Part shown: positions 1-64,000 of the stretch, one piece after another
Layout: each line of letters opens with the position of its first letter
How positions within the stretch are numbered: the stretch's first letter is position 1
Source: an uncultured Alphaproteobacteria bacterium
GTDB lineage: Bacteria > Pseudomonadota > Alphaproteobacteria > HIMB59 > GCA-002718135
NCBI GenBank assembly: GCA_902592345.1
Contig: CACJEE010000001.1
Location: 46,038 to 110,037 of the forward strand
Direction: 5' to 3'
Length of the DNA stretch: 64,000 nt
Position numbers and translations under genes: made by a program
The notes under the pieces: generated by a model
Told to the model about the DNA's origin: nothing
The model's database searches: none
Seen by the model: the letters and a program-made list of their open reading frames with translations, nothing else

Positions 1-68
1 TTAGAATCTTCGGATTTTCTAGATTTGTATATAAACTCATATAATGGTAATTTATAAAAATAATTATC

Positions 69-1118
69 ATGATTGAAAAAAGACAAATTGGAAAGTTAGA
101 TCTTTATGTAACTGAAATTGGTATAGGAACTGCTCCATTAGGCGGATGGCCTATAGCTGTTGATGAACAAAAGGCGCTAGAAACTTTAGAAACCGCATGG
201 AATAATGGAATTAGATATTTTGATACTGCCCCACTATATGGTTCAGGTATGTCAGAACTGCGTGTTGGTAATTTTTTAAAAAATAAAAAAAGAGAAGATT
301 TTGTTTTATCATCTAAGGTTGGAAGAGTTATAGTAGATACTGACCAATCTAAAGCTGCTGAAAAATTTATTGGCTCCCCTAATGATAAAGATTCAAATTT
401 CGATTTTTCATATGATGGTGTTATGAAATCTTTTGAAGATAGTCTCAATAGATTACAATTAGATAAAATTGATATTTTACATCTTCATGATCCTGATAAT
501 CATCCTGATCATTTTGAACAGGCAAGATCTGGCGCTATTAAAGCAATGATAAAATTAAAGGAAGAGGGTATGGTTACTGCCCTAGGTTGTGGTTTAAATC
601 AAAACGAGATGTTAGTAGAGCTTGCTAAAGAAGGTTGTTTTGATTGTTTTTTACTAGCTGGCAGATATACATTACTCGATCAAACTAGTTTAGAAAAATT
701 AATGCCTGTATGTGAAAATAATGATATTTCTCTTATTTTAGGTGGAGTTTTTAATAGTGGAATTCTAATAAATCCTACACCAGAATCATATTTTGATTAT
801 ACTAAACTTGATTCTAGTTGGTTCGAAAATCTTACAAAAAGTCTTGTCAGAATACCAAAGGATCATGAAAGTCCAGAATTTTGGTTAAATAAAGCCAATA
901 CTATTAAAAATGCATGTGAAAGTTTTGATACAACTTTAAAAAAAGCGGCAATTCAATTTCCTTATTTCAATAGAACTGTTTCATCATGTATACTTGGAAT
1001 GAATAGCTCTAATCAAGTTATTGAAAATATAGATGACTACAATAAAAAACTTCCTTCTAGTTTTTGGCAATATTTAAAAGATAACAAACTAATCGATGAA
1101 CGTTCAAAGATAATATAA
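69..1118 (+). CDS. aldo/keto reductase family oxidoreductase (sugar/aldose dehydrogenase-like)
   Basis: 349-aa ORF starting at ATG 69. AKR-type motifs are present (GIGTAPLGG near the N-terminus, DTAPLYG, LHLHDP). Substrate cannot be read from the sequence. Confidence 0.8.
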   Translation: MIEKRQIGKLDLYVTEIGIGTAPLGGWPIAVDEQKALETLETAWNNGIRYFDTAPLYGSGMSELRVGNFLKNKKREDFVLSSKVGRVIVDTDQSKAAEKFIGSPNDKDSNFDFSYDGVMKSFEDSLNRLQLDKIDILHLHDPDNHPDHFEQARSGAIKAMIKLKEEGMVTALGCGLNQNEMLVELAKEGCFDCFLLAGRYTLLDQTSLEKLMPVCENNDISLILGGVFNSGILINPTPESYFDYTKLDSSWFENLTKSLVRIPKDHESPEFWLNKANTIKNACESFDTTLKKAAIQFPYFNRTVSSCILGMNSSNQVIENIDDYNKKLPSSFWQYLKDNKLIDERSKII

Positions 1119-1133
1119 TTTAAACATATTAAT

Positions 1134-2633
1134 TTACATTGTTGCACCAATTACCCATGGATTAAACTCGTCATCTCCGTATTCATTAATCTCACTTTTT
1201 GTTTTTTTACCTGATGCAACTTCAATTAATTCATTAAAAATATTAGTCCCTATCTCTTCAATAGAACTAATGCCATCCATAATAGTGCCAGCATTTATAT
1301 CCATATCTTCCTCTAAATTATTATACATATTTGTGTTAGTTGCAATTTTGAGGCTAGGTGAAGGTTTAAAACCAAAACAGGATCCTCTGCCAGTGGTAAA
1401 ACAAATTAAATTTGCTCCAGCTGCTACTTGTCCGGTTACTGAAACAGGATCATAGCCGGGTGAGTCCATAAAATGAAAACCTTTTTCAGATATTTTTTCA
1501 GCATAATCTAAAACACTTATCATTGTGGAATTGCCACTTTTTGCGACTGCTCCTAGCGACTTTTCAAGTATAGTTGTTAGACCTCCTTTTTTATTACCTG
1601 GGCTAGGATTATTGTCTAAGCTACCATTATTAATTTGTGTATAGTCTTTCCACCACTTTATTTGATTAACTAGTTTTGAAACATCTGATTCTTTTAAAGC
1701 TCTATCAATCAAAAGATGTTCAGCCCCATATATCTCTGGTGTTTCGGATAAGATTGTGCTGCCACCATATTCAACTAATAAATCTGCTGCAAAACCAAGC
1801 GCTGGGTTTGCTGTTATTCCTGAATATGCGTCAGAACCTCCACATTGTAAAGCTAATGTAAGCTCAGATAATTCAGATTTAGTTCTTTCTATAGAATTAA
1901 CATTAGGGAGTTCTTTAATTACTTTATTATAAACTTTATTAATAATTTGATTTGTTCCCCCTTCATCTTGAATATTTAGATATTCAATATCAAGATTTGT
2001 ATTTTTATTATTATACAAAGAGATTTGTGCACATTCACACCCAAGACCAACAACAAAAACTTTACCAAAATTTTGGTGAGATTTAAAACCTTCTATAGTT
2101 CTATTAAACACCTCCATTCCTTTTCCTGAAGTATTCATTCCACATCCAGAGGAATGTTTTAAACAAACTGCACCATCAATATTTTTAAAATTATTTTCTT
2201 TCAAATAAAAATTGATCTTATCAGCTATTTTTTTTACTACTGTAGCAGAACAATTAACAGTACTGATCAGTCCAATATAATTTCTTGTTCCAACGGCACC
2301 GTTTGATCTTTTAAAACCAAAAAAATATTTATCTTTTTTAATTTCTTTTTTTCTATCTTGTTTTTTAAATTTATAACTTCGCTCAAATTCGTGAAATATA
2401 ATATTGTGGGAATGCACATGTGATCCTTTTTTTATTTCATCAATTGCAATACCTATAATTTGACCATATTTATAAATTAATTCACCCTTCTTAATATTAT
2501 TAAGGCTTATCTTATGGCCAAATGGAATTTCATTTTCTGCATTTAAATCAGAGTTTATCTTAGAGCCCAATGGAATATTCATTGGTGCTACAGCAATGTT
2601 GTCTTTAGCATTTAATTTGATTATATTAAACAT
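1134..2633 (-). CDS. UxaA/GarD-family sugar-acid dehydratase (altronate/galactarate dehydratase-like)
   Basis: The ORF track gives 1134..2657. I prefer the internal Met at 2633 (MFNIIKLNAKDNIAVAP...), which is the usual SAF-domain start of this family. The C-terminal domain has conserved Cys/Gly blocks (GLGCECAQ, LQCGGSDAYSG). Confidence 0.75.
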   Translation of the reverse strand: MFNIIKLNAKDNIAVAPMNIPLGSKINSDLNAENEIPFGHKISLNNIKKGELIYKYGQIIGIAIDEIKKGSHVHSHNIIFHEFERSYKFKKQDRKKEIKKDKYFFGFKRSNGAVGTRNYIGLISTVNCSATVVKKIADKINFYLKENNFKNIDGAVCLKHSSGCGMNTSGKGMEVFNRTIEGFKSHQNFGKVFVVGLGCECAQISLYNNKNTNLDIEYLNIQDEGGTNQIINKVYNKVIKELPNVNSIERTKSELSELTLALQCGGSDAYSGITANPALGFAADLLVEYGGSTILSETPEIYGAEHLLIDRALKESDVSKLVNQIKWWKDYTQINNGSLDNNPSPGNKKGGLTTILEKSLGAVAKSGNSTMISVLDYAEKISEKGFHFMDSPGYDPVSVTGQVAAGANLICFTTGRGSCFGFKPSPSLKIATNTNMYNNLEEDMDINAGTIMDGISSIEEIGTNIFNELIEVASGKKTKSEINEYGDDEFNPWVIGATM

Positions 2634-2679
2634 TGTGATAATTATTAAATTAAACAATAATTAATACAATTATAATTTT

Positions 2680-3447
2680 ATGAATGAAATTGCAAATTAC
2701 CCTTCATTAAAAGATAAAGTAGTAATAATAACTGGAGGAGCATCTGGAATAGGGGAGTCAATTGTAGAAAATTTTCTGCAACAGGGTTCAAAAGTTGCTT
2801 TTTTAGATAAGGATGAAAAAAAAGGTAATAAATTAGTTAAAAAGTATATAAATTCTAAAAACGTACCTCTTTTTAAATTATGTGACTTAACTAATATTGA
2901 AAAATTAAAAAAGAGTATAACCGAAGTAAAAAAAAAATTAGGACTTATTTCAGTTTTAATTAATAATGCCGCAAATGATGAGAGACATTCATTTGAAAGT
3001 GTTACTGAAGAATTTTGGGATGACAGAATGAATGTTAATTTAAAGCATTATTTTTTTGCTATACAGTCAGTATATAAAGATATGAAAAAATTAGGTGATG
3101 GAAAGATAGTGAATATAGGAAGCTTTTCATGGATGATGGGTCAAGGAAACATGCCAGGATATACAACAGCGAAATCAGCGATAATGGGATTGACTAGAAC
3201 TATTGCAAGAGATCTAGGAGAATTTAATATAAGAGTAAATTGTGTTGTGCCAGGATGGATTATTACAGAGCGTCAAAAAAAACTTTGGTTAACTAATAAG
3301 ATTAAAAAAGAACAATTGGAAAGACAGTGTATTAAAAGAATGTTAGTTCCTAATGATATTGGCAAGATGGTATTGTTTTTTTCTTCTGATCAAAGCTCAG
3401 GTTGTACAGCACAAAATTATGTAGTTGATGGAGGAATAGTTCATTGA
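2680..3447 (+). CDS. short-chain dehydrogenase/reductase (SDR)
   Basis: 255 aa with the TGGASGIG cofactor motif, an NNAA motif and YTTAKSA (catalytic YxxxK). Divergent from the dehydratase gene. Confidence 0.85.
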   Translation: MNEIANYPSLKDKVVIITGGASGIGESIVENFLQQGSKVAFLDKDEKKGNKLVKKYINSKNVPLFKLCDLTNIEKLKKSITEVKKKLGLISVLINNAANDERHSFESVTEEFWDDRMNVNLKHYFFAIQSVYKDMKKLGDGKIVNIGSFSWMMGQGNMPGYTTAKSAIMGLTRTIARDLGEFNIRVNCVVPGWIITERQKKLWLTNKIKKEQLERQCIKRMLVPNDIGKMVLFFSSDQSSGCTAQNYVVDGGIVH

Positions 3448-3449
3448 TT

Positions 3450-4634
3450 ATGAAAAAAGAAAAAAATCCTTTTGGTGAATTAAATCTATTTAGAAATGAT
3501 CAACTAAATAAAAAAAAACTTAAAATAGGTTTTATTGGTGGTGGCCCTAATTCATTTATTGGATATGCTCATAGATTGGCGGCTAGGTTTGATAATAGAT
3601 ATCAAATTATGGCAGGCGTTTTCTCAAAAGATAAAAAAAAATCTGTAGAATTCGGCAAGTCTTTAGGTTTAGAAAAGCAAAGATGTTACAATGATTATAA
3701 AGAAATGGCTGCAAAAGAATCATCTAGAACTGATGGAGTTGAAGTGGTTGGTATAATGACTCCATCAGGAGATCACTATAAAATTGCAAAAGAATTCGCA
3801 AAGCATAAGATAAGCATTATTTGTGATAAACCTCTAACAGCTAGTTTAAATGAAGCAGATGCACTAAAGAAAATAGTAAAAAAAAATAAAATATTTTTTG
3901 CTATTACTCATAATTACTCAGCTTATCCCATGTTACGTGAAGCAAAAGATTTAGTTGATAATAATAAAATTGGAAAAATAAAATTAATAAATGTTGAATA
4001 TCCTCAAGGATATACAGTGGCCGTAAAGAAAAAAGATCAAAAAAATATTCTTAAATGGAGATTAGATAAAAATATGTGCGGACCCTCAATGATTTTAGCT
4101 GAAATTGGCACACATGCATATCATTTATTAAGATATGTTACTGGTTTAGAAGTAAAGGAAATTTCAGCTGAAGTAAGCTCTCTTTCAGATGAAATATCTG
4201 TTGATGATAATGCTTTTATGACACTGAGAATGAATAACAAAGCAAGAGGCTCAATCTGGGTTTCATCTGCAGCAACAGGTGGAGAAAATGGTTTAAAAAT
4301 TAGAGTTTATGGAACTAAAGGAGCTGTAGAGTGGTTTCAAGATGATCCAAATATTTTAAAGTTTACTGAACTCAATAATCCAACCAGAATAATTACTAGA
4401 GCCAGCAATTCTGTATCAAGTCTCTCTATGCAATCGTCTAGAGTAGCAGCTGGACATCCCGAAGGTTTTTTTGAAGCTTTTGCTAATATCTATACAGAAT
4501 TTGCAGACTTAATTACATCTTCAAAGAAAAATTTATCTTCAATTCCAAGTATTGAAGATGGTGTTAAAGGTGTAAAATTTATGTTTGCTGCAAAAGAGTC
4601 TTCAGACAAAAACTCAAAATGGATTAAATTGTAG
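3450..4634 (+). CDS. Gfo/Idh/MocA family oxidoreductase
   Basis: The ORF opens at TTG 3444, but ATG 3450 (MKKEKNPF...) lies just after the upstream TGA. N-terminal Rossmann segment KIGFIGGG and a CDKP motif typical of the family. Confidence 0.75.
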   Translation: MKKEKNPFGELNLFRNDQLNKKKLKIGFIGGGPNSFIGYAHRLAARFDNRYQIMAGVFSKDKKKSVEFGKSLGLEKQRCYNDYKEMAAKESSRTDGVEVVGIMTPSGDHYKIAKEFAKHKISIICDKPLTASLNEADALKKIVKKNKIFFAITHNYSAYPMLREAKDLVDNNKIGKIKLINVEYPQGYTVAVKKKDQKNILKWRLDKNMCGPSMILAEIGTHAYHLLRYVTGLEVKEISAEVSSLSDEISVDDNAFMTLRMNNKARGSIWVSSAATGGENGLKIRVYGTKGAVEWFQDDPNILKFTELNNPTRIITRASNSVSSLSMQSSRVAAGHPEGFFEAFANIYTEFADLITSSKKNLSSIPSIEDGVKGVKFMFAAKESSDKNSKWIKL

Positions 4635-4641
4635 AGATCAA

Positions 4642-5643
4642 ATGAGAATTAATTTTGGTATTTTAGGTGCAGGTCGTATTTCAAAAATACATTGTCATAA
4701 TATTTACAATAATCCAAAATCAAAAATTTTAAAAATTTACGATATAAATAATAAATTATCTGAAAGTTTAGCAAAAAAATATAAAACTTATGCCTGTAAG
4801 GAAGATCTTGAAATATTTAAAGATCCAAAAATTGATGCAATCGTTATTGGGAGTAGCACTCCAACTCATATTAAATATCTAGATTTAGCTAATAAATATA
4901 ATAAAGATGTTTATTGTGAAAAGCCTATTCATTTAAATTTGAAAACTGTTGATGCTTGTCTTAATAGACTATCAAATCATAAAAATAAAATTCAAATTGG
5001 TTTTCATAGACGTTTTGATCTTAGTCATATTGAATTAAAAAAAAGATTAACATCAAAAAAATATGAAGATATTGAGCAGATAAATATTTCTAGCAGAGAT
5101 TCAGGCCTACCTCCAATTTCTTATTTAAAAGTTTCTGGTGGAATTTTTAAAGATATGACAATTCATGATTTAGATATTTTACGATGGCTTCTTAATGATG
5201 AGATTGATGAAGTTTATGCTCAAGGAGCTGTCATGATTGACAGAAAAGTGAAAAAAGTCCCTGATTATGATACTGCCTCAATGATTTTAAAAAGTAAAAA
5301 AGGAATTTTATGTCAATTAAGTAATTCTAGAAGACAAACTGGAGGATTTGATCAAAGAATTGAGATTTATTGTAAAAAGGGTAATTTAAATTTAACCAAT
5401 ATTAAAAAAACAAGTGTTCAGGAAATTAATTCAAAAAGTGAGGTTTTTGATAACTATCCTCTTTCTTTTATTGAGAGATATAAGGAATCATATGTAAGAG
5501 CTATAGATTATTTTATAAATTGTATTATTAAAAATATAAAACCATATCCTGGATTATTAGATGGTAGGAATTCTCTAGCAATTGCTCAAGCTTTAACTGA
5601 GTCTGCAAAAAAATCAAAGCCCATAAAAGTAAATTTTATATGA
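4642..5643 (+). CDS. Gfo/Idh/MocA oxidoreductase, inositol 2-dehydrogenase (IolG/IdhA)-like
   Basis: The ORF track starts at 4585 and overlaps the upstream gene. The internal ATG 4642 gives MRINFGILGAGRISK, a canonical Rossmann start. CEKP and IQIGFHRRFD motifs are shared with the paralog at 15996. Confidence 0.75.
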   Translation: MRINFGILGAGRISKIHCHNIYNNPKSKILKIYDINNKLSESLAKKYKTYACKEDLEIFKDPKIDAIVIGSSTPTHIKYLDLANKYNKDVYCEKPIHLNLKTVDACLNRLSNHKNKIQIGFHRRFDLSHIELKKRLTSKKYEDIEQINISSRDSGLPPISYLKVSGGIFKDMTIHDLDILRWLLNDEIDEVYAQGAVMIDRKVKKVPDYDTASMILKSKKGILCQLSNSRRQTGGFDQRIEIYCKKGNLNLTNIKKTSVQEINSKSEVFDNYPLSFIERYKESYVRAIDYFINCIIKNIKPYPGLLDGRNSLAIAQALTESAKKSKPIKVNFI

Positions 5644-6527
5644 AAATTAATATTGCAAATGCTCCTTGTTCTTGGGGTGTGGATTATGCTGATGATATTA
5701 ATAATCCTGATTGGAAAAATGTTTTTAAGCAAATTGCTGAAGCTGGCTATAGTTATTGTGAAATAGGGCCATATGGTTTTTTACCAAAAGACTTTCAAGA
5801 AACTCAAAATTTCTTAAATGATTTTGATTTAAATGTAGTAGGTGGTTTTATTTTTGATTATTTGCATCAATCTAATAAACATTCAATAATTAAATCAAAA
5901 ATAATTTCTACATGCTCATTTCTAAAAAAACTAAATGCGAAAGTGTTTGTAATAATAGATCATATTTCTAAAGAAAGAATGAAAACATCAGGCAAAAGAG
6001 AAATATCAGCAGATCTTCCTAATGACGAATATAAAGCATTAGTAAGTTTTTTAAATGAAATTTGTAGAATTGTAAAAAAAGAATACAATTTAATTCCAGT
6101 GCTTCATCCTCATGCAGGTACTTATATTGAGTATGAAGATGAAATTGACAGATTGCTTAATGATATAAATAGTGATTCTTTGAGCTTGTGTTTAGATACT
6201 GCTCATTTAACATATAGTGGTATCGATCCGTATCGAGCTATCTTAAAATATAATTCACTTGTAAAACATATGCATTTTAAAGATATTAATTTAGATATTC
6301 TAAATAATGTTCATGATAAAAATATTGATTTTGATACTGCGGTATCAAATGGAGTTTTTTCTCCTTTAGGTAGTGGCATGATAGATTTTAAAAAAATATA
6401 CAAAAACTTGTATGAAATTAATTATGATGGATTTGCAACAATTGAGCAAGACATTGATCCAACACTTGGGCTTAGCGCAATTGAGTACGCAAAAAGAAGT
6501 TTAGAACATTTGAATCAGTTTCAATAA
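5640..6527 (+). CDS. xylose-isomerase-like TIM-barrel protein (sugar phosphate isomerase/epimerase; IolE/IolI-like)
   Basis: 295 aa. ATGA start/stop overlap with the upstream gene. Pattern of conserved His/Asp/Glu (VLHPHAGT, LDTAHL, TIEQD) typical of the AP-endonuclease-2/xylose isomerase-like fold. Confidence 0.7.
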   Translation: MKINIANAPCSWGVDYADDINNPDWKNVFKQIAEAGYSYCEIGPYGFLPKDFQETQNFLNDFDLNVVGGFIFDYLHQSNKHSIIKSKIISTCSFLKKLNAKVFVIIDHISKERMKTSGKREISADLPNDEYKALVSFLNEICRIVKKEYNLIPVLHPHAGTYIEYEDEIDRLLNDINSDSLSLCLDTAHLTYSGIDPYRAILKYNSLVKHMHFKDINLDILNNVHDKNIDFDTAVSNGVFSPLGSGMIDFKKIYKNLYEINYDGFATIEQDIDPTLGLSAIEYAKRSLEHLNQFQ

Positions 6528-6541
6528 TATAAATTAACTAT

Positions 6542-7774
6542 TTATCTATATTCTAATTCTTTAGCTAATTTAGTGTAATCTTTCTCCATTTGCTTTAAGA
6601 CTGATTTTGCTTTTCCACCATCAACTAAATATTCTTTTATTGAATTTCCTATACTTTCAGTTAACAAACTTACGTAAGGACTTACTGGATATTCAGGAAC
6701 GCCAGCATTTATATTTGCATTTAATCCAGAAGCGGCTGGATTACTTTCAAGTTCACTGTTGATCCATAATTCAAAATTAGAATTTGATGAAATATCATCA
6801 AAACTATACTTCATAGTATTCATAGCTGCTACAGCTTCAGATTCTACAACATATCTAGCTACTGTAAATCCCTTAAACCAAATCGTTGATGCAGGAGTGT
6901 TACCATCACTTAGACTCAATGCTGGATGAATTGAAGTATTATTAGATTTTAAATTATTGTATTGGGATGCCCAAAATATACCAATAGCTGAATTACCATC
7001 TGACCAACTCTTTTCTATTAAAGCAGTATCTGCTTCAAAGTGATCAGGGTTTAAATATGCCGAGACAGATTGCATCATTTCTAAAGTTTTGATTCCAGTT
7101 TTATTTCTAATGGCTATTTTTGGACTTTCAGGATCTTTAAATAATTCTCCACCTAAACTTAAATACAAATTCACAAACATAATTGCTAAATCTCTATTAC
7201 TATTAAACATTCCACTAATTGGATATTCTATGCCTGCGGATTTAAGTTCTTCAGCAATTAAAAGTAGATCTTCATAAGTACTTGGAACAGAATGGTTATT
7301 TGAACTTATAATATCATCATTAACATATATTTGTTTTGTGTTTTTAGAATAAGCAACTGCTATAGTATGTCTTCCTCCAAGTTTTAACATTTGATCCTCT
7401 GGAAAGGTAATATTATTTGACTGTAAATAGTAATCCATTGGAGCTGCTAAACCTTCATATTGAAGAATACCTATTGTGTCATTTTCTGAGACATATGCAG
7501 TGTATCTTGCTGGCGCTAATTTCATTTTTGTAACAAAATCAAAATATTCAATGTTTTCACTTTGAGATAAGTCGAAAATTATTTCATCTGTAGAACAATC
7601 TTTTGATTTTTCTAAAATTGCAGATTCAAATGAACCGTTTCTTGCAAATAATCTCACTGCACCATCCTTTTTTCTCTCTAAATCCTTTATTTGAGTAAGA
7701 TCACAGTTAGCAAAAACAGATAGATTAAAAATTAATCCAAATATTAGTGTAATATTTAAAATTTTAATGTTCAT
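6542..7774 (-). CDS. ABC transporter substrate-binding protein, family 1 (sugar-type), orphan
   Basis: 410 aa with an N-terminal signal peptide (MNIKILNITLIFGLIFNLSVFA|N) and GGAGG 5 nt upstream of the ATG. No adjacent permease or ATPase genes. Confidence 0.7.
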   Translation of the reverse strand: MNIKILNITLIFGLIFNLSVFANCDLTQIKDLERKKDGAVRLFARNGSFESAILEKSKDCSTDEIIFDLSQSENIEYFDFVTKMKLAPARYTAYVSENDTIGILQYEGLAAPMDYYLQSNNITFPEDQMLKLGGRHTIAVAYSKNTKQIYVNDDIISSNNHSVPSTYEDLLLIAEELKSAGIEYPISGMFNSNRDLAIMFVNLYLSLGGELFKDPESPKIAIRNKTGIKTLEMMQSVSAYLNPDHFEADTALIEKSWSDGNSAIGIFWASQYNNLKSNNTSIHPALSLSDGNTPASTIWFKGFTVARYVVESEAVAAMNTMKYSFDDISSNSNFELWINSELESNPAASGLNANINAGVPEYPVSPYVSLLTESIGNSIKEYLVDGGKAKSVLKQMEKDYTKLAKELEYR

Positions 7775-7815
7775 TATTCCTCCAGCAGAATCAAATTTAT
7801 AAATACCTTAATTTG

Positions 7816-7852
7816 CTTAAAAAGAAAAAAAAAGAAAAAAAATAAGAAAAAT
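7816..7852 (-). promoter_or_regulatory. CU-rich 5' leader tract upstream of the orphan SBP gene
   Basis: The minus strand reads ATTTTTCTTATTTTTTTTCTTTTTTTTTCTTTTTAAG, followed 32 nt later by GGAGG and the ATG. It shares the 13-mer ATTTTTCTTATTT and the ...CTTTTT..TTAAG ending with the amt leader at 41810..41837. Confidence 0.4.
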
Positions 7853-7908
7853 ACTATTTTTTATTAAATTTAATCCCTAAATTGAATGATTATTAATATT
7901 TAGAAAAT

Positions 7909-8898
7909 TTATAATTTTAGAGCAGGGTCGGTTAGTTCTATATCGTCCTCTAAACTTCTATCAGCAATTATGTTAATTTTAGATAAACTATCATGATAAT
8001 ATTTTACTGCTTCATCAGATTTTAAATCTCCATTAACAACTTTTTTCATTGTTTTGACCATTATATTTTGATCTTCACTTAAATTGATTTTTCTTCCAAA
8101 CAAAGCTACCCTAGCTCCATATTTATGCGCTTGAAAAATTAATTCAAAACAATCCCGACTTGTTCCTTGACTTCCACCTAGTATACCAACAATTAATCCT
8201 TGAGGATCATATGATGATAATTCCTCCATTGCCTTTGGCCCATTATATTGAATTTTTAAAAAAAGAGGTCTTTCACTGCTAAGCTGACCACTTAAAGTTT
8301 TTAATATACAATCATTAACATATTCACCCATTTCCTTAATAGATAATTTTATTACAGAAGAATTAAACACTTCTAAAAAATGTCTCATTTTAATTTCTTC
8401 AGCTTGAATTCTGAAATCTCTATACAGATTTAACATATTAACATCTCTATCTACATTTTTATTAAAAGTTATTGAGTATAATCCAAGGTCAACAAAATTG
8501 ATCGCATGTTTTAATTGTGCAGTTGCAAATGGTCGTGATTCTTCCTTATTGTATTCACCATTTCTTATCATGCCCCAAGTACATGTAGTATCATTTAATC
8601 TTACAGCAGGTGTAACTGAATTATTTTCAAATATTTTATTGGTTATTAATCTTTCAGCACTTGTCATTGACATAAGCATTATGTCGACTTCTTCAGATTT
8701 GGTCATGGACTCGATTTTATTTAAATAATTTTGATAACTAGCTGGATTTTCAGTTAAAGAGCCATCATTTTTTCTAATGTAACCTGGAGCTCTTATACCA
8801 GCTGCCATATCTGCATCTTTAGCATCAGCAATTATGAAATCAGTTGATTTATAATTTGAAGTATTAATATTTTTTAGCTTATTGTCTAATGATTTCAC
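7909..8898 (-). CDS. conserved hypothetical protein, possibly a class-I-aldolase-like TIM barrel
   Basis: 329-aa ORF. Weak resemblance to LacD/FbaB-type aldolases (FLKIQYNGP with a candidate Schiff-base Lys; GARVALFGRKI near the C-terminus). The family call is tentative. Confidence 0.35.
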   Translation of the reverse strand: MKSLDNKLKNINTSNYKSTDFIIADAKDADMAAGIRAPGYIRKNDGSLTENPASYQNYLNKIESMTKSEEVDIMLMSMTSAERLITNKIFENNSVTPAVRLNDTTCTWGMIRNGEYNKEESRPFATAQLKHAINFVDLGLYSITFNKNVDRDVNMLNLYRDFRIQAEEIKMRHFLEVFNSSVIKLSIKEMGEYVNDCILKTLSGQLSSERPLFLKIQYNGPKAMEELSSYDPQGLIVGILGGSQGTSRDCFELIFQAHKYGARVALFGRKINLSEDQNIMVKTMKKVVNGDLKSDEAVKYYHDSLSKINIIADRSLEDDIELTDPALKL

Positions 8899-8998
8899 TA
8901 AAAATGTTTTAAATTAATTATATTTTTTTGCAATTTTATAGTTGATTTAATTTCAATTTTAGTATGTTGTTTACATAATTTATTCAGGGAGGAATAAT

Positions 8999-9958
8999 AT
9001 GAAAATTAAATATTTATTAGTAGCTATAGCATTTGTGTTTGGATCTTTTTCTGCAAATGCTGTAAAAATACCTGTAATTGTTAAAGATAGTACTTCTCCA
9101 TTTTGGCAAATAGTTCTTGATGGCGGATGTACTGCAGGCGCAGAATTAGGTATTGAAGTTCCATTATTAGGACCAACTTCAGAAGCAGATATTGCTGGTC
9201 AAATAAACGTACTAGAGGATGCTGTTGCAGGAGGAGCTGATGCTATTGTTATAGCTGCAACTTCTTTTGAAGGTCTAGGTGCACCAATTGATGAAGCAGC
9301 TAAATCAGTGCCTGTAGTTGTTATCGACTCTATTGCAGATTCAAAAAATCACGCATCTTTCATGACTACAAATAATGTAGAAGGTGGAAGAATGGGTTGT
9401 CAACATATGGTTGATTTAATTGCTGAGAAACATGGCGCACCAGAAGGTGAAGTTGCCATCGTTAATTATGGAGCTGGACCAAGTTCACTTCGTGATAGAA
9501 TTCAAGGTTGTAATGAAGTTTTAGACAGTTATCCTGGCATTGAACTTGTTGCTACAAAAGTTGGTGATTTTACAACAACTAGACAGTTAAATGATTCACT
9601 TGACTTAATTACTACTTTCCCAAATCTTAGAGGTATCTTTGATGATGCATTATTTGGAGGTTTAGGAACAGGTCAAGCGCTTAAAGAAACTGGCAAAGCT
9701 GACGATATTATTGCTGTTACATTTGATAGTAGTGATGAATTAATCAACTACATCAATGATGGTACTTTAAAGGGTTTAATTATTCAAGATCCTTGGGGTA
9801 TGGGTAATATGGGCGTAAAAGCTGCATTTGATGCATCTCAAAATGGAAAAGTATTAGCACCTTTCGTTGATACGGGAGCTACTTTAGTTACAAAAGCTAA
9901 TATTAATGATGCTGCAATTGATGCTAAGTTAAATCCAAGTTTGGATTGTAAGCCGTAA
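8999..9958 (+). CDS. periplasmic monosaccharide-binding protein (RbsB/FrcB-like, CUT2 ABC system)
   Basis: 319 aa with a signal peptide (…GSFSANA|V) and a strong AGGGAGG SD. Type-I periplasmic-binding-fold pattern. Followed by permease and ATPase genes. Confidence 0.8.
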   Translation: MKIKYLLVAIAFVFGSFSANAVKIPVIVKDSTSPFWQIVLDGGCTAGAELGIEVPLLGPTSEADIAGQINVLEDAVAGGADAIVIAATSFEGLGAPIDEAAKSVPVVVIDSIADSKNHASFMTTNNVEGGRMGCQHMVDLIAEKHGAPEGEVAIVNYGAGPSSLRDRIQGCNEVLDSYPGIELVATKVGDFTTTRQLNDSLDLITTFPNLRGIFDDALFGGLGTGQALKETGKADDIIAVTFDSSDELINYINDGTLKGLIIQDPWGMGNMGVKAAFDASQNGKVLAPFVDTGATLVTKANINDAAIDAKLNPSLDCKP

Positions 9959-9971
9959 GTAATAATTATTT

Positions 9972-10003
9972 AAAACCCCCTTGAATTTTAGGGGGTTTTT
10001 TTT
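9972..10003 (+). terminator. rho-independent terminator/attenuator between the SBP and permease genes
   Basis: AAAACCCCC-ttgaatttta-GGGGGTTTT hairpin followed by a T-run, beginning 14 nt after the SBP stop codon. The TTG-initiated ORF start at 9981 runs through it. Confidence 0.7.
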
Positions 10004-10022
10004 ATTAAGAAAAGATAAAATT

Positions 10023-11015
10023 ATGGATTTAATGGAATTATTTACAGGCCCAAGAAAAGGGGCAGTTGCCGACCCTCGTGTTGCAAGATTAAGAATGTAT
10101 TTAAATAATCTTGCTGTTTTTTTTCTAGTTTGTGCAATGTGGATTACTTTATCTTTGGTAACATCTACTTTTGCTACAACAGGTAATATTACAAACGTGC
10201 TTAGACAATCTTCATTATGGTCAATAATAGCAATTGGACAAACAGTTGTCTTGATTACCGCTGGTATAGATTTATCAATTGGATCTGTTGTTGGACTATC
10301 AAGTTGTATAGTAGCTCTTATGTTAAATAAAGGTTATCCAATATCTGTATCTTGTGTATTCACCTGTTTATGTGGTTTAGGTGTAGGGGCCGTTCATGCA
10401 TTTGGAATAACTAAAGGAAAACTTCCTCCTTTTATTATGACACTCGCAGGTTTAACGACTTGGTTTGGAGTTGGTTTATTGATTACTGGAGCAATGCCAA
10501 TTGGCAATTTACCTGCTGATTTCAAAAATTTTTCCAGAGGAGATGTTCTAGGCATTCCAAATCTATTTTTATGTGTAATAGGAGTTATGATTCCAACTTA
10601 TATTATTTTAAATCACACACGTTTGGGTAATCATTTGTACTCAATAGGAAGTAATCGTCCTGGAGCAGAGTTAAATGCTGTGCCTGTTACAAGAACTATA
10701 TTTTTTGCCTACATGTATTCTTCTTTACTTGCATCAATTGTAGGCATTCTAGTTGCAGCAAGGCTTAGTTTAGGTATAGCATCCAATGGGTTTACATGGG
10801 AACTTCAAGCTGTTGCATCTTCAGTTATAGGTGGTACTAGCCTTTTTGGAGCTGTCGGAGGAGTCTTTGGTCCAGTACTTGGTGCAACCGTTCTTTCAAC
10901 AATTAATAATGGTGCTAACCTCTTAAATGTTCAACCTTATTGGCAAAGAATTTTAACAGGTGTAATTATCGTTACAGTTGTATTCTTTGATCAGTTGAAA
11001 AAAAGAGGTAAATAG
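10023..11015 (+). CDS. sugar ABC transporter permease (RbsC/FrcC-like)
   Basis: I moved the start to ATG 10023 (MDLMELFTG...), downstream of the terminator hairpin. Multi-span hydrophobic protein of the ribose/fructose permease type. Confidence 0.85.
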   Translation: MDLMELFTGPRKGAVADPRVARLRMYLNNLAVFFLVCAMWITLSLVTSTFATTGNITNVLRQSSLWSIIAIGQTVVLITAGIDLSIGSVVGLSSCIVALMLNKGYPISVSCVFTCLCGLGVGAVHAFGITKGKLPPFIMTLAGLTTWFGVGLLITGAMPIGNLPADFKNFSRGDVLGIPNLFLCVIGVMIPTYIILNHTRLGNHLYSIGSNRPGAELNAVPVTRTIFFAYMYSSLLASIVGILVAARLSLGIASNGFTWELQAVASSVIGGTSLFGAVGGVFGPVLGATVLSTINNGANLLNVQPYWQRILTGVIIVTVVFFDQLKKRGK

Positions 11016-11018
11016 TAA

Positions 11019-11753
11019 ATGACAGAAATTGTCAATTTATCAAATATTTATAAAAGTTTTGGAGCTGTTCAGGCTCTTATAGATTTTAATTTATCTATAA
11101 ATGAAGGTGAAATAGTTGGTTTGATGGGTGACAATGGAGCTGGAAAATCTACTCTTTTAAAAATATTGGCTGGAAATTTTTTACCAACATCAGGTAATAT
11201 AAATTTTAATGGAGAAGATGTTGTTTTTAATAATCCAAAAGATGCAAGAAAAGCAGGGGTGGAAGTTGTTTATCAGGATCTAGCCTTATGTGATCATTTA
11301 ACTGCTGCTAAAAATATTTATTTGAGTAGAGAGGCAAAAAGATTTGGTTTTTTATTAGATCATAAAAAAATGAATGAGACTTCTCAAAAACTTTTAGATG
11401 AATTAAATTCAAGTGCAAGACCTGGAGATGTCGTTACAGGAATGTCTGGAGGGCAAAGACAGGCAATAGCAATTGCTCGAACAAGATTATCTGAGCCTAA
11501 AATAGTTTTAATGGATGAGCCTACTGCGGCAGTAAGTGTAGCACAAGTTCCTGTAATATTAGATTACATTAGGAGTCTTAAAAAGCAAAATCATTCAGTT
11601 CTTCTAATAAGTCATAGATTACCTGATATTATGGAAGTTTGTGATAGGATTGCAGTTATGCGTCTTGGAGAGAAAGTTTGTGATAAAAATAAATCAGATT
11701 GTAATCCTGAGGAAATAACAGGGTTAATTACTGGTGCAATTAAAAGTGCCTAA
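11019..11753 (+). CDS. sugar ABC transporter ATP-binding protein (single NBD, FrcA-like)
   Basis: Walker A GDNGAGKST, signature MSGGQRQ, Walker B VLMDEPTAA. At 244 aa it has one NBD rather than the duplicated RbsA type. Confidence 0.85.
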   Translation: MTEIVNLSNIYKSFGAVQALIDFNLSINEGEIVGLMGDNGAGKSTLLKILAGNFLPTSGNINFNGEDVVFNNPKDARKAGVEVVYQDLALCDHLTAAKNIYLSREAKRFGFLLDHKKMNETSQKLLDELNSSARPGDVVTGMSGGQRQAIAIARTRLSEPKIVLMDEPTAAVSVAQVPVILDYIRSLKKQNHSVLLISHRLPDIMEVCDRIAVMRLGEKVCDKNKSDCNPEEITGLITGAIKSA

Positions 11754-11786
11754 TTGAAATTTATAATAAAAATATAATTTGAAAAT

Positions 11787-12026
11787 ATGGAAAAAAAAAT
11801 AATCTTACCTAGACTTGGAGAAACAATGGAAATAGGCACTATCTCTAAATGGTTAATAGAAGAAGGTGATGAATTTAAAAGAGGTCAAATTATAGCTGAA
11901 GTAGATAGTGATAAAACTACAGTTGAGTTACCTGCTTTAGAAGATGGAAAACTCACTAAAATACTTTCCAAAGAAGGTGAGGAAATAGAAGTGGGCAGTG
12001 ATATTGCTATTTTTGAGTCAGTCTAG
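11787..12026 (+). CDS. free-standing lipoyl-attachment domain protein
   Basis: 79 aa matching an E2 lipoyl domain end to end (LPRLGETMEIGTISKWL...EVDSDKTTVELPA with the lipoyl-Lys DK motif). There is no linker, E1/E3-binding domain or catalytic domain. The 3' end overlaps the convergent kinase gene by 20 nt. Confidence 0.75.
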   Translation: MEKKIILPRLGETMEIGTISKWLIEEGDEFKRGQIIAEVDSDKTTVELPALEDGKLTKILSKEGEEIEVGSDIAIFESV

Positions 12027-12948
12027 ATTTATTCATTTCTATTTCAGTAGGCGGGTAGCAACCCTCTTTTGTACAACAAATTGCAGCAGCTTTACTGGCA
12101 AATTTTAAACACTCTTCCCACTCATATTTTGTAAGGTTTAATAATTTATTTTTATTTAAATTTTTACTTTTATATAAATAGTTAATTACTGCAGCTTGAT
12201 AAATATCACCAGCACCAACTGTATCTTTTATTTTTACTTTGTATGACTTAATATAAATTCTAAAATTTTGAGTGTATAAGATTGATCCATTTTCTCCCAT
12301 TGTAAATATTATAAAAAGTATATTATTTTTTTTTATCCAGCTTGGAATTATTTTATCTGGATTTTTATTACTATTTATATAATTAAAATCTTCATCGCTT
12401 AATTTTATAATATCTGCTAATTTCAGGAACTCATTAAATCTTTTTAAGAACTTTTGTTTATTTTCTATCAATGATCCGCGAACATTAGGATCAATTGAAA
12501 TTAAAGAATTATTTTTTAAACTTTTAATCATTTTAAAATAAGTTTCAGACCCTGGTTTTAATACAAGAGAAATTGATGAAAAATGTGCAAGCATTATTTT
12601 TTTTAATACAGTACTTTTAAAAGAATAGTTTGTTAAATTTCTATCTGCAGTCTGGTTTGCATAAAAAGCAAATTCAGGTTTTTTTTTATTACTTATAAAA
12701 CCAAGAGTTGTTTTGTCTGAAGTTTTTTGAATTAAATTAGTTTTCACATTATGTTTTTTTAAAAAACTAATAATTTTTTTTCCAAAAAAATCATTCGATA
12801 TTCGTGAAAAAAAATATACTGGAGTTTTCATTGCACCAAGACCTATCGCAGTGTTTAAAGGTGACCCACCTACGCAAGCTTTAAATGACTCAGAGTCTTC
12901 TGAGTTAGGAACAAAATCAATTAAATTTTCACCTGAACAAATTATCAT
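12007..12948 (-). CDS. PfkB-family carbohydrate kinase (fructokinase/ketohexokinase-like)
   Basis: 313 aa with N-terminal GENLIDF...GGSPLNTA and the C-terminal DTVGAGDIY PfkB signature. Confidence 0.8.
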   Translation of the reverse strand: MIICSGENLIDFVPNSEDSESFKACVGGSPLNTAIGLGAMKTPVYFFSRISNDFFGKKIISFLKKHNVKTNLIQKTSDKTTLGFISNKKKPEFAFYANQTADRNLTNYSFKSTVLKKIMLAHFSSISLVLKPGSETYFKMIKSLKNNSLISIDPNVRGSLIENKQKFLKRFNEFLKLADIIKLSDEDFNYINSNKNPDKIIPSWIKKNNILFIIFTMGENGSILYTQNFRIYIKSYKVKIKDTVGAGDIYQAAVINYLYKSKNLNKNKLLNLTKYEWEECLKFASKAAAICCTKEGCYPPTEIEMNKSRLTQK

Positions 12949-13007
12949 AATTTTTTTTAAAGATGTTTGTTTTTAACATAATAACATATATAAAATTATA
13001 ACAAATC

Positions 13008-14018
13008 ATGTCTAATACTTTATTGCCTAAATTATACAAAACTATGAAGAGAATAAGAACTTTCGAAGAGAGAGTCTCTGAGTTATTTATCAAAGGTGAA
13101 TCTGCAGGAACTATGCTTCACCTTTCTATTGGTGAAGAGCTTGGGCCAGCATGTGTTGGAACAGCGATGCAAGAAAATGATACATTCACTACACATCATA
13201 GAGGTCATGGAATTTTTGTTGCTAGAGGAGGTGACCCGAATAGGATGCTAGCTGAAATAGCAGGAAAAAAAGATGGTTATTGTAAAGGCAAAGGTGGCTC
13301 AATGCACATTGCCGATATGACACTAGGTCATTTAGGTGCAAATGCAATTGTTGGGGGAGGAATACCTACTGTTGTTGGTGCTGCTATGAGCTACAAATAT
13401 TTAAAACAAGAGCGTGTTTCAGTTGCATTTTTTGGTGATGGCGCGATGCAACAAGGTATTCTTTATGAAAGTATGAATATGGCCTCACTTTGGAAATTAC
13501 CAGTAGTCTTTTGTTGTATTAATAATCAATACGGAATGGGAACTAAAATTGAAAATGCAGTGGGGGTCAAAGATTTTTCTAAAAGAGCTGAGTCATTTGG
13601 ATTAAATACATTACATATAAATGATTTAGATGTTGAAAGCGCATATCATAAATCGAAAGAAATAATAGACTCTGCAAGAAAATTTAAACCTGGTTTTATT
13701 GAAATAGAGTGTTATAGATTTTATGGTCATGCAAGAATGGACAAAAGTCCATACAGGGATGAATCTGAAGAAAGTGAAAAAAGAAAACTTGATCCTATAT
13801 CTTTTGCTAGTAATCAAATGATAAAAAATAATATTTTAGATGAAGCGGATATTAAAAAAATTGATAATGATATTATGATTGAAATGGATAAAGCTATGGA
13901 ATTTGCAATTAATTCACCAATCAATGAGGAAACAGAAATATTTAAAGATGTTTATAGTGAAAATGATCCTTTGCCAGTAAGCTTAGATGAAAAAATTAAT
14001 AAAATTTTAAACAACTAA
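13008..14018 (+). CDS. TPP-dependent 2-oxoacid/acetoin dehydrogenase E1 alpha subunit
   Basis: 336 aa with TPP motif FFGDGAMQQG...CINNQYGM and the YRFYGHARMD phosphorylation-loop-like segment typical of E1 alpha. Confidence 0.85.
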   Translation: MSNTLLPKLYKTMKRIRTFEERVSELFIKGESAGTMLHLSIGEELGPACVGTAMQENDTFTTHHRGHGIFVARGGDPNRMLAEIAGKKDGYCKGKGGSMHIADMTLGHLGANAIVGGGIPTVVGAAMSYKYLKQERVSVAFFGDGAMQQGILYESMNMASLWKLPVVFCCINNQYGMGTKIENAVGVKDFSKRAESFGLNTLHINDLDVESAYHKSKEIIDSARKFKPGFIEIECYRFYGHARMDKSPYRDESEESEKRKLDPISFASNQMIKNNILDEADIKKIDNDIMIEMDKAMEFAINSPINEETEIFKDVYSENDPLPVSLDEKINKILNN

Positions 14019-14022
14019 AATT

Positions 14023-15021
14023 ATGTCAAATCTTAATCAAAATTATTTTGAAAAAATCACCTATAGAGATGCTTTACGTTTAGCAATGCATGATGCAATG
14101 CAAGAAGATAAAAATATTATAATTATGGGCGAGGATGTAGCTAATTACGGTGGTGCATATGGGGCTACAAAAGATTTGTTAAAATTATTTGGAAAAGAAA
14201 GAGTAATTGATACACCTATTTCAGAACCTGCGATAGTGGGTGCAGCTGTGGGTGCAGCAATGTCTGGTCTACGTCCTGTTGCAGAGTTAATGTATGTAGA
14301 TTTTTTTGGGATGTCCATGGATCAAATTGCTAATCAGCTTGCAAAAATACGATATATGTTTGGTGGACAAATTAGTGCACCAATGGTTTTAAGAACACAG
14401 GGTGGTACCGGGAGATCTGGAGGTGCACAACATTCTCAAAGCCTGGAATCATGGATAATGCATACGCCTGGACTTTTTTTAAGTATGCCAGCAAAACCAA
14501 ATGATGCATATCATTTACTAAGACATGCTCTGAAAATTGATAATCCTACAATATTTATAGAGCACAAACTTTTATATAATACTACAGGTACACTAGATAA
14601 AAATGATATTGGTGCACCATTTGGGAAGGCTAATATTTTAAGAAAAGGAAAAGATGTAAGTATAATTTCATACTCACGAATGATAAATTATGCTGAAAAG
14701 GCTGCTGAAATATTAGAAAAAGAAAATATTAGTGCAGAGGTAATTGATTTACGTACTCTTTATCCTTTGGACAGAGAAACAATTATTACTTCTGTTAATA
14801 AAACAAAAAGAGCTCTTGTCTTAAGTGAGAGTTATTACACTTCCAGTGTCCCAAGTGAAATTACATCAATTATTTTTGAAAATTGTTACAAAGTTTTAAA
14901 AAAACCTGTAATTCGCTATACAGCTGAAGATACACCAGTGCCTGTAGCACCTAATTTAGAAAAAAATTATATACCAACAATAGAAAAAATAGTCGAATAT
15001 ACTAAAAAAGTCTGTAATTAA
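14023..15021 (+). CDS. 2-oxoacid/acetoin dehydrogenase E1 beta subunit
   Basis: 332 aa. Transketolase-like pyrimidine-binding pattern (MGEDVANYGGAYGATKDL...DTPISE) and a C-terminal domain. Starts 4 nt after E1 alpha. Confidence 0.85.
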   Translation: MSNLNQNYFEKITYRDALRLAMHDAMQEDKNIIIMGEDVANYGGAYGATKDLLKLFGKERVIDTPISEPAIVGAAVGAAMSGLRPVAELMYVDFFGMSMDQIANQLAKIRYMFGGQISAPMVLRTQGGTGRSGGAQHSQSLESWIMHTPGLFLSMPAKPNDAYHLLRHALKIDNPTIFIEHKLLYNTTGTLDKNDIGAPFGKANILRKGKDVSIISYSRMINYAEKAAEILEKENISAEVIDLRTLYPLDRETIITSVNKTKRALVLSESYYTSSVPSEITSIIFENCYKVLKKPVIRYTAEDTPVPVAPNLEKNYIPTIEKIVEYTKKVCN

Positions 15022-15045
15022 TATTAAGTTAAATAATTTTATAAT

Positions 15046-15939
15046 ATGAATAAAATATTAAAATTTGATATTTGTGTCTGCGGGTATTCTTTCAAGGATA
15101 CAATTTATGAACTTAATAGTTTCCCAGAAGAAAATTCAAATAAGTCCTATGATGCCGTTGTTTCAAATAAATTTGGTGGTGTATTTAATACATTAAGGGC
15201 TCTTCGTTTTTTAAACAAAAAAATAAAAATTAAAGTGTTAACAATTCTCGGTAAGGACGAAGATGGGAAGCAAGGCTTAAAAGAAATTAAAAAACTTAAT
15301 ATTAATCATAATTCAATAGTTTTTAATAATAGCACAAGTACATCACTTAATATTATAAATAAAAAAAAGAATACAAAAACTTTTATAGTAAGATTTAATT
15401 CAAAAAAAATTCACAATATTAGTAACCTTGAAGATTCTAAATGGGTTCATTTTATGTATTTAGATAATGTTGAGTTTATAAATCAGTTTAAAAAAATTGT
15501 TTTAAATAAAAAAAAAGATCAATTTTTTTCAGCTGATCTCTCTAGAAGAACCATTTCAAAATTAGATTTAAGTAAATATTTAAATAAATTAGATTTTTTA
15601 ATTTGTTCAACAAAAGAATTACCTTCTTTATTTAAATCAAATAGGTGCAATGAATTTAATCAATATTCTATGCAAAAAATTAAAACATTATCAAAAAAAA
15701 TTAAATATATAGTTGTGCATAATAAATTTAAAAGTCTTGGTTTTATTGATGGCACATTAATTGAAGTTAAGAATAATAATCTTGTTAATAATAGAAATAT
15801 AAATATTACAGGGGCTGGAGATACTTTTACCGCAAGTTTAATAAATGACTTTATTACTAATAATATGATTGATAATAAATCAATTTCTGATGCTCATAAA
15901 ATTGCATCTAAATTCTGTATGGGTAAAATCAAAATATAG
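15046..15939 (+). CDS. PfkB-family kinase-like protein (divergent)
   Basis: 297 aa, extremely Asn/Lys/Ile-rich. It retains the GG motif (NKFGGVFNT) and the ITGAGDTFTA signature. Substrate unknown. Confidence 0.6.
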   Translation: MNKILKFDICVCGYSFKDTIYELNSFPEENSNKSYDAVVSNKFGGVFNTLRALRFLNKKIKIKVLTILGKDEDGKQGLKEIKKLNINHNSIVFNNSTSTSLNIINKKKNTKTFIVRFNSKKIHNISNLEDSKWVHFMYLDNVEFINQFKKIVLNKKKDQFFSADLSRRTISKLDLSKYLNKLDFLICSTKELPSLFKSNRCNEFNQYSMQKIKTLSKKIKYIVVHNKFKSLGFIDGTLIEVKNNNLVNNRNINITGAGDTFTASLINDFITNNMIDNKSISDAHKIASKFCMGKIKI

Positions 15940-15995
15940 CAATTATACATATTTTAAATATTGATTTTTTTTTTAATATCTGCTTTTAATAAAAT

Positions 15996-17000
15996 ATGTT
16001 TAACTTTTCTTTAATGGGTGCTGGCAGAATTGGTAAAATGCATGCCAGTATAATAGATGCTCATCCTGATTGTAACTTAAAATATATTTATGATATTAAT
16101 GCTGAATTTGTTAATCAATTAGCAAATAAATATGAAGCTAGTATAGCCTCTTCTCCAGAACAGGCTTTAACAAGTGAAGAAATTGATGCAATTCTAATAG
16201 CCTCAGCAACCCCTACACATACTGAATTTATAACTAAAGGGTCAATGGCAGGAAAAGCAATATTTTGTGAAAAACCAATTGATTTGGATATAAATAAAGT
16301 TGATGAATGTAGAGACGCTATTAAGGGTACAAGTGTTCCTATTCAAATTGGATTTAATCGTCGTTTTGATAGCAGTCATAGTAAACTTCAACAGGCAAAC
16401 ATTAATAATGAAATTGGCAAGCTGGAAATGCTTATTATTACCAGTCGTGATCCAGAACCACCCGGTTTAGATTATTTAAAAGCTGCGGGAGGTTTTTTTA
16501 GAGATACAACTATTCATGATTTTGATTTAGCACGTTTCATATTAGGTGATGACCCAATTATTCAAGTTTCTGCATTTGGCAGTCAATTGATTAGTGAAGA
16601 TGTTAAAAAGGTAAATGATCATGATACTGCTATGTTTATTTTAAAATCTAAAAGTGGGGTTTTAATTCATATAAATAATTCAAGAAGAGCAGTATATGGT
16701 TATGATCAACGTGTAGAAATTTTTGGAAGCAAGGGTATGATGATATCAAATAATCAAACCCCAACCTCTGTTCAAAAATTTTCTGAAAAAAACACAGAGT
16801 CTAAAGATCCAATTCATTACTTCTTTATCGAAAGATATGAGCAAGCCTACAGAGACCAATTTAATGATTTTGTTGAAACTATAAAAAATCATAGTAATCC
16901 AAGTGTCAGTTTTGAAGATGGTCGAAATGCTTTAATTTTAGCTAATGCAGCATACGAGTCATATAATTCTGGAAAAGTAATTGATATTTCATATGACTAA
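15996..17000 (+). CDS. inositol 2-dehydrogenase-like Gfo/Idh/MocA oxidoreductase (IolG/IdhA-like)
   Basis: 334 aa with LMGAGRIGKMH, CEKPID and IQIGFNRRFD motifs. Paralog of the gene at 4642. Confidence 0.75.
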   Translation: MFNFSLMGAGRIGKMHASIIDAHPDCNLKYIYDINAEFVNQLANKYEASIASSPEQALTSEEIDAILIASATPTHTEFITKGSMAGKAIFCEKPIDLDINKVDECRDAIKGTSVPIQIGFNRRFDSSHSKLQQANINNEIGKLEMLIITSRDPEPPGLDYLKAAGGFFRDTTIHDFDLARFILGDDPIIQVSAFGSQLISEDVKKVNDHDTAMFILKSKSGVLIHINNSRRAVYGYDQRVEIFGSKGMMISNNQTPTSVQKFSEKNTESKDPIHYFFIERYEQAYRDQFNDFVETIKNHSNPSVSFEDGRNALILANAAYESYNSGKVIDISYD

Positions 17001-17847
17001 TAAGTATCTTCAAGATTTAAGTACACAATATAAAAATAAAGTTGTTATTGTTACTGGAAGTACTCAAGGAAGTGGTGCTGAAGTTGCAAAATTATTTGCA
17101 CATAGAGGTGCTGAGGCCATAACAATTTGTGGCCGTAATGAACAACAAGGTTTAGAAATAAAATCAGAAATTGAATCTATTGGAAGCAAATGTATTTTTG
17201 TAAAAGCAGATTTAAATGAATCAGAAGAATGTCAAAATATTGTAAAAAAAACAGATAGTGCTTTTGGAAAAATTAATTCTCTAATAAATGTTGCTGGTTT
17301 TACTGAAAGGGGCACTATTTTAAGTACTACACTAGATAACTATAATAGAAATTTTAATATCAATACAAGAGCACCATTTTTATTAATGCAAGATTCAATA
17401 AAAATAATGATAAGAGAAAAAATCCAAGGAACAATTTTGAATGTATTATCTATGGCTATGTATAGTGGAATGCCTTTTTTAACTGCGTACAGTGGATCTA
17501 AAGCAGCTCTTGCAATTATAACTAAAAATGTAGCGAACGGTGTTGCAGGACATAAAATTAGAGTTAATGCATTAAATATAGGCTGGACCGATACACCAGG
17601 GGAAGATACTATTCAGAGAAAATTTCATGAAGGTGGAGATGATTGGCTTAAAAAAGCAGAAGCTAAAGTTCCTTTCAAAAGATTAACAAAACCAATTGAT
17701 GTTGCAAGAGCAGCAGCTTATTTTTGCTCTGAAGAGTCAGGACTTGTTACGGGGAGTGTTATTGATTATGATCAAACTGTTAATGGCTGGCACTCGTATT
17801 CAGCTTATGATACTTCTATTTTGGATGACTCTTTACTTGGAGAATAA
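16993..17847 (+). CDS. short-chain dehydrogenase/reductase (SDR)
   Basis: I take ATG 16993 (MTNKYLQ...), which overlaps the upstream stop by 8 nt. TGSTQGSGA glycine motif and YSGSKAA catalytic motif. Confidence 0.8.
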   Translation: MTNKYLQDLSTQYKNKVVIVTGSTQGSGAEVAKLFAHRGAEAITICGRNEQQGLEIKSEIESIGSKCIFVKADLNESEECQNIVKKTDSAFGKINSLINVAGFTERGTILSTTLDNYNRNFNINTRAPFLLMQDSIKIMIREKIQGTILNVLSMAMYSGMPFLTAYSGSKAALAIITKNVANGVAGHKIRVNALNIGWTDTPGEDTIQRKFHEGGDDWLKKAEAKVPFKRLTKPIDVARAAAYFCSEESGLVTGSVIDYDQTVNGWHSYSAYDTSILDDSLLGE

Positions 17848-17862
17848 TTAATTAAAATTTAC

Positions 17863-19920
17863 CTATTCGATACCAAGTAATTTTTTCCTTTCATCAGCCC
17901 AAGTTCTAATAAGATTATCAGCAGCTAAGCAGATGAAGGAAACAAATATACCTAATGTTAAACCAATACCTGCACCATTTGGTCTTGATAAACATCCCAT
18001 AATAATTTGACCTAAATCTTCTGTACCAATTAAAGCACCTAAAACAATCATCATTAATGCAAAAATTAAAGTTTGATTTATTCCCAGCATAATATGAGGA
18101 AATGCTAATGGTAATTCAATAGATTTCCATCTTTGAAAATTAGACACCCCTGACATAGATGCAGCATCATGTAATGAAGATGGCACACTTCTTAGTCCTT
18201 CTACAGTATATCTTGTTGCTGGAACTGATGCATAAGCAATAGCAGCAATCATAACTGAAGTATCAGTAATACCAAAAAGAAGAATAACAGGTATTAAATA
18301 AATAAATGAAGGAAAAGTTTGAAAAAAATCACAAACACCAAGAATGAATTTAGCTGAAATTTCATTACGAGCACACAGTGAACCAGTTACAATTCCTAAT
18401 ATAGCAGATACACCTACTGCAAAAGTAGCCATATAGGCAGTAATCAAAGCTCTATTCCAATATTCAGATAATGCTATAAATAATATTAGAGCTCCAACTA
18501 TTATACAGGATCTGATTCCGCCAATAATGTATCCTGCGCCCATTACTAGAACAAAAGTAGACACTACCGGCATTCCAAGATAAGCATCTCTCATCACAAA
18601 AAGAACATTAGTTATTAAAAATTTATTAAAAATATTTAAGTAATAGAAAAATGTTTCCCAAATCCAATCTACACCAGCATCTAAAATTGGTGCAATTGTT
18701 AATCCTTCACCAAAGGGTATTAAATATAAATAGTTAAATCCTTCTTCAAAATAAAAAGCACTAATGTAAGCTATAACTCCTAAAATTGTTGTCAGTAAAA
18801 TAAAATAAATTGTGGCTAGATTTTTTTTATAAAAATTTAAATTTGCAAAATAATCTTTTTGTTTATTTGCCCATGCTAATGATAATTTATCTAATACAAC
18901 TGCAATTATAACCACACAAATACCAATTTCAGCAGCTTTTCCAATTTTAAGACCATTTAAAGCGACTTTTAAATTAAAACCTAAACCTTTTGCACCAATA
19001 AAAGCTGCTATGGTTGTCATTGCAAGACATTGCATTATAACTTGATTTACACCAATTAAAATATCCCTTCTTGCAGTTGGAATTAAAACTCTAAATAATA
19101 ACTGAAATCGATTACATCCGCTCATTAAACCTGATTCTACAACCTCTGGAGATATTTTTTTCAAGCCCAGAATAGTTAGGCGAATCATTGGAGGAGTAGC
19201 AAATATGATTGTTGCAACAGCACCAGCATGATCACCTATTCCAAATAATACCAAAATTGGCACAAGATATGAAAAGTGCGGCATTGTTTGTGCAATATTC
19301 AGGATTGGTTGGAGAGTTTTTTCAACTTTTTTACTCAAATATCCTAATATGCCAAAAGATAATCCTAATACAAAACAAATTGGAGCGGTAACTAAAACAA
19401 GAGATAAAGTTTCCATCGTTGGTTCCCATTGACCAAAAATAGAAACATAGAAAAAACCTATACTAGCAATAAAAGCTAAACCTAATCCTTTTAATCTATA
19501 ACCAAGAATAAATAATCCTATTACAACTGCAGTCCATGGGACAGCAGGAAGATAAAGCCATTTCAATTCTTTGAAAGCACCTCCAGTAATTGATCCTATT
19601 GTTTGAAGTCCACCTAGAAATATCTCTCTTATAAATATAATTAAAAATAATAGAAAATCTGCAATTGATCTTGTTATTATTCTAAAAATAGGTTTATCTT
19701 CATACATTTGCCAATCAGGATCATAAACTGGCACAGTAAGCCATTTAAACATCAGATTATCTAGTAAAGTATTAATTAATAATGGAATATCTTTTAAGAG
19801 TGGTGGCAATCTCCATAACAAACTATTTTCATTCTCGGGTACTAAAAAATATAAAAGTAAGAAAACAATAAATAAAAAACTAAATTGTTGTGGTCTGGAA
19901 TTTTTAAAATTTGTTAACAT
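17863..19920 (-). CDS. tmoW: betaine/TMAO-type ABC transporter permease, fused double-domain
   Basis: 685 aa with two permease modules, each carrying an EAA-type loop (ESGLMSGCNRFQLLFRVLIP and DAASMSGVSNFQRWKSIELP). The gene symbol is inferred only from linkage to tmm/tdm. Confidence 0.7.
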   Translation of the reverse strand: MLTNFKNSRPQQFSFLFIVFLLLYFLVPENENSLLWRLPPLLKDIPLLINTLLDNLMFKWLTVPVYDPDWQMYEDKPIFRIITRSIADFLLFLIIFIREIFLGGLQTIGSITGGAFKELKWLYLPAVPWTAVVIGLFILGYRLKGLGLAFIASIGFFYVSIFGQWEPTMETLSLVLVTAPICFVLGLSFGILGYLSKKVEKTLQPILNIAQTMPHFSYLVPILVLFGIGDHAGAVATIIFATPPMIRLTILGLKKISPEVVESGLMSGCNRFQLLFRVLIPTARRDILIGVNQVIMQCLAMTTIAAFIGAKGLGFNLKVALNGLKIGKAAEIGICVVIIAVVLDKLSLAWANKQKDYFANLNFYKKNLATIYFILLTTILGVIAYISAFYFEEGFNYLYLIPFGEGLTIAPILDAGVDWIWETFFYYLNIFNKFLITNVLFVMRDAYLGMPVVSTFVLVMGAGYIIGGIRSCIIVGALILFIALSEYWNRALITAYMATFAVGVSAILGIVTGSLCARNEISAKFILGVCDFFQTFPSFIYLIPVILLFGITDTSVMIAAIAYASVPATRYTVEGLRSVPSSLHDAASMSGVSNFQRWKSIELPLAFPHIMLGINQTLIFALMMIVLGALIGTEDLGQIIMGCLSRPNGAGIGLTLGIFVSFICLAADNLIRTWADERKKLLGIE

Positions 19921-19929
19921 TAACTATGA

Positions 19930-20970
19930 TTATTTTCCAAAAATTACTTTAATTACTTTAGTGGGATTTAAAGAACCTACAATTTCATTATTATTATCAA
20001 CTACAGTGAGTATTTCTTTGCTATTAAGAATTGATTCAGCTAACGTTTCTATAATTGCATCTTTAGATACTTTAGTAGAGCTTGAATTATTTGGATCATA
20101 AGTATCCATAATAGATTCAATTTTAAGAACTTTTTCTCTAGGTACATCTTCAGTAAATTTTTTTACATATTCAGTAGCTGGGTTCAGTACAATATTATCA
20201 GGAGTATCTAATTGCTCTATTATTCCATCTTTCATAATTGCAATACGATCTGCTAAACGAAGAGCTTCATCAAAATCATGTGTAACAAACATAATTGTTT
20301 TATTTAAAACTGCTTGTAATCTTAAAAATTCATCCTGCATTTCTTTTCTAATAAGGGGATCAAGAGCTGAAAACGGTTCATCTAAAAACCAAATATCAGG
20401 CTCTACTGCTAGTGAACGTGCAATTCCTACTCTTTGTTGTTGCCCACCAGAAAGTTCTCTTGGAAAATAATTTTCTCTACCTTTTAATCCTACTAACTCA
20501 ACCATCTCTAAAGCTTTTGCCATACTTTCTCTTGTATTAGTGCCCTTGACTTGAAGAGGAAAAGCAATGTTTTCAATAACAGTTTTGTGAGGTAGAAGAG
20601 CAAAACTTTGAAATACCATACCCATTTTATTTCTTCGTAATTCAATTAATTGTTTACTATTCATTGACAACAAATCTTCACCATCAATAAATATTTTTCC
20701 AGCAGTGGCATCTGTAAGTCTTGATATGCATCGAAGTAAGGTTGATTTGCCTGAACCTGATAATCCCATGACTACCATCATTTCACCTTTTTTAACTCCA
20801 AAAGAGGCGTTATTTACGCCTACAATACAACCAGCTTCTTGAAAAGTTTTTGCATCAACTTGTCCATTTGAGTTTTCTAGAAGTTTTAAAGCATTATTTC
20901 CAAAAATTTTATAAACAGATTCACACTTAATTACTGGGGTGTTATTAGAGCTATCTGATGATTGAGACAT
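19930..20970 (-). CDS. tmoV: betaine/TMAO-type ABC transporter ATP-binding protein with C-terminal CBS-like region
   Basis: Walker A GLSGSGKST, signature LSGGQQQR, Walker B IWFLDEPFSALD, and a ProV/OpuAA-like C-terminal extension. Confidence 0.75.
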   Translation of the reverse strand: MSQSSDSSNNTPVIKCESVYKIFGNNALKLLENSNGQVDAKTFQEAGCIVGVNNASFGVKKGEMMVVMGLSGSGKSTLLRCISRLTDATAGKIFIDGEDLLSMNSKQLIELRRNKMGMVFQSFALLPHKTVIENIAFPLQVKGTNTRESMAKALEMVELVGLKGRENYFPRELSGGQQQRVGIARSLAVEPDIWFLDEPFSALDPLIRKEMQDEFLRLQAVLNKTIMFVTHDFDEALRLADRIAIMKDGIIEQLDTPDNIVLNPATEYVKKFTEDVPREKVLKIESIMDTYDPNNSSSTKVSKDAIIETLAESILNSKEILTVVDNNNEIVGSLNPTKVIKVIFGK

Positions 20971-21009
20971 TTTTGAACAATATTCTATTTTAAACCTAAA
21001 TAAAATAAA

Positions 21010-21038
21010 AAAATCCCCCCTTTTTTTGGGGGGATTTT
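21010..21038 (-). terminator. rho-independent terminator/attenuator after the SBP gene
   Basis: On the minus strand AAAATCCCCCC-aaaaaaa-GGGGGGATTTT is followed by a T-run. It lies between the SBP stop (21056) and the ATPase start (20970). Confidence 0.7.
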
Positions 21039-21055
21039 GTATTAATTAAAACTTT

Positions 21056-21997
21056 CTAGTTTTTCCAAAGATCAATAAGATCTCTATTTTGAGCAATAAA
21101 TTCTGTTGCAGCTGCAGCATGATCCATGCCTTGGCTATCAACTAAATCTGCCATCAGACCAATTTGTGGAGCTGTGAATGACATTTTTGTATAAAATTTA
21201 TATGCATCCGGATGTGTAATAGGAAATTTGATGTGTGCAGCTTTTTTAAGCCACCCTTTAGGAGAACCACAACCTGTAGTTTCAAGAGTTCCTCCATTTT
21301 CCAATCTGCATCCTTCAAAGTATGGTGGAAAATCAATAAATGTAAAACCTGCTGCATCAGTAAAGTTTGGAGACCAGTTGAATATAACTGTTCCACGACC
21401 TTCTGCTTTTGCTGCTTTTAATTCTGCCCATAATGCATCTGCACTACCAGCAAATTTAACAGTCCACAAATCATCAATTCCTAGACCTTTAAGTCTGTTT
21501 GGCATAACGTCAGTATGCCACTCATAAGGTCCTTCTAACCAACGACCTTTTCCATCAGAGTCAGCTGTAGCAAAATTAGCTGCACATTCAGGTGACTTTA
21601 ATGCTTCCCAATTAGGCAATCCAGGACATAGTCCTTCATCAATTACCCAGTTAGGTACACCCATTTCCTCAAAAGTAATTAAGTTATGACTACCTGCATC
21701 AATCAAACCACCTTTATCCATTGCAGCATAAAAAGGAAGAGCCATAGTTGACTCCCATGTTTCGTGTGCAACGTGTAGGTCGCCAATTCTTACTGCTTCG
21801 TATCGTGAAGCTGACTCAGCTGGAACTAGTTCAGCTGTATGTCCCATTTCTTCAAATACTTGAGCCATAACATTTGCCATAACTATTTGACTTGACCAGT
21901 TTAAAACTGGTATTCTAATTGGATCAGCTGCTTTAGCAACACTACTAAAAACAAATAGCGATGCAACAACAGCGATCTTAGTTATAAATTTTAACAT
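21056..21997 (-). CDS. tmoX: periplasmic quaternary-amine (glycine betaine/TMAO) binding protein, OpuAC family
   Basis: 313 aa with a signal peptide (…FSSVAKA|AD). Trp/Tyr-rich OpuAC-type pattern (NWSSQ, ETWES, EWHTD). Divergent from tmm. A TMAO-specific role is inferred from context; glycine betaine is the alternative. Confidence 0.65.
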   Translation of the reverse strand: MLKFITKIAVVASLFVFSSVAKAADPIRIPVLNWSSQIVMANVMAQVFEEMGHTAELVPAESASRYEAVRIGDLHVAHETWESTMALPFYAAMDKGGLIDAGSHNLITFEEMGVPNWVIDEGLCPGLPNWEALKSPECAANFATADSDGKGRWLEGPYEWHTDVMPNRLKGLGIDDLWTVKFAGSADALWAELKAAKAEGRGTVIFNWSPNFTDAAGFTFIDFPPYFEGCRLENGGTLETTGCGSPKGWLKKAAHIKFPITHPDAYKFYTKMSFTAPQIGLMADLVDSQGMDHAAAATEFIAQNRDLIDLWKN

Positions 21998-22151
21998 ATT
22001 TCCTCCATATGGGTTTTGTTAAATATATATATATAACTAACAACTAAATGGTCTTATAGATAAAGCAATGCATTTGTTTCACAATTTGAAATAACTTTTT
22101 TCTTTAAAAAATCAATTTTTTAAGAGATAATCAATTTTTATTGGAGGATAC

Positions 22152-23486
22152 ATGACAAAAGTAGCAATTATTGGATCAGGACCTTGTGGATTATCAATAT
22201 TGAGAGCTTTTCAGCAAGCAGGTGAAAAAGGCAATGATATTCCAGAGATTGTTTGTTTTGAAAAACAAGAAGATTGGGGAGGTTTATGGAACTATAGTTG
22301 GAGAACTGGATCTGATGAATTTGGTGATACAGTGCCAAATAGTATGTACCGATATCTTTGGTCAAATGGACCAAAAGAATGTTTAGAATTTGCTGATTAT
22401 TCATTTGATGAGCACTTTAAACAACCAATACCATCTTTTCCTCCGAGAGAAGTTTTATATGATTATATTTTAGGTCGTGCCAAAAAAGCTAATATAAAAA
22501 AATATATAAAGTTTAATACTGTTGTAAGTAATGCTGTTTTTAATGGAAATAAATTTGAAATTACTTCAGTAAATAAAAAAGAAAACAAAACTACAAAAGA
22601 AGATTTCGATTATTTGGTTGTTGCTACAGGACATTTTTCAGTTCCATACATACCATACTATGAAGGAATGAATTCTTTTCCTGGAAGAATATTACACGGA
22701 CATGATTTTAGGGATGCTGAAGAGTTCAGAGGTAAAGATATTGTAGTATTAGGTAGTAGTTATTCAGCTGAGGATATAGCGCTTCAATGTTATAAGTATG
22801 GCGCAAAGTCAGTAACTATAGGTTATAGAAACAATCCTATGGGCTTTAAGTGGCCAGAAGGAATGAAAGAAGTTCATTATTTAGATAGATTAGATGGTAA
22901 AAAGGCAATCTTTAAAGATGGACACGAGCAAAATACTGATGCAATTATTTTGTGTAGTGGCTATCTTCATCACTTTCCCTATCTTGAAGATGCTTTAAAA
23001 CTTAAAACAGGTAATAGATTATATCCACCTAAACTTTACAAAGGCGTTGTTTGGCAAGATAATCATAAAATGATGTATCTAGGTATGCAAGATCAATTTC
23101 ACACTTTTAATATGTTTGATTGCCAAGCTTGGTTTGTCAGGGATGTAATTATGGATAAAATTACAATGCCTAGTGATGAAGATATTGAAAAAGATATTAA
23201 TAAATGGGTATTAGAAGAAGAAGCTCTAGAAGATCCAATTCAAATGATAGATTTTCAAACAGAATATACTAAAGATTTACACGCAGCATCTGACTACCCT
23301 GAAATTGATTTTGAATTAATTAGAAAACATTTTAAAGATTGGGAGCACCATAAAGAAGAAGATATTATGACTTATAGAAATAATTCATTCTCTTCAGCTG
23401 TAACTGGAACGGTAGCTCCAATACACCATACACCTTGGGCAGAAGCAATGGATGACTCAATGAAAACGTTTATGGAATCAAATTAG
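22152..23486 (+). CDS. tmm: flavin-containing monooxygenase, trimethylamine monooxygenase
   Basis: 444 aa with FAD motif IIGSGPCG, FMO-identifying motif FPGRILHGHDF (FxGxxxHxxxF) and NADPH motif VLGSSYSA. Adjacent to tdm. Confidence 0.9.
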   Translation: MTKVAIIGSGPCGLSILRAFQQAGEKGNDIPEIVCFEKQEDWGGLWNYSWRTGSDEFGDTVPNSMYRYLWSNGPKECLEFADYSFDEHFKQPIPSFPPREVLYDYILGRAKKANIKKYIKFNTVVSNAVFNGNKFEITSVNKKENKTTKEDFDYLVVATGHFSVPYIPYYEGMNSFPGRILHGHDFRDAEEFRGKDIVVLGSSYSAEDIALQCYKYGAKSVTIGYRNNPMGFKWPEGMKEVHYLDRLDGKKAIFKDGHEQNTDAIILCSGYLHHFPYLEDALKLKTGNRLYPPKLYKGVVWQDNHKMMYLGMQDQFHTFNMFDCQAWFVRDVIMDKITMPSDEDIEKDINKWVLEEEALEDPIQMIDFQTEYTKDLHAASDYPEIDFELIRKHFKDWEHHKEEDIMTYRNNSFSSAVTGTVAPIHHTPWAEAMDDSMKTFMESN

Positions 23487-25840
23487 GCTCTAACTCTACT
23501 TTTTGTAGGATCATAAAAAGGAAAAGGCACAACTTTAGCTGATATTCTTTTTTGATGACCATCAAGTTTGCCGATTTCAAGCTTTGTATTAAGTTCTGAT
23601 GAACGAACATCAATTCTGCTTAAGGCAATATTTTTATTTAAAGTTGGAGAAATTGTTCCACTTGTTATGATTCCAACTTGAGCTCTGCCACTATGTACAC
23701 AATCACCGTGATTAACTTTTTCATTACCTTCAATTTCTAATCCAACTAATTTTCTGTGAGGATGTTCTTTTCTCTCAACTAAAGCTTCTTTACCTATAAA
23801 ATTTTGCTCTTTAGTTTTAAGAGGAACGGTAAAGCTTATCCCAGCTTCAAAAGGATCTGTCTCATCACTAAATTCATTACCTCCTAGAATTAAACCTGCT
23901 TCAATTCTAAGTATATCAAGCGCTTCAAATCCCATTGGGGAAATATTAAATTCTTTTCCTGCATCCCATACTGCATCCCAAACTTTAGGAGCATCATTAG
24001 GGTGACAGTATATTTCAAAGCCAAGCTCACCTGTGTAACCAGTTCGTGATAACATAATTGGAATTCCTTTATGATCTCCGATTCTACTAATAGTAAAATG
24101 AAACCATTCTAAATTATTAACATCTGGATGGGCAGGAGCAGTCCATATAATTTTAGATAACACTTTTCTACTGTTTGGCCCTTGCACTGAAATATTATGT
24201 AGGTGATCTGTTGAGGACTTAATATTTGTATGGAGTTTTAATTCTTCACTTAATTGAGTGAGCCATTCTCCTGAATAATCACTACCGCAAATCCATCGAA
24301 AATTATGATCCCCTAATTTGTAGAGTGTACCATCGTCAATCATAGTTCCATTTTCGTAACACATTGCTGAATATACTACTTGACCAACTGCTAGTTTTTT
24401 TATGTTTCTTGTCAGTGCTACATTAAGTAATTCTTCAGCGTCAGGCCCAAGAACTTCAAACTTTCTTAATGATGATAAATCCATCATAACTACATTATTT
24501 CTACATTGAGTGTATTCTTTAATAGTTCCAAAATTATTAAATTTATTAGGAATCCAAAAACCTGAAGAATCCATCATATCATTTGTTAGTTTAGATGTTC
24601 TTGGGTGAAAACCTGTTTCTTTTGTTAGCATAAAATCACTTCCAGCATTTTTTCTATAACCAATAGATTTTGCAAATCTATTTTTTTCTGAATAAACTCT
24701 AACGTATATGTCTGTAGGGTTCCAGTCATTTGCAGTATCAATATCATCAGGACATGATGATGACACACATACAAGATCTTTCTGTGCTTGAAATAGGACG
24801 TAATCTCCGGGACGAGACCATGGCATGTCAGAAAAAATTACATTGTTTGCGTCTATACCAGTATTAAAAAATAAATTTATAGCAGCCCAACCATTTCTTT
24901 TTTCAATTCCATATTTATCAAGTGCATAATTAAAATTATCTGAACAATTTATATGACCAAAATATCCTTGATCTTCATATAATTTTCTTGTGCAAGCTGT
25001 TCCAAAAGTATCATGTCGACCAATAGTATCTTGCACTACCTCAACCAGAGGTTCTAGATTTTTATCAAAATATTTTGAGTGTAGACCTGGCATTGCATAT
25101 GAACCACCTAAAATTGCTCTACTTGCCGTAGTATCAATTGCAAGTTCTGTCCCATTTTGAAGTGCATTACTATCAAATGCCATAAAGTCTGAGCACTGCC
25201 TTCCAAATAAATCAATAATTTGAATATAATCTCCTTTTTTAATTTCATAAGCACTTGCAGAACTATCTTTTATTAAAAATTCTTCTTTAGGTGAAGCTAA
25301 AGGTTCAGGTAAAATCCTCTCTAATTTATTGTTTTTTGGATTTATTCTTTTAACTATAACTTCGATATCAGAAGGTGGATTTTGATTTCCAACTATCATA
25401 TTTTCACCAGGACAGGCTAAGATAATAAAACAATTTTCATTTACTGTTATATTTTCGCTATCATTTCTTTTAGAGTTTTCATTAAAATACAAAGATGAAC
25501 TAAATTTATTAAGATTAATTTTTTTATTCTTTAATTTTTGAATTAAAAATAATTTATCAGAACTGTTATTTAAAATTTCTTTCAAAAAAGAATTTTCTAT
25601 TTCAGGTTTTTTATTAATAATATTTTGATTATTATTTCCTTCACTATCAAAAATAGTTATTTCACAAATTTGATTACCTTCTAAGTTTTTAAGATATAAA
25701 TTATCCCCCTTATCTAAGTCTATACCAATTAAACCTTGTCCTTTAACAACATATCTCTCCGTATCTTCAGGAAGTCCGTATGAATCTAAGACAATAGGAT
25801 TTGATCTTCTTACTGCATATTTGTTGATATCAATATTCAT
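23483..25840 (-). CDS. tdm: trimethylamine N-oxide demethylase (DUF1989 + GcvT-like aminomethyltransferase domains)
   Basis: 785 aa. The C-terminal half has a GcvT-type folate-binding pattern (RTGYTGELGFEIY). Its stop codon overlaps the tmm stop (TTAG at 23483..23486). Confidence 0.85.
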   Translation of the reverse strand: MNIDINKYAVRRSNPIVLDSYGLPEDTERYVVKGQGLIGIDLDKGDNLYLKNLEGNQICEITIFDSEGNNNQNIINKKPEIENSFLKEILNNSSDKLFLIQKLKNKKINLNKFSSSLYFNENSKRNDSENITVNENCFIILACPGENMIVGNQNPPSDIEVIVKRINPKNNKLERILPEPLASPKEEFLIKDSSASAYEIKKGDYIQIIDLFGRQCSDFMAFDSNALQNGTELAIDTTASRAILGGSYAMPGLHSKYFDKNLEPLVEVVQDTIGRHDTFGTACTRKLYEDQGYFGHINCSDNFNYALDKYGIEKRNGWAAINLFFNTGIDANNVIFSDMPWSRPGDYVLFQAQKDLVCVSSSCPDDIDTANDWNPTDIYVRVYSEKNRFAKSIGYRKNAGSDFMLTKETGFHPRTSKLTNDMMDSSGFWIPNKFNNFGTIKEYTQCRNNVVMMDLSSLRKFEVLGPDAEELLNVALTRNIKKLAVGQVVYSAMCYENGTMIDDGTLYKLGDHNFRWICGSDYSGEWLTQLSEELKLHTNIKSSTDHLHNISVQGPNSRKVLSKIIWTAPAHPDVNNLEWFHFTISRIGDHKGIPIMLSRTGYTGELGFEIYCHPNDAPKVWDAVWDAGKEFNISPMGFEALDILRIEAGLILGGNEFSDETDPFEAGISFTVPLKTKEQNFIGKEALVERKEHPHRKLVGLEIEGNEKVNHGDCVHSGRAQVGIITSGTISPTLNKNIALSRIDVRSSELNTKLEIGKLDGHQKRISAKVVPFPFYDPTKSRVRA

Positions 25841-25908
25841 AATTTAATTTGTTTATATTTAAATTAATTTAAATAGTGAAAATTATCTTAATATATCTCA
25901 AATAAACT

Positions 25909-26784
25909 TCAATTTATTTTAAATTCTTCATCAAAAGACTCATTAAATTTTGTTAAATTTTCTGCAGTATAACTCTTATAATCAAATTCTATATTGGAGG
26001 TAATCTCAGAAACCATACTCCACATAGTCTCTCTCAACAAGGAAGCAGATTTAATAGCTTTATATTTTATAAGTAATTCTGATGATAATTTTTTTTCAAA
26101 ATAGTTTTCAAGTAAATATTTTTCTTCATTCTCATTAAAATTATTATTAGAAGCTAGTCCACCAAGATCAAACAATGGTGTATTAAATCCTGCATATTCC
26201 CAATCAATTAACCATATCTTTTCTTGATCTTGAATAAAATTTGCTGGAAGCAGATCATTATGACTAAACACTATTTCAAAAGGTGATGATAGACTTTCTA
26301 ATTTAAGAGCTTTTTTTAGAAGATCTGGAAGAATTTTTATGTATGCACTTTTATGATCATCTAAAAAATTTTTATAATTTCTTATTACATGAAAAACCCA
26401 AAAAATAACAGATTGGCCTATAAGTTTATCAGGAATTTTGGTATGAACTTTCTTTATAAGTTTTGTTATATTATCCAAATTTTTTTTAATATCTTCAGAC
26501 TCAAAAGTTTTACCTTCAACATAGTTAAAAACTTGAATTGATTTCTCGTTAAATAATAATTGTGGACAAATACCAATTTTAGAAGCTGCCTTGCTTGCCT
26601 GAACTTCATTTGATCTAAAAACTAAATGCTCTGGTATATCATCACCTATTCTCACAAAATATTTTTTAGATCCATCAACTACAAGAAAGTTTTTATTTGT
26701 AATCCCTCCTTTAATAGAGGAAATATTAATTTTACCCTTCCAGAAATTAATACCAGAAATTATTTGATTGCTTTTTTTATCCAT
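25909..26784 (-). CDS. choline/ethanolamine-kinase-like phosphotransferase (APH fold)
   Basis: 291 aa with the Brenner motif HNDLLPANFI and the kinase motif WLIDWEYAGFN. Confidence 0.7.
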   Translation of the reverse strand: MDKKSNQIISGINFWKGKINISSIKGGITNKNFLVVDGSKKYFVRIGDDIPEHLVFRSNEVQASKAASKIGICPQLLFNEKSIQVFNYVEGKTFESEDIKKNLDNITKLIKKVHTKIPDKLIGQSVIFWVFHVIRNYKNFLDDHKSAYIKILPDLLKKALKLESLSSPFEIVFSHNDLLPANFIQDQEKIWLIDWEYAGFNTPLFDLGGLASNNNFNENEEKYLLENYFEKKLSSELLIKYKAIKSASLLRETMWSMVSEITSNIEFDYKSYTAENLTKFNESFDEEFKIN

Positions 26785-26858
26785 AAATTATTAATTATAT
26801 TATATTTTATAATAAATAATTTACTATTAATCATATATATTTTGCATATAAATTTATT

Positions 26859-27620
26859 ATGACGCGCAATTATTTAAGTGGTTCAATAAAAAAAGCTTTA
26901 GCAATAATAGAATGTGTTGGAAAATCACCAAAACCTCTAAAAGCTAGCCAAGTTTCCTTAATTACTAAGTTAGATAGAGCCACGGCATTTAGGATTTTAA
27001 CCTATCTCACTAGCCTAGGATATATTTTTAAAGATACCTCTAATAATCTCTACTCTTTAGGACATAAAATTTTTGAGTTTGGTGATAAATCTGATTTTCT
27101 TAAAACATTGACAACTTTATGCTTTGAGTACATTAAAAATTTGTCTTACGAAACTAATCACATCACTTATCTTGCAGTCTTAGAAGGTCCTCATATTGTT
27201 TATTGTGATAAAGTTGATCCACAAGGTGAAAATGCTCCAAGAGCTTTTAGAATGAGGCTAGATGCTCACAGTTGTGCACTTGGAAAAGCAATTCTTGCTT
27301 ATAAATCAAGAGATGAATTAAGGGAAATCTATAAAAGTTATACCCTGCATAAACATACTTCAAATACCATTACTACTTTAGATAAGCTCTATCTAAATTT
27401 AGAAAAAGTAAGAAAAAAAGGCTATAGTATAAATGAAGCAGAAACATTTGATTATGTTTATGGAATAGGAGCTCCAATAATGGACTCTCAAAAAAGAGCG
27501 ATTGCAGGAATTTCAATCTCTGGAACCAAAGGAAGTATAAATGTTAAAACTGTGGAAGATTTAGCATACAAGGTCACAGATACAGCAAAAATGATATCAA
27601 AAAAATTGCTTGAAAACTAA
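26859..27620 (+). CDS. IclR-family transcriptional regulator
   Basis: 253 aa. N-terminal wHTH (KKALAIIECVG...LKASQVSLITKLDRATAFRILTYL) plus a C-terminal IclR effector domain pattern. Confidence 0.85.
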   Translation: MTRNYLSGSIKKALAIIECVGKSPKPLKASQVSLITKLDRATAFRILTYLTSLGYIFKDTSNNLYSLGHKIFEFGDKSDFLKTLTTLCFEYIKNLSYETNHITYLAVLEGPHIVYCDKVDPQGENAPRAFRMRLDAHSCALGKAILAYKSRDELREIYKSYTLHKHTSNTITTLDKLYLNLEKVRKKGYSINEAETFDYVYGIGAPIMDSQKRAIAGISISGTKGSINVKTVEDLAYKVTDTAKMISKKLLEN

Positions 27621-27623
27621 GAT

Positions 27624-27640
27624 GTTTCAATGCTTGAAAC
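27624..27640. promoter_or_regulatory. perfect palindrome GTTTCAA-TGC-TTGAAAC (candidate operator or weak terminator)
   Basis: Seen directly, 4 nt after the iclR stop and 70 nt before the FAD-oxidase start. A third half-site, TTGAAAAC, lies at 27611..27618. Confidence 0.3.
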
Positions 27641-27710
27641 AATTACTTTAAGCTGTATAGAGTTTAAAATAAACCTTCAAAATTAAAAAAAACTATAGGA
27701 AAATAAATAT

Positions 27711-29057
27711 ATGTCTTTCCCAGAAAAGGTGGATTACGCAATTATAGGCGCAGGTATTCATGGTCTAAGCACTGCTTGGCATCTAGCTGCCAAATTAAAA
27801 GCCAAAGGAAAAGGTGATGGCTCCAAAATAGTTGTAATTGATAAAGACTCAATTGCGGCAGGTGCAAGCGGTGTTGCTTGTGGAGTGGTTCGTAATAATT
27901 ATTACCAACCTGCTATGAGAGAGTTAATGGCAATGTGTGTTGAAGTATGGGAGAGTGATGCAAAAAAATTTCATTATCATGATGTAGGTTATATGCAGAT
28001 AAGTCCTGAGTGTATGGAAAATGATGTTGCTGAAATTTATGCTCAGCAAAAAAATATTGGATACGACTCAGTTTTTATACAGGGTGAAAAAGACTCAGAA
28101 AATTATATGAAAAAAATGTTTGGTGATTGGCAAGCAAAAGGAATCACAAGTGTTTTGCATGAAAAAAGAGGTGGATATGCAAATAATACATCAGCTATTT
28201 ATGGTTTAGCAGATAAAGCTGAAGCAGAAGGTGTTCGTATCTTAACAGGGACAACAGTAAAGGGTTTTCAATATGGCTCTAACTCATCTGCTGTTACGGG
28301 CATTGAAACTGATAAGGGTTTAATAAAGTGTGATCAAGTAATAGTTGGGCCAGGGCCATGGGCAAAGTCTTTTTGGGATATGCTAGATCTGCCAAACAAA
28401 ATTACAATTAAGGGTGAAGATGGGAACATTCATAAAGATTATCCAATGTGGCATTATTGGATGTTAACTGAAGGAGTTTTAAGAGTTGATCCTAATTTTT
28501 TAAAAACTGACGACGGCAATATGCCTCCTGTTATTCATGTTGATACTGATGCACCTCTTTATTCAGACAGTGATAAGCAACATCTTATCACAGATAAATT
28601 GTGGGGAATATATTATAAGCCAGATTTTCATTTTGGAGGTATACAAGGTGGATCATCTCCTTATAAAGTTGGAGAACCTGGAGGAGAAGGGGTTAATGTT
28701 GATCCTTATGGAAATAAATCAGAAGATTTTGTTATTACTGATGAATTTGCTGATATGTGGAGTTCAGCTTTGGCTTTTTGTCATAAAAGATTTGAAGGAA
28801 AATCACACTTATTCAAAAAAGATGGGGGAGGCCTTGGTTGTTTTACGCCAGATTGCTTTCCTGTTTTTGATCAATTCAGAGAAAATGTATATTTAATTGC
28901 TGACTCTAATCATGGTTATAAAATGATTGGTGTGGGTAAATTAGTAGCTGACGAAGTTTTAGGTGAAAAAAGCTCATTATTAGAACCTTTTAGGTTTTCA
29001 AGATATGAGCAAGGAAAATTACATCCAACATCAAATAGTCCTTTTCCTTGGAGTTAA
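27711..29057 (+). CDS. FAD-dependent oxidoreductase (DAO/SoxB-like), candidate N-methylglutamate or secondary-amine oxidase/dehydrogenase
   Basis: 448 aa with N-terminal dinucleotide fold YAIIGAGIHGLSTAWHLA. First gene of the gmaS-mgs operon. Confidence 0.75.
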   Translation: MSFPEKVDYAIIGAGIHGLSTAWHLAAKLKAKGKGDGSKIVVIDKDSIAAGASGVACGVVRNNYYQPAMRELMAMCVEVWESDAKKFHYHDVGYMQISPECMENDVAEIYAQQKNIGYDSVFIQGEKDSENYMKKMFGDWQAKGITSVLHEKRGGYANNTSAIYGLADKAEAEGVRILTGTTVKGFQYGSNSSAVTGIETDKGLIKCDQVIVGPGPWAKSFWDMLDLPNKITIKGEDGNIHKDYPMWHYWMLTEGVLRVDPNFLKTDDGNMPPVIHVDTDAPLYSDSDKQHLITDKLWGIYYKPDFHFGGIQGGSSPYKVGEPGGEGVNVDPYGNKSEDFVITDEFADMWSSALAFCHKRFEGKSHLFKKDGGGLGCFTPDCFPVFDQFRENVYLIADSNHGYKMIGVGKLVADEVLGEKSSLLEPFRFSRYEQGKLHPTSNSPFPWS

Positions 29058-29101
29058 TATGATGTTGTATAGTTTTTATAATTCAATTGGGGGGAAATAA
29101 T

Positions 29102-30574
29102 ATGAGTGATTTAGAAAATTTTGTAAATCAACCAGGCAGAGATAAATTAGTTAAAGATGTAAGAAATAAAATAAAAGAATTAGGAATTACTTATATCTAT
29201 TATCAATTTGTTTCTGTAACAGGAAGAATTGTTGGTAAAGGTGTTCCTGCAGATCATTGGGAAACTTTAGCAGAAAAAGGATTTCAATTAGTTTACGGTG
29301 CTACAGCTAATTTATTTGTAGACAGGCATGGTGAATATATTGGATATGGACCTGAATCATCTGAACTTGTAGGTATTCCTGAACCTGATACATTTGTGCA
29401 ATTGCCTTGGGATAAAAGAGTTGCACGTGTTTGGTGTACTTGTTTTAGAAACAGAGAAGAAGATGAAAATCCTGGAGGACATTTAACATCTGATTGTCGT
29501 GGTAATTTAAAAATTTTCCAAGATCAATTTCAAGAAAAATTTGGAATGAATATGCGTGCTGGTACTGAGCCAGAAATGATGTGGTTGACTAAGAAAGATA
29601 ATGGAGAGCCAACAGGAGATGGATTTTCAAGACCTTATTGTTATCATATTGACCAATTTGAATCCTTAAGACCTGTATATATGAAAGTAATTGAATATTG
29701 CCGTGCTATGGGTCTTGATGTTATCCAAGGAGATCATGAAGATGCGCCTGGTCAATTAGAATTAAATTTCATGTATGATGATGTTTTAAGGAATGCTGAT
29801 AGACTAACAACTTATCGACAAATTTGTGCTCAAGTTGCAAGAGAATTTAATTTAATTGCTTGCTTTATGAGTAAACCTTTTATGGGTGTTTCTGCCAATG
29901 GATGTCATACAAATGTTTCACTTTGGAAAGGTGGAGAATTAAAATCGACACCTATTGGCAACAATCCACTACCAGGTATGGATCAAGTTTTTACACATAT
30001 TTCAGGAGGTGAAAATATGTTTATGCCTGATCCAAAAATAGATCCAGTTAAACCTGGCCCTGTTGGATTAAATAGTATTGCTGGTTTATTAAAACACTTA
30101 CCTGCTTTAACTTGTTTAGGATCTCCAACAGTTAATTCTTATAGAAGACTTTGGGATACAGGTTTCTGGGCACCAGTATATGCAGATTGGGGATATCAAA
30201 ACAGAACTTGTAGTGTTCGTGTTTCTGCCCCTGGCCGAGTAGAATACAGATCAGTAGATTCATCTCATAACCCATATCTAATGGGAGCTGGTATTTTAAA
30301 AGCTTTTGAAGATGGTCTAGATAATAAAATGGATCCAGGAGAACCTGAGAAAAAAAATATTTATGATGCAATGAAAGAAGGCAAAACAGTTGATAAACTT
30401 CCTTTAACTTTAGGCGAAGCTATTGATCGATTAGATAGTGATAAAGTGGTTAAAGCCGCATTGCCTGAAGATATGCTTAGAGTCTTTATGCATTATAAAA
30501 AAGATGAGTGGGAAAAATTCCTTTCTGCAGTTACACAATGGGATGTTGATACTTACTTGGACGTATTGCCATAA
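29102..30574 (+). CDS. gmaS: gamma-glutamylmethylamide synthetase (glutamine synthetase family)
   Basis: I take ATG 29102 (MSDLENF...), preceded by GGGGGGAAATAAT. GS catalytic-domain motifs are present (EPEMMWL, GCHTNVSLW, NSYRRL). Linked to mgsABC. Confidence 0.8.
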   Translation: MSDLENFVNQPGRDKLVKDVRNKIKELGITYIYYQFVSVTGRIVGKGVPADHWETLAEKGFQLVYGATANLFVDRHGEYIGYGPESSELVGIPEPDTFVQLPWDKRVARVWCTCFRNREEDENPGGHLTSDCRGNLKIFQDQFQEKFGMNMRAGTEPEMMWLTKKDNGEPTGDGFSRPYCYHIDQFESLRPVYMKVIEYCRAMGLDVIQGDHEDAPGQLELNFMYDDVLRNADRLTTYRQICAQVAREFNLIACFMSKPFMGVSANGCHTNVSLWKGGELKSTPIGNNPLPGMDQVFTHISGGENMFMPDPKIDPVKPGPVGLNSIAGLLKHLPALTCLGSPTVNSYRRLWDTGFWAPVYADWGYQNRTCSVRVSAPGRVEYRSVDSSHNPYLMGAGILKAFEDGLDNKMDPGEPEKKNIYDAMKEGKTVDKLPLTLGEAIDRLDSDKVVKAALPEDMLRVFMHYKKDEWEKFLSAVTQWDVDTYLDVLP

Positions 30575-30594
30575 TATAAGAAAGGATAATTAGT

Positions 30595-31536
30595 ATGTGC
30601 GGAATTGCTGGAATAATTCACAAAGGTAAATCTACAAACGTAGGTGGAGAAATGCAAAAAATGCTGCAATCTCTAAAACATCGAGGACCAGACTCAACTG
30701 GCTATGCTTTATATGGAAATGGTGAGTCGAATAATTATATTTTAAGATTTAAAGTTGGTGAAAATGTCAAAGAAGGTAGTTCTGCAGTAATGGAGGATGA
30801 AAGTGTCTATCAAGAAAGGGTAGAACAGGTAAATTCAAAAATATCTACTTCAGGCGCAACTCTTCATAAAGAAGAGCAGATCACCCCATATTCTTATAGA
30901 TATGTAATTTCTTATGATGGAGATTTACTTGATTTAGCAAAACAAATTGAATCAGTTGAAATGACAGAAATTTTATCTCTAGGTAAGTCACTGGAATTAA
31001 TAAAAGATATCGGTGATGCTTCAGTTGTTGCTAACCAATATGATCTCAGTGATTTTGCTGGTACTCATGGCATTGGGCACACTAGAATGGCAACTGAATC
31101 TGGTGTGGATATTCGTTCTGCTCATCCATATTGGGCGTATCCATTTAGTGATGTATCCGTTGTTCATAATGGTCAATTAACAAATTATTGGAATAATCGT
31201 AGAGCTCTTGAAAAAAAAGGGATGCGCTTTATGTCTACATGTGACTCTGAGCTAATTGCAGTTTATCTTGCTGATAAAATACGTAATGGAATAGATCTAG
31301 AAGAAGCGATGAGAGGATCCTTAGATGACTTGGATGGCGTGTTTACATATTTAGTCGCAACGAAAGATAAATTAGGAATGGCAAAAGATCATATGGCTGC
31401 TAAACCAATGGTATTGTATGAAAGTGATGATTTGGTAGCACTTGCTTCCGAAGAAGTTGCGATAAGAACCGTTCTTCCTGAAGAGATCGACACTTATGAT
31501 CCATATGAAGGAGAGGTAAAAGTATGGCAAGCATAA
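30595..31536 (+). CDS. mgsA: N-methylglutamate synthase subunit A (class-II glutamine amidotransferase-like)
   Basis: 313 aa with the N-terminal nucleophile MCGIAG and a GHTRMATES motif. Confidence 0.8.
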   Translation: MCGIAGIIHKGKSTNVGGEMQKMLQSLKHRGPDSTGYALYGNGESNNYILRFKVGENVKEGSSAVMEDESVYQERVEQVNSKISTSGATLHKEEQITPYSYRYVISYDGDLLDLAKQIESVEMTEILSLGKSLELIKDIGDASVVANQYDLSDFAGTHGIGHTRMATESGVDIRSAHPYWAYPFSDVSVVHNGQLTNYWNNRRALEKKGMRFMSTCDSELIAVYLADKIRNGIDLEEAMRGSLDDLDGVFTYLVATKDKLGMAKDHMAAKPMVLYESDDLVALASEEVAIRTVLPEEIDTYDPYEGEVKVWQA

Positions 31537-32366
31537 AAAAACATAAATCTACTGAAATGGGTTTGCATGATGAAGTTTTAACAGGCCGTACCCAACAAGT
31601 TTTTTTTAATCCAGAAGAGACAGAAAATTTCTTTTATCATGACGCCCATAAAGTTGACTTTAATAAAAGAACAGAAATTGATGCAAATAATTTAGAATGT
31701 ATTAATATCAATAGAAAAATAAACGAACTAATGGCTAAAGGTTATGGAACAATTGTCATAAAAAATCCTGGATCAAAACATAGTATAGGTGTTGGAATTT
31801 TAAATAAACTGAACTTAATTATAGAAGGTAGTCTTGGATATTTTGGAATAGGTTCAGTTGATGGGCCTGTTGTAAGAATATCTGGAAGAGTTGGCTGGTC
31901 TTGTGCTGAAAATATGATGGCTGGTAAAGTTGTTGTAGAAAAAAATGCCGGATCTTGTTTTGGAGCAGCAATTAGAGGTGGAGATTTAATTTGCAAAGGA
32001 AGTGTTGGCGCTAGATCAGGTATTGATATGAAAGGTGGCACTATTATAGTAGGTGGAGATGCCGGAGCCTTTACAGGCTTTATGATGCAACGAGGAAGAA
32101 TAGTTATTCTTGGAGATGTTGGTCCTAATTTAGGTGACTCACTTTATGATGGCACTATTTTTGTTGGAGGTTCAATTAAATCATTAGGCGCTGATGCTGT
32201 TGAGGCGGAGCTAACTGATTTAGATATAGCTTGGTTAAAAAGAAAAATAAAAGTTTCCGAAATTGATAAAAAAATTGATTATAAAAAAATTACAAAAATT
32301 GTTTCAGGAAAAAAATTATGGAATTACGATAATTTAGAACCAACTGAGAGAAAAGGTGCAATTTAG
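31524..32366 (+). CDS. mgsB: N-methylglutamate synthase subunit B (GXGXG-motif domain)
   Basis: 280 aa. Glycine-rich beta-helix repeats as in the GltB C-terminal domain. 13-nt overlap with mgsA. Confidence 0.8.
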   Translation: MASIKKHKSTEMGLHDEVLTGRTQQVFFNPEETENFFYHDAHKVDFNKRTEIDANNLECININRKINELMAKGYGTIVIKNPGSKHSIGVGILNKLNLIIEGSLGYFGIGSVDGPVVRISGRVGWSCAENMMAGKVVVEKNAGSCFGAAIRGGDLICKGSVGARSGIDMKGGTIIVGGDAGAFTGFMMQRGRIVILGDVGPNLGDSLYDGTIFVGGSIKSLGADAVEAELTDLDIAWLKRKIKVSEIDKKIDYKKITKIVSGKKLWNYDNLEPTERKGAI

Positions 32367-32379
32367 AAAGGATTGAATA

Positions 32380-33729
32380 ATGGCTAAAAAAAATAAAAAA
32401 AATACAGATAAAAGTTTATTAGGTCGTAATTCAATTTTTACTCCTGATGTAATAAACGATATTCATATTAAGTCGCAGTTAGGCAGATACCGTATGCGTG
32501 GTATGGCTCTTATGAAAAAAATACCTCACTGGGATGATTTAACATTCTTACCTGGCACTCTTACTAGATTTGTAATTGAAGGGTATAGAGAGAAATGTGA
32601 AACAAAGACTGTAATTGGTCCACGATGTAAAAACCCAATAGAATTAGATATTCCAGTTTATATAACTTCAATGAGCTTTGGCGCTTTATCTTATGAAGCA
32701 AAAACTGCACTTGCAAGAGGAGCAACAATGGCTGGAAGCGCAACATGTTCAGGTGAAGGTGGAATGATTCCAGATGAAAGAAGATATTCTCACAAGTGGT
32801 ATTATCAATGTATTCAATCTCGATATGGTTTTAATCCGCACCATGCTCAATTAGCGGATGGAATAGAAGTATTTATAGGACAGGGTCAGAAAGTTGGAAT
32901 GGGTGGACATTTGATGGGACAAAAAGTTACTGACCAAGTTGCTGAAATGAGGTCTTTACCCGCTGGTATTGATCAGAGATCACCGGCTAGACATCCTGAC
33001 TGGTTAGGGCCTGATGATCTGGCATTAAAAGTGCAGGAACTTAGAGAATTAACTGATAACCAAGTACCGATTCAATTAAAACTTGGTGCAGCTAAAGTTT
33101 ATGATGATGTTAGAATGGCAGCTAAATGTGATCCAGACTCTATTTATTTAGATTGTATGGAAGGCTCAACTGGTGCAGGCCCTCATATTGCTGCAGCTAA
33201 TACAGGTATTCCTGGTATAGCAGCCGTAAGAGAAGCAAGAAGAGCATTAGATGATGTAGGGAAATCAGGAGATGTTACTTTAATTTTTGCAGGTGGACTT
33301 AGAGATGGGGCAGATATGGCAAAAGCTTTAGCACTAGGCGCTGATTGTATTTCTGTTGGCACAGGTGCATTAGTTGCACTTAATTGCAATAAAGATATTC
33401 CGGAAGCTGATTTTGAAAAAGAATTAGGAGTAGAGGCAGGGTACTGCTATCATTGTCATACAGGAAGATGTCCAGTAGGTGTTGCAACCCAAGATCCTGA
33501 ATTAAGAAAAAGATTAAATCCAGATGATGCAGCGCTTAGGGTTTATAACTATTTACATGCGATGACCTTAGAGGCTCAACTTTTAGCAAGAGCATGCGGT
33601 AAAACCAACATTCATTCATTAGAACCAGAAGATCTTGCTGCATTGACTATGGAAGCATCTGCACTTGCAAAAGTACCACTTGCAGGAACAGATCATACAG
33701 TAGGTGTTGACAACTTCCATTCAATTTAG
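32380..33729 (+). CDS. mgsC: N-methylglutamate synthase subunit C (FMN-dependent glutamate-synthase-like domain)
   Basis: 449 aa with MSFGALS and GEGG motifs and a C-terminal GGLRDGADMAKALALGAD FMN-barrel pattern. Confidence 0.8.
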   Translation: MAKKNKKNTDKSLLGRNSIFTPDVINDIHIKSQLGRYRMRGMALMKKIPHWDDLTFLPGTLTRFVIEGYREKCETKTVIGPRCKNPIELDIPVYITSMSFGALSYEAKTALARGATMAGSATCSGEGGMIPDERRYSHKWYYQCIQSRYGFNPHHAQLADGIEVFIGQGQKVGMGGHLMGQKVTDQVAEMRSLPAGIDQRSPARHPDWLGPDDLALKVQELRELTDNQVPIQLKLGAAKVYDDVRMAAKCDPDSIYLDCMEGSTGAGPHIAAANTGIPGIAAVREARRALDDVGKSGDVTLIFAGGLRDGADMAKALALGADCISVGTGALVALNCNKDIPEADFEKELGVEAGYCYHCHTGRCPVGVATQDPELRKRLNPDDAALRVYNYLHAMTLEAQLLARACGKTNIHSLEPEDLAALTMEASALAKVPLAGTDHTVGVDNFHSI

Positions 33730-33738
33730 GAGATACAT

Positions 33739-34155
33739 ATGGTTAAGAAAAAAAATAAAAAAACTTTAAAAAAGAAAGTCAAATCTTCTAAACAAAAAGA
33801 TAAAGGCATTAAAACTGCTAGGGAAAAAATGATAGGTCAACATATTGGCTATCGCTATGATGTTAACCTATTACCTGATTATAATCGATTAACTCCCTTT
33901 TTAAAAAAATATATTGAGCACATGGGTTGGGATGATCTAAACTGGCTGGAAGATGTTCATATGGGATATGAAAATGGTAAACCTGCTGTGTTTGACAGAA
34001 ATATAAATGGATGGGTTACAACTCCACCAAAATTAAAATTGCCAAAAGATCAACAAGATCGAGATATGATAGCAAGAGAATTATTAATTAAATTTCAAAT
34101 GTCTTCAAATCACCCTCTTGTTGTATTAAAGAAGGCATATAAAAAATTTAATTAA
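33739..34155 (+). CDS. hypothetical protein with a lysine-rich N-terminus
   Basis: 138-aa ORF starting 9 nt after mgsC, with TAGGAG 6 nt upstream of the ATG. I recognise no family. Confidence 0.55.
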   Translation: MVKKKNKKTLKKKVKSSKQKDKGIKTAREKMIGQHIGYRYDVNLLPDYNRLTPFLKKYIEHMGWDDLNWLEDVHMGYENGKPAVFDRNINGWVTTPPKLKLPKDQQDRDMIARELLIKFQMSSNHPLVVLKKAYKKFN

Positions 34156-34253
34156 AATTTTTTAAAAGTTAATACAAAAATTTTTTATATTTAGCTCTTG
34201 CTTTTATAAGATTATATATATTTATGTATTGAGTTATTTTAGTTTATAATTTT

Positions 34254-35141
34254 ATGTGTGGTATAGTAGGTTTATATTTAAAAAAGAAAAAATTGCATAA
34301 TAAACTTGGGTTTTATTTAAGTGGTATGCTTGATAATATGTCATCAAGAGGACCGGACTCTGCAGGTTTTGCAATATATAATAATAAAGAATCAAAAAAA
34401 TATTATAAATATTCCCTTTGTTTAAATAACACATTATCAAGTGATTTTGAGCAAGTTGTTAATCAAAAATTTAAAGATATCACAATAAAAAATATTTCAG
34501 ATCATATAGTTGTTCAAACAACGACTACACCTAAAAAATTTATTTCTTATATTCATAAAAATTTTAGACTAATTTCATTAGTAGGTTATGGAAAATCAAT
34601 CGAAATTTTTAAACAAGTTGGAAATCCATCAGAAATAGTTAAAAAATTTAAGCTAGAAAATTTTTCTGGCTCACATGCAATCGGTCATACTAGAATGGCA
34701 ACTGAAAGTGCAATAACAGTCAATGGATCACATCCTTATTCAACTGGAGAAGATGAATGTTTAGTTCATAATGGCTCTTTATCTAATCACAACAATCTAA
34801 GAAGACAATTAATTAAAAAAGGTAAAACATTTGATTCTTTAAATGATACTGAAGTAGCTGCAGGTTATATAAGCCAAAAATTATCAGAAAATAAATCAAT
34901 GAAAAAAACTTTAACAGAATCTCTTACAGATTTAGATGGTTTTTATACTTTTATTGCTGGTACTAATAAAGGATTTGCTGTCTTAAGAGATGAAATTGCT
35001 TGTAAGCCTGCTGTCATAGCAGAAAATAATGACTATGTTGCTGTAGCTTCTGAATTTCAGGCTATGGCCCATCTTCCTTATGTTAATAAATCTAATATTT
35101 ATGAGCCAAAACCAGGAGTTGTATATACATGGGGAAAATAG
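34254..35141 (+). CDS. class-II glutamine amidotransferase-like protein, MgsA paralog
   Basis: 295 aa with the MCGIVG nucleophile and a GHTRMATES motif. By eye, far more positions differ from mgsA than match. Confidence 0.8.
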   Translation: MCGIVGLYLKKKKLHNKLGFYLSGMLDNMSSRGPDSAGFAIYNNKESKKYYKYSLCLNNTLSSDFEQVVNQKFKDITIKNISDHIVVQTTTTPKKFISYIHKNFRLISLVGYGKSIEIFKQVGNPSEIVKKFKLENFSGSHAIGHTRMATESAITVNGSHPYSTGEDECLVHNGSLSNHNNLRRQLIKKGKTFDSLNDTEVAAGYISQKLSENKSMKKTLTESLTDLDGFYTFIAGTNKGFAVLRDEIACKPAVIAENNDYVAVASEFQAMAHLPYVNKSNIYEPKPGVVYTWGK

Positions 35142-35824
35142 AAAATTTAGATTTTAAAAAAAACACTTTAAGAAAAATAAATAATTATCTCCAAAACATT
35201 AGTTATAAAAATAACAAAAGAGAATTTACTGTAAAAAATCCAAGTGGGCATCATGCTATATGTGCAGGATTAACTGAAAACATATTCGTAAAAATTAATG
35301 GACATGTTGGATATTATTGTGGAGGTATGAATCAAAAAGCACATATTACTATTAATGGTAATGCTGGGACTGGCTTAGGTGAAAATATGATGTCTGGTTT
35401 AATCCATGTAAAGGGTAATGCCTCGCAGTCTGCTGGTGCTACTGCACATGGGGGGACAATTATTATAGATGGTGACGCTAGCTCTCGCTGTGGTATTTCA
35501 ATGAAAGGTATTGATATAATTGTTAAAGGGTCTGTAGGTCATATGTCTGGATTCATGGCTCAATCAGGAACAATGCTTATTTGTGGTGATGCTGGTGAAG
35601 CACTTGGTGATAGTATCTATGAGACTGTTATCTATTTAGCAGGAAAACCAAAGAGTTTAGGTGTTGACTGTGTTGAAAAAAAAATAAACAAAAAAGATAT
35701 AAAAAAAATTGAAGATTTATTGAAAACTGGAAAGATAAAAAAATTTAAAGTAAAAGATTTTAAAAAATTTGGATCTCAGAGAAAACTATATAATTTTAAT
35801 ATAGATAACGTCTCTGATTATTAG
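35129..35824 (+). CDS. GXGXG-motif protein, MgsB paralog
   Basis: 231 aa of glycine-rich repeats. It has the same 13-nt overlap with the upstream gene as the mgsA/mgsB pair. Confidence 0.8.
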   Translation: MGKIENLDFKKNTLRKINNYLQNISYKNNKREFTVKNPSGHHAICAGLTENIFVKINGHVGYYCGGMNQKAHITINGNAGTGLGENMMSGLIHVKGNASQSAGATAHGGTIIIDGDASSRCGISMKGIDIIVKGSVGHMSGFMAQSGTMLICGDAGEALGDSIYETVIYLAGKPKSLGVDCVEKKINKKDIKKIEDLLKTGKIKKFKVKDFKKFGSQRKLYNFNIDNVSDY

Positions 35825-35825
35825 T

Positions 35826-37157
35826 ATGGCAAAAAAGAAAAAAAAAATATTCACAACTCCACGTAAATCATGGACTTTTGACGATTATACAAATTCAGAA
35901 ATAAGAAGAGCAGCTGCAACTGGTATTTATGATATTCGTGGTGGTGGCTCAAAAAGAAAACTACCTCATTTTGATGACCTACTTTTTTTAGGAGCATCTA
36001 TGTCTCGGTATCCTCTTGAGGGTTATAGAGAAAAATGTTTAACGAATGTTGTTTTAGGATCACGTTATGCAAAAAATCCTTTAGAACTTGATATTCCAAT
36101 AACAATTGCAGGTATGAGTTTCGGAGCATTATCTGGCCCGGCTAAAGAAGCTTTAGGTAGGGGTGCATCTATAGCTGGAACCTCAACTACAACTGGAGAT
36201 GGAGGTATGACCAAAGAAGAGAGAGGTCAATCTAAAACACTTGTATACCAACTTCTTCCTTCTCGTTATGGAATGAATCCTGAAGATTTGAGAAAAGCTG
36301 ATGCAATTGAAGTTGTTATTGGTCAAGGAGCAAAACCTGGTGGTGGAGGTATGTTATTAGGTCAAAAAATTAGTGACCGTGTGGCAGAAATGAGAGATCT
36401 ACCCAAAGGGATAGATCAAAGATCAGCATGCCGACATCCTGATTGGACAGGCCCTGATGATCTAGCGATAAAAATTACTGAACTTAGGGAAATAACACAA
36501 TGGAAAGTCCCTATCTTTGTTAAAATTGCAGGAGCTAGACCGTACTATGATACTGCCTTAGCTATAAAAGCGGGAGCTGATGTAGTTGTGCTTGATGGTA
36601 TGCAGGGTGGAACAGCAGCAACTCAAGAAGTTTTTATTGAAAATGTTGGACAACCTACATTAGCTTGCATACGTCCCGCAGTCGACGCACTTCAAGATTT
36701 AAATATGCATCGAAAAGTGCAACTTATTATTTCTGGAGGCATTCGAAATGGAGCCGATGTGTCTAAGGCACTTGCTTTAGGTGCAGACGCCGTATCAATT
36801 GGGTCGGCAGCTATGATAGCGATTGGTGATAATGATCCTAAATGGGAAAAAGAATATAAAAAACTTGGAAGTGTATCCGGAGCATATGACGATTGGCATG
36901 AAGGTAATGATCCTGCGGGTATATCTACTCAAGATAAAAATTTAATGAAAAGATTAGATCCTATTAAAGCAGGTAAAAAATTATCTAATTATTTAAAAGT
37001 TATGACTTTAGAAGCACAAACAATAGCAAGGGCTTGCGGTAAAAATAATTTGCATAATTTAGAACCTGAGGATCTTTGTGCTTTAACTGTTGAATCTGCT
37101 GCTATGGCTCGAGTTCCTTTAGCTGGCACGAACTGGATACCTGGTTTTGATAAATAA
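35826..37157 (+). CDS. FMN-dependent glutamate-synthase-like protein, MgsC paralog
   Basis: 443 aa with MSFGALS, GDGG and GGIRNGADVSKALALGAD motifs collinear with mgsC. Confidence 0.8.
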   Translation: MAKKKKKIFTTPRKSWTFDDYTNSEIRRAAATGIYDIRGGGSKRKLPHFDDLLFLGASMSRYPLEGYREKCLTNVVLGSRYAKNPLELDIPITIAGMSFGALSGPAKEALGRGASIAGTSTTTGDGGMTKEERGQSKTLVYQLLPSRYGMNPEDLRKADAIEVVIGQGAKPGGGGMLLGQKISDRVAEMRDLPKGIDQRSACRHPDWTGPDDLAIKITELREITQWKVPIFVKIAGARPYYDTALAIKAGADVVVLDGMQGGTAATQEVFIENVGQPTLACIRPAVDALQDLNMHRKVQLIISGGIRNGADVSKALALGADAVSIGSAAMIAIGDNDPKWEKEYKKLGSVSGAYDDWHEGNDPAGISTQDKNLMKRLDPIKAGKKLSNYLKVMTLEAQTIARACGKNNLHNLEPEDLCALTVESAAMARVPLAGTNWIPGFDK

Positions 37158-37210
37158 TTTTTAATTTATAATTTCGTATTACAAATAAATTTTTATAGAT
37201 AAGTAAATTG

Positions 37211-37819
37211 TTAAAGACTTTTTGCTAGTTTTTTAACTTTTCTCATATGTTTTTCAAATTCTTTTTTTGTCATCGTAGGTAAAACCGAATAAAATCTTAT
37301 ATATTTGGTTTTTAATCCTCCTAATTGAAAAACAGATTTTTTTATTCTTCTATATGGAATGTTATCAAAAATTGAAAAATTAAAATAAGTTATCATTGGT
37401 CCACCATAAGTAATTGATACTATCCCCAGTTTACCCTTCATAGCACCTGGAATAGGAAATCCATAATTTTTAAAAAATTTACTATCTGGAATTATCGATC
37501 TATATGTAAAAAACCACTTTGGATGCAAAACCCAATCAACCCAATTTTCTAAAATAGCATTAAGTCTTAAATTGTGACATGAGCCAATTAAAAACATTAT
37601 ATCAGCGTTTTCCAATCTTTTTCTATATTTTAAGACTATATCAGGAGGAGGGTTAACGTCTGAATTATAAAAAGGAAGCTGTTCTTTTTCTTCAAATAAA
37701 TTTATTAAGTCTATTTGATGACCACACTTTTTTGCTTCATTTATAAAAGTATCTTTAATAGCAGCATTAAAAGAATTTATTGAATTATGGTGACCAAATA
37801 TAATACAAATTTTTTTCAT
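37211..37819 (-). CDS. flavodoxin-like-fold NAD(P)H dehydrogenase (quinone)/FMN reductase family protein
   Basis: 202 aa. N-terminal MKKICIIFGHHNS... pattern typical of the Flavodoxin_2/NQO-like family. Confidence 0.6.
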   Translation of the reverse strand: MKKICIIFGHHNSINSFNAAIKDTFINEAKKCGHQIDLINLFEEKEQLPFYNSDVNPPPDIVLKYRKRLENADIMFLIGSCHNLRLNAILENWVDWVLHPKWFFTYRSIIPDSKFFKNYGFPIPGAMKGKLGIVSITYGGPMITYFNFSIFDNIPYRRIKKSVFQLGGLKTKYIRFYSVLPTMTKKEFEKHMRKVKKLAKSL

Positions 37820-37871
37820 TTAAATACAAATAACCTGTTTAATATATATATTATAATTTCTATAAAAATCA

Positions 37872-38414
37872 TTAAATTTGCTTAAATTTATTTTTGATTG
37901 GAGAAAAATGAAATATTTCAATATTTGCATTTAAATATGGGTTAAAGAAAAAATTATGCCAAAATGTATATTTCCACCTTGAATCGTTTTTTTTTAATTT
38001 AATAATATTAACTGGAAAAGAAAAACCGGTATCTCTCTCAAAAAATTGTGTATTTAATTTTTTTTTCTTAATAATTTTTTTATATAATTCTGAATTAACA
38101 TCAAAAGTAGCAGCAAAGGAACCATCAAAGTTAGCGGGGGTATTATAATATTCTGATGAAAGAAGTTTTACAATTTTATCAAACCTTATTTCAGGTTCAT
38201 TAGTTTGTTTAATCATAAATTCAAACATTTTAGCTGTATCATTGCAGTTTTTTTCTAGTAGTACTGATCTAATACTACAAAGTTCTTTGTTTGATTTAAT
38301 TTCTGAAAGATTAGCTAATGTTCCTTCAGATGGTTTTCCACTAAACATCCTGAAATTACGTTGTCGAATACTGCACTGCCAAACAACAAAATCACTCCAA
38401 CCAATCTTTGACAT
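37872..38414 (-). CDS. hypothetical protein
   Basis: 180-aa ORF starting 15 nt downstream of the GS-like gene on the same strand. I recognise no family. Confidence 0.5.
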   Translation of the reverse strand: MSKIGWSDFVVWQCSIRQRNFRMFSGKPSEGTLANLSEIKSNKELCSIRSVLLEKNCNDTAKMFEFMIKQTNEPEIRFDKIVKLLSSEYYNTPANFDGSFAATFDVNSELYKKIIKKKKLNTQFFERDTGFSFPVNIIKLKKNDSRWKYTFWHNFFFNPYLNANIEIFHFSPIKNKFKQI

Positions 38415-38429
38415 GTTTAATTTATAAAT

Positions 38430-39785
38430 TTAACAATCTAAAGTATTATCTCTTTCCCATTGAGTTATTATATTAGATTTATTTGATTTCGATTTTTTGA
38501 AGCCAATTCTTTTTTCTTGAGATGAATTATACTTTTTAATTTCTCTATTTTTTAACGTTATGTAGGAATTGATAACATCTTTACCAAAAGCAGACTTAAG
38601 AACTTTACTTTTATTTAGATTATTTAATGCTTGATTTAAACTTAATGGTAATTTTTTTGCACCTTTAACTTTATGCGCTTCTTCATACATATTAACTTTA
38701 ATAGGTTTACCTGGGTTTCTTTTTTTATCCAAACCATCTAATCCTGCTGCAATAATTCCAGCTTGTAATAAATAAGGATTAGTTGCTCCATCCATTAACC
38801 TTAATTCAAATCTACCTGAGCCGGGAACACGTATCATATGAGTTCTATTATTACCAGAATAGGTAATAGTGTTAGGAGACCAAGTAGCTCCAGAATCAGT
38901 AACAGGAGCATTAATTCTTTTATAACTATTAATGGTTGGATTAAACCACGCAGTTAAAGCTTCAGCTGAGTTCATAATTCCACCCATAAAATGGTAAGCA
39001 GTTTTTGATAAGCCTAATTGATCTTTTTTATCTAAAAATAAATTCTTACCTTTTTTATTCCAGATTGATAGGTGCGCATGACACCCATTTCCAGTTTTAT
39101 CTATAAAGGGTTTTGGCATAAAGGTAGCTCTTAAACCTACTTTTTCTGCTAAAGTTCTAACCATAAATTTAAAAAAAACATGTCGGTCAGCCGTTTGTAG
39201 GCAGTCTGAAAAATCCCAATTCATTTCAAATTGTCCATTAGCATCTTCATGATCATTTTGGTATGGACCCCAACCAAGCATAATCATTGAATCACATATA
39301 CCTCTAATTAAATCATACTGACGCATCAATGCAGATTGATCATAGCAAGGTTTATCAGCAATATCTTTTTGATCTGCAATAGAATCACCACTTGGAGAAA
39401 TTAAAAAATATTCACATTCAACACCACTTTTTAAGTGCATATTCTTCTTTGCTAATTTATTAATTTGATTACGTAACATAACGCGAGGAGAGGCATCTAC
39501 TGGTTTACCATCCATCCATAAATCTGCTGCTAACCAACCAACATCCATTTGCCATGGAAGTTGTATAAAACTATTCGGATCAGGTATTGCAGCCATATCT
39601 GGGTCAGATGGAGACATATCTAAGTACGTAGAAAAACCAGCAAATCCTGCACCTTCTTTTTGCATTTCTTTTATAGATTGAGCAGGGACTAATTTAGATC
39701 TAAGTACTCCAAAAAAATCTACATAACTTATTAAAAAGTATTTTATTTTTTTCTTTTTTGCGACCTCCGCCAAGTTTATAGCCAT
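38430..39785 (-). CDS. glutamine synthetase family protein (gamma-glutamyl-amine synthetase-like, PuuA/GlnA-like)
   Basis: 451 aa with GS motifs GVECEYFL, NGCHAHLSIW and NSYKRI. A Lys/Ser-rich C-terminal tail of about 30 aa is not typical of GS. Confidence 0.8.
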   Translation of the reverse strand: MAINLAEVAKKKKIKYFLISYVDFFGVLRSKLVPAQSIKEMQKEGAGFAGFSTYLDMSPSDPDMAAIPDPNSFIQLPWQMDVGWLAADLWMDGKPVDASPRVMLRNQINKLAKKNMHLKSGVECEYFLISPSGDSIADQKDIADKPCYDQSALMRQYDLIRGICDSMIMLGWGPYQNDHEDANGQFEMNWDFSDCLQTADRHVFFKFMVRTLAEKVGLRATFMPKPFIDKTGNGCHAHLSIWNKKGKNLFLDKKDQLGLSKTAYHFMGGIMNSAEALTAWFNPTINSYKRINAPVTDSGATWSPNTITYSGNNRTHMIRVPGSGRFELRLMDGATNPYLLQAGIIAAGLDGLDKKRNPGKPIKVNMYEEAHKVKGAKKLPLSLNQALNNLNKSKVLKSAFGKDVINSYITLKNREIKKYNSSQEKRIGFKKSKSNKSNIITQWERDNTLDC

Positions 39786-39902
39786 TTTATCTCCTTAAAT
39801 ATTTAAATAACAGATTATTAACCCTCAAATAATAATTAATAAATACATTTTTTATAAAACATTTAATAACTAATCAACAATACTTTTTCTATAAATATCC
39901 AA

Positions 39903-40748
39903 ATGAAAGCAATTATTTTAAATCTTATAGCTTGGGGCACACTACCCATAATGGACGGTATGGCAAAATATTTAAGTACTGAGATGCATTTTGTAGAAGT
40001 TGTATGGGCAAGATATTTTTTTATGGTTGCAATGAGTCTTCCAATCACATTTTTCTTTTTTAGAAAATATCTTACTTGGCCACGTAATTTCTTACTTCAA
40101 ATGTCTAGAAGTATTTTTTTATTTTTATCAACTATTTGTTTTTTTTATGCCATTTCAGTTATCTCTTTAGCAAAATCCCTTACCTTGGCTTTTGTTGCTC
40201 CAATCTTTGTTACAATTTTATCTGCTTTGTTATTAAAAGAAAAAGTTGGGATTCATCGATGGGCTGCAGTATTTGTTGGATTTATTGGAGCACTTATTAT
40301 TATTCAGCCTGGTATTATCAAAATTAACCTAGCATCAATTGCCAGTCTTGGAGCAGGAATATCCTATGCATTTTATGTAATTTCAACTAGAAAACTTTCA
40401 TCTTTTGACAACCCCTATCTAACATTAATATTTACTGGTGTATTTGGCGCTATTTTAATTAGTGTTATTGTTCCATATTTTTGGACAACACCAACTATTA
40501 ATCAATGGCTTTTAATGATTGGTTTAGCAGCTGTTGGAATGTTTGCTCATTTTTGTTTAATCTTATCATTAAACTATGCTGAAGCATCTAAGCTTGCACC
40601 TTTGGCTTATTTTGAAATAGTTAATAATATTTTAATTGGTTATTATTTCTTTGGCGACTTTCCAAACAAATGGTTATGGTTAGGTTTATTTTTTATTGTA
40701 TCAAGTGGAATTTATATTTCAATAAGAGAAGTAAAAAAATTAAATTAA
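39903..40748 (+). CDS. EamA/DMT-family transporter
   Basis: 281 aa with about 10 hydrophobic spans and two EamA-like halves. Confidence 0.8.
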   Translation: MKAIILNLIAWGTLPIMDGMAKYLSTEMHFVEVVWARYFFMVAMSLPITFFFFRKYLTWPRNFLLQMSRSIFLFLSTICFFYAISVISLAKSLTLAFVAPIFVTILSALLLKEKVGIHRWAAVFVGFIGALIIIQPGIIKINLASIASLGAGISYAFYVISTRKLSSFDNPYLTLIFTGVFGAILISVIVPYFWTTPTINQWLLMIGLAAVGMFAHFCLILSLNYAEASKLAPLAYFEIVNNILIGYYFFGDFPNKWLWLGLFFIVSSGIYISIREVKKLN

Positions 40749-40755
40749 TAAAATA

Positions 40756-41643
40756 ATGAATTTAAAAGATAAACAAAAAGGAATTTTTCTATCTTTATTT
40801 GGTGTGCTAATTATTACTCCAGATTCTTTATTTATTCGTCTAATCAATATTCCATCTTGGGAGTTACTTTTTTATAGAGGACTAATTCCTTCATTTTGCT
40901 TATTTATTTTCTTATTCCTTTATTATAAAAAAAATTTTTTTCATGCTTTATTGATAACAGGACTGCCTGGTTTATTATATGCTGCCTTAATTGCATTAGG
41001 TAACACTGCATTTGTACTATCCATTCAAAATACAAATGTAGCAAATACACTAATCATGATTGCATTAACTCCTTTTGCAACCGCCATACTTAGCTCAATA
41101 TTTATAAAAGAATATCCGAGTAAAAGAATGTGGTTAACAATTATCGCTTGTTTTGCGACTATATTATTTATTTTTTATGAGTCTTATCAAGGGGGACGTC
41201 TTTTTGGAGATTTTTTTGGATTGTTAACAGCGATTTTTATGGGTGGTGGTGCTGTTGTGATTCGCTATAGTAAGTCATTTGACTTTCTTCCTTCACTTTT
41301 AATAGCTAAATTATTTACTATTTTAATAGCGTTTGCATTTATTGATTCATTTCCTGAATCACTTTTAGTTAGTTCAGATCAATTATTGTTTATTATTATA
41401 ATGGGACTATTCCTCCTTATTCCATTAGCATGTATAACTATTGCCCCTAGATATATTCCAGCATATGAGGTTGAAATATTTTTTATTCTAGAGACTATTC
41501 TTGGACCAATTTGGGTCTGGCTAGTTATTCATGAACAACCATCATCAAAAACAATAATTGGAGGAATTGTCATAATATTAATTATTTTTACCCATACTTT
41601 ATTTGAGCTTAGAGAAAGTAAAAAAAATACTCAAAATGCATAA
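40756..41643 (+). CDS. EamA/DMT-family transporter
   Basis: 295 aa, multi-span, in tandem with the previous EamA gene (7-nt gap). Confidence 0.8.
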   Translation: MNLKDKQKGIFLSLFGVLIITPDSLFIRLINIPSWELLFYRGLIPSFCLFIFLFLYYKKNFFHALLITGLPGLLYAALIALGNTAFVLSIQNTNVANTLIMIALTPFATAILSSIFIKEYPSKRMWLTIIACFATILFIFYESYQGGRLFGDFFGLLTAIFMGGGAVVIRYSKSFDFLPSLLIAKLFTILIAFAFIDSFPESLLVSSDQLLFIIIMGLFLLIPLACITIAPRYIPAYEVEIFFILETILGPIWVWLVIHEQPSSKTIIGGIVIILIIFTHTLFELRESKKNTQNA

Positions 41644-41744
41644 AAATGGCCAAAATTTAGGAAAAATATACCCATAATTCACTTAAAAAAACAATAATTT
41701 GCTGTTGAATCTTATAATAAAGGTCTAGATAGAACCCATAATTT

Positions 41745-41800
41745 ATCGTTCATCTCATTAATTGAGTGAGACGGAAGTAGGTGAAATCCGAAGGAACGCA
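41745..41800 (+). promoter_or_regulatory. glutamine riboswitch (glnA RNA motif) in the amt leader
   Basis: AUCGUUCAUCUCAUUAAUUGAGUGAGACGGAAGUAGGUGAAAUCCGAAGGAACGCAG. P1 is CGUUC (41747-41751) paired with GAACG (41794-41798). The conserved ACGGAAGUAGG and CGAAGGAACGC cores are present. Located upstream of an ammonium transporter, a typical context. Confidence 0.8.
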
Positions 41801-41809
41801 GTTCATTCC

Positions 41810-41837
41810 ATTTTTCTTATTTCTTCTTTTTCTTAAG
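41810..41837 (+). promoter_or_regulatory. CU-rich tract between the riboswitch and the amt SD (possible anti-SD/expression platform)
   Basis: ATTTTTCTTATTTCTTCTTTTTCTTAAG. TCTTCTT could pair with AAGGAGG (41870-41876) using G-U pairs. It shares a 13-mer with the leader at 7816..7852. Confidence 0.35.
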
Positions 41838-41880
41838 ATGAGTTAGCGGTTGTTTTGAATTTAACTCGTAAGGAGGCAAA

Positions 41881-43047
41881 ATGACGTTGGAAGAATTAAA
41901 TGTTTTTGTCACCACACAAGCAAACGTGGGCATGGAAGCTTACTATTGGTGGTGTACAGGACTAATGATTATTATTCACGTTGGTTTCTTAATGTATGAA
42001 GTAGGCGCTACAAGAATGCAAAATGCTGTTTCTTCAGGTGTTAAAAATTTATTAGCATTTGCATTTATGATACCAACATTTTGGCTATTTGGATGGTGGA
42101 TCTACTTAGCTTTTCCAGGAGGATTTGTACCTATTGATTTAGAAGGATACGGAGTTCCATGGAATGTTTCAATGGGACCAATGCTAAGTGACCAAGCTAC
42201 CGGTGTATTCTGGGCTGCATTTACTCTATTTGCTTGTACTACTGCTTCAATTTTTTCTGGAGCTGTAATTGAAAGAATTAGAATTAGTGCATTTGTATTT
42301 CTAGCAGTTGTTTTAGGATCTGTTGTTTGGATTTTAGCAGCTTCTTGGGGATGGCATCCAGATGGATGGCTTGTAACTGGATGGGGATTCCATGACGTAG
42401 CGGCTGCAGGGTGTGTTCACACTGTTGCAGGACTATTTGCATTTGGGGTGCTTTTAAACCTTGGACCAAGAGTAGGAAAATATAATGATGATGGCTCTAT
42501 GAATGATCTTGAAGGTCATAGCTTAGTTCTATCTTTTGTTGGCTTATTAACTTTGATTGTAGGTTTCTTTGGATTCCTAGGAGCTTGTTTAATTTGGGCA
42601 GGATCAGATTTTGGAGGTTGGGTAAATATTTATGGTGCACCAGCTACATTATCTTCTTTTGCATTCAATACTTTGATGGGTCTAGCTGGAGGCATGATCG
42701 GTGCTTTCTGGTGGAGTAAAGGAAATCCTTTCTGGATGATGTCAGGTGGACTAGCAGGTATATTCATATGTGCTGGTGGTCTTGATATTTGGTATCCTGG
42801 GTTTGCATTTATTCTTGGAACAGTTGCAGGATGTGTAATTATTCCAGCAAACAATTGGCTTCATAACACTTTTAAAATAGATGACTGTGTAGGAGCAGTA
42901 TCAATTCACGGTGTTTGTGGTATCTTAGGTATGTTGTGTGTAGGACTTTTTGCTTCTGGTTTTCCAGCAGCAGGAGATATTCCAGCTTCAAATCTAACTG
43001 GTCAAATTGTTGGTGCTATTGTATGTTTTATATGCAAGTTTAGCTGA
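41881..43047 (+). CDS. amt: ammonium transporter (Amt family), apparently truncated at the 3' end
   Basis: 388 aa with conserved DVAAAGCVHTVAG and SIHGVCGILG (twin-His) motifs and a strong AAGGAGG SD. The ORF ends (…GQIVGAIVCFICKFS*) only part-way into the expected 11th TM helix. Confidence 0.8.
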   Translation: MTLEELNVFVTTQANVGMEAYYWWCTGLMIIIHVGFLMYEVGATRMQNAVSSGVKNLLAFAFMIPTFWLFGWWIYLAFPGGFVPIDLEGYGVPWNVSMGPMLSDQATGVFWAAFTLFACTTASIFSGAVIERIRISAFVFLAVVLGSVVWILAASWGWHPDGWLVTGWGFHDVAAAGCVHTVAGLFAFGVLLNLGPRVGKYNDDGSMNDLEGHSLVLSFVGLLTLIVGFFGFLGACLIWAGSDFGGWVNIYGAPATLSSFAFNTLMGLAGGMIGAFWWSKGNPFWMMSGGLAGIFICAGGLDIWYPGFAFILGTVAGCVIIPANNWLHNTFKIDDCVGAVSIHGVCGILGMLCVGLFASGFPAAGDIPASNLTGQIVGAIVCFICKFS

Positions 43048-43116
43048 AAGTAAAATTTCACCTGATAAAAGCTCTACATTGCCAAGGTTATAAATTTCAT
43101 AGTCAATATTATTCAT
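42994..43116 (-). pseudogene. 40-codon remnant resembling the N-terminus of a MetX-type (homoserine O-acetyltransferase-like) alpha/beta hydrolase
   Basis: The minus strand reads MNNIDYEIYNLGNVELLSGEILLSAKLAYKTYNSTNNLTS*. The pattern L-x-SG-x-x-L-x(4)-LAY-x-TY is typical of MetX N-termini. The remnant runs into the amt 3' end. Confidence 0.3.
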
Positions 43117-43146
43117 TATAATAAAATATAATCTATTTTAAATGTT

Positions 43147-44562
43147 TTAATATAACCTTAGATATTCTTTTACTTCCCAATCTGTAACAGCCTGATGATA
43201 TCTTTCCCATTCATCATTTTTATATTGAACATATGAATTTAACATTACTTTACCCATTACTTTTTCTGCAATTTTATTTTTTTGTAAAGCTTCAGTAGCT
43301 TGAAGTAAATTTCTTGGAAGACGTCTTATGCCAAGCTTTTTCATATCTTCAGTTTTTAATGCGTAGAGATCAAAATCAGAGGGTTTTCCAGGATCAGTTT
43401 TATTTTGAATACCATCTATTGCAGCTGATATAGTCATACCAAGTGCTAAGTAAACATTCATTGTTAAATCAGCCGCACGGTTTTCTATACAGTATCTATT
43501 TTGTGGTAATCTAAATTGTGCTGAGCGATTATTATGACCATACGTAATATTAGTTGGTGCCCACGTATGAACTCCGCCCTCAAAACCACCTACAGTTGGT
43601 ACTAACCCATTATATGAATTTACTGTTGGACAAGTAATTGCAGTTATAGCTTCTGAATTTTCAAGCAAGCCACCAACTGCATGCATTGCATCTTGAGACC
43701 ATTTATCACCATCTTTAAAAACATTTGTATTTTTCTTTATATCATTGAGTGAAAAATTTATATGCCCTCCTGAACGCCAATCACCTATAGTTGGTTTTGG
43801 CATGAAGGTGACAAACATATCATGTTTTTTCGCCACTTCTTTTAAAAGTATTTTTAAAAATACTAATCTATCTGCCATTTGTAGAAGATCAGTATAATGA
43901 AAATCTAATTCAAATTGAGAATAAGCACCTTCAGCAACAACATCGTGTAAGTCCCATCCTAACTCACCTAATATATCCATCATTTCTTTTAAAAAATGCA
44001 TTGAATCTAAAGAATATTCAACATCATAGCCAAATGCTTGTCTTCTTGGTTGAATGCCATGAGGTGGATCATTATCTATTGCCTTAACAGGCTCACCTTT
44101 TTCGTTGTATTTCATTACAATGAACTCAGGCTCTATGCCTGCAAAACCTTGATACCCTTGTTCTTGTTTTTCTTGAATGATTTTTTTCAGAGCTTGTCTT
44201 GGACAAACATTGTAGGGAGCGCCTTCCCAAAACAAATCAGCAAATATTATGGCTGTTGTTTTATCCCACGGACAAACATATACAGCATTAAGATCAGGAA
44301 GCATTATTTGATCAGGATCAGCTGGTGTTAACTCAGGAACAAAAGATATTGAATGAACTGCAAATTGTGGACCTTTACCCATACATAAAGCTTCAAAATC
44401 ACTCATAGGAACAGGTTTAGTTTTTGGTATCCCGTGCATATCAATCCAACTAGATAAAACATATTTAACTCCTGCATCTTCAAGTCTTTTTTTGGTCGAT
44501 GCTATTTCAGGTTTATTTCTTTCTATAGCCTCGCTTAAGCTTTCATAATAAATTTTGCTCAT
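43147..44562 (-). CDS. glutamine synthetase family protein (type-III/GmaS-like gamma-glutamyl-amine synthetase)
   Basis: 471 aa with GS motifs IEPEFIVM, SGGHINFSL and NSYNGL. This is the third GS-family gene in the window. Confidence 0.8.
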   Translation of the reverse strand: MSKIYYESLSEAIERNKPEIASTKKRLEDAGVKYVLSSWIDMHGIPKTKPVPMSDFEALCMGKGPQFAVHSISFVPELTPADPDQIMLPDLNAVYVCPWDKTTAIIFADLFWEGAPYNVCPRQALKKIIQEKQEQGYQGFAGIEPEFIVMKYNEKGEPVKAIDNDPPHGIQPRRQAFGYDVEYSLDSMHFLKEMMDILGELGWDLHDVVAEGAYSQFELDFHYTDLLQMADRLVFLKILLKEVAKKHDMFVTFMPKPTIGDWRSGGHINFSLNDIKKNTNVFKDGDKWSQDAMHAVGGLLENSEAITAITCPTVNSYNGLVPTVGGFEGGVHTWAPTNITYGHNNRSAQFRLPQNRYCIENRAADLTMNVYLALGMTISAAIDGIQNKTDPGKPSDFDLYALKTEDMKKLGIRRLPRNLLQATEALQKNKIAEKVMGKVMLNSYVQYKNDEWERYHQAVTDWEVKEYLRLY

Positions 44563-44585
44563 TAGTTATCCTTCCTATAATTTTT

Positions 44586-44984
44586 TTATTCTATACCCAT
44601 ATCTTCAGGATCAATCCCTGGTACATGCGTAAGTCCAGCTTTCTTTTTCCAATCATGAGGATAGGCTGCGTAGAAAATTACACATGTTTCATCACATTCA
44701 TATGCAATATGATTGTCTTTTGGCACATATAAAACGTCTCCTGGATTACAGACATATGATTCTCCATCACAAGTAAGTCTGAATGAACCTTTCATACAAT
44801 ATATAATTTCATCACATGTTAAATCCCATGGTACTGATATTTTGTTTAGAAAATTTAAACCTCCACACATGGTGTCACTTACTTTTGAAGTTACAAAGGG
44901 CTTAATATAAGTTTGACCCGGCTCAAGTGTATGCAACCGGTGTTCTATATCTGAAAATTTGTATAATTGAGGTTTGTTACCCAT
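44586..44984 (-). CDS. cupin-domain protein (cupin_3/EutQ-like)
   Basis: 132 aa with a W...DEIIYCMKGSFRLT.DGE....PGDVLYVPKD pattern typical of small single-domain cupins. Confidence 0.6.
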   Translation of the reverse strand: MGNKPQLYKFSDIEHRLHTLEPGQTYIKPFVTSKVSDTMCGGLNFLNKISVPWDLTCDEIIYCMKGSFRLTCDGESYVCNPGDVLYVPKDNHIAYECDETCVIFYAAYPHDWKKKAGLTHVPGIDPEDMGIE

Positions 44985-44997
44985 GATCTACCTTTCT

Positions 44998-45420
44998 TTA
45001 TGATGTTTGTATTTTTTCGTTTAGTTCTACTTTGTAACCATCCGGATCTTCACAAAATGCTATTACTCTAGTTCCGTGTTTCATTGGTCCTGGCGGTCTT
45101 GTAATTTTTATTCCTGCTTCCGATAAACTTTCACAGGCTTTGTATACATCTGGTGTTTCAACACAAATGTGTCCCCAACCATTACCTTTCTCGTAAGGTT
45201 CTGCTTGATCCCAATTATATGTTAATTCTAGGGTTGGGAATTCTGTTTCTGGACCATAACCAATAAAAGTATTTGTAAATTTTCCGTCTGGATAATCAGT
45301 TTTACGTAAAACTTTCATGCCTAGTATGTCACAATAAAATTTTAATGATAATTCAAGATTTTGAACACGCATCATAGTATGTGCTAGTCTAAAACCAGAG
45401 GAAATTTCATTATCTGTCAT
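44998..45420 (-). CDS. gloA: lactoylglutathione lyase (glyoxalase I)
   Basis: 140 aa with HTMMRVQNLELSLKFYCDILGMKVL...LELTYNW...GHICVE, collinear with GloA. Confidence 0.85.
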   Translation of the reverse strand: MTDNEISSGFRLAHTMMRVQNLELSLKFYCDILGMKVLRKTDYPDGKFTNTFIGYGPETEFPTLELTYNWDQAEPYEKGNGWGHICVETPDVYKACESLSEAGIKITRPPGPMKHGTRVIAFCEDPDGYKVELNEKIQTS

Positions 45421-46504
45421 TTATAACCTTTTTTTTATTTTTTTTGTTTTGCCCCATAGATTTAATCATAATTTGTTGAAATGCGCGAATACTATTTTCC
45501 CAATGAGGGGATAATAATCCACCATTTTTAGACACGGGGGATGATCTACCTAACTGAAGCCTCTCACATATCTCATGATCTTCTTTATGAACTTTCCACC
45601 AAAGATCCTTAACACTTTTGATTTGATTTTTTGTAAGGTTATTACCTTCAGTAGTATAAATAATTCTTTTTTGATGAGTAATGCCGGGTTCAACTGGTAG
45701 ATTTAAATGAACACCTATTTGTCCAGGATAATATGTCCCTATAATAAAATTTGGAAATAAAGACAAATATTTTGAACTTACCGCCAAGCTGTCTGCAGAA
45801 GTGTTTTCATTTTTTAAATCAACAGCACTTCCATAACATCTTCCATCAACTAAAGTATAATGATCTTTAAGAGGTTGACTTGTAGTTGTTTTATGCACAA
45901 ATTGAACGTGATAAGGCTCTATAAAATTTTCAATTAAAAATTTCCAATTTGTATATACTTTTCCAAAGTCTAATGTTGCAACTTGTTTTATTTTTTTTAA
46001 ATTAAAATCTTTAAGTTGCTTAATTAATGGTGAGGCATATTTTTCAAACGGCAATGCATTGTTATTTAAATTGATAAAAATCCAATCATTCCAGATTTTA
46101 ATTCTTATAGATTTTAGTCCATTATCTTCATTTTTAAAACCTTTTGGTGTATGATTATTAGTTCCTCCAAAGTGAGGCGCTCTAATCAGATTGCCATTTA
46201 AGTCATAGAGCCAGGCATGATACGGACAGTTTATATATTTTCCAAGATTCTTATTTTCATCAACTAATTTTAAACATCGATGACTGCATACATTGTGGAA
46301 GGCGACAATTTCATTTTCATTATTTTTTAAAATTAGAATTGGTTTATGGGCAATAGTTAGAGTGACAGCATCGCCAACAGATTTTAGTTCATGAGCAAAA
46401 CCAACAAACATCCAATTATCAGAAAATACTGTTTCGCCTTCTTTTATCCAAAAATCATTATCAGTATAAGATTCTGATGGCAGTCCTCTAAAAATAGTGC
46501 TCAA
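45410..46504 (-). CDS. Rieske [2Fe-2S] non-haem-iron oxygenase, alpha-subunit-like (quaternary-amine/choline-monooxygenase-like group)
   Basis: 364 aa with Rieske motif CSHRCLKL...CPYHAW. The catalytic domain has EPYHVQFVH. No reductase or beta subunit is nearby. Confidence 0.8.
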   Translation of the reverse strand: MSTIFRGLPSESYTDNDFWIKEGETVFSDNWMFVGFAHELKSVGDAVTLTIAHKPILILKNNENEIVAFHNVCSHRCLKLVDENKNLGKYINCPYHAWLYDLNGNLIRAPHFGGTNNHTPKGFKNEDNGLKSIRIKIWNDWIFINLNNNALPFEKYASPLIKQLKDFNLKKIKQVATLDFGKVYTNWKFLIENFIEPYHVQFVHKTTTSQPLKDHYTLVDGRCYGSAVDLKNENTSADSLAVSSKYLSLFPNFIIGTYYPGQIGVHLNLPVEPGITHQKRIIYTTEGNNLTKNQIKSVKDLWWKVHKEDHEICERLQLGRSSPVSKNGGLLSPHWENSIRAFQQIMIKSMGQNKKNKKKVINDR

Positions 46505-46706
46505 TTTATTCTCAAATGTTAAAAATTATTATGATTAATTTTGAAAATCTTATCATTATCAACAAAAAAAAACTATAAAATTAGTGCGTTTACTAAAAAG
46601 TATTACTGACTATATATTCAATTTCTCCACATCTACTTACGTAGCTCAAATATTAATGAATGCCATTCTAAGTCTTTTCAATTATAAAAAATAAATTTTA
46701 AAATAT

Positions 46707-47801
46707 ATGACTAGAGCTAAAATAGATAAGAATAATTGCTTAGTTATTTATGAGGATCAATTCAGCAATTATCATTTACACCCTTTGTGGCTACGTGAGA
46801 GATTAACTGACCCTGATTTTTTGGATAGTAATAATTATCAAAGGTTATATGAGCCATCTTTAATAACTCAAAATATAAAAATCAAAAATTTTTAAATAGA
46901 GAAAGAAATTTTAAAAATAAAGTTCTCAGATGGGGTAGAAGGATCATTTTCTTTAAATGTCTTAATAAGTGAATTAAAGCAAAAAGATATAATTCCTGAA
47001 AAAAAACCTTGGAAAAATGAATTTGAAAATTTACCAATTTATGATTTTAAATCTTTGAATGAAGCTGAAGTTTTTCTAAATTTACTTTCTGACTTCCAAG
47101 AATTGGGTTTTGTAATAGTTAAAAATACATCAGCAGAAGAGGGGACAGTTATAAAATTTGCTGAAATGTTTGGCCCTATTAGAACAACAAATTTTGGTAA
47201 GCATTTTGATGTGGTGTCAAAACCACAAGCTAATGATTTAGCTTATACAAGTCTAGGCATTAAGGCTCACACAGATAATCCTTATAGAAAACCTATGCCA
47301 GGAATTCAAATATTGCATTGTATATCTAATGAAGCAAAAGGTGGAGATTCATCTTTGGTTGATGGGTATGCAGTTGCTGAATATTTAAAGATAAATGAGC
47401 CGGAAATGTTTGAAATTCTAACAACTACAGATGTATTATTTAAATTTGTTGATAAGGATATTATTCTTGAGAATTACGGTAAGTTGATTGAGCTTGATCA
47501 TAATGGAAAATATTTACAAAGTAGGTTTAGTGGTAGACTTGATTATGTTCCATATTTAGACCCGTTACAGTTAAAAAAATTTTATGCAGCTCGAAAAAAA
47601 CTCTTTCATTTATATGAATCAGAAGAGTTTGAATTAAACTTTCGTTTAGATAGTGGTATGCTGATGATGTTTGATAACATCCGAGTTTTGCATGGAAGAA
47701 CTGAATATGATGTTAATACAGGTTTTAGACATCTGCAAGGTTGTTATATTGATCACGACTCAACAGAGGGTAAGTTGAGAAGATTAAAGTCTAATTTGTA
47801 A
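46707..47801 (+). pseudogene. gamma-butyrobetaine hydroxylase/TauD-family Fe(II)/2-oxoglutarate dioxygenase interrupted by one in-frame TAA
   Basis: ORFs 46707..46895 and 47055..47801 are in the same frame. The translation reads through as ...IKIKNF*IEKEILKIKFSDG... with no other stop. The N-terminal DUF971-like domain and HTDNPY...GGDSSLVDG...FDNIRVLHGR motifs are intact. Confidence 0.75.
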
Positions 47802-47803
47802 AT

Positions 47804-48976
47804 TTATTTTATTATTGGAATTTCTTTTGGGGCTCTTTTAGTAATTAATTCAGCTCCATCTTCATTAATTATAATATTCTCTTCATGTACAATCATTTTA
47901 CCAGGAGCATATTCCAAGCCAGGCTCAATAGTTAAAACCATATTTTCTTTTATTACTGTTTTATCTTCAGCTCGATGTGACGGCGGTTCAGTTAATTGTA
48001 AGCCAAGTCCATGTCCCAATCTACCTACATTATTTCCTGCAACACTCATTTCACTAATAACTTTATTCATTGCGTTAAATACATCAAAAGTAGTAGCTCC
48101 TGGAATTGCAGCATTAATACCTATTTCTGTAGCTTGCCATAAAACTTCATATATTTTTTCTACTTCACTACTAGCTTTTCCAAATGCAAAATTTCTATCA
48201 AAATCACAAAAATATCCATCATATGTAGAGCCAGTATCTATAAAGAGAATATCGCCATCATTTAATGTGCGATTTGTTGGACCGCAGACAATTTGTGATA
48301 CACCTCCTACACCAGATATACCTGGCATAAACGGAACACTGTCAGCTCCTCTATTAAGTATATCAATTTTTAATTTATTAACTGCCTCTCTTTCAGTATC
48401 CCCTATAGCAAGTTTTGATGGCAGAGAATTATAAGCATCACTTGCAATCGAACAAATAAATTTAATTCTTTTAATTTCTTCTTCCGTTTTAATCATTCGG
48501 ATATCCCAAATCGCATCAGAGCCATCAACAAGATTAATATTAACTGTTTCCTTTAATTTAAAAAGATCTCTAACAGGCATCCTTATAGTCATTTCTTTCC
48601 CAAACTCTGCTCCAATTTGACCAAAAGTTTTTTTAATATTTTCTAAAGTTGATTTTAATAGAGTAATTCCCTCATCTTCAGGTCGAGGTGAGGGCCAGGA
48701 CTTGATTTCATCTAGCCATGTTTTTTGAAATTCAGACTCACCAATTTCTGGAACAATTGCAATGGGTTTACCTGATAGCGGAACAACAACAAACCAAGGT
48801 CGTGTTGGGCTCTCCCAAAATTGAGAGTCATATCCAGTAAAATATCTAATATTTTGTGGGGTAGTTAATAAGATACCATCTAACTGATAATTATGCATGA
48901 TTTTTTGAGCTTGAATTAGGCGTTTTTCAAATTCTTTATTTGAAAAACCTCTTTCATTATCGAGCTTACTGTTCAT
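47804..48976 (-). CDS. M24-family hydrolase with creatinase-type N-domain (Xaa-Pro peptidase/creatinase/ectoine-hydrolase-like)
   Basis: 390 aa. The metal-ligand pattern is DTGSTYDGYFCDFDRN, HGLG, EPG, EE. The N-terminal creatinase-like domain reads LDGILLTTPQNIRYFTGY. Confidence 0.8.
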   Translation of the reverse strand: MNSKLDNERGFSNKEFEKRLIQAQKIMHNYQLDGILLTTPQNIRYFTGYDSQFWESPTRPWFVVVPLSGKPIAIVPEIGESEFQKTWLDEIKSWPSPRPEDEGITLLKSTLENIKKTFGQIGAEFGKEMTIRMPVRDLFKLKETVNINLVDGSDAIWDIRMIKTEEEIKRIKFICSIASDAYNSLPSKLAIGDTEREAVNKLKIDILNRGADSVPFMPGISGVGGVSQIVCGPTNRTLNDGDILFIDTGSTYDGYFCDFDRNFAFGKASSEVEKIYEVLWQATEIGINAAIPGATTFDVFNAMNKVISEMSVAGNNVGRLGHGLGLQLTEPPSHRAEDKTVIKENMVLTIEPGLEYAPGKMIVHEENIIINEDGAELITKRAPKEIPIIK

Positions 48977-48979
48977 TAG

Positions 48980-50455
48980 TTATCGAATGTTAAATGGATC
49001 ACTTAAAGGCTCAGTTGAAGTGCTAATCCACGTAGTTTTTGTATTAGAATAATCCTTCATTACCTCTAATCCTGACTCTCTACCATACCCGCTATTTTTA
49101 AATCCACCAAATGGAGCAACTGGAGAAATTAATCGATAAGTATTAACAAATACAATTCCTGCTTGAACGGCTTTTGATACTCTCATTGCTATTCCATTAT
49201 TCTCAGTAAAAATTCCTGCAGCAAGACCAAAACTATTATCATTCATCAATTTAATTGCATTTTTTTCATCTTTAAATCTCATTACAGATAAAACTGGACC
49301 AAATAATTCATTCTCTGCAACAGGCAAATTATGATTAGCACACTCAATTATTGTAGGCTCAAAATAATAACCATATTTAAATTCACTAACCTTATTTCCT
49401 CCTGTAATTATTTTACCACCTTGTTCTATTGTTTGTTTAATTTTTTCTTCTATATTTTGTAATTGAGTTAAAGTAGCAAGGGGTCCTAGTTGAGTTGTAG
49501 TTGATAAAGGGTCACCAATTTTAATTCCCTCAACTCTACTTTTTAATTCCTCTAAATATTCATTATAAATATCTTCTTGCAAATAAAGTCTGGAACCAGC
49601 AATACAACTTTGACCACTAGCTCCAAATATACTTGCCATAATTCCATTAATTGCATTATCTTTTCGAGCATCTTTAAAAACAACCACTGGACTTTTTCCA
49701 CCAAGTTCTAAAGATATTTGCGATAAATTTTCTGCAGAGTTTCTAACAATATGTTTTGCTGTATGGACACCTCCCGTAAATGCTATTTTATTAATTTTTG
49801 GATGGGAAGTAAGAAACTTACTACAAGTATCTGCAAAACCAGTTATTATATTTACAACACCTTTTGGTAATCCAACTTTATCAATAATTTTAGCAAATTC
49901 TAATAAAGGAGTAGGGGCAATCTCTGATGCCTTAATAATAATAGTATTACCCATTGCTAAGGCTGGAGCAAGTTTGACTGCAGTGAGAAACATTTGTGAA
50001 TTCCAAGGTATTATTGCAGCAACAACTCCAACTGGAACTCTGGTGGTGAATACATGCATATCTTCCTTGTCTATTGGAAGCGTTGAGCCCTCAATTTTGT
50101 CGACTAATCCAGCATAGTAATAATAATATTCAGCGATATAATTTGCCTGAAATTTTGTTTCTTTAAATAATTTTCCAGTATCTTTTGTTTCAATCGTTCC
50201 AAGTAATTCTGCTTTTTCTTTAAGTTGATCTCCAATCGCTCTTAAATATTGTGCTCTTTTACTAGGAAGAATTTTTGACCATTCTCCATAAAAAGCATTA
50301 TGAGCTGATTCTACGGCTAAGTTTACTTCATACTCTTCTGCGAGGGAAATTTCTGCAAATTCGTTTTCAGTTGATGGATCAATAGACTTAAAAGATTTAC
50401 CAGATTTAGATTCCGTGAATTCTCCGTTTATATAATTTTTAAATTTTTGCATCAA
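48980..50455 (-). CDS. NAD(P)+-dependent aldehyde dehydrogenase
   Basis: 491 aa with ELGGKSP and GQSCIAGSR (catalytic Cys) motifs. Confidence 0.9.
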   Translation of the reverse strand: MMQKFKNYINGEFTESKSGKSFKSIDPSTENEFAEISLAEEYEVNLAVESAHNAFYGEWSKILPSKRAQYLRAIGDQLKEKAELLGTIETKDTGKLFKETKFQANYIAEYYYYYAGLVDKIEGSTLPIDKEDMHVFTTRVPVGVVAAIIPWNSQMFLTAVKLAPALAMGNTIIIKASEIAPTPLLEFAKIIDKVGLPKGVVNIITGFADTCSKFLTSHPKINKIAFTGGVHTAKHIVRNSAENLSQISLELGGKSPVVVFKDARKDNAINGIMASIFGASGQSCIAGSRLYLQEDIYNEYLEELKSRVEGIKIGDPLSTTTQLGPLATLTQLQNIEEKIKQTIEQGGKIITGGNKVSEFKYGYYFEPTIIECANHNLPVAENELFGPVLSVMRFKDEKNAIKLMNDNSFGLAAGIFTENNGIAMRVSKAVQAGIVFVNTYRLISPVAPFGGFKNSGYGRESGLEVMKDYSNTKTTWISTSTEPLSDPFNIR

Positions 50456-51519
50456 ACCTCAAATATATTTTTATTATCATAATATTTGTGCATATTTTTT
50501 TGCCATTCATCATAGTTGTTTTTATGTATTAGTGACACTGTAAATCCTCCAAATCCTCCACCGGTTAATCTTGATCCCTCTGCTCCAGATATTTTTGATC
50601 TTTCAACAATCGAATCAACATCTTCAGTTGAGGCTTCAAAATCTTTAGCATATGATTGGTGGCTTTCATTCATTAACTTTCCAAATGATTTAATATCTTT
50701 ATTTAATATATATTTCTTTGCTTCTAGGACCCTAGCATTTTCAGTAATAACATGTCTTGCCCTTTTTAAAATTAATTCATCATTTATTTTATTTTCATCA
50801 AATTGCTCTGGTTTAATTGAACCTAGGTATTCTGTACCAAGATATTCTTCAGCTTTCTTAAGTTGGCTATATCTTTCATTATATGCGCTATCTCTAAGAT
50901 TTCTTTGAACCGCAGAGTCAACTAAGCAAAAAACCCAATTATCTGGAAGATCTATCAATTCAAATTTCAAACTTAAACAATCTAAGAAGAAAGCTTTTCT
51001 ATGAATGCCAATTGAGGAAACCATTTGATCCATGATTCCTCCTGAAACACCTATATAATCGCGTTCAACTTTTTGCGCTAAGATTGCAATATGTTTTTCT
51101 GCGTACTCAGTTTTAAAAAAATTATTTAATGCTTTTAAAATAGCAACGCAAAGAGCTGATGAGGATGAAATACCGCGACCCATTGGAATAGTTGAGGATA
51201 TAAAAATATTTAGATGAGTATTAGGTATATGTTTATTTTCATCGTAAAATACAAATAAACAACCTTTTACATAGTCAACCCATTCATTATTTTGTGACTT
51301 AATAAAGTCAGCAAAATTCATTTGTTCATTAAAATGCTCAGAATAAACTTGATATTGTTGATTCTCGTTTTTCGAAATTTGAATAGTTGTTTTGAAATTC
51401 AGAAGAGATGGTAAAACATAACCTCCTGTATAATCAGTATGTTCGCCAATTAAATTTACTCTTGCATGTGCGCTGTTAACAACTGAAAAATCAGTATGAA
51501 ATATATCTTTAAAACCCAT
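50452..51519 (-). CDS. galK: GHMP kinase, galactokinase-like
   Basis: 355 aa with the galactokinase signature ARVNLIGEHTDYTGG and the GHMP ATP motif PMGRGISSSSAL. 4-nt overlap with the downstream ALDH gene. Confidence 0.75.
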   Translation of the reverse strand: MGFKDIFHTDFSVVNSAHARVNLIGEHTDYTGGYVLPSLLNFKTTIQISKNENQQYQVYSEHFNEQMNFADFIKSQNNEWVDYVKGCLFVFYDENKHIPNTHLNIFISSTIPMGRGISSSSALCVAILKALNNFFKTEYAEKHIAILAQKVERDYIGVSGGIMDQMVSSIGIHRKAFFLDCLSLKFELIDLPDNWVFCLVDSAVQRNLRDSAYNERYSQLKKAEEYLGTEYLGSIKPEQFDENKINDELILKRARHVITENARVLEAKKYILNKDIKSFGKLMNESHQSYAKDFEASTEDVDSIVERSKISGAEGSRLTGGGFGGFTVSLIHKNNYDEWQKNMHKYYDNKNIFEV

Positions 51520-51547
51520 GATAAACTAAATATATAAATTATTGATA

Positions 51548-53410
51548 ATGGAAATACACTTAATTTTTACAAAAAATAATAAATTAAAATTCTCTATTTT
51601 AAATAATCAATATCATCATGGAGATTTTAAAATTTGTTTTTCTCTTGTTTATTCTATTCAAGAAATTGATGGTGGAATAATTTCAAAAAAAGTTGGCAGA
51701 TATTATGAAATTCATTCTGAACAAGATGAAGTAATTTTTACTCTACAGGAACCAAGGATAGGCTCTTATAATCTCTCATGTGGTCCAGAGGGATTATTTG
51801 TTATAGGAAAAAATAATCAAATTATTGAGTGCGAAATTAATTCGCTTGAATTTGAAAATCCTATACCGCAAATTTCATATTCTGATGACTATGATAATAT
51901 ATTTAACCCAGTAATCCCACTTCCTAATATTTTAAAATTAGAAAAAGAAACTATTCAAACTAAAAATTTAAATTTTAAAATATCTCCTAAAGAAAAGGAT
52001 TTTTTTAAAAATTTTGATAATTTATTAAAAGTATCTGACATAAAATTTAATGTATCAACAGGACATTCTATATTTTTTATAAAACAAAATTTAAGATCTG
52101 AAGAATATAAAATTAACATTAAGAAAGATTCAATTTTGATTGAGTATTCTAATTATGGAGGAAAGTTTTATTCAATAATAACTCTGATACAACTTATAAA
52201 TTTTTATAATACAAATTTACCTCTTGGTATAATTGAAGACAGGCCATCTTTAAATTGGAGAGGTATGCATTTAGATTGTGCAAGACAATTTTATTCAATT
52301 GATGAAATAAAAAGACTTATGGACTATATGTGTTTTTTTAAACTAAATCGTTTCCATTGGCACTTAACAGATAATGAAGCTTGGAGAGTTGAATTAGATT
52401 GTTATCCAAATTTAACTAAAGTGGGTGCTTTCAGAGGCTATGATCATACAATTCCACCTTTCTATGGAACTGGTTATAATAAAACTGGAGGTTATTATTC
52501 TCGAAGTCAAATCAATGAGCTAATTGAGTATGCAAGACAAAGAAATATTGAAATCATGCCTGAGATTGATTTACCAGCACATTCTTGGACATTGCTTCAA
52601 GTTATGCCCGAGTTAAGAGACTCAAGCTCTAATATTATTTCAGAGGATGTAGGTAATTATACTGATAATACAATTAATCCTGCAGTAGAAGAGACAAATA
52701 TTTTTTTAAAAAATATTTTGGAAGAATTAAGTGAAATTTTTTTATTTAACATAATTCATGTTGGGGTTGATGAAAGGCCAAAGGAGTCATGGGAAGGATC
52801 ACCTAAAGTAATTGAATATATGAAAAAAAACAACATTGAGTCTTTTGATGAATTGCAAGATGATTATATGAATAATATCATTAGTATTTTAAAAAATTCA
52901 AATAAGCTAACTGCGGCATGGAACGAAGCAGCACTACCTCCTCATAATGATATAGGCTCTGCTGGTAGCGCAGGAAAAGTTGATAAAAATTGCATAATCT
53001 TTGCCTGGGAGCATCCTGATGTCGGATTAATGTCAGCAAAAAAAGGTTTTAAAACAGTTCTTTGTCCAGGTCACAAAACATACTTTGATATGGCTTACAA
53101 TAATTCTACTTTTGAAAGAGGAATTTGTTGGGCTGCCACAATAGAAGTAAAAGAAGTTTTTGATTGGAAGCCTCTTCAAGATTATGAAACTGATGATTTA
53201 AAAAATGTACTAGGTATACAAGGTCAACTTTGGTCAGAAACAATAACAAATAAAGATTATTTTGATAAAATGATTAATCCCCGTCTAGCTGCACTAGCAG
53301 AAATTGCTTGGTGCACAAAAGCAAAAAGATCATGGCCTCAATTTAGATCATCATTATTAAATAATTTAGAATATTTATCAAAATTGGGGTGGAAGTTTCA
53401 TAATTTTTAG
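51548..53410 (+). CDS. GH20 beta-N-acetylhexosaminidase (cytoplasmic, no signal peptide)
   Basis: I take ATG 51548. RGMHLDCARQF...FHWHLTDNEAWR and HVGVDE (catalytic Asp-Glu) motifs are present. Confidence 0.8.
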   Translation: MEIHLIFTKNNKLKFSILNNQYHHGDFKICFSLVYSIQEIDGGIISKKVGRYYEIHSEQDEVIFTLQEPRIGSYNLSCGPEGLFVIGKNNQIIECEINSLEFENPIPQISYSDDYDNIFNPVIPLPNILKLEKETIQTKNLNFKISPKEKDFFKNFDNLLKVSDIKFNVSTGHSIFFIKQNLRSEEYKINIKKDSILIEYSNYGGKFYSIITLIQLINFYNTNLPLGIIEDRPSLNWRGMHLDCARQFYSIDEIKRLMDYMCFFKLNRFHWHLTDNEAWRVELDCYPNLTKVGAFRGYDHTIPPFYGTGYNKTGGYYSRSQINELIEYARQRNIEIMPEIDLPAHSWTLLQVMPELRDSSSNIISEDVGNYTDNTINPAVEETNIFLKNILEELSEIFLFNIIHVGVDERPKESWEGSPKVIEYMKKNNIESFDELQDDYMNNIISILKNSNKLTAAWNEAALPPHNDIGSAGSAGKVDKNCIIFAWEHPDVGLMSAKKGFKTVLCPGHKTYFDMAYNNSTFERGICWAATIEVKEVFDWKPLQDYETDDLKNVLGIQGQLWSETITNKDYFDKMINPRLAALAEIAWCTKAKRSWPQFRSSLLNNLEYLSKLGWKFHNF

Positions 53411-53439
53411 TATTATGATTGTTATTTTAGGATGAAAAA

Positions 53440-54588
53440 ATGAAAATCGGAGCAGTAGGACTAGGAAACAGAATAGCACACGTTTATCATGAATTATCTC
53501 AAATTAATAAAGATGCAGAATTAATTGCGTATGTTGACCCTCTACCAATAGGTAAGGAATATGCAGAAAAAAACAATTTTTTTCCTAGAAAAAATTATTC
53601 CTCATTAAATGAAATGTTATCTAATGAAAAATTAGATCTTTTAATGATAGGTTCCCCAAATCATCTTCATCTAGAACATATAAAAATTGGACTCAATTCA
53701 GGTATTAAAATTTTTGCTGAAAAACCAATTGTTGTTAATGAAAATCAATCTTTTGAATTAGCAAAGTTGTTAGGTGAGTTTGGTGAAGATCAAGTCTTAG
53801 TAGGTTTGGTTTTGAGATATTCCCAGCACGCTAGATCAGTTAGAGATTTAATAAATAAAAATGTTTTGGGCAATATTGTTTCTATTGAAGCTTCAGAACA
53901 TATTATGCCTTGGCATGGTGGTTTTTTTATGCGTAATTGGCGTCGAAAAGAAAAATTTTCTGGCGGATTTATGTTAGAAAAGTGTTGTCATGATATAGAT
54001 TTTTACAACATGATTGCAGGATGTAGAGTTAAAAGAGTAGCGAGTTTTGGAGGCAGAAGTTCATTTATTCCTCAAAATAAACCAAAAGAAAATTTAGAAG
54101 AATATTCAAAATATAATTTATTTGGATGGGAGGCAAAAGAAAATGTATTTGATAGCGATGCTGATATTGTTGATCACCAAGTAGCAATAATTGAATATGA
54201 AAATGGAGCTACTTTAGCTTTTCACACAAACATGCGTGTACCTGATGAGTTTAGACGCTTTGCTGTAATGGGAACAAATGGAATGGTAGAAGGTGATTTT
54301 GTTCGGGGTTTTTTAAAAGCACACGATCAACAAAATAATATTATTTTAGATGAAGATTATGGTGCAGCGTTTGGAATGGTTAAAGGTCATTATGGTGCAG
54401 ATAATCTTATGTTAAAAGATATTAACCAACATTTAATCAATTCTGATAAAATAAATTTACCAGTGGGTGTCAAAGATTGTATTGAAGCAGGTGTTGTTGC
54501 TATGAAGTTAGATGAATCAAGAAAGACAGGTAAAATTATTGATTTAACATCTAGTTGGAATAGGTTAGACAAGGAAATGAAAAAGTAA
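53440..54588 (+). CDS. Gfo/Idh/MocA family oxidoreductase
   Basis: 382 aa with an N-terminal MKIGAVGLGNR Rossmann start and an AEKP motif. Confidence 0.8.
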   Translation: MKIGAVGLGNRIAHVYHELSQINKDAELIAYVDPLPIGKEYAEKNNFFPRKNYSSLNEMLSNEKLDLLMIGSPNHLHLEHIKIGLNSGIKIFAEKPIVVNENQSFELAKLLGEFGEDQVLVGLVLRYSQHARSVRDLINKNVLGNIVSIEASEHIMPWHGGFFMRNWRRKEKFSGGFMLEKCCHDIDFYNMIAGCRVKRVASFGGRSSFIPQNKPKENLEEYSKYNLFGWEAKENVFDSDADIVDHQVAIIEYENGATLAFHTNMRVPDEFRRFAVMGTNGMVEGDFVRGFLKAHDQQNNIILDEDYGAAFGMVKGHYGADNLMLKDINQHLINSDKINLPVGVKDCIEAGVVAMKLDESRKTGKIIDLTSSWNRLDKEMKK

Positions 54589-54590
54589 TA

Positions 54591-55490
54591 ATGAATAAAA
54601 AACTAAGATCTTTTAATTCTCCTACATTTTTAGCTTACGCACTAATAGCTCCTGCAGCCATTTATATTCTGTTAATTGTTGCGTGGCCAGTTCTTGAAAC
54701 AATAAGACTATCTTTTACAAACTCTAGTTTAGCAGGAGAGGATTATGTTGGTTTTGAAAATTACGAAAAAATGCTCTCAAGTAAAAAGTTTAATAAAATT
54801 GTTACAAGAACTTTTGTTTGGATGTTTTTCTCAGTAAGTTTGAAGTTAATTATTGGCTTAATTGGAGCAATTTTATTGAATGCTAACTTAAGAGGCCGAT
54901 CTATGTTTAGGGTTTTAATAATGCCTCCATGGGTGGTGCCAATTGCTATAGGTATGCTTGGATGGCTTTGGCTTTATAATGGTTATTTTGGTATAATTGC
55001 TGGTGTAGGCATGCATACAGGAATTTTGGATGGCCCCTTTGGTTTTCTTGCATACAAGCAAAGCGCATTTATTTCTACAATTGTAGCTGACGTATGGGTT
55101 GGCACTCCAATGGTAACAGTTTTTTTCTTAGCAGCAATGCAAGGAGTTCCAAGAGATTTATATGAAGCCGCTTATTGTGATGGAGCTTCCAGATGGGACA
55201 GATTTTTTAAAATCACCCTTCCTCAAATTACACCTGTTATTATTACTATGTCTATATTATCAGCAATTTGGACTTTCAATTCTTTTGAAATTATTTGGAT
55301 ATTGACTGAAGGGGGGCCAAGAGGTGCAACAACCACTTTAATTATTGATACATATAAACAGGCCTTAGGTAACTATAAATTTGGAAGAGGTGCAGCTAGA
55401 GCAGTTGTTGTAATGATTTTATTAACTTTATTTGCAGGTTTTTATCTAGCTCTTCTAGCTAGAATTAATAAGAAGATTTCACATGGATAG
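54591..55490 (+). CDS. carbohydrate ABC transporter permease (MalF/CUT1 type)
   Basis: 299 aa, six spans, with EAA loop YEAAYCDGASRWDRFFKITLP. Confidence 0.85.
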   Translation: MNKKLRSFNSPTFLAYALIAPAAIYILLIVAWPVLETIRLSFTNSSLAGEDYVGFENYEKMLSSKKFNKIVTRTFVWMFFSVSLKLIIGLIGAILLNANLRGRSMFRVLIMPPWVVPIAIGMLGWLWLYNGYFGIIAGVGMHTGILDGPFGFLAYKQSAFISTIVADVWVGTPMVTVFFLAAMQGVPRDLYEAAYCDGASRWDRFFKITLPQITPVIITMSILSAIWTFNSFEIIWILTEGGPRGATTTLIIDTYKQALGNYKFGRGAARAVVVMILLTLFAGFYLALLARINKKISHG

Positions 55491-56322
55491 ATATACATTT
55501 TTAGAAAAGTTTTTTATTTATTCGGCAATTTTTATTTTTATGACCTTTATTCTTTTGCCTTTTGTAGAGATGTTTTATGCATCTCTTCGACCATTAGATC
55601 ATTTATTTAGATCACCTTATCAATTCTATTCAGATGATTTATCATTCTGGGCCTACAGCGAAATGTGGAACACGGTACCTATGTTAGGACGGTATATATT
55701 TAATAGTTTTTTCTTAGCATCATCTGTAGCAATTTTAACTTTACTTTTTGTTATTCCTGCTGCTTATTCTTATGCAAGATTTAATTTTCCTTTCAAAAAT
55801 TCTTCCTTGTATATTTTATTGGCAATTAATATGTTCTCTGGGGCTGTTTTATTAATCCCTTTATACAAAGTACTAAGAACATTTGGACTTTTGAATAGTT
55901 ATCAAGCAATGATTGTTCCTGGAGTTGCTTTTTTAATACCCACATCAATATGGTTATTAAAATCTTATTTTGAAAAAATACCTGTAGATCTTGAAGAGGC
56001 AGCTTTTGTTGACGGCGCTTCAAGAGTTCAAATTCTTCGTCATATTATTGCACCTCTGAGCACACCTGGCTTGGTAGTAGTTGGTATCTATGCATTTATC
56101 GGTGCCTATGCTCAACAATTCTTATTTGCTATCACCTTCAACCAAAAGAAAGAATATATGCCAATACCTTCAGGGTTATATGAGTTTATTGGATATCAAA
56201 GTGTAAAATGGAATGAAATGATGGCAGCCTCATTGGTTGGAATAGCACCTGTATTGATTTTATTTATTTTTTTACAAAAATACATTGTGGAAGGATTAAC
56301 TGCTGGAGCAGTTAAAAACTAG
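55483..56322 (+). CDS. carbohydrate ABC transporter permease (MalG/CUT1 type), copy A
   Basis: 279 aa with EAA loop EEAAFVDGASRVQILRHIIAP. 8-nt overlap with the MalF-type gene. Confidence 0.85.
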   Translation: MDRYTFLEKFFIYSAIFIFMTFILLPFVEMFYASLRPLDHLFRSPYQFYSDDLSFWAYSEMWNTVPMLGRYIFNSFFLASSVAILTLLFVIPAAYSYARFNFPFKNSSLYILLAINMFSGAVLLIPLYKVLRTFGLLNSYQAMIVPGVAFLIPTSIWLLKSYFEKIPVDLEEAAFVDGASRVQILRHIIAPLSTPGLVVVGIYAFIGAYAQQFLFAITFNQKKEYMPIPSGLYEFIGYQSVKWNEMMAASLVGIAPVLILFIFLQKYIVEGLTAGAVKN

Positions 56323-56323
56323 A

Positions 56324-57163
56324 TTGAATAAATATAAACTTTACGAAAAAATAATTTTATATTTTTCAATTACAATTTTTTTAATCTTTATATTACTTCC
56401 TTTTGTTGAAATGTTTTATGCATCTCTTCGCCCATTAGATCATTTATTTAGATCACCTTATCAATTTTTTTCTGATGACCTATCTTTCTGGGCTTATAGA
56501 GAAATGTGGAATACAGTACCAATGCTTCCAAGATATATATTTAATAGTTTTTTTCTTGCATCAGTTACTTCATTAATTACTCTTTTATTTGTTATTCCTG
56601 CTGCTTATTCATATGCACGATTTAATTTTCCTTTCAAAAATTCTTCCTTGTATATTTTATTAGCAATTAATATGTTCTCTGGAGCAGTGCTTCTTATTCC
56701 TTTATATAAAGTTCTCAGAACTTTTGGATTATTAAATACATATCAGGCAATGATTGTCCCTGGTGTAGCTTTTCTAATTCCAACTGCTATTTGGCTACTA
56801 AAATCATATTTTGAAAAAATACCTGTAGATCTGGAAGAGGCAGCTTTTGTTGACGGCGCTTCAAGAGTGCAAATTTTAAGACATATTATAGCTCCTTTGA
56901 GCACACCAGGATTAGTTGTTGTGGGTATTTATGCATTTATCGGTGCCTATGCTCAACAATTCTTATTTGCTATCACCTTCAACCAAAAGAAAGAATATAT
57001 GCCAATTCCATCCGGATTGTATGAATTTATTGGTTACACTACGGTTAAATGGAATGAAATGATGGCAGCCTCATTAGTTGGAATAGCACCTGTATTGATT
57101 TTATTTATATTTTTACAAAAATACATTGTGGAAGGATTAACCTCAGGAGCGGTAAAAAACTAG
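56324..57163 (+). CDS. carbohydrate ABC transporter permease (MalG/CUT1 type), copy B
   Basis: 279 aa, ungapped alignment to copy A. The only in-frame start near the 5' end is TTG 56324, 1 nt after the copy A stop. Confidence 0.8.
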   Translation: MNKYKLYEKIILYFSITIFLIFILLPFVEMFYASLRPLDHLFRSPYQFFSDDLSFWAYREMWNTVPMLPRYIFNSFFLASVTSLITLLFVIPAAYSYARFNFPFKNSSLYILLAINMFSGAVLLIPLYKVLRTFGLLNTYQAMIVPGVAFLIPTAIWLLKSYFEKIPVDLEEAAFVDGASRVQILRHIIAPLSTPGLVVVGIYAFIGAYAQQFLFAITFNQKKEYMPIPSGLYEFIGYTTVKWNEMMAASLVGIAPVLILFIFLQKYIVEGLTSGAVKN

Positions 57164-57235
57164 CCTTAAACAGTAAAACAACCTTGATCCATATTACTAC
57201 TTAATGTTAAGTGTTTTGTAAATAATGGAGGAAAT

Positions 57236-58447
57236 ATGAATTTAAAAAAACTATCTTCATTTCTTATAATTTCAATATTTTCACTTACCGGTTTTAAGTC
57301 TTTTGCAGCTGATGTGCATGGGGTTTTTTGTGGTAGTGATCTTAGACCTAATTACGTAGAAATAGCTGATGAGTATATGAAAAATAATCCTGGTGTTAAT
57401 GTAACATTAGAGGCTGTTCCTTGGGGTACTTGTCAGGATAAAGTAATAAATCTTGCAATTGCAGGAGATCCAGTTGCATTTTCTTATGTAGGTTCAAGAA
57501 CTTTAAAAGGTCTTGCAGAGAATGGACATATTTTAGAAACAAATATCCCTGCTTCTCAACAAGCGATGTATCAACCAGGTATTTTGAATACAGTTACGCA
57601 TATGGGCAAAACTTGGGGTTTCCCTCACGCGTTTTCAACTAAAGCTCTTTTCATGAATTGTGGTTTACTAGAGCAAGCAGGTGTTGCTTGTAAAGGGCCT
57701 CAAACATGGGATGAATTGTATTCAATGGCAGAAGCTGTGACAAATAATGTTGCTGGAGTTGCTGGTATTGGTTTAGCAGGTAAAGATTTTGATAATACAA
57801 TGCACCAATTCTTAAACTATCTCTATAGTAATGGAGGGCAAGTTATTGATCCTCTAACAAATGAGATAACTCTTGATTCATCTAATACAGTTCAAGCTCT
57901 AGAATTTTATGGAAAACTTGCTAACGTATCACAAGAAGGCCCATTAGCTTGGGAGAGATCTCAACTTACTGAACTTTTCAATGATGAAAAAATTGCAATG
58001 TACATTAATGGCCCTTGGGGTAGAGGTCAGCATAAGGAAGGATTAAATGTAAGTACAGTTAGAATTCCTGCTGGACCACAAGGTAGTCAAGGCACTTTAC
58101 TAATCACAGATAGTATTGCTGTTTTTAACAATACTGGCGTTGAAGATCATGCAATGGAATTAGCAAGTATAATTTCATCAGGTGATTCTCAATACAGCTT
58201 AGATACTGATTGGGGTTTAACTCCAATTATGCAGTATCCTCAAATTGGAGCAGTAGCACCATACAATGAAGATTATTGGATGATGTTTATTGATGCAATC
58301 GGTGATGGAGGACCTGAGCCACTATTTGTTGATTACAAAGCATTCCAAGCTGTTATGAACTCAATGATTCAAGGAGCAATTCTTGAAGAAGGAGATCCTG
58401 CAGATTTAGTTGCTGAAGCAGCTGAAGAATTGGAAGAATATAAGTAA
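57236..58447 (+). CDS. carbohydrate ABC transporter substrate-binding protein (family 1)
   Basis: 403 aa with a signal peptide (…GFKSFA|AD) and a GGAGG SD. Confidence 0.8.
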   Translation: MNLKKLSSFLIISIFSLTGFKSFAADVHGVFCGSDLRPNYVEIADEYMKNNPGVNVTLEAVPWGTCQDKVINLAIAGDPVAFSYVGSRTLKGLAENGHILETNIPASQQAMYQPGILNTVTHMGKTWGFPHAFSTKALFMNCGLLEQAGVACKGPQTWDELYSMAEAVTNNVAGVAGIGLAGKDFDNTMHQFLNYLYSNGGQVIDPLTNEITLDSSNTVQALEFYGKLANVSQEGPLAWERSQLTELFNDEKIAMYINGPWGRGQHKEGLNVSTVRIPAGPQGSQGTLLITDSIAVFNNTGVEDHAMELASIISSGDSQYSLDTDWGLTPIMQYPQIGAVAPYNEDYWMMFIDAIGDGGPEPLFVDYKAFQAVMNSMIQGAILEEGDPADLVAEAAEELEEYK

Positions 58448-58461
58448 AATCTTTTTATTAT

Positions 58462-58482
58462 GCTGGGGTTTTTAACCCCAGC
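58462..58482 (+). terminator. stem-loop after the SBP gene (possible terminator/attenuator)
   Basis: GCTGGGGTT-ttt-AACCCCAGC, a perfect 9-bp stem 14 nt after the stop. There is no clear downstream T-run, so termination is uncertain. Confidence 0.4.
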
Positions 58483-58499
58483 AAATATCTCACAAAAGT

Positions 58500-59228
58500 A
58501 TGAGCAGTCTAAGCAAAAAATATTTATCTATAATTAGTAAAATTTTAGACAAAATCTCAGATGAAGAAGAAAAGAAAATTACAGATTGTGCAAAGATCAT
58601 TGCAGACTCATATAAAAAAGGAGGACAATTATATATTTTTGGAACTGGACATTCTCGACTTTTAGGTGAAGAAGCTTTTCATAGAGCAGGTGGCTTTGCT
58701 GCAGCTTGTCCTATAAGAGATGATAATCTTACTTTTAAAAAAGGTGCAAAAAAAGCAACTTCATTGGAAAGAACTCCAAATGTTGCTAGAAAAGCTCTTA
58801 ATAAATATAATATTACAAAAAAAGATATTTTAATGATTGTATCAAACTCTGGGGTTAATCACGCTCCAGTAGAAGCTGCAATAATAGCTAAAGAAAAGAA
58901 CATTAAAACTATTGCTTTAACATCTGTTAAATATTCCAAAAAGGCTCCACTTTCAAAACTTAATAAGAAACTATATGAAATAGTAGATATTTTTATAGAT
59001 AACAAAATTCCTCCTGGCGATACAGTTATAAGTGTGAACAAATTTAGTGTTGGTCCTGTATCTACAATAACAGGATCTTTCATTTTAAATGCTATATTGA
59101 TTGAAGTAGCATCAATGTTAAAAACCGAAAAAATTTTTCCTTTTTATATTAGCTCAAATATGCCTAACGCAACTAAAAATAATACTAAACTTGAAAACAA
59201 ATTTAGAAAACAAAACCCACATTTATAA
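58500..59228 (+). CDS. SIS-domain protein (UPF0309-like sugar-phosphate-binding protein)
   Basis: 242 aa with a GGQLYIFGTGHS and VSNSGVN SIS pattern. Confidence 0.7.
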   Translation: MSSLSKKYLSIISKILDKISDEEEKKITDCAKIIADSYKKGGQLYIFGTGHSRLLGEEAFHRAGGFAAACPIRDDNLTFKKGAKKATSLERTPNVARKALNKYNITKKDILMIVSNSGVNHAPVEAAIIAKEKNIKTIALTSVKYSKKAPLSKLNKKLYEIVDIFIDNKIPPGDTVISVNKFSVGPVSTITGSFILNAILIEVASMLKTEKIFPFYISSNMPNATKNNTKLENKFRKQNPHL

Positions 59229-59284
59229 TATGTTAGTTTAAAAAAAATTTTAATAAATATTTAGGATTAATTATTAGGAATAAA

Positions 59285-60367
59285 ATGAGTAAAATTTCAG
59301 GCACTATAGTTAACTATGACTCATCGTTTCAAGCTGAAATTGAGTTTGATAAATCAATAAATAAAATAAATAAAATCAATCAACTTAATAATAAAAATAT
59401 TATTATACCTGGTTTTATTGACCTTCATTGTCATGGGGGTGGTGGGTTTGATACAATGGATGGCAAAGATGCAATAGAGCAGATGTCTAAATATCATTTA
59501 TCTAAAGGAACAACTTCTTTGCTACCTACAACTTGGACAAGTACTTATGATCATACCTTAAAATCACTTACTGAATTTAATTCATTGATTAATGAAAATT
59601 CAAATATCTTAGGTGTACATTTAGAAGGTCCGTTTATAAATCCTAATAAACTTGGCGCTCAGCCACCTAGAACCTTATTGCCATCTAAAGAGTTTATTGA
59701 AGGAATTTCAAAATTAGCACCAATTAAAACAATTACATTAGCACCAGAATTAGATGGAATGAGTGATTTTATAGCTTTTTTAATTGAAAAAAAAATCAAT
59801 ATTCAATTTGGTCATTCGCTTGCAGACAGTGATTGTTGTGAAAAATATATGAATAAATATAAAGTAAGTTTTACCCATTTATATAATGCTATGTCAGCGA
59901 ATAATCATAGAAAGCCAGGAGTTTTGTCTGCAGCTCTATTAAAAGGTAAATTTGCTGAAATTATTTGTGATATGAATCATGTAAGTAAAGAGTCAATTCT
60001 AATAGCAAAAAAATGTATTCCTAACTTGTATGCAATAACTGATTCAATAAGTGCAAGTGGATTAAGCAATGGAGACTATAAATTTGCTGAAGTAGATATC
60101 ATTAAGACTGATAAAAAAGTTGTGATTAAAGAATCAGGCACTTTGGCAGGGAGTATAGTAAATATGTATGAAACTTTTTTAAATTTATTAAAAATCAATT
60201 TATCTATGGAAGATGTTGTCAAAATGACAAGTTTTTCAGCAGCGAAATATTTAAATGATGATACTATTGGGTATATAAAAGAAGGTTATAGATCAAATTT
60301 TTTAGTTTTAGATCAAGATTTAAATATTGAAAAAATTTTTTTAAATGGAAATTTAGTTAATGACTAA
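59285..60367 (+). CDS. nagA: N-acetylglucosamine-6-phosphate deacetylase
   Basis: 360 aa with PGFIDLHCHGGGGFD and HLEGPFINP motifs. Confidence 0.85.
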   Translation: MSKISGTIVNYDSSFQAEIEFDKSINKINKINQLNNKNIIIPGFIDLHCHGGGGFDTMDGKDAIEQMSKYHLSKGTTSLLPTTWTSTYDHTLKSLTEFNSLINENSNILGVHLEGPFINPNKLGAQPPRTLLPSKEFIEGISKLAPIKTITLAPELDGMSDFIAFLIEKKINIQFGHSLADSDCCEKYMNKYKVSFTHLYNAMSANNHRKPGVLSAALLKGKFAEIICDMNHVSKESILIAKKCIPNLYAITDSISASGLSNGDYKFAEVDIIKTDKKVVIKESGTLAGSIVNMYETFLNLLKINLSMEDVVKMTSFSAAKYLNDDTIGYIKEGYRSNFLVLDQDLNIEKIFLNGNLVND

Positions 60368-61382
60368 TTCTTTAGTCTTAAAAGAAGCGCTGAGCATACC
60401 AAGTGTTATAAGTCAATTTGCTTTTAGTGATAAAAATCCATATCAGGAAATAGCTGATTTGATTAATCAAAAAAAAATAAAATATATTGTGACTATTGCA
60501 AGAGGAACCTCAGATTGTGCTGCATTATATAGTTCATATATTTTTGCAAAATATCTAGGATTACCATCCTATAGTATGCCACCATCAATTATTACTCTGG
60601 AAAAATCAAAATTTAATTTTTCTGAAGCATTAGTAATTGTTATTAGTCAATCAGGTAAAAGTGCTGATTTAATTGAGTGTGAAAAAAAATCACAAGAATT
60701 TGGTGCCATTACCATGTTAATATCTAATAATGAAAACAGCCCTATTATTAATTCTGCTAATTATTTCTTTAATATGTTTGCAGGTGTAGAAAAAAGTGTT
60801 GCTGCTACTAAATCATTTGTACAAACTTTATTAATATTGAAAAAACTAGTTTTTATTTGCCAAGGAAAACAAAAAATTAATGATAGTATAAAACTATTAA
60901 GTGATACGCTTTTGAAGGATGAAAATAATCAATGGAGTATTGATCAAGTAGATAATATTATTAATTCAGGTTTTATACTTGGAAGAGGCGTTGGTTTCGC
61001 ACTTTCCAACGAGATGTCTCTAAAATTCAAAGAATTATGTCAAGAAATGATAGAGCCTTTTAGTAGTGCAGAAGTGATGCATGGACCCAAAAGCCTTATT
61101 CAAGATACATTTAAAATTTTTACTCTAAGTATGAATGACAAAAGTGGTTTAACTGTTCAAAATGACAGTAATGAAATTACAAAATATACAAAACTAGTCT
61201 ATAATATTTCTTCAAATAAAAACCAAAGTAAAAATTTTTACTTTCCTTCAAATCCAATTACAGAATTTGACTCGATAGTTATAATGTCAAAATTTTATCC
61301 ATGGGTTGTTCGCTATACTCAAAATAAAGGACTTGATCCTGATAAGCCTCGTTATTTAACTAAAGTTACTCAAACTTTTTAA
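60360..61382 (+). CDS. double-SIS-domain sugar-amine-6-phosphate deaminase/isomerase (NagB-II/AgaS-like)
   Basis: 340 aa with a GlmS-isomerase-like pattern (ARGTSDCAA, SQSGKSADL). 8-nt overlap with nagA. Confidence 0.75.
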   Translation: MTNSLVLKEALSIPSVISQFAFSDKNPYQEIADLINQKKIKYIVTIARGTSDCAALYSSYIFAKYLGLPSYSMPPSIITLEKSKFNFSEALVIVISQSGKSADLIECEKKSQEFGAITMLISNNENSPIINSANYFFNMFAGVEKSVAATKSFVQTLLILKKLVFICQGKQKINDSIKLLSDTLLKDENNQWSIDQVDNIINSGFILGRGVGFALSNEMSLKFKELCQEMIEPFSSAEVMHGPKSLIQDTFKIFTLSMNDKSGLTVQNDSNEITKYTKLVYNISSNKNQSKNFYFPSNPITEFDSIVIMSKFYPWVVRYTQNKGLDPDKPRYLTKVTQTF

Positions 61383-61386
61383 TATT

Positions 61387-63003
61387 TTGGAAAATTTTGA
61401 CATAGTCCTAGTTGGTGCTGGTTCAGCAGGGTGTATTGTAGCTAATCAGATAATCAATAGTACTAATTATAAAGTATTGTTGATAGAGGCTGGACCAAGT
61501 GACAATAATCCAATTATCCAAGTACCTCTTGGTTATGGAATGACTTTTTATCATAAAAAAATGAATTGGAATTTTTATTCAGAAATTCAAAAAAATTTAC
61601 ATAATCGAGAAATTTATTATCCACGTGGTAAAGTTTTAGGAGGTTCTAGTTCTATTAATGCCATGATCTATGCAAGAGGCTTGCGCTCTGATTTTGAAAA
61701 TTGGGATTTAAGTAAAAATTGGTCATGGGAGAATATTAAAACAACATATGATCAAATAGAATTTGCTGTTAATAATAAGACTAAAAGATTACCTTCTAAT
61801 AAAATTCCTGTAAATGATATTAGCAAACAACACCATCCAATTCTAAAGAATTTTTTTGATGCATCTAATGATTTTAATTTTACTTTTAATAAACAGCTTA
61901 AAAGCTCAATTGAAAATCAAGTAGGTAATTATAATGTTAACATATTTAAAGGTTTTAGAACTTCATCATCTAAAGTATTTTTAAAACCTATAAAAAGCCA
62001 TCCTAATTTAACAATTTTTACTAAAACAGAAGTTCTAAAATTAAATTACCAAAATAAAAAAATAGTAAGCTTAGATATTAAGCATAAAAATAAAATAATT
62101 TCTGTGAAACCTAAGATTGGAACCATACTTACTAGTGGCTCCATTATGACACCTTATCTGTTATTAAAATCAGGGATAGGAAATGCAAGTGATTTAAAAG
62201 AATTTAATTTACCAGTTAATTTGCATAGCTCTCATGTTGGTAAAAATTTTCAAGATCATTTGGGTTTAGATTATTTGTATAAAACATTCACTGAGACCTT
62301 AAATAAAGATTTAGGTACTTGGGGTGGTAGAATAAAATCAGTTTTAAAATATCTCTTTAATAGGAGTGGACCACTTGCATTAAGTTTAAACCAAGGAGGA
62401 GGATATATTAATTGGAATTCTCTTGATCCACATCCTAATATTCAACTATATTTTAATCCCTTAACTTATTCTGTTTCATATAAAAATAGAAGACCCTTAC
62501 TTAATACTGATAAATTTAATGGTTTTATTTTGGGCTTTAATTCATGCAGACCTAAAAGTTTAGGTGAAGTAAAACTAAAGTCATTTAAAGACGGTTATCT
62601 ACCAAGTATCAATCCAAATTATTTAAGTGATGAAAGAGATATTCACGATTTGTATGCAACATTTGATTTTATAAGAAAATTTTCTGCAAATAAAAACATA
62701 AGCAATATAATTAAATCTCCAGTTAACATTGATCCTCTAATTGCTACAGATCATGAATTGCTTGATCACTTTAGGTCTAATGCGACAACGATTTACCACC
62801 CGTGTGGAACATGCAGAATGAGTAAAGATATTGGTACGGGCGTAGTATCTGATAAATTGAAAGTTCACGGTTTAGATAATCTATGGATAGTGGATGCTTC
62901 AATTATGCCAAATATTACCTCAGGAAATATTAATGCACCTGTGATGATGTTAGCGCATTTATCTAGCAAAATTATTTTAGAAGAATTAAAACAACAATAT
63001 TGA
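61387..63003 (+). CDS. GMC-family oxidoreductase (choline-dehydrogenase-like)
   Basis: 538 aa, TTG start. Motifs VGAGSAGC, GGSSSINAM and C-terminal HPCGTCRM are present. Confidence 0.85.
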   Translation: MENFDIVLVGAGSAGCIVANQIINSTNYKVLLIEAGPSDNNPIIQVPLGYGMTFYHKKMNWNFYSEIQKNLHNREIYYPRGKVLGGSSSINAMIYARGLRSDFENWDLSKNWSWENIKTTYDQIEFAVNNKTKRLPSNKIPVNDISKQHHPILKNFFDASNDFNFTFNKQLKSSIENQVGNYNVNIFKGFRTSSSKVFLKPIKSHPNLTIFTKTEVLKLNYQNKKIVSLDIKHKNKIISVKPKIGTILTSGSIMTPYLLLKSGIGNASDLKEFNLPVNLHSSHVGKNFQDHLGLDYLYKTFTETLNKDLGTWGGRIKSVLKYLFNRSGPLALSLNQGGGYINWNSLDPHPNIQLYFNPLTYSVSYKNRRPLLNTDKFNGFILGFNSCRPKSLGEVKLKSFKDGYLPSINPNYLSDERDIHDLYATFDFIRKFSANKNISNIIKSPVNIDPLIATDHELLDHFRSNATTIYHPCGTCRMSKDIGTGVVSDKLKVHGLDNLWIVDASIMPNITSGNINAPVMMLAHLSSKIILEELKQQY

Positions 63004-64000
63004 TGAAAATTAAAAAATTAGAAACTTTTACTAAACCATTTGTTAGTTTTGTTAAAGCAACTTTAGAAGATGGCTCTCAAGGATATGGTCAAATGTCTAC
63101 ATATCATGCAGATATCACAGCACAAATATTTCATAAACAAGTTGCACCTTGGGTTTTAGGTAAATTATGGACTGATTTTAATGATCTAGAAAATTTAGTT
63201 TTAGAAAAAGAACATAAATTTCCAGGCTCATATCTATTAAGAGCAATTGCTGGTCTGGATACAGCGCTATGGGATTTAAAAGGTAAATTAGAAAATAAAC
63301 CTGTTACAACTTTAATTGGAGGCAATGCTGGAAGTATCAAAGTATATGGTTCATCAATGAAAAGAGATATTAGCGCTAATGATGAAGCTGAGCGTTTTAA
63401 AAAATTATTTCAAGAAAAAGGAATAGATGCCTTTAAATTTAGAATAGGTGCTGAGTGTGGAAGAGGGCTGGATGAATGGGAAGGTAGAACAGAAGATATT
63501 GTTAAAACAATTAATCATTCACTTGATAGTTCTGTAAAAAAATTAGTTGATGCAAATAGTTGTTTTTCATCCGCTCAAGCAATTGAAGTTGGTAAACTTC
63601 TTGAAGATAATAATGTGACACATTTTGAAGAACCATGTCCGTATTGGGAGCCTGAACAAACAAAAGAAGTCACAAATGCACTTTCAATTGATGTTACTGG
63701 AGGTGAGCAAGATTGTGACATGCGAATATGGAGAGATATGGTAAAGAGAAAAATTGTTAATATTTTTCAACCTGATGTAATGTATCTTGGCGGATTAACA
63801 AGAACTCTTGAAGTTGCAAAAATAATTGAAGAGGGAGGTTTTATATGTACTCCTCATGCTGCAAATTTATCATTAGTTACTATGTGTACGATGCATTTAT
63901 TAAAAGCCATACCTAATGCTGGTCCATATTTAGAACTTTCTATTGAAGGTGAGGATTATTATCCATGGCAACAAGATCTATTTTTGAATGATCCTTTTGC
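63003..64000 (+). CDS. enolase-superfamily (mandelate racemase/muconate lactonizing enzyme) protein, partial at the window end
   Basis: Not in the ORF track because there is no stop in the window. ATG 63003 overlaps the upstream TGA. The frame is open to 64000. Metal-ligand motifs VDAN, FEEP and GGEQ are present. Confidence 0.8.
   Translation, partial: MKIKKLETFTKPFVSFVKATLEDGSQGYGQMSTYHADITAQIFHKQVAPWVLGKLWTDFNDLENLVLEKEHKFPGSYLLRAIAGLDTALWDLKGKLENKPVTTLIGGNAGSIKVYGSSMKRDISANDEAERFKKLFQEKGIDAFKFRIGAECGRGLDEWEGRTEDIVKTINHSLDSSVKKLVDANSCFSSAQAIEVGKLLEDNNVTHFEEPCPYWEPEQTKEVTNALSIDVTGGEQDCDMRIWRDMVKRKIVNIFQPDVMYLGGLTRTLEVAKIIEEGGFICTPHAANLSLVTMCTMHLLKAIPNAGPYLELSIEGEDYYPWQQDLFLNDPF

Follow-up and report, generated by a model that had tools for sequence, protein, structure and literature searches.

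Four co-oriented genes in a methylated-amine island of an uncultured alphaproteobacterium encode a Rieske oxygenase (RIE), a glyoxalase I (GLO), a cupin (CUP) and a ligase of the glutamine synthetase family (GS-like). Their juxtaposition raises the question of whether the ligase prepares a substrate for the oxygenase, as in aniline degradation, or whether the oxygenase and its glyoxalase neighbor constitute a catabolic unit of their own.

Gene content and setting of the locus

The window, as the whole 64-kb stretch analyzed is termed here, is a TMA/TMAO/methylamine island containing tmoXWV-like ABC genes, tmm, tdm, mgsABC and gmaS. Its ORF listing places four intact minus-strand genes at positions 43147-46504, separated, in order from RIE, by an 11-nt overlap, a 13-nt gap and a 23-nt gap. 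This layout and the four gene identities are those given by the first-pass annotation, the former matching the ORF coordinates and the latter agreeing with Pfam and NCBIfam domain matches:

45410..46504, minus strand: RIE, alpha-only Rieske non-haem-iron oxygenase, 364 aa, TTG start (Pfam Rieske and Ring_hydroxyl_A)
44998..45420, minus strand: GLO, glyoxalase I (lactoylglutathione lyase), 140 aa, its start overlapping the end of RIE by 11 nt (Pfam Glyoxalase)
44586..44984, minus strand: CUP, EutQ-like single-domain cupin, 132 aa (Pfam EutQ/Cupin_2; EutQ 59.6 bits, cut-off 21)
43147..44562, minus strand: GS-like, ATP-dependent ligase of the glutamine synthetase family, 471 aa (Gln-synt_C 299 bits)

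The context outside the module includes the following:

34254..37157, plus strand: mgsABC-type N-methylglutamate synthase genes (GATase_6/7, GXGXG and Glu_synthase domains)
38430..39785, minus strand: GmaS, gamma-glutamylmethylamide synthetase type (TIGR03105 626 bits, cut-off 470)
46707..47801, plus strand: divergent neighbor, a TmpA/gamma-butyrobetaine-hydroxylase-like Fe/2OG dioxygenase gene

The dioxygenase gene carries an in-frame TAA at codon 63 (46893-46895), where the related loci L003 and L004 have TCT.

Both the Rieske cluster of RIE (C73-x-H75...C93-x-x-H96) and residues E196, H199 and H204 of its iron motif (NWK..EN..E196-P-Y-H199....H204) are invariant in 27 sequences. Of the NCBIfam models, GbcA matches best, with 129 bits where 670 are required, so that equivalog-level membership in the CntA/GbcA/Stc2 group is not reached; PDB sequence matches to NagG (95 bits), CntA (87) and Stc2 (73) cover the N-terminal 200 aa only. 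Foldseek returned CntA with the highest TM-score (0.68/0.69) and the smallest rmsd (6.2 Å), with Stc2 among the top structural matches and TPADO also matched; the AF2 model has an overall pLDDT of 69.7 and is weak in the catalytic region, falling below 50 at residues 195-230. Identity to CntA, GbcA and Stc2 in structural alignments is only 20-24%, and RIE is equidistant from the N-demethylases (GbcA, Stc2) and the aromatic oxygenases TPADO and NagG. RIE nevertheless shares with CntAB (YeaWX), GbcAB and Stc2 an alpha-only architecture of approximately 370 aa and a Glu-x-x-His bridging/iron motif, and it is proposed to be an alpha-only Rieske monooxygenase of that structural class.

The partner of those enzymes, a Class-IA-type FNR+[2Fe-2S] reductase, is also found in gammaproteobacterial RIE operons but not in the window. 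Window ORFs of at least 60 aa contain neither a plant-type [2Fe-2S]/FNR motif nor a second Rieske motif, and tblastn detected no reductase or GloB homolog in the 64 kb. Beyond the window, no reductase lies beside RIE in the 80 loci recovered via the GS-like gene, mostly from Alphaproteobacteria, and no oxygenase beta subunit is present among their clustered conserved ORFs. The motif scan, tblastn and ORF clustering therefore uphold the earlier observation that a nearby reductase and beta subunit are lacking.

GLO scores 147 bits against TIGR00068 glyox_I (cut-off 120), is 50% identical to E. coli GloA over 127 aa, and keeps the residues aligned with E. coli His5, Glu56, His74 and Glu122, which we take to be the metal ligands. 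Judged by score, identity and ligands, it is an orthodox Ni/Co-type GloA; unlike the usual GloA/GloB system, it forms part of an operon for the catabolism of a specific substrate and is not a free-standing gene, and no GloB was detected in the window. CUP, modeled with a pLDDT of 94, finds its best Foldseek matches in EutQ (4axo, 2pyt), lacks an HxH metal motif, and has invariant residues at D58, E59, R69, D83, Y95, E96 and D98. It accompanies RIE-GLO in alpha- and gammaproteobacteria alike, and whereas EutQ belongs to an ethanolamine-utilization operon and has acetate kinase activity, no eut genes lie near CUP.

The GS-like protein reaches the cut-off of no named GS-family equivalog (TIGR03105, 365 bits against 469.6) and is 32% identical to the GmaS of the window, whose gene is separate and 3.4 kb away, 25% to PuuA and 29% to GlnA; its own orthologs are 69-77% identical between SAR11, Ruegeria and Arenicellales. 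The residues for metal and ATP are retained, and the protein resembles GmaS in having Ala for D50' and Trp at the Glu-flap position. The glutamate site, however, is altered. W262-R263 stands where Asn-Gly precedes SGxH, and N318-G319 stands for the glutamate-binding Lys-Arg of the NSYKR motif, both substitutions being invariant in the GS-like family (Trp-Arg-Ser-Gly-Gly-His and Asn-Gly, as compared with Gly-Ser-Gly-Met-His and Arg-Arg in PuuA). Gly319 occupies the position of RhGmaS Arg288 and GlnA Arg321, such that the Arg for the glutamate alpha-carboxylate found in GlnA, PuuA and GmaS is missing. In RhGmaS, Arg288 binds glutamate while Asp177, Glu186 and Arg312 are catalytic (PMC7948447); the GS-like protein keeps equivalents of the latter two (E218, R346) and has Val209 in place of Asp177. 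By its sequence, it is distinct from GmaS, PuuA and GlnA.

A conserved module and its three units

The gene module is found across many marine bacteria, within methylated-amine breakdown islands, and is uncharacterized; a literature search turned up no paper describing it. Synteny was assessed in 80 loci, 57 of them counted at species level and flanked by 5 kb or more of sequence to either side of GS-like. RIE accompanies GS-like in 46 of these 57, and GLO is present in 45 of the 46 by ORF clusters and in the remaining one (L033) by tblastn, always on the same strand as RIE and at a spacing of -172 to +35 nt. Conservation of gene order beyond this genome had been set beforehand as a check, and the order Rieske–GloA–cupin–GS-like is indeed maintained in 46 of the 57 loci, from SAR11 relatives, Ruegeria, Gammaproteobacteria, Acidimicrobiia and a myxobacterium, at 50-90% protein identity. 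The four genes are a genuinely co-inherited unit, in an arrangement far beyond chance.

The tightest association is that of RIE with GLO: the two are adjacent and co-oriented, often with an 8-11-nt overlap, in some 60 loci from four phyla, and every locus with RIE has GLO beside it. This constant coupling to a glyoxalase I and a EutQ-like cupin sets RIE apart from CntA, GbcA and Stc2, in whose known operons we are aware of no such coupling. GS-like lies directly 3' of RIE-GLO-CUP in approximately 45 of the 57 loci, and the gene immediately next is in most cases a MetX-like alpha/beta-hydrolase, although some Ruegeria-type loci have a transporter (BCCT or SsuA/TauT-like ABC systems) inserted between the two.

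This hydrolase is the normal fifth gene of the module, and the window copy has lost it. The description of the locus as a four-gene operon is thus correct as to the genes present and overlooked the one deleted here. The features concerned are as follows:

42994..43116, minus strand: remnant of the MetX-like alpha/beta-hydrolase (NCBIfam PRK07581), 32 native codons, 8 foreign codons and a stop
43021..43023, no strand: junction of a 1794-bp deletion (blastn against the nearest relatives L003, L004, L006 and L009, and junction alignment)
41881..43047, plus strand: amt, ammonium/methylammonium transporter family, truncated (Pfam Ammonium_transp profile positions 5-360 of 399)
41745..41802, plus strand: glutamine riboswitch 5' of amt (Rfam RF01739, E 1.9e-12, 64 bits, gathering score 35)

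By tblastn, the remnant is all that the window holds of the hydrolase, which in L003 (11447-12463) is an intact protein of 338 aa scoring 437 bits against NF005757 (cut-off 332). The same deletion shortened amt from the 426 aa seen in L003 to 388 aa, and no repeats were found at its ends. Among metagenome contigs, the deletion-junction string occurs in none and the intact string in three; the RIE-GLO-CUP-GS-ABH-amt arrangement is likewise intact in L095.

The module splits into three units, namely RIE, GLO and CUP; GS-like and the hydrolase; and a second Rieske protein with a D-2-hydroxyacid dehydrogenase, the last being absent from the window. GS-like and the hydrolase occur without the trio in L001, L019, L050, L080 and L068, and in six further loci (L052, L057, L076, L078, L079, L082) RIE-GLO is split from GS-like/hydrolase and inverted, its two genes still adjacent. 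Conversely, four gammaproteobacterial contexts have the RIE-GLO-CUP trio with no GS-like or hydrolase gene within 9-10 kb. Orthology of these trios is supported by their protein identity (RIE 50-55%, GLO 55-61%, CUP 62-70%), and two of the four contexts (the orthologous operons L087 and L093) include a dedicated FNR/[2Fe-2S] reductase. One of them, in Aliamphritea, reads BCCT, RIE-GLO-CUP-reductase (FAD_binding_6 and Fer2)-GloB-GbdR-like AraC, its GloB scoring 320 bits against TIGR03413 (cut-off 201); the other reads RIE-GLO-CUP-reductase. That the trio stands in four contexts without GS-like, and in two of them with its own reductase, suggests that it is a self-sufficient unit.

The wider surroundings vary. 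Genes for mgsABC-gmaS adjoin the module in Ruegeria, Roseibium and Arenicellales, and in one SAR11 clade it is flanked by a BKACE gene on one side and a carnitine-dehydrogenase-like gene on the other, OpuA, BBOX and GDPD being close by; the association with carnitine genes is limited to approximately 7 of the 80 loci.

Proposed function and competing readings

The reading we tentatively prefer, and which seems quite possible, is that the four genes are what is left of a modular catabolic system in which RIE splits a small betaine-like or methylated amine into an amine and a reactive 2-oxoaldehyde. We infer the reaction type, substrate class and order of steps as follows. RIE would take electrons from an FNR/[2Fe-2S] reductase encoded elsewhere in the genome and would hydroxylate the nitrogen-bearing carbon of a substrate with a carbonyl on the adjacent carbon, candidates being aminoacetone, betaine aldehyde, which derives from choline, and the carnitine derivatives trimethylaminoacetone and 3-dehydrocarnitine. 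Breakdown of the resulting carbinolamine would set free an amine together with a 2-oxoaldehyde; GloA, with glutathione, would convert the latter into a D-2-hydroxyacyl thioester, and the freed methylated amine would feed the tmm/tdm/gmaS/mgsABC functions of the same island. GS-like and the MetX-like hydrolase would perform a separate ATP-dependent amide-forming and acyl-cleaving step of the same pathway, most likely trapping or carrying the amine, and would be no prerequisite for the oxygenase.

Support for a 2-oxoaldehyde product can be found in the inseparability of RIE and GLO in some 60 loci and in the GloB of the Aliamphritea operon. To this extent the first-pass annotation, in which GloA acts on such a product, is supported; its other element, gamma-glutamylation before oxygenation, is not, since the occurrence of the first unit without GS-like and with a reductase or GloB strengthens the idea of a methylglyoxal-type product and weakens that of prior gamma-glutamylation. 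Also in favor of the reading, CntA and Stc2, both quaternary-amine oxygenases, are among the nearest neighbors of RIE in sequence and structure, as is the GbcA model. Indirect support for a quaternary ammonium compound comes from the BCCT transporter, the GbdR-like regulator and the carnitine, choline and TMA gene neighbors; quaternary-amine neighborhoods of this kind around RIE orthologs are a further likeness to CntAB, GbcAB and Stc2. The glyoxalase route yields D-hydroxy acids, a stereochemistry that fits the D-specific 2-hydroxyacid dehydrogenase, the optional partner of the second Rieske protein. As to the candidate substrates, trimethylaminoacetone has been reported as a metabolite derived from carnitine (PMC12482172). 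Against the 2-oxoaldehyde reading count the equal distance of RIE from formaldehyde-releasing N-demethylases and aromatic oxygenases, its weak model in the catalytic region and the small number of loci with carnitine genes; in addition, the joining of GS-like/hydrolase to the trio in approximately 45 of 57 loci could reflect a real dependence in Alphaproteobacteria, and GloA could be a mere housekeeping copy in small SAR11-type genomes.

Among the alternatives, the one that survives best, though we consider it unlikely, is that GS-like first gamma-glutamylates a primary amine and RIE then hydroxylates the amide, following the logic of the Ipu and Atd/Tdn/Npa systems, the MetX-like hydrolase or spontaneous collapse then freeing a 2-oxoaldehyde, the substrate of GloA, along with glutamate or glutamine. 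The placement of GS-like directly 3' of the trio, mostly followed by the hydrolase, is consistent with this order of events, as are the Ala and flap Trp shared with GmaS, which speak for a nucleophile that is an organic amine, not ammonium (PMC7948447). There is also precedent: the AtdA1-A5, TdnQTA1A2B and NpaA1-A5 clusters likewise set a GS-family ligase beside a Rieske oxygenase and a potential amide hydrolase; the aniline-type dioxygenase cannot do without NpaA1/AtdA1, and the gamma-glutamyl amide is hydrolyzed by a second enzyme (PMC11335346). Similarly, GS-like, RIE and the hydrolase could in formal terms follow the Ipu and Puu sequence of ligase, oxidation of the protected amine and hydrolase. 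The differences are nonetheless considerable. The Atd/Tdn/Npa systems have a GATase-like protein (AtdA2/TdnT/NpaA2), for which no counterpart exists among the conserved clusters of the 80 loci, the conserved partner here being MetX-like; they employ an alpha+beta oxygenase with an adjacent reductase, neither of which the module has in the window or the 80 loci; and they act on arylamines, whereas the context here is one of aliphatic methylated amines. In Ipu and Puu the oxygenase is a P450 or flavin oxidase and the hydrolase a class-I GATase. Moreover, the oxygenase unit occurs without the ligase and the ligase/hydrolase unit without the trio, Gly replaces the alpha-carboxylate Arg at the glutamate site, and Val replaces the catalytic Asp177 of GmaS. 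Dispensability of GS-like was the second refuting condition named in the first-pass annotation, and at the level of synteny the trios suggest it, although those gammaproteobacterial genomes might encode GS-like elsewhere, beyond 9-10 kb.

Rather more doubtful is that RIE is a GbcA/Stc2-like N-demethylase of a methylated amine or betaine, with formaldehyde as product, with no 2-oxoaldehyde formed and with GloA and the cupin merely co-located stress or housekeeping genes. N-demethylases such as GbcA and Stc2 release formaldehyde, GbcA and Stc2 are among the best profile and structural matches of RIE, the module lies within a C1/methylamine island, and unrelated genes often share one operon in small genomes. 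However, RIE-GLO adjacency extends to large genomes of 4-5 Mb and persists in the six loci where the pair is separated and inverted, GloB joins the Aliamphritea operon, and glyoxalase I does not use the formaldehyde hemithioacetal.

An aromatic or heteroaromatic N-methyl betaine, for example homarine or trigonelline, is an improbable substrate of RIE; on this reading the opened ring would give dicarbonyl fragments for GloA and methylamine for GmaS. The Ring_hydroxyl_A domain, the NagG and TPADO matches, the methylamine-pathway neighbors and the BCCT transporter would suit such a substrate, but the ORF clusters of the 80 loci include no conserved ring-cleavage dioxygenase or dihydrodiol dehydrogenase, GLO is by its features a true GloA and no extradiol enzyme, and RIE is of CntA-like size and lacks a beta subunit. 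Lastly, a juxtaposition without functional meaning, arisen by chance or carried along within a hypervariable island, to which the island-like regions with variable flanks and the decay of the window copy (the deletion and the nonsense codon next door) might point, is highly improbable and effectively refuted by the synteny data, which show the same order and orientation in 46 of the 57 species loci, drawn from Alpha- and Gammaproteobacteria, Acidimicrobiia and Myxococcota.

Gene order, distribution and separable units of the module

The first-pass annotation had claimed a compact run of four genes, encoding a Rieske oxygenase (RIE), a glyoxalase I (GLO), an EutQ-like cupin (CUP) and a glutamine-synthetase-family ligase (GS-like), and the coordinates and spacing that it gave for these open reading frames are exact: the end of RIE overlaps the start of GLO by 11 nt, with gaps of 13 nt and 23 nt between the other neighbours.

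45410-46504, minus strand: RIE, 364 aa (Pfam Rieske and Ring_hydroxyl_A)
44998-45420, minus strand: GLO, 140 aa (Glyoxalase; TIGR00068 lactoylglutathione lyase, 147 bits against a cut-off of 120)
44586-44984, minus strand: CUP, 132 aa (EutQ/Cupin_2)
43147-44562, minus strand: GS-like, 471 aa (Gln-synt_C)

GS-like reaches the cut-off of no GS-family equivalog (TIGR03105, 365 against 470; GlnA, 301 against 429; PuuA-type, 207 against 650), RIE falls outside all named equivalogs (GbcA, 129 bits against 670), and in the source records the module genes bear the generic labels 'choline monooxygenase', 'aromatic ring-hydroxylating dioxygenase', 'glutamine synthetase family protein' and 'cupin'. The G+C content of the window is about 30%, and closest to it are two single-cell genomes labelled as uncultured Alphaproteobacteria (95-97% nucleotide identity) and also a MarineAlpha5 MAG.

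Relatives were sought by alignment with the GS-like protein, using one genome per species, and 80 loci were kept. With at least 561 confirmed matches, the module is spread over at least several hundred species representatives, including SAR11 relatives and roseobacters, groups that dominate surface-ocean bacterioplankton. Searches by tblastn with the window proteins revealed the same RIE-GLO-CUP-GS order and orientation in Pelagibacterales (including HTCC8051 and complete Pelagibacter genomes) and also in Ruegeria, Roseovarius, Leisingera, Roseibium, Hyphomicrobiales and Rhodospirillales, while Arenicellales and other Gammaproteobacteria, an Acidimicrobiia MAG and a Haliangium MAG have the full gene set with the RIE-GLO pair inverted, diverging from the GS-like unit. 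Among the 57 flank-complete loci, which have at least 5 kb on either side, RIE and GLO are found in 46, a fifth gene lies directly after GS-like in 51, and a further gene pair occurs in 15. RIE and GLO are co-oriented in all cases, at a spacing of -172 to +35 nt, an 8-nt overlap being very common. The first-pass annotation had named confinement of the gene order to this genome as grounds for rejecting its proposal; the synteny across multiple lineages places the order well beyond the source genome, so that this objection fails. The module copies L008 and P0079, attributed to 'Marinimicrobia' and 'Bacteroidetes' MAGs, are 76-86% identical to alphaproteobacterial proteins, and probably reflect binning contamination rather than real distribution.

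The fifth gene encodes a 338-aa MetX-like alpha/beta-hydrolase (ABH; NCBIfam PRK07581, 437 bits against a cut-off of 332); assignment as MetX itself was rejected (156 against a cut-off of 500). Clustering of the open reading frames from the 80 loci further identified an AsnC-type regulator as a conserved partner in non-SAR11 versions, together with an optional pair composed of a LigXa-type Rieske protein of about 450 aa and a D-isomer-specific 2-hydroxyacid dehydrogenase.

The module consists of three separable units, each pairwise combination of which exists. Firstly, GS-like and the hydrolase accompany the LigXa-type pair, without RIE-GLO-CUP, in Aestuariivirgaceae, Roseovarius, Mesorhizobium and others. 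Secondly, a look-up of cupin homologues recovered orthologous RIE-GLO-CUP trios in four gammaproteobacterial contexts, where the surrounding 9-10 kb contain neither a GS-like nor a hydrolase gene, with identities to the window proteins of 50-55% (RIE), 55-61% (GLO) and 62-70% (CUP). Thirdly, in one of these contexts CUP-RIE-GLO is linked to AsnC, the LigXa-type Rieske protein and the D-2-hydroxyacid dehydrogenase. Another carries RIE-GLO-CUP-reductase, and the most complete version of the oxygenase unit is that of the cultured gammaproteobacterium Aliamphritea hakodatensis (L087; AP025281.1, 6110-13281), whose operon comprises a divergent BCCT gene, RIE, GLO, CUP, a 319-aa reductase (10540-11499; FAD_binding_6+Fer2), the hydroxyacylglutathione hydrolase GloB (TIGR03413, 320 bits, cut-off 201) and a GbdR-like AraC regulator, with a choline dehydrogenase gene nearby. 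A regex scan of the window and the 80 loci found no reductase. The version in cultured A. hakodatensis offers a practical experimental system.

The methylated-amine island and its damaged module

The window is a methylated-amine island, the principal features of which are as follows.

17863-21997: TmoXWV-like OpuAC-type ABC system
22152-23486: tmm, trimethylamine monooxygenase (745 bits, NCBIfam cut-off 675)
23483-25840: tdm, TMAO demethylase (1111, NCBIfam cut-off 1100)
27711-33729, plus strand: second, paralogous set, with a soxB-like FAD oxidase gene, a third GS-family gene and an mgsABC-like trio
29087-30574, plus strand: the third GS-family gene, 495 aa (TIGR03105, 312 bits, below cut-off)
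34254-37157: canonical mgsABC
37872-38414, minus strand: 180-aa open reading frame that follows GmaS directly and is unmatched in Pfam and NCBIfam; in the same position in the close relatives L003, L006 and L009
38430-39785: GmaS
Between GmaS and the riboswitch/amt: two EamA genes
41745-41802, plus strand: glutamine riboswitch (RF01739, 64 bits), immediately upstream of amt, the gene facing the module
41881-43047, plus strand: amt, truncated
42994-43116, minus strand: hydrolase remnant, 32 native codons
About 43021-43023: deletion junction, relative to all close relatives
46707-47801, plus strand: TmpA/gamma-butyrobetaine-hydroxylase-like gene, divergent neighbour of the module, with an in-frame TAA at codon 63 (46893-46895)

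The window shows no dmm-like gene bearing a [2Fe-2S] motif. The second set lies directly upstream of canonical mgsABC, its trio being made up of GATase, GXGXG and Glu_synthase-type genes, and could process a further amine, for instance dimethylamine, in a GmaS/NMG-like manner. When the 36-52 kb region was scanned against Rfam, only the glutamine riboswitch was returned, and a promoter and terminator scan was uninformative, giving fewer hits than shuffled controls. The module is followed by this TmpA/BBOX-like gene and by genes for an M24 hydrolase and an aldehyde dehydrogenase. Elsewhere, in Ruegeria, Roseibium and Arenicellales, the module adjoins mgsABC-gmaS, with GS-like and the hydrolase gene separated by an inserted BCCT or SsuA/TauT-like ABC transporter, while in one SAR11 clade it sits between a BKACE gene and an L-carnitine-dehydrogenase-like gene, near genes for a 4HBT thioesterase, an OpuA transporter, BBOX, GDPD and a GMC oxidoreductase.

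Compared with its close relatives L003, L004, L006 and L009, the window is missing 1794 bp. In addition to most of the hydrolase gene, the deletion removes three small open reading frames (82, 56 and 57 aa in L003) and about 39 codons of amt, cutting its product from 426 to 388 aa; no repeats flank it. The junction string is missing from the metagenome collection and the intact string occurs in three contigs, which makes the deletion private to the source genome or its assembly. One of these contigs carries RIE-GLO-CUP-GS-ABH-amt whole, with GLO, CUP, GS-like and amt at 98-100% amino-acid identity. Either this strain has truly lost the segment, or the gap arose artificially when the single-cell genome was amplified or assembled. 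The TmpA-like gene is either a pseudogene or contains a sequencing error: L003 and L004 have TCT at codon 63, from which TAA differs by two substitutions, and translation from an internal TTG at 47055 would yield 248 aa without the N-terminal domain. With the hydrolase deleted, amt truncated and the neighbouring dioxygenase gene interrupted by a nonsense codon, the module's significance for the source genome itself is more modest.

Protein features and candidate chemistry

GLO shares 50% identity with E. coli GloA, and the two proteins align at each of the four metal-ligand positions. RIE retains the Rieske Cys/His residues and the NWK..EN..E-P-Y-H....H iron motif, while its sequence neighbours (NagG, CntA, 3n0q, Stc2) match over the N-terminal 200 residues only. 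In Foldseek searches with an AF2 model of RIE (pLDDT 69.7, pTM 0.73, residues 195-230 weak), TPADO, Stc2, NagG and CntA were returned at similar E-values; CntA gave the best TM-score and rmsd at matching length, and the analysis did not set CntA/Stc2 apart from TPADO/NagG. For CUP (model pLDDT 94), AF2 and Foldseek yielded only EutQ, the best match. A DddK-type DMSP lyase assignment was rejected for CUP, which lacks the HxH motif and belongs to the Pfam family EutQ, DddK being merely a distant Foldseek match.

What can be inferred most strongly is that RIE produces a 2-oxoaldehyde for the glyoxalase system to consume. In support of this, RIE and GLO are inseparable, the Aliamphritea operon has recruited GloB, and the optional dehydrogenase acts on D isomers. 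CntA-like hydroxylation of a nitrogen-bearing methylene beside a carbonyl would yield a 2-oxoaldehyde and a released amine, candidate substrates being trimethylaminoacetone or 3-dehydrocarnitine, betaine aldehyde and aminoacetone; the first of these has been reported among the metabolites derived from carnitine (PMC12482172). Other conceivable substrates that were considered are 5-aminolevulinate, ethanolamine, dimethylamine, opines and acetone. The GS-like/hydrolase unit would then serve a second step of the same pathway. The first-pass annotation had proposed that GS-like gamma-glutamylates an amine before RIE oxygenates it, a sequence of events that is unlikely: synteny argues against the GS-like/hydrolase unit as a prerequisite for oxygenation, given the four gammaproteobacterial trios that stand apart from it. 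That RIE is a pure N-demethylase, releasing no such aldehyde, is quite improbable.

GS-like was compared by alignment with GlnA and PuuA of E. coli and with the GmaS of the window. Metal and ATP residues are kept. As in GmaS, the ammonium-binding Asp50' is replaced by Ala and the Glu-flap residue by Trp, which points to an organic amine as the nucleophile. The glutamate site is rebuilt, with invariant Trp262-Arg263 instead of Asn/Ala/Thr-Gly before SGxH and invariant Asn318-Gly319 instead of the Lys/Arg-Arg of NSYKR. At these remodelled positions RhGmaS has Gly231 and Arg288, which bind a glutamate mimic, and mutation of the listed binding residues abolishes activity (PMC7948447). The catalytic Asp177 of GmaS is Val in GS-like. 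In the rebuilt site Arg263 may compensate, or the acyl substrate may not be glutamate. With this pocket, GS-like is a well-defined, highly conserved target in the search for a new ligase specificity. A role for the hydrolase as a GloB substitute is possible but weakened, since the hydrolase tracks GS-like even where GloA is absent. HTCC1062 SAR11_1305 (glnT) was dropped as a candidate GS-like orthologue because its reported neighbours are opuAC, an aminomethyltransferase gene and a sarcosine-oxidase-like gene, not RIE-GLO-CUP.

Novelty and ecological context

The literature searched yielded no paper that describes the module, and neither a 2026 TMA-regulation paper nor a SAR11 C1 paper mentions its genes. 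The module belongs with Rieske-based catabolism of methylated or quaternary amines, where its dedicated glyoxalase branch and remodelled GS-family ligase are unusual, and it is located inside islands whose genes handle TMA, TMAO, methylamine, carnitine and choline derivatives. We tentatively raise, as a doubtful reading, a new aerobic route of SAR11-type bacteria and roseobacters in which RIE would cleave an alpha-keto quaternary amine that stems from carnitine or choline, giving trimethylamine (or another methylamine) and a methylglyoxal-type aldehyde, the dedicated glyoxalase branch would carry the carbon, and GS-like would use a non-glutamate, possibly betaine-type, acyl substrate, as the Trp-Arg and Asn-Gly remodelling suggests. 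Use of such a substrate, if true, would constitute a new reaction class for the glutamine synthetase family. Were RIE to free a methylated amine aerobically, the module would represent a hitherto overlooked step in the supply or turnover of climate-relevant marine methylamines, and would link osmolyte nitrogen to central carbon via glyoxalase chemistry.

A gene for an arginase-family ureohydrolase, absent from the window, recurs near the module across several lineages, in at least 13 loci (L005, L006, L009, L011, L020-L022, L026, L028, L035, L043, L053, L059 and L067), which hints at a link between the module and guanidino compounds.
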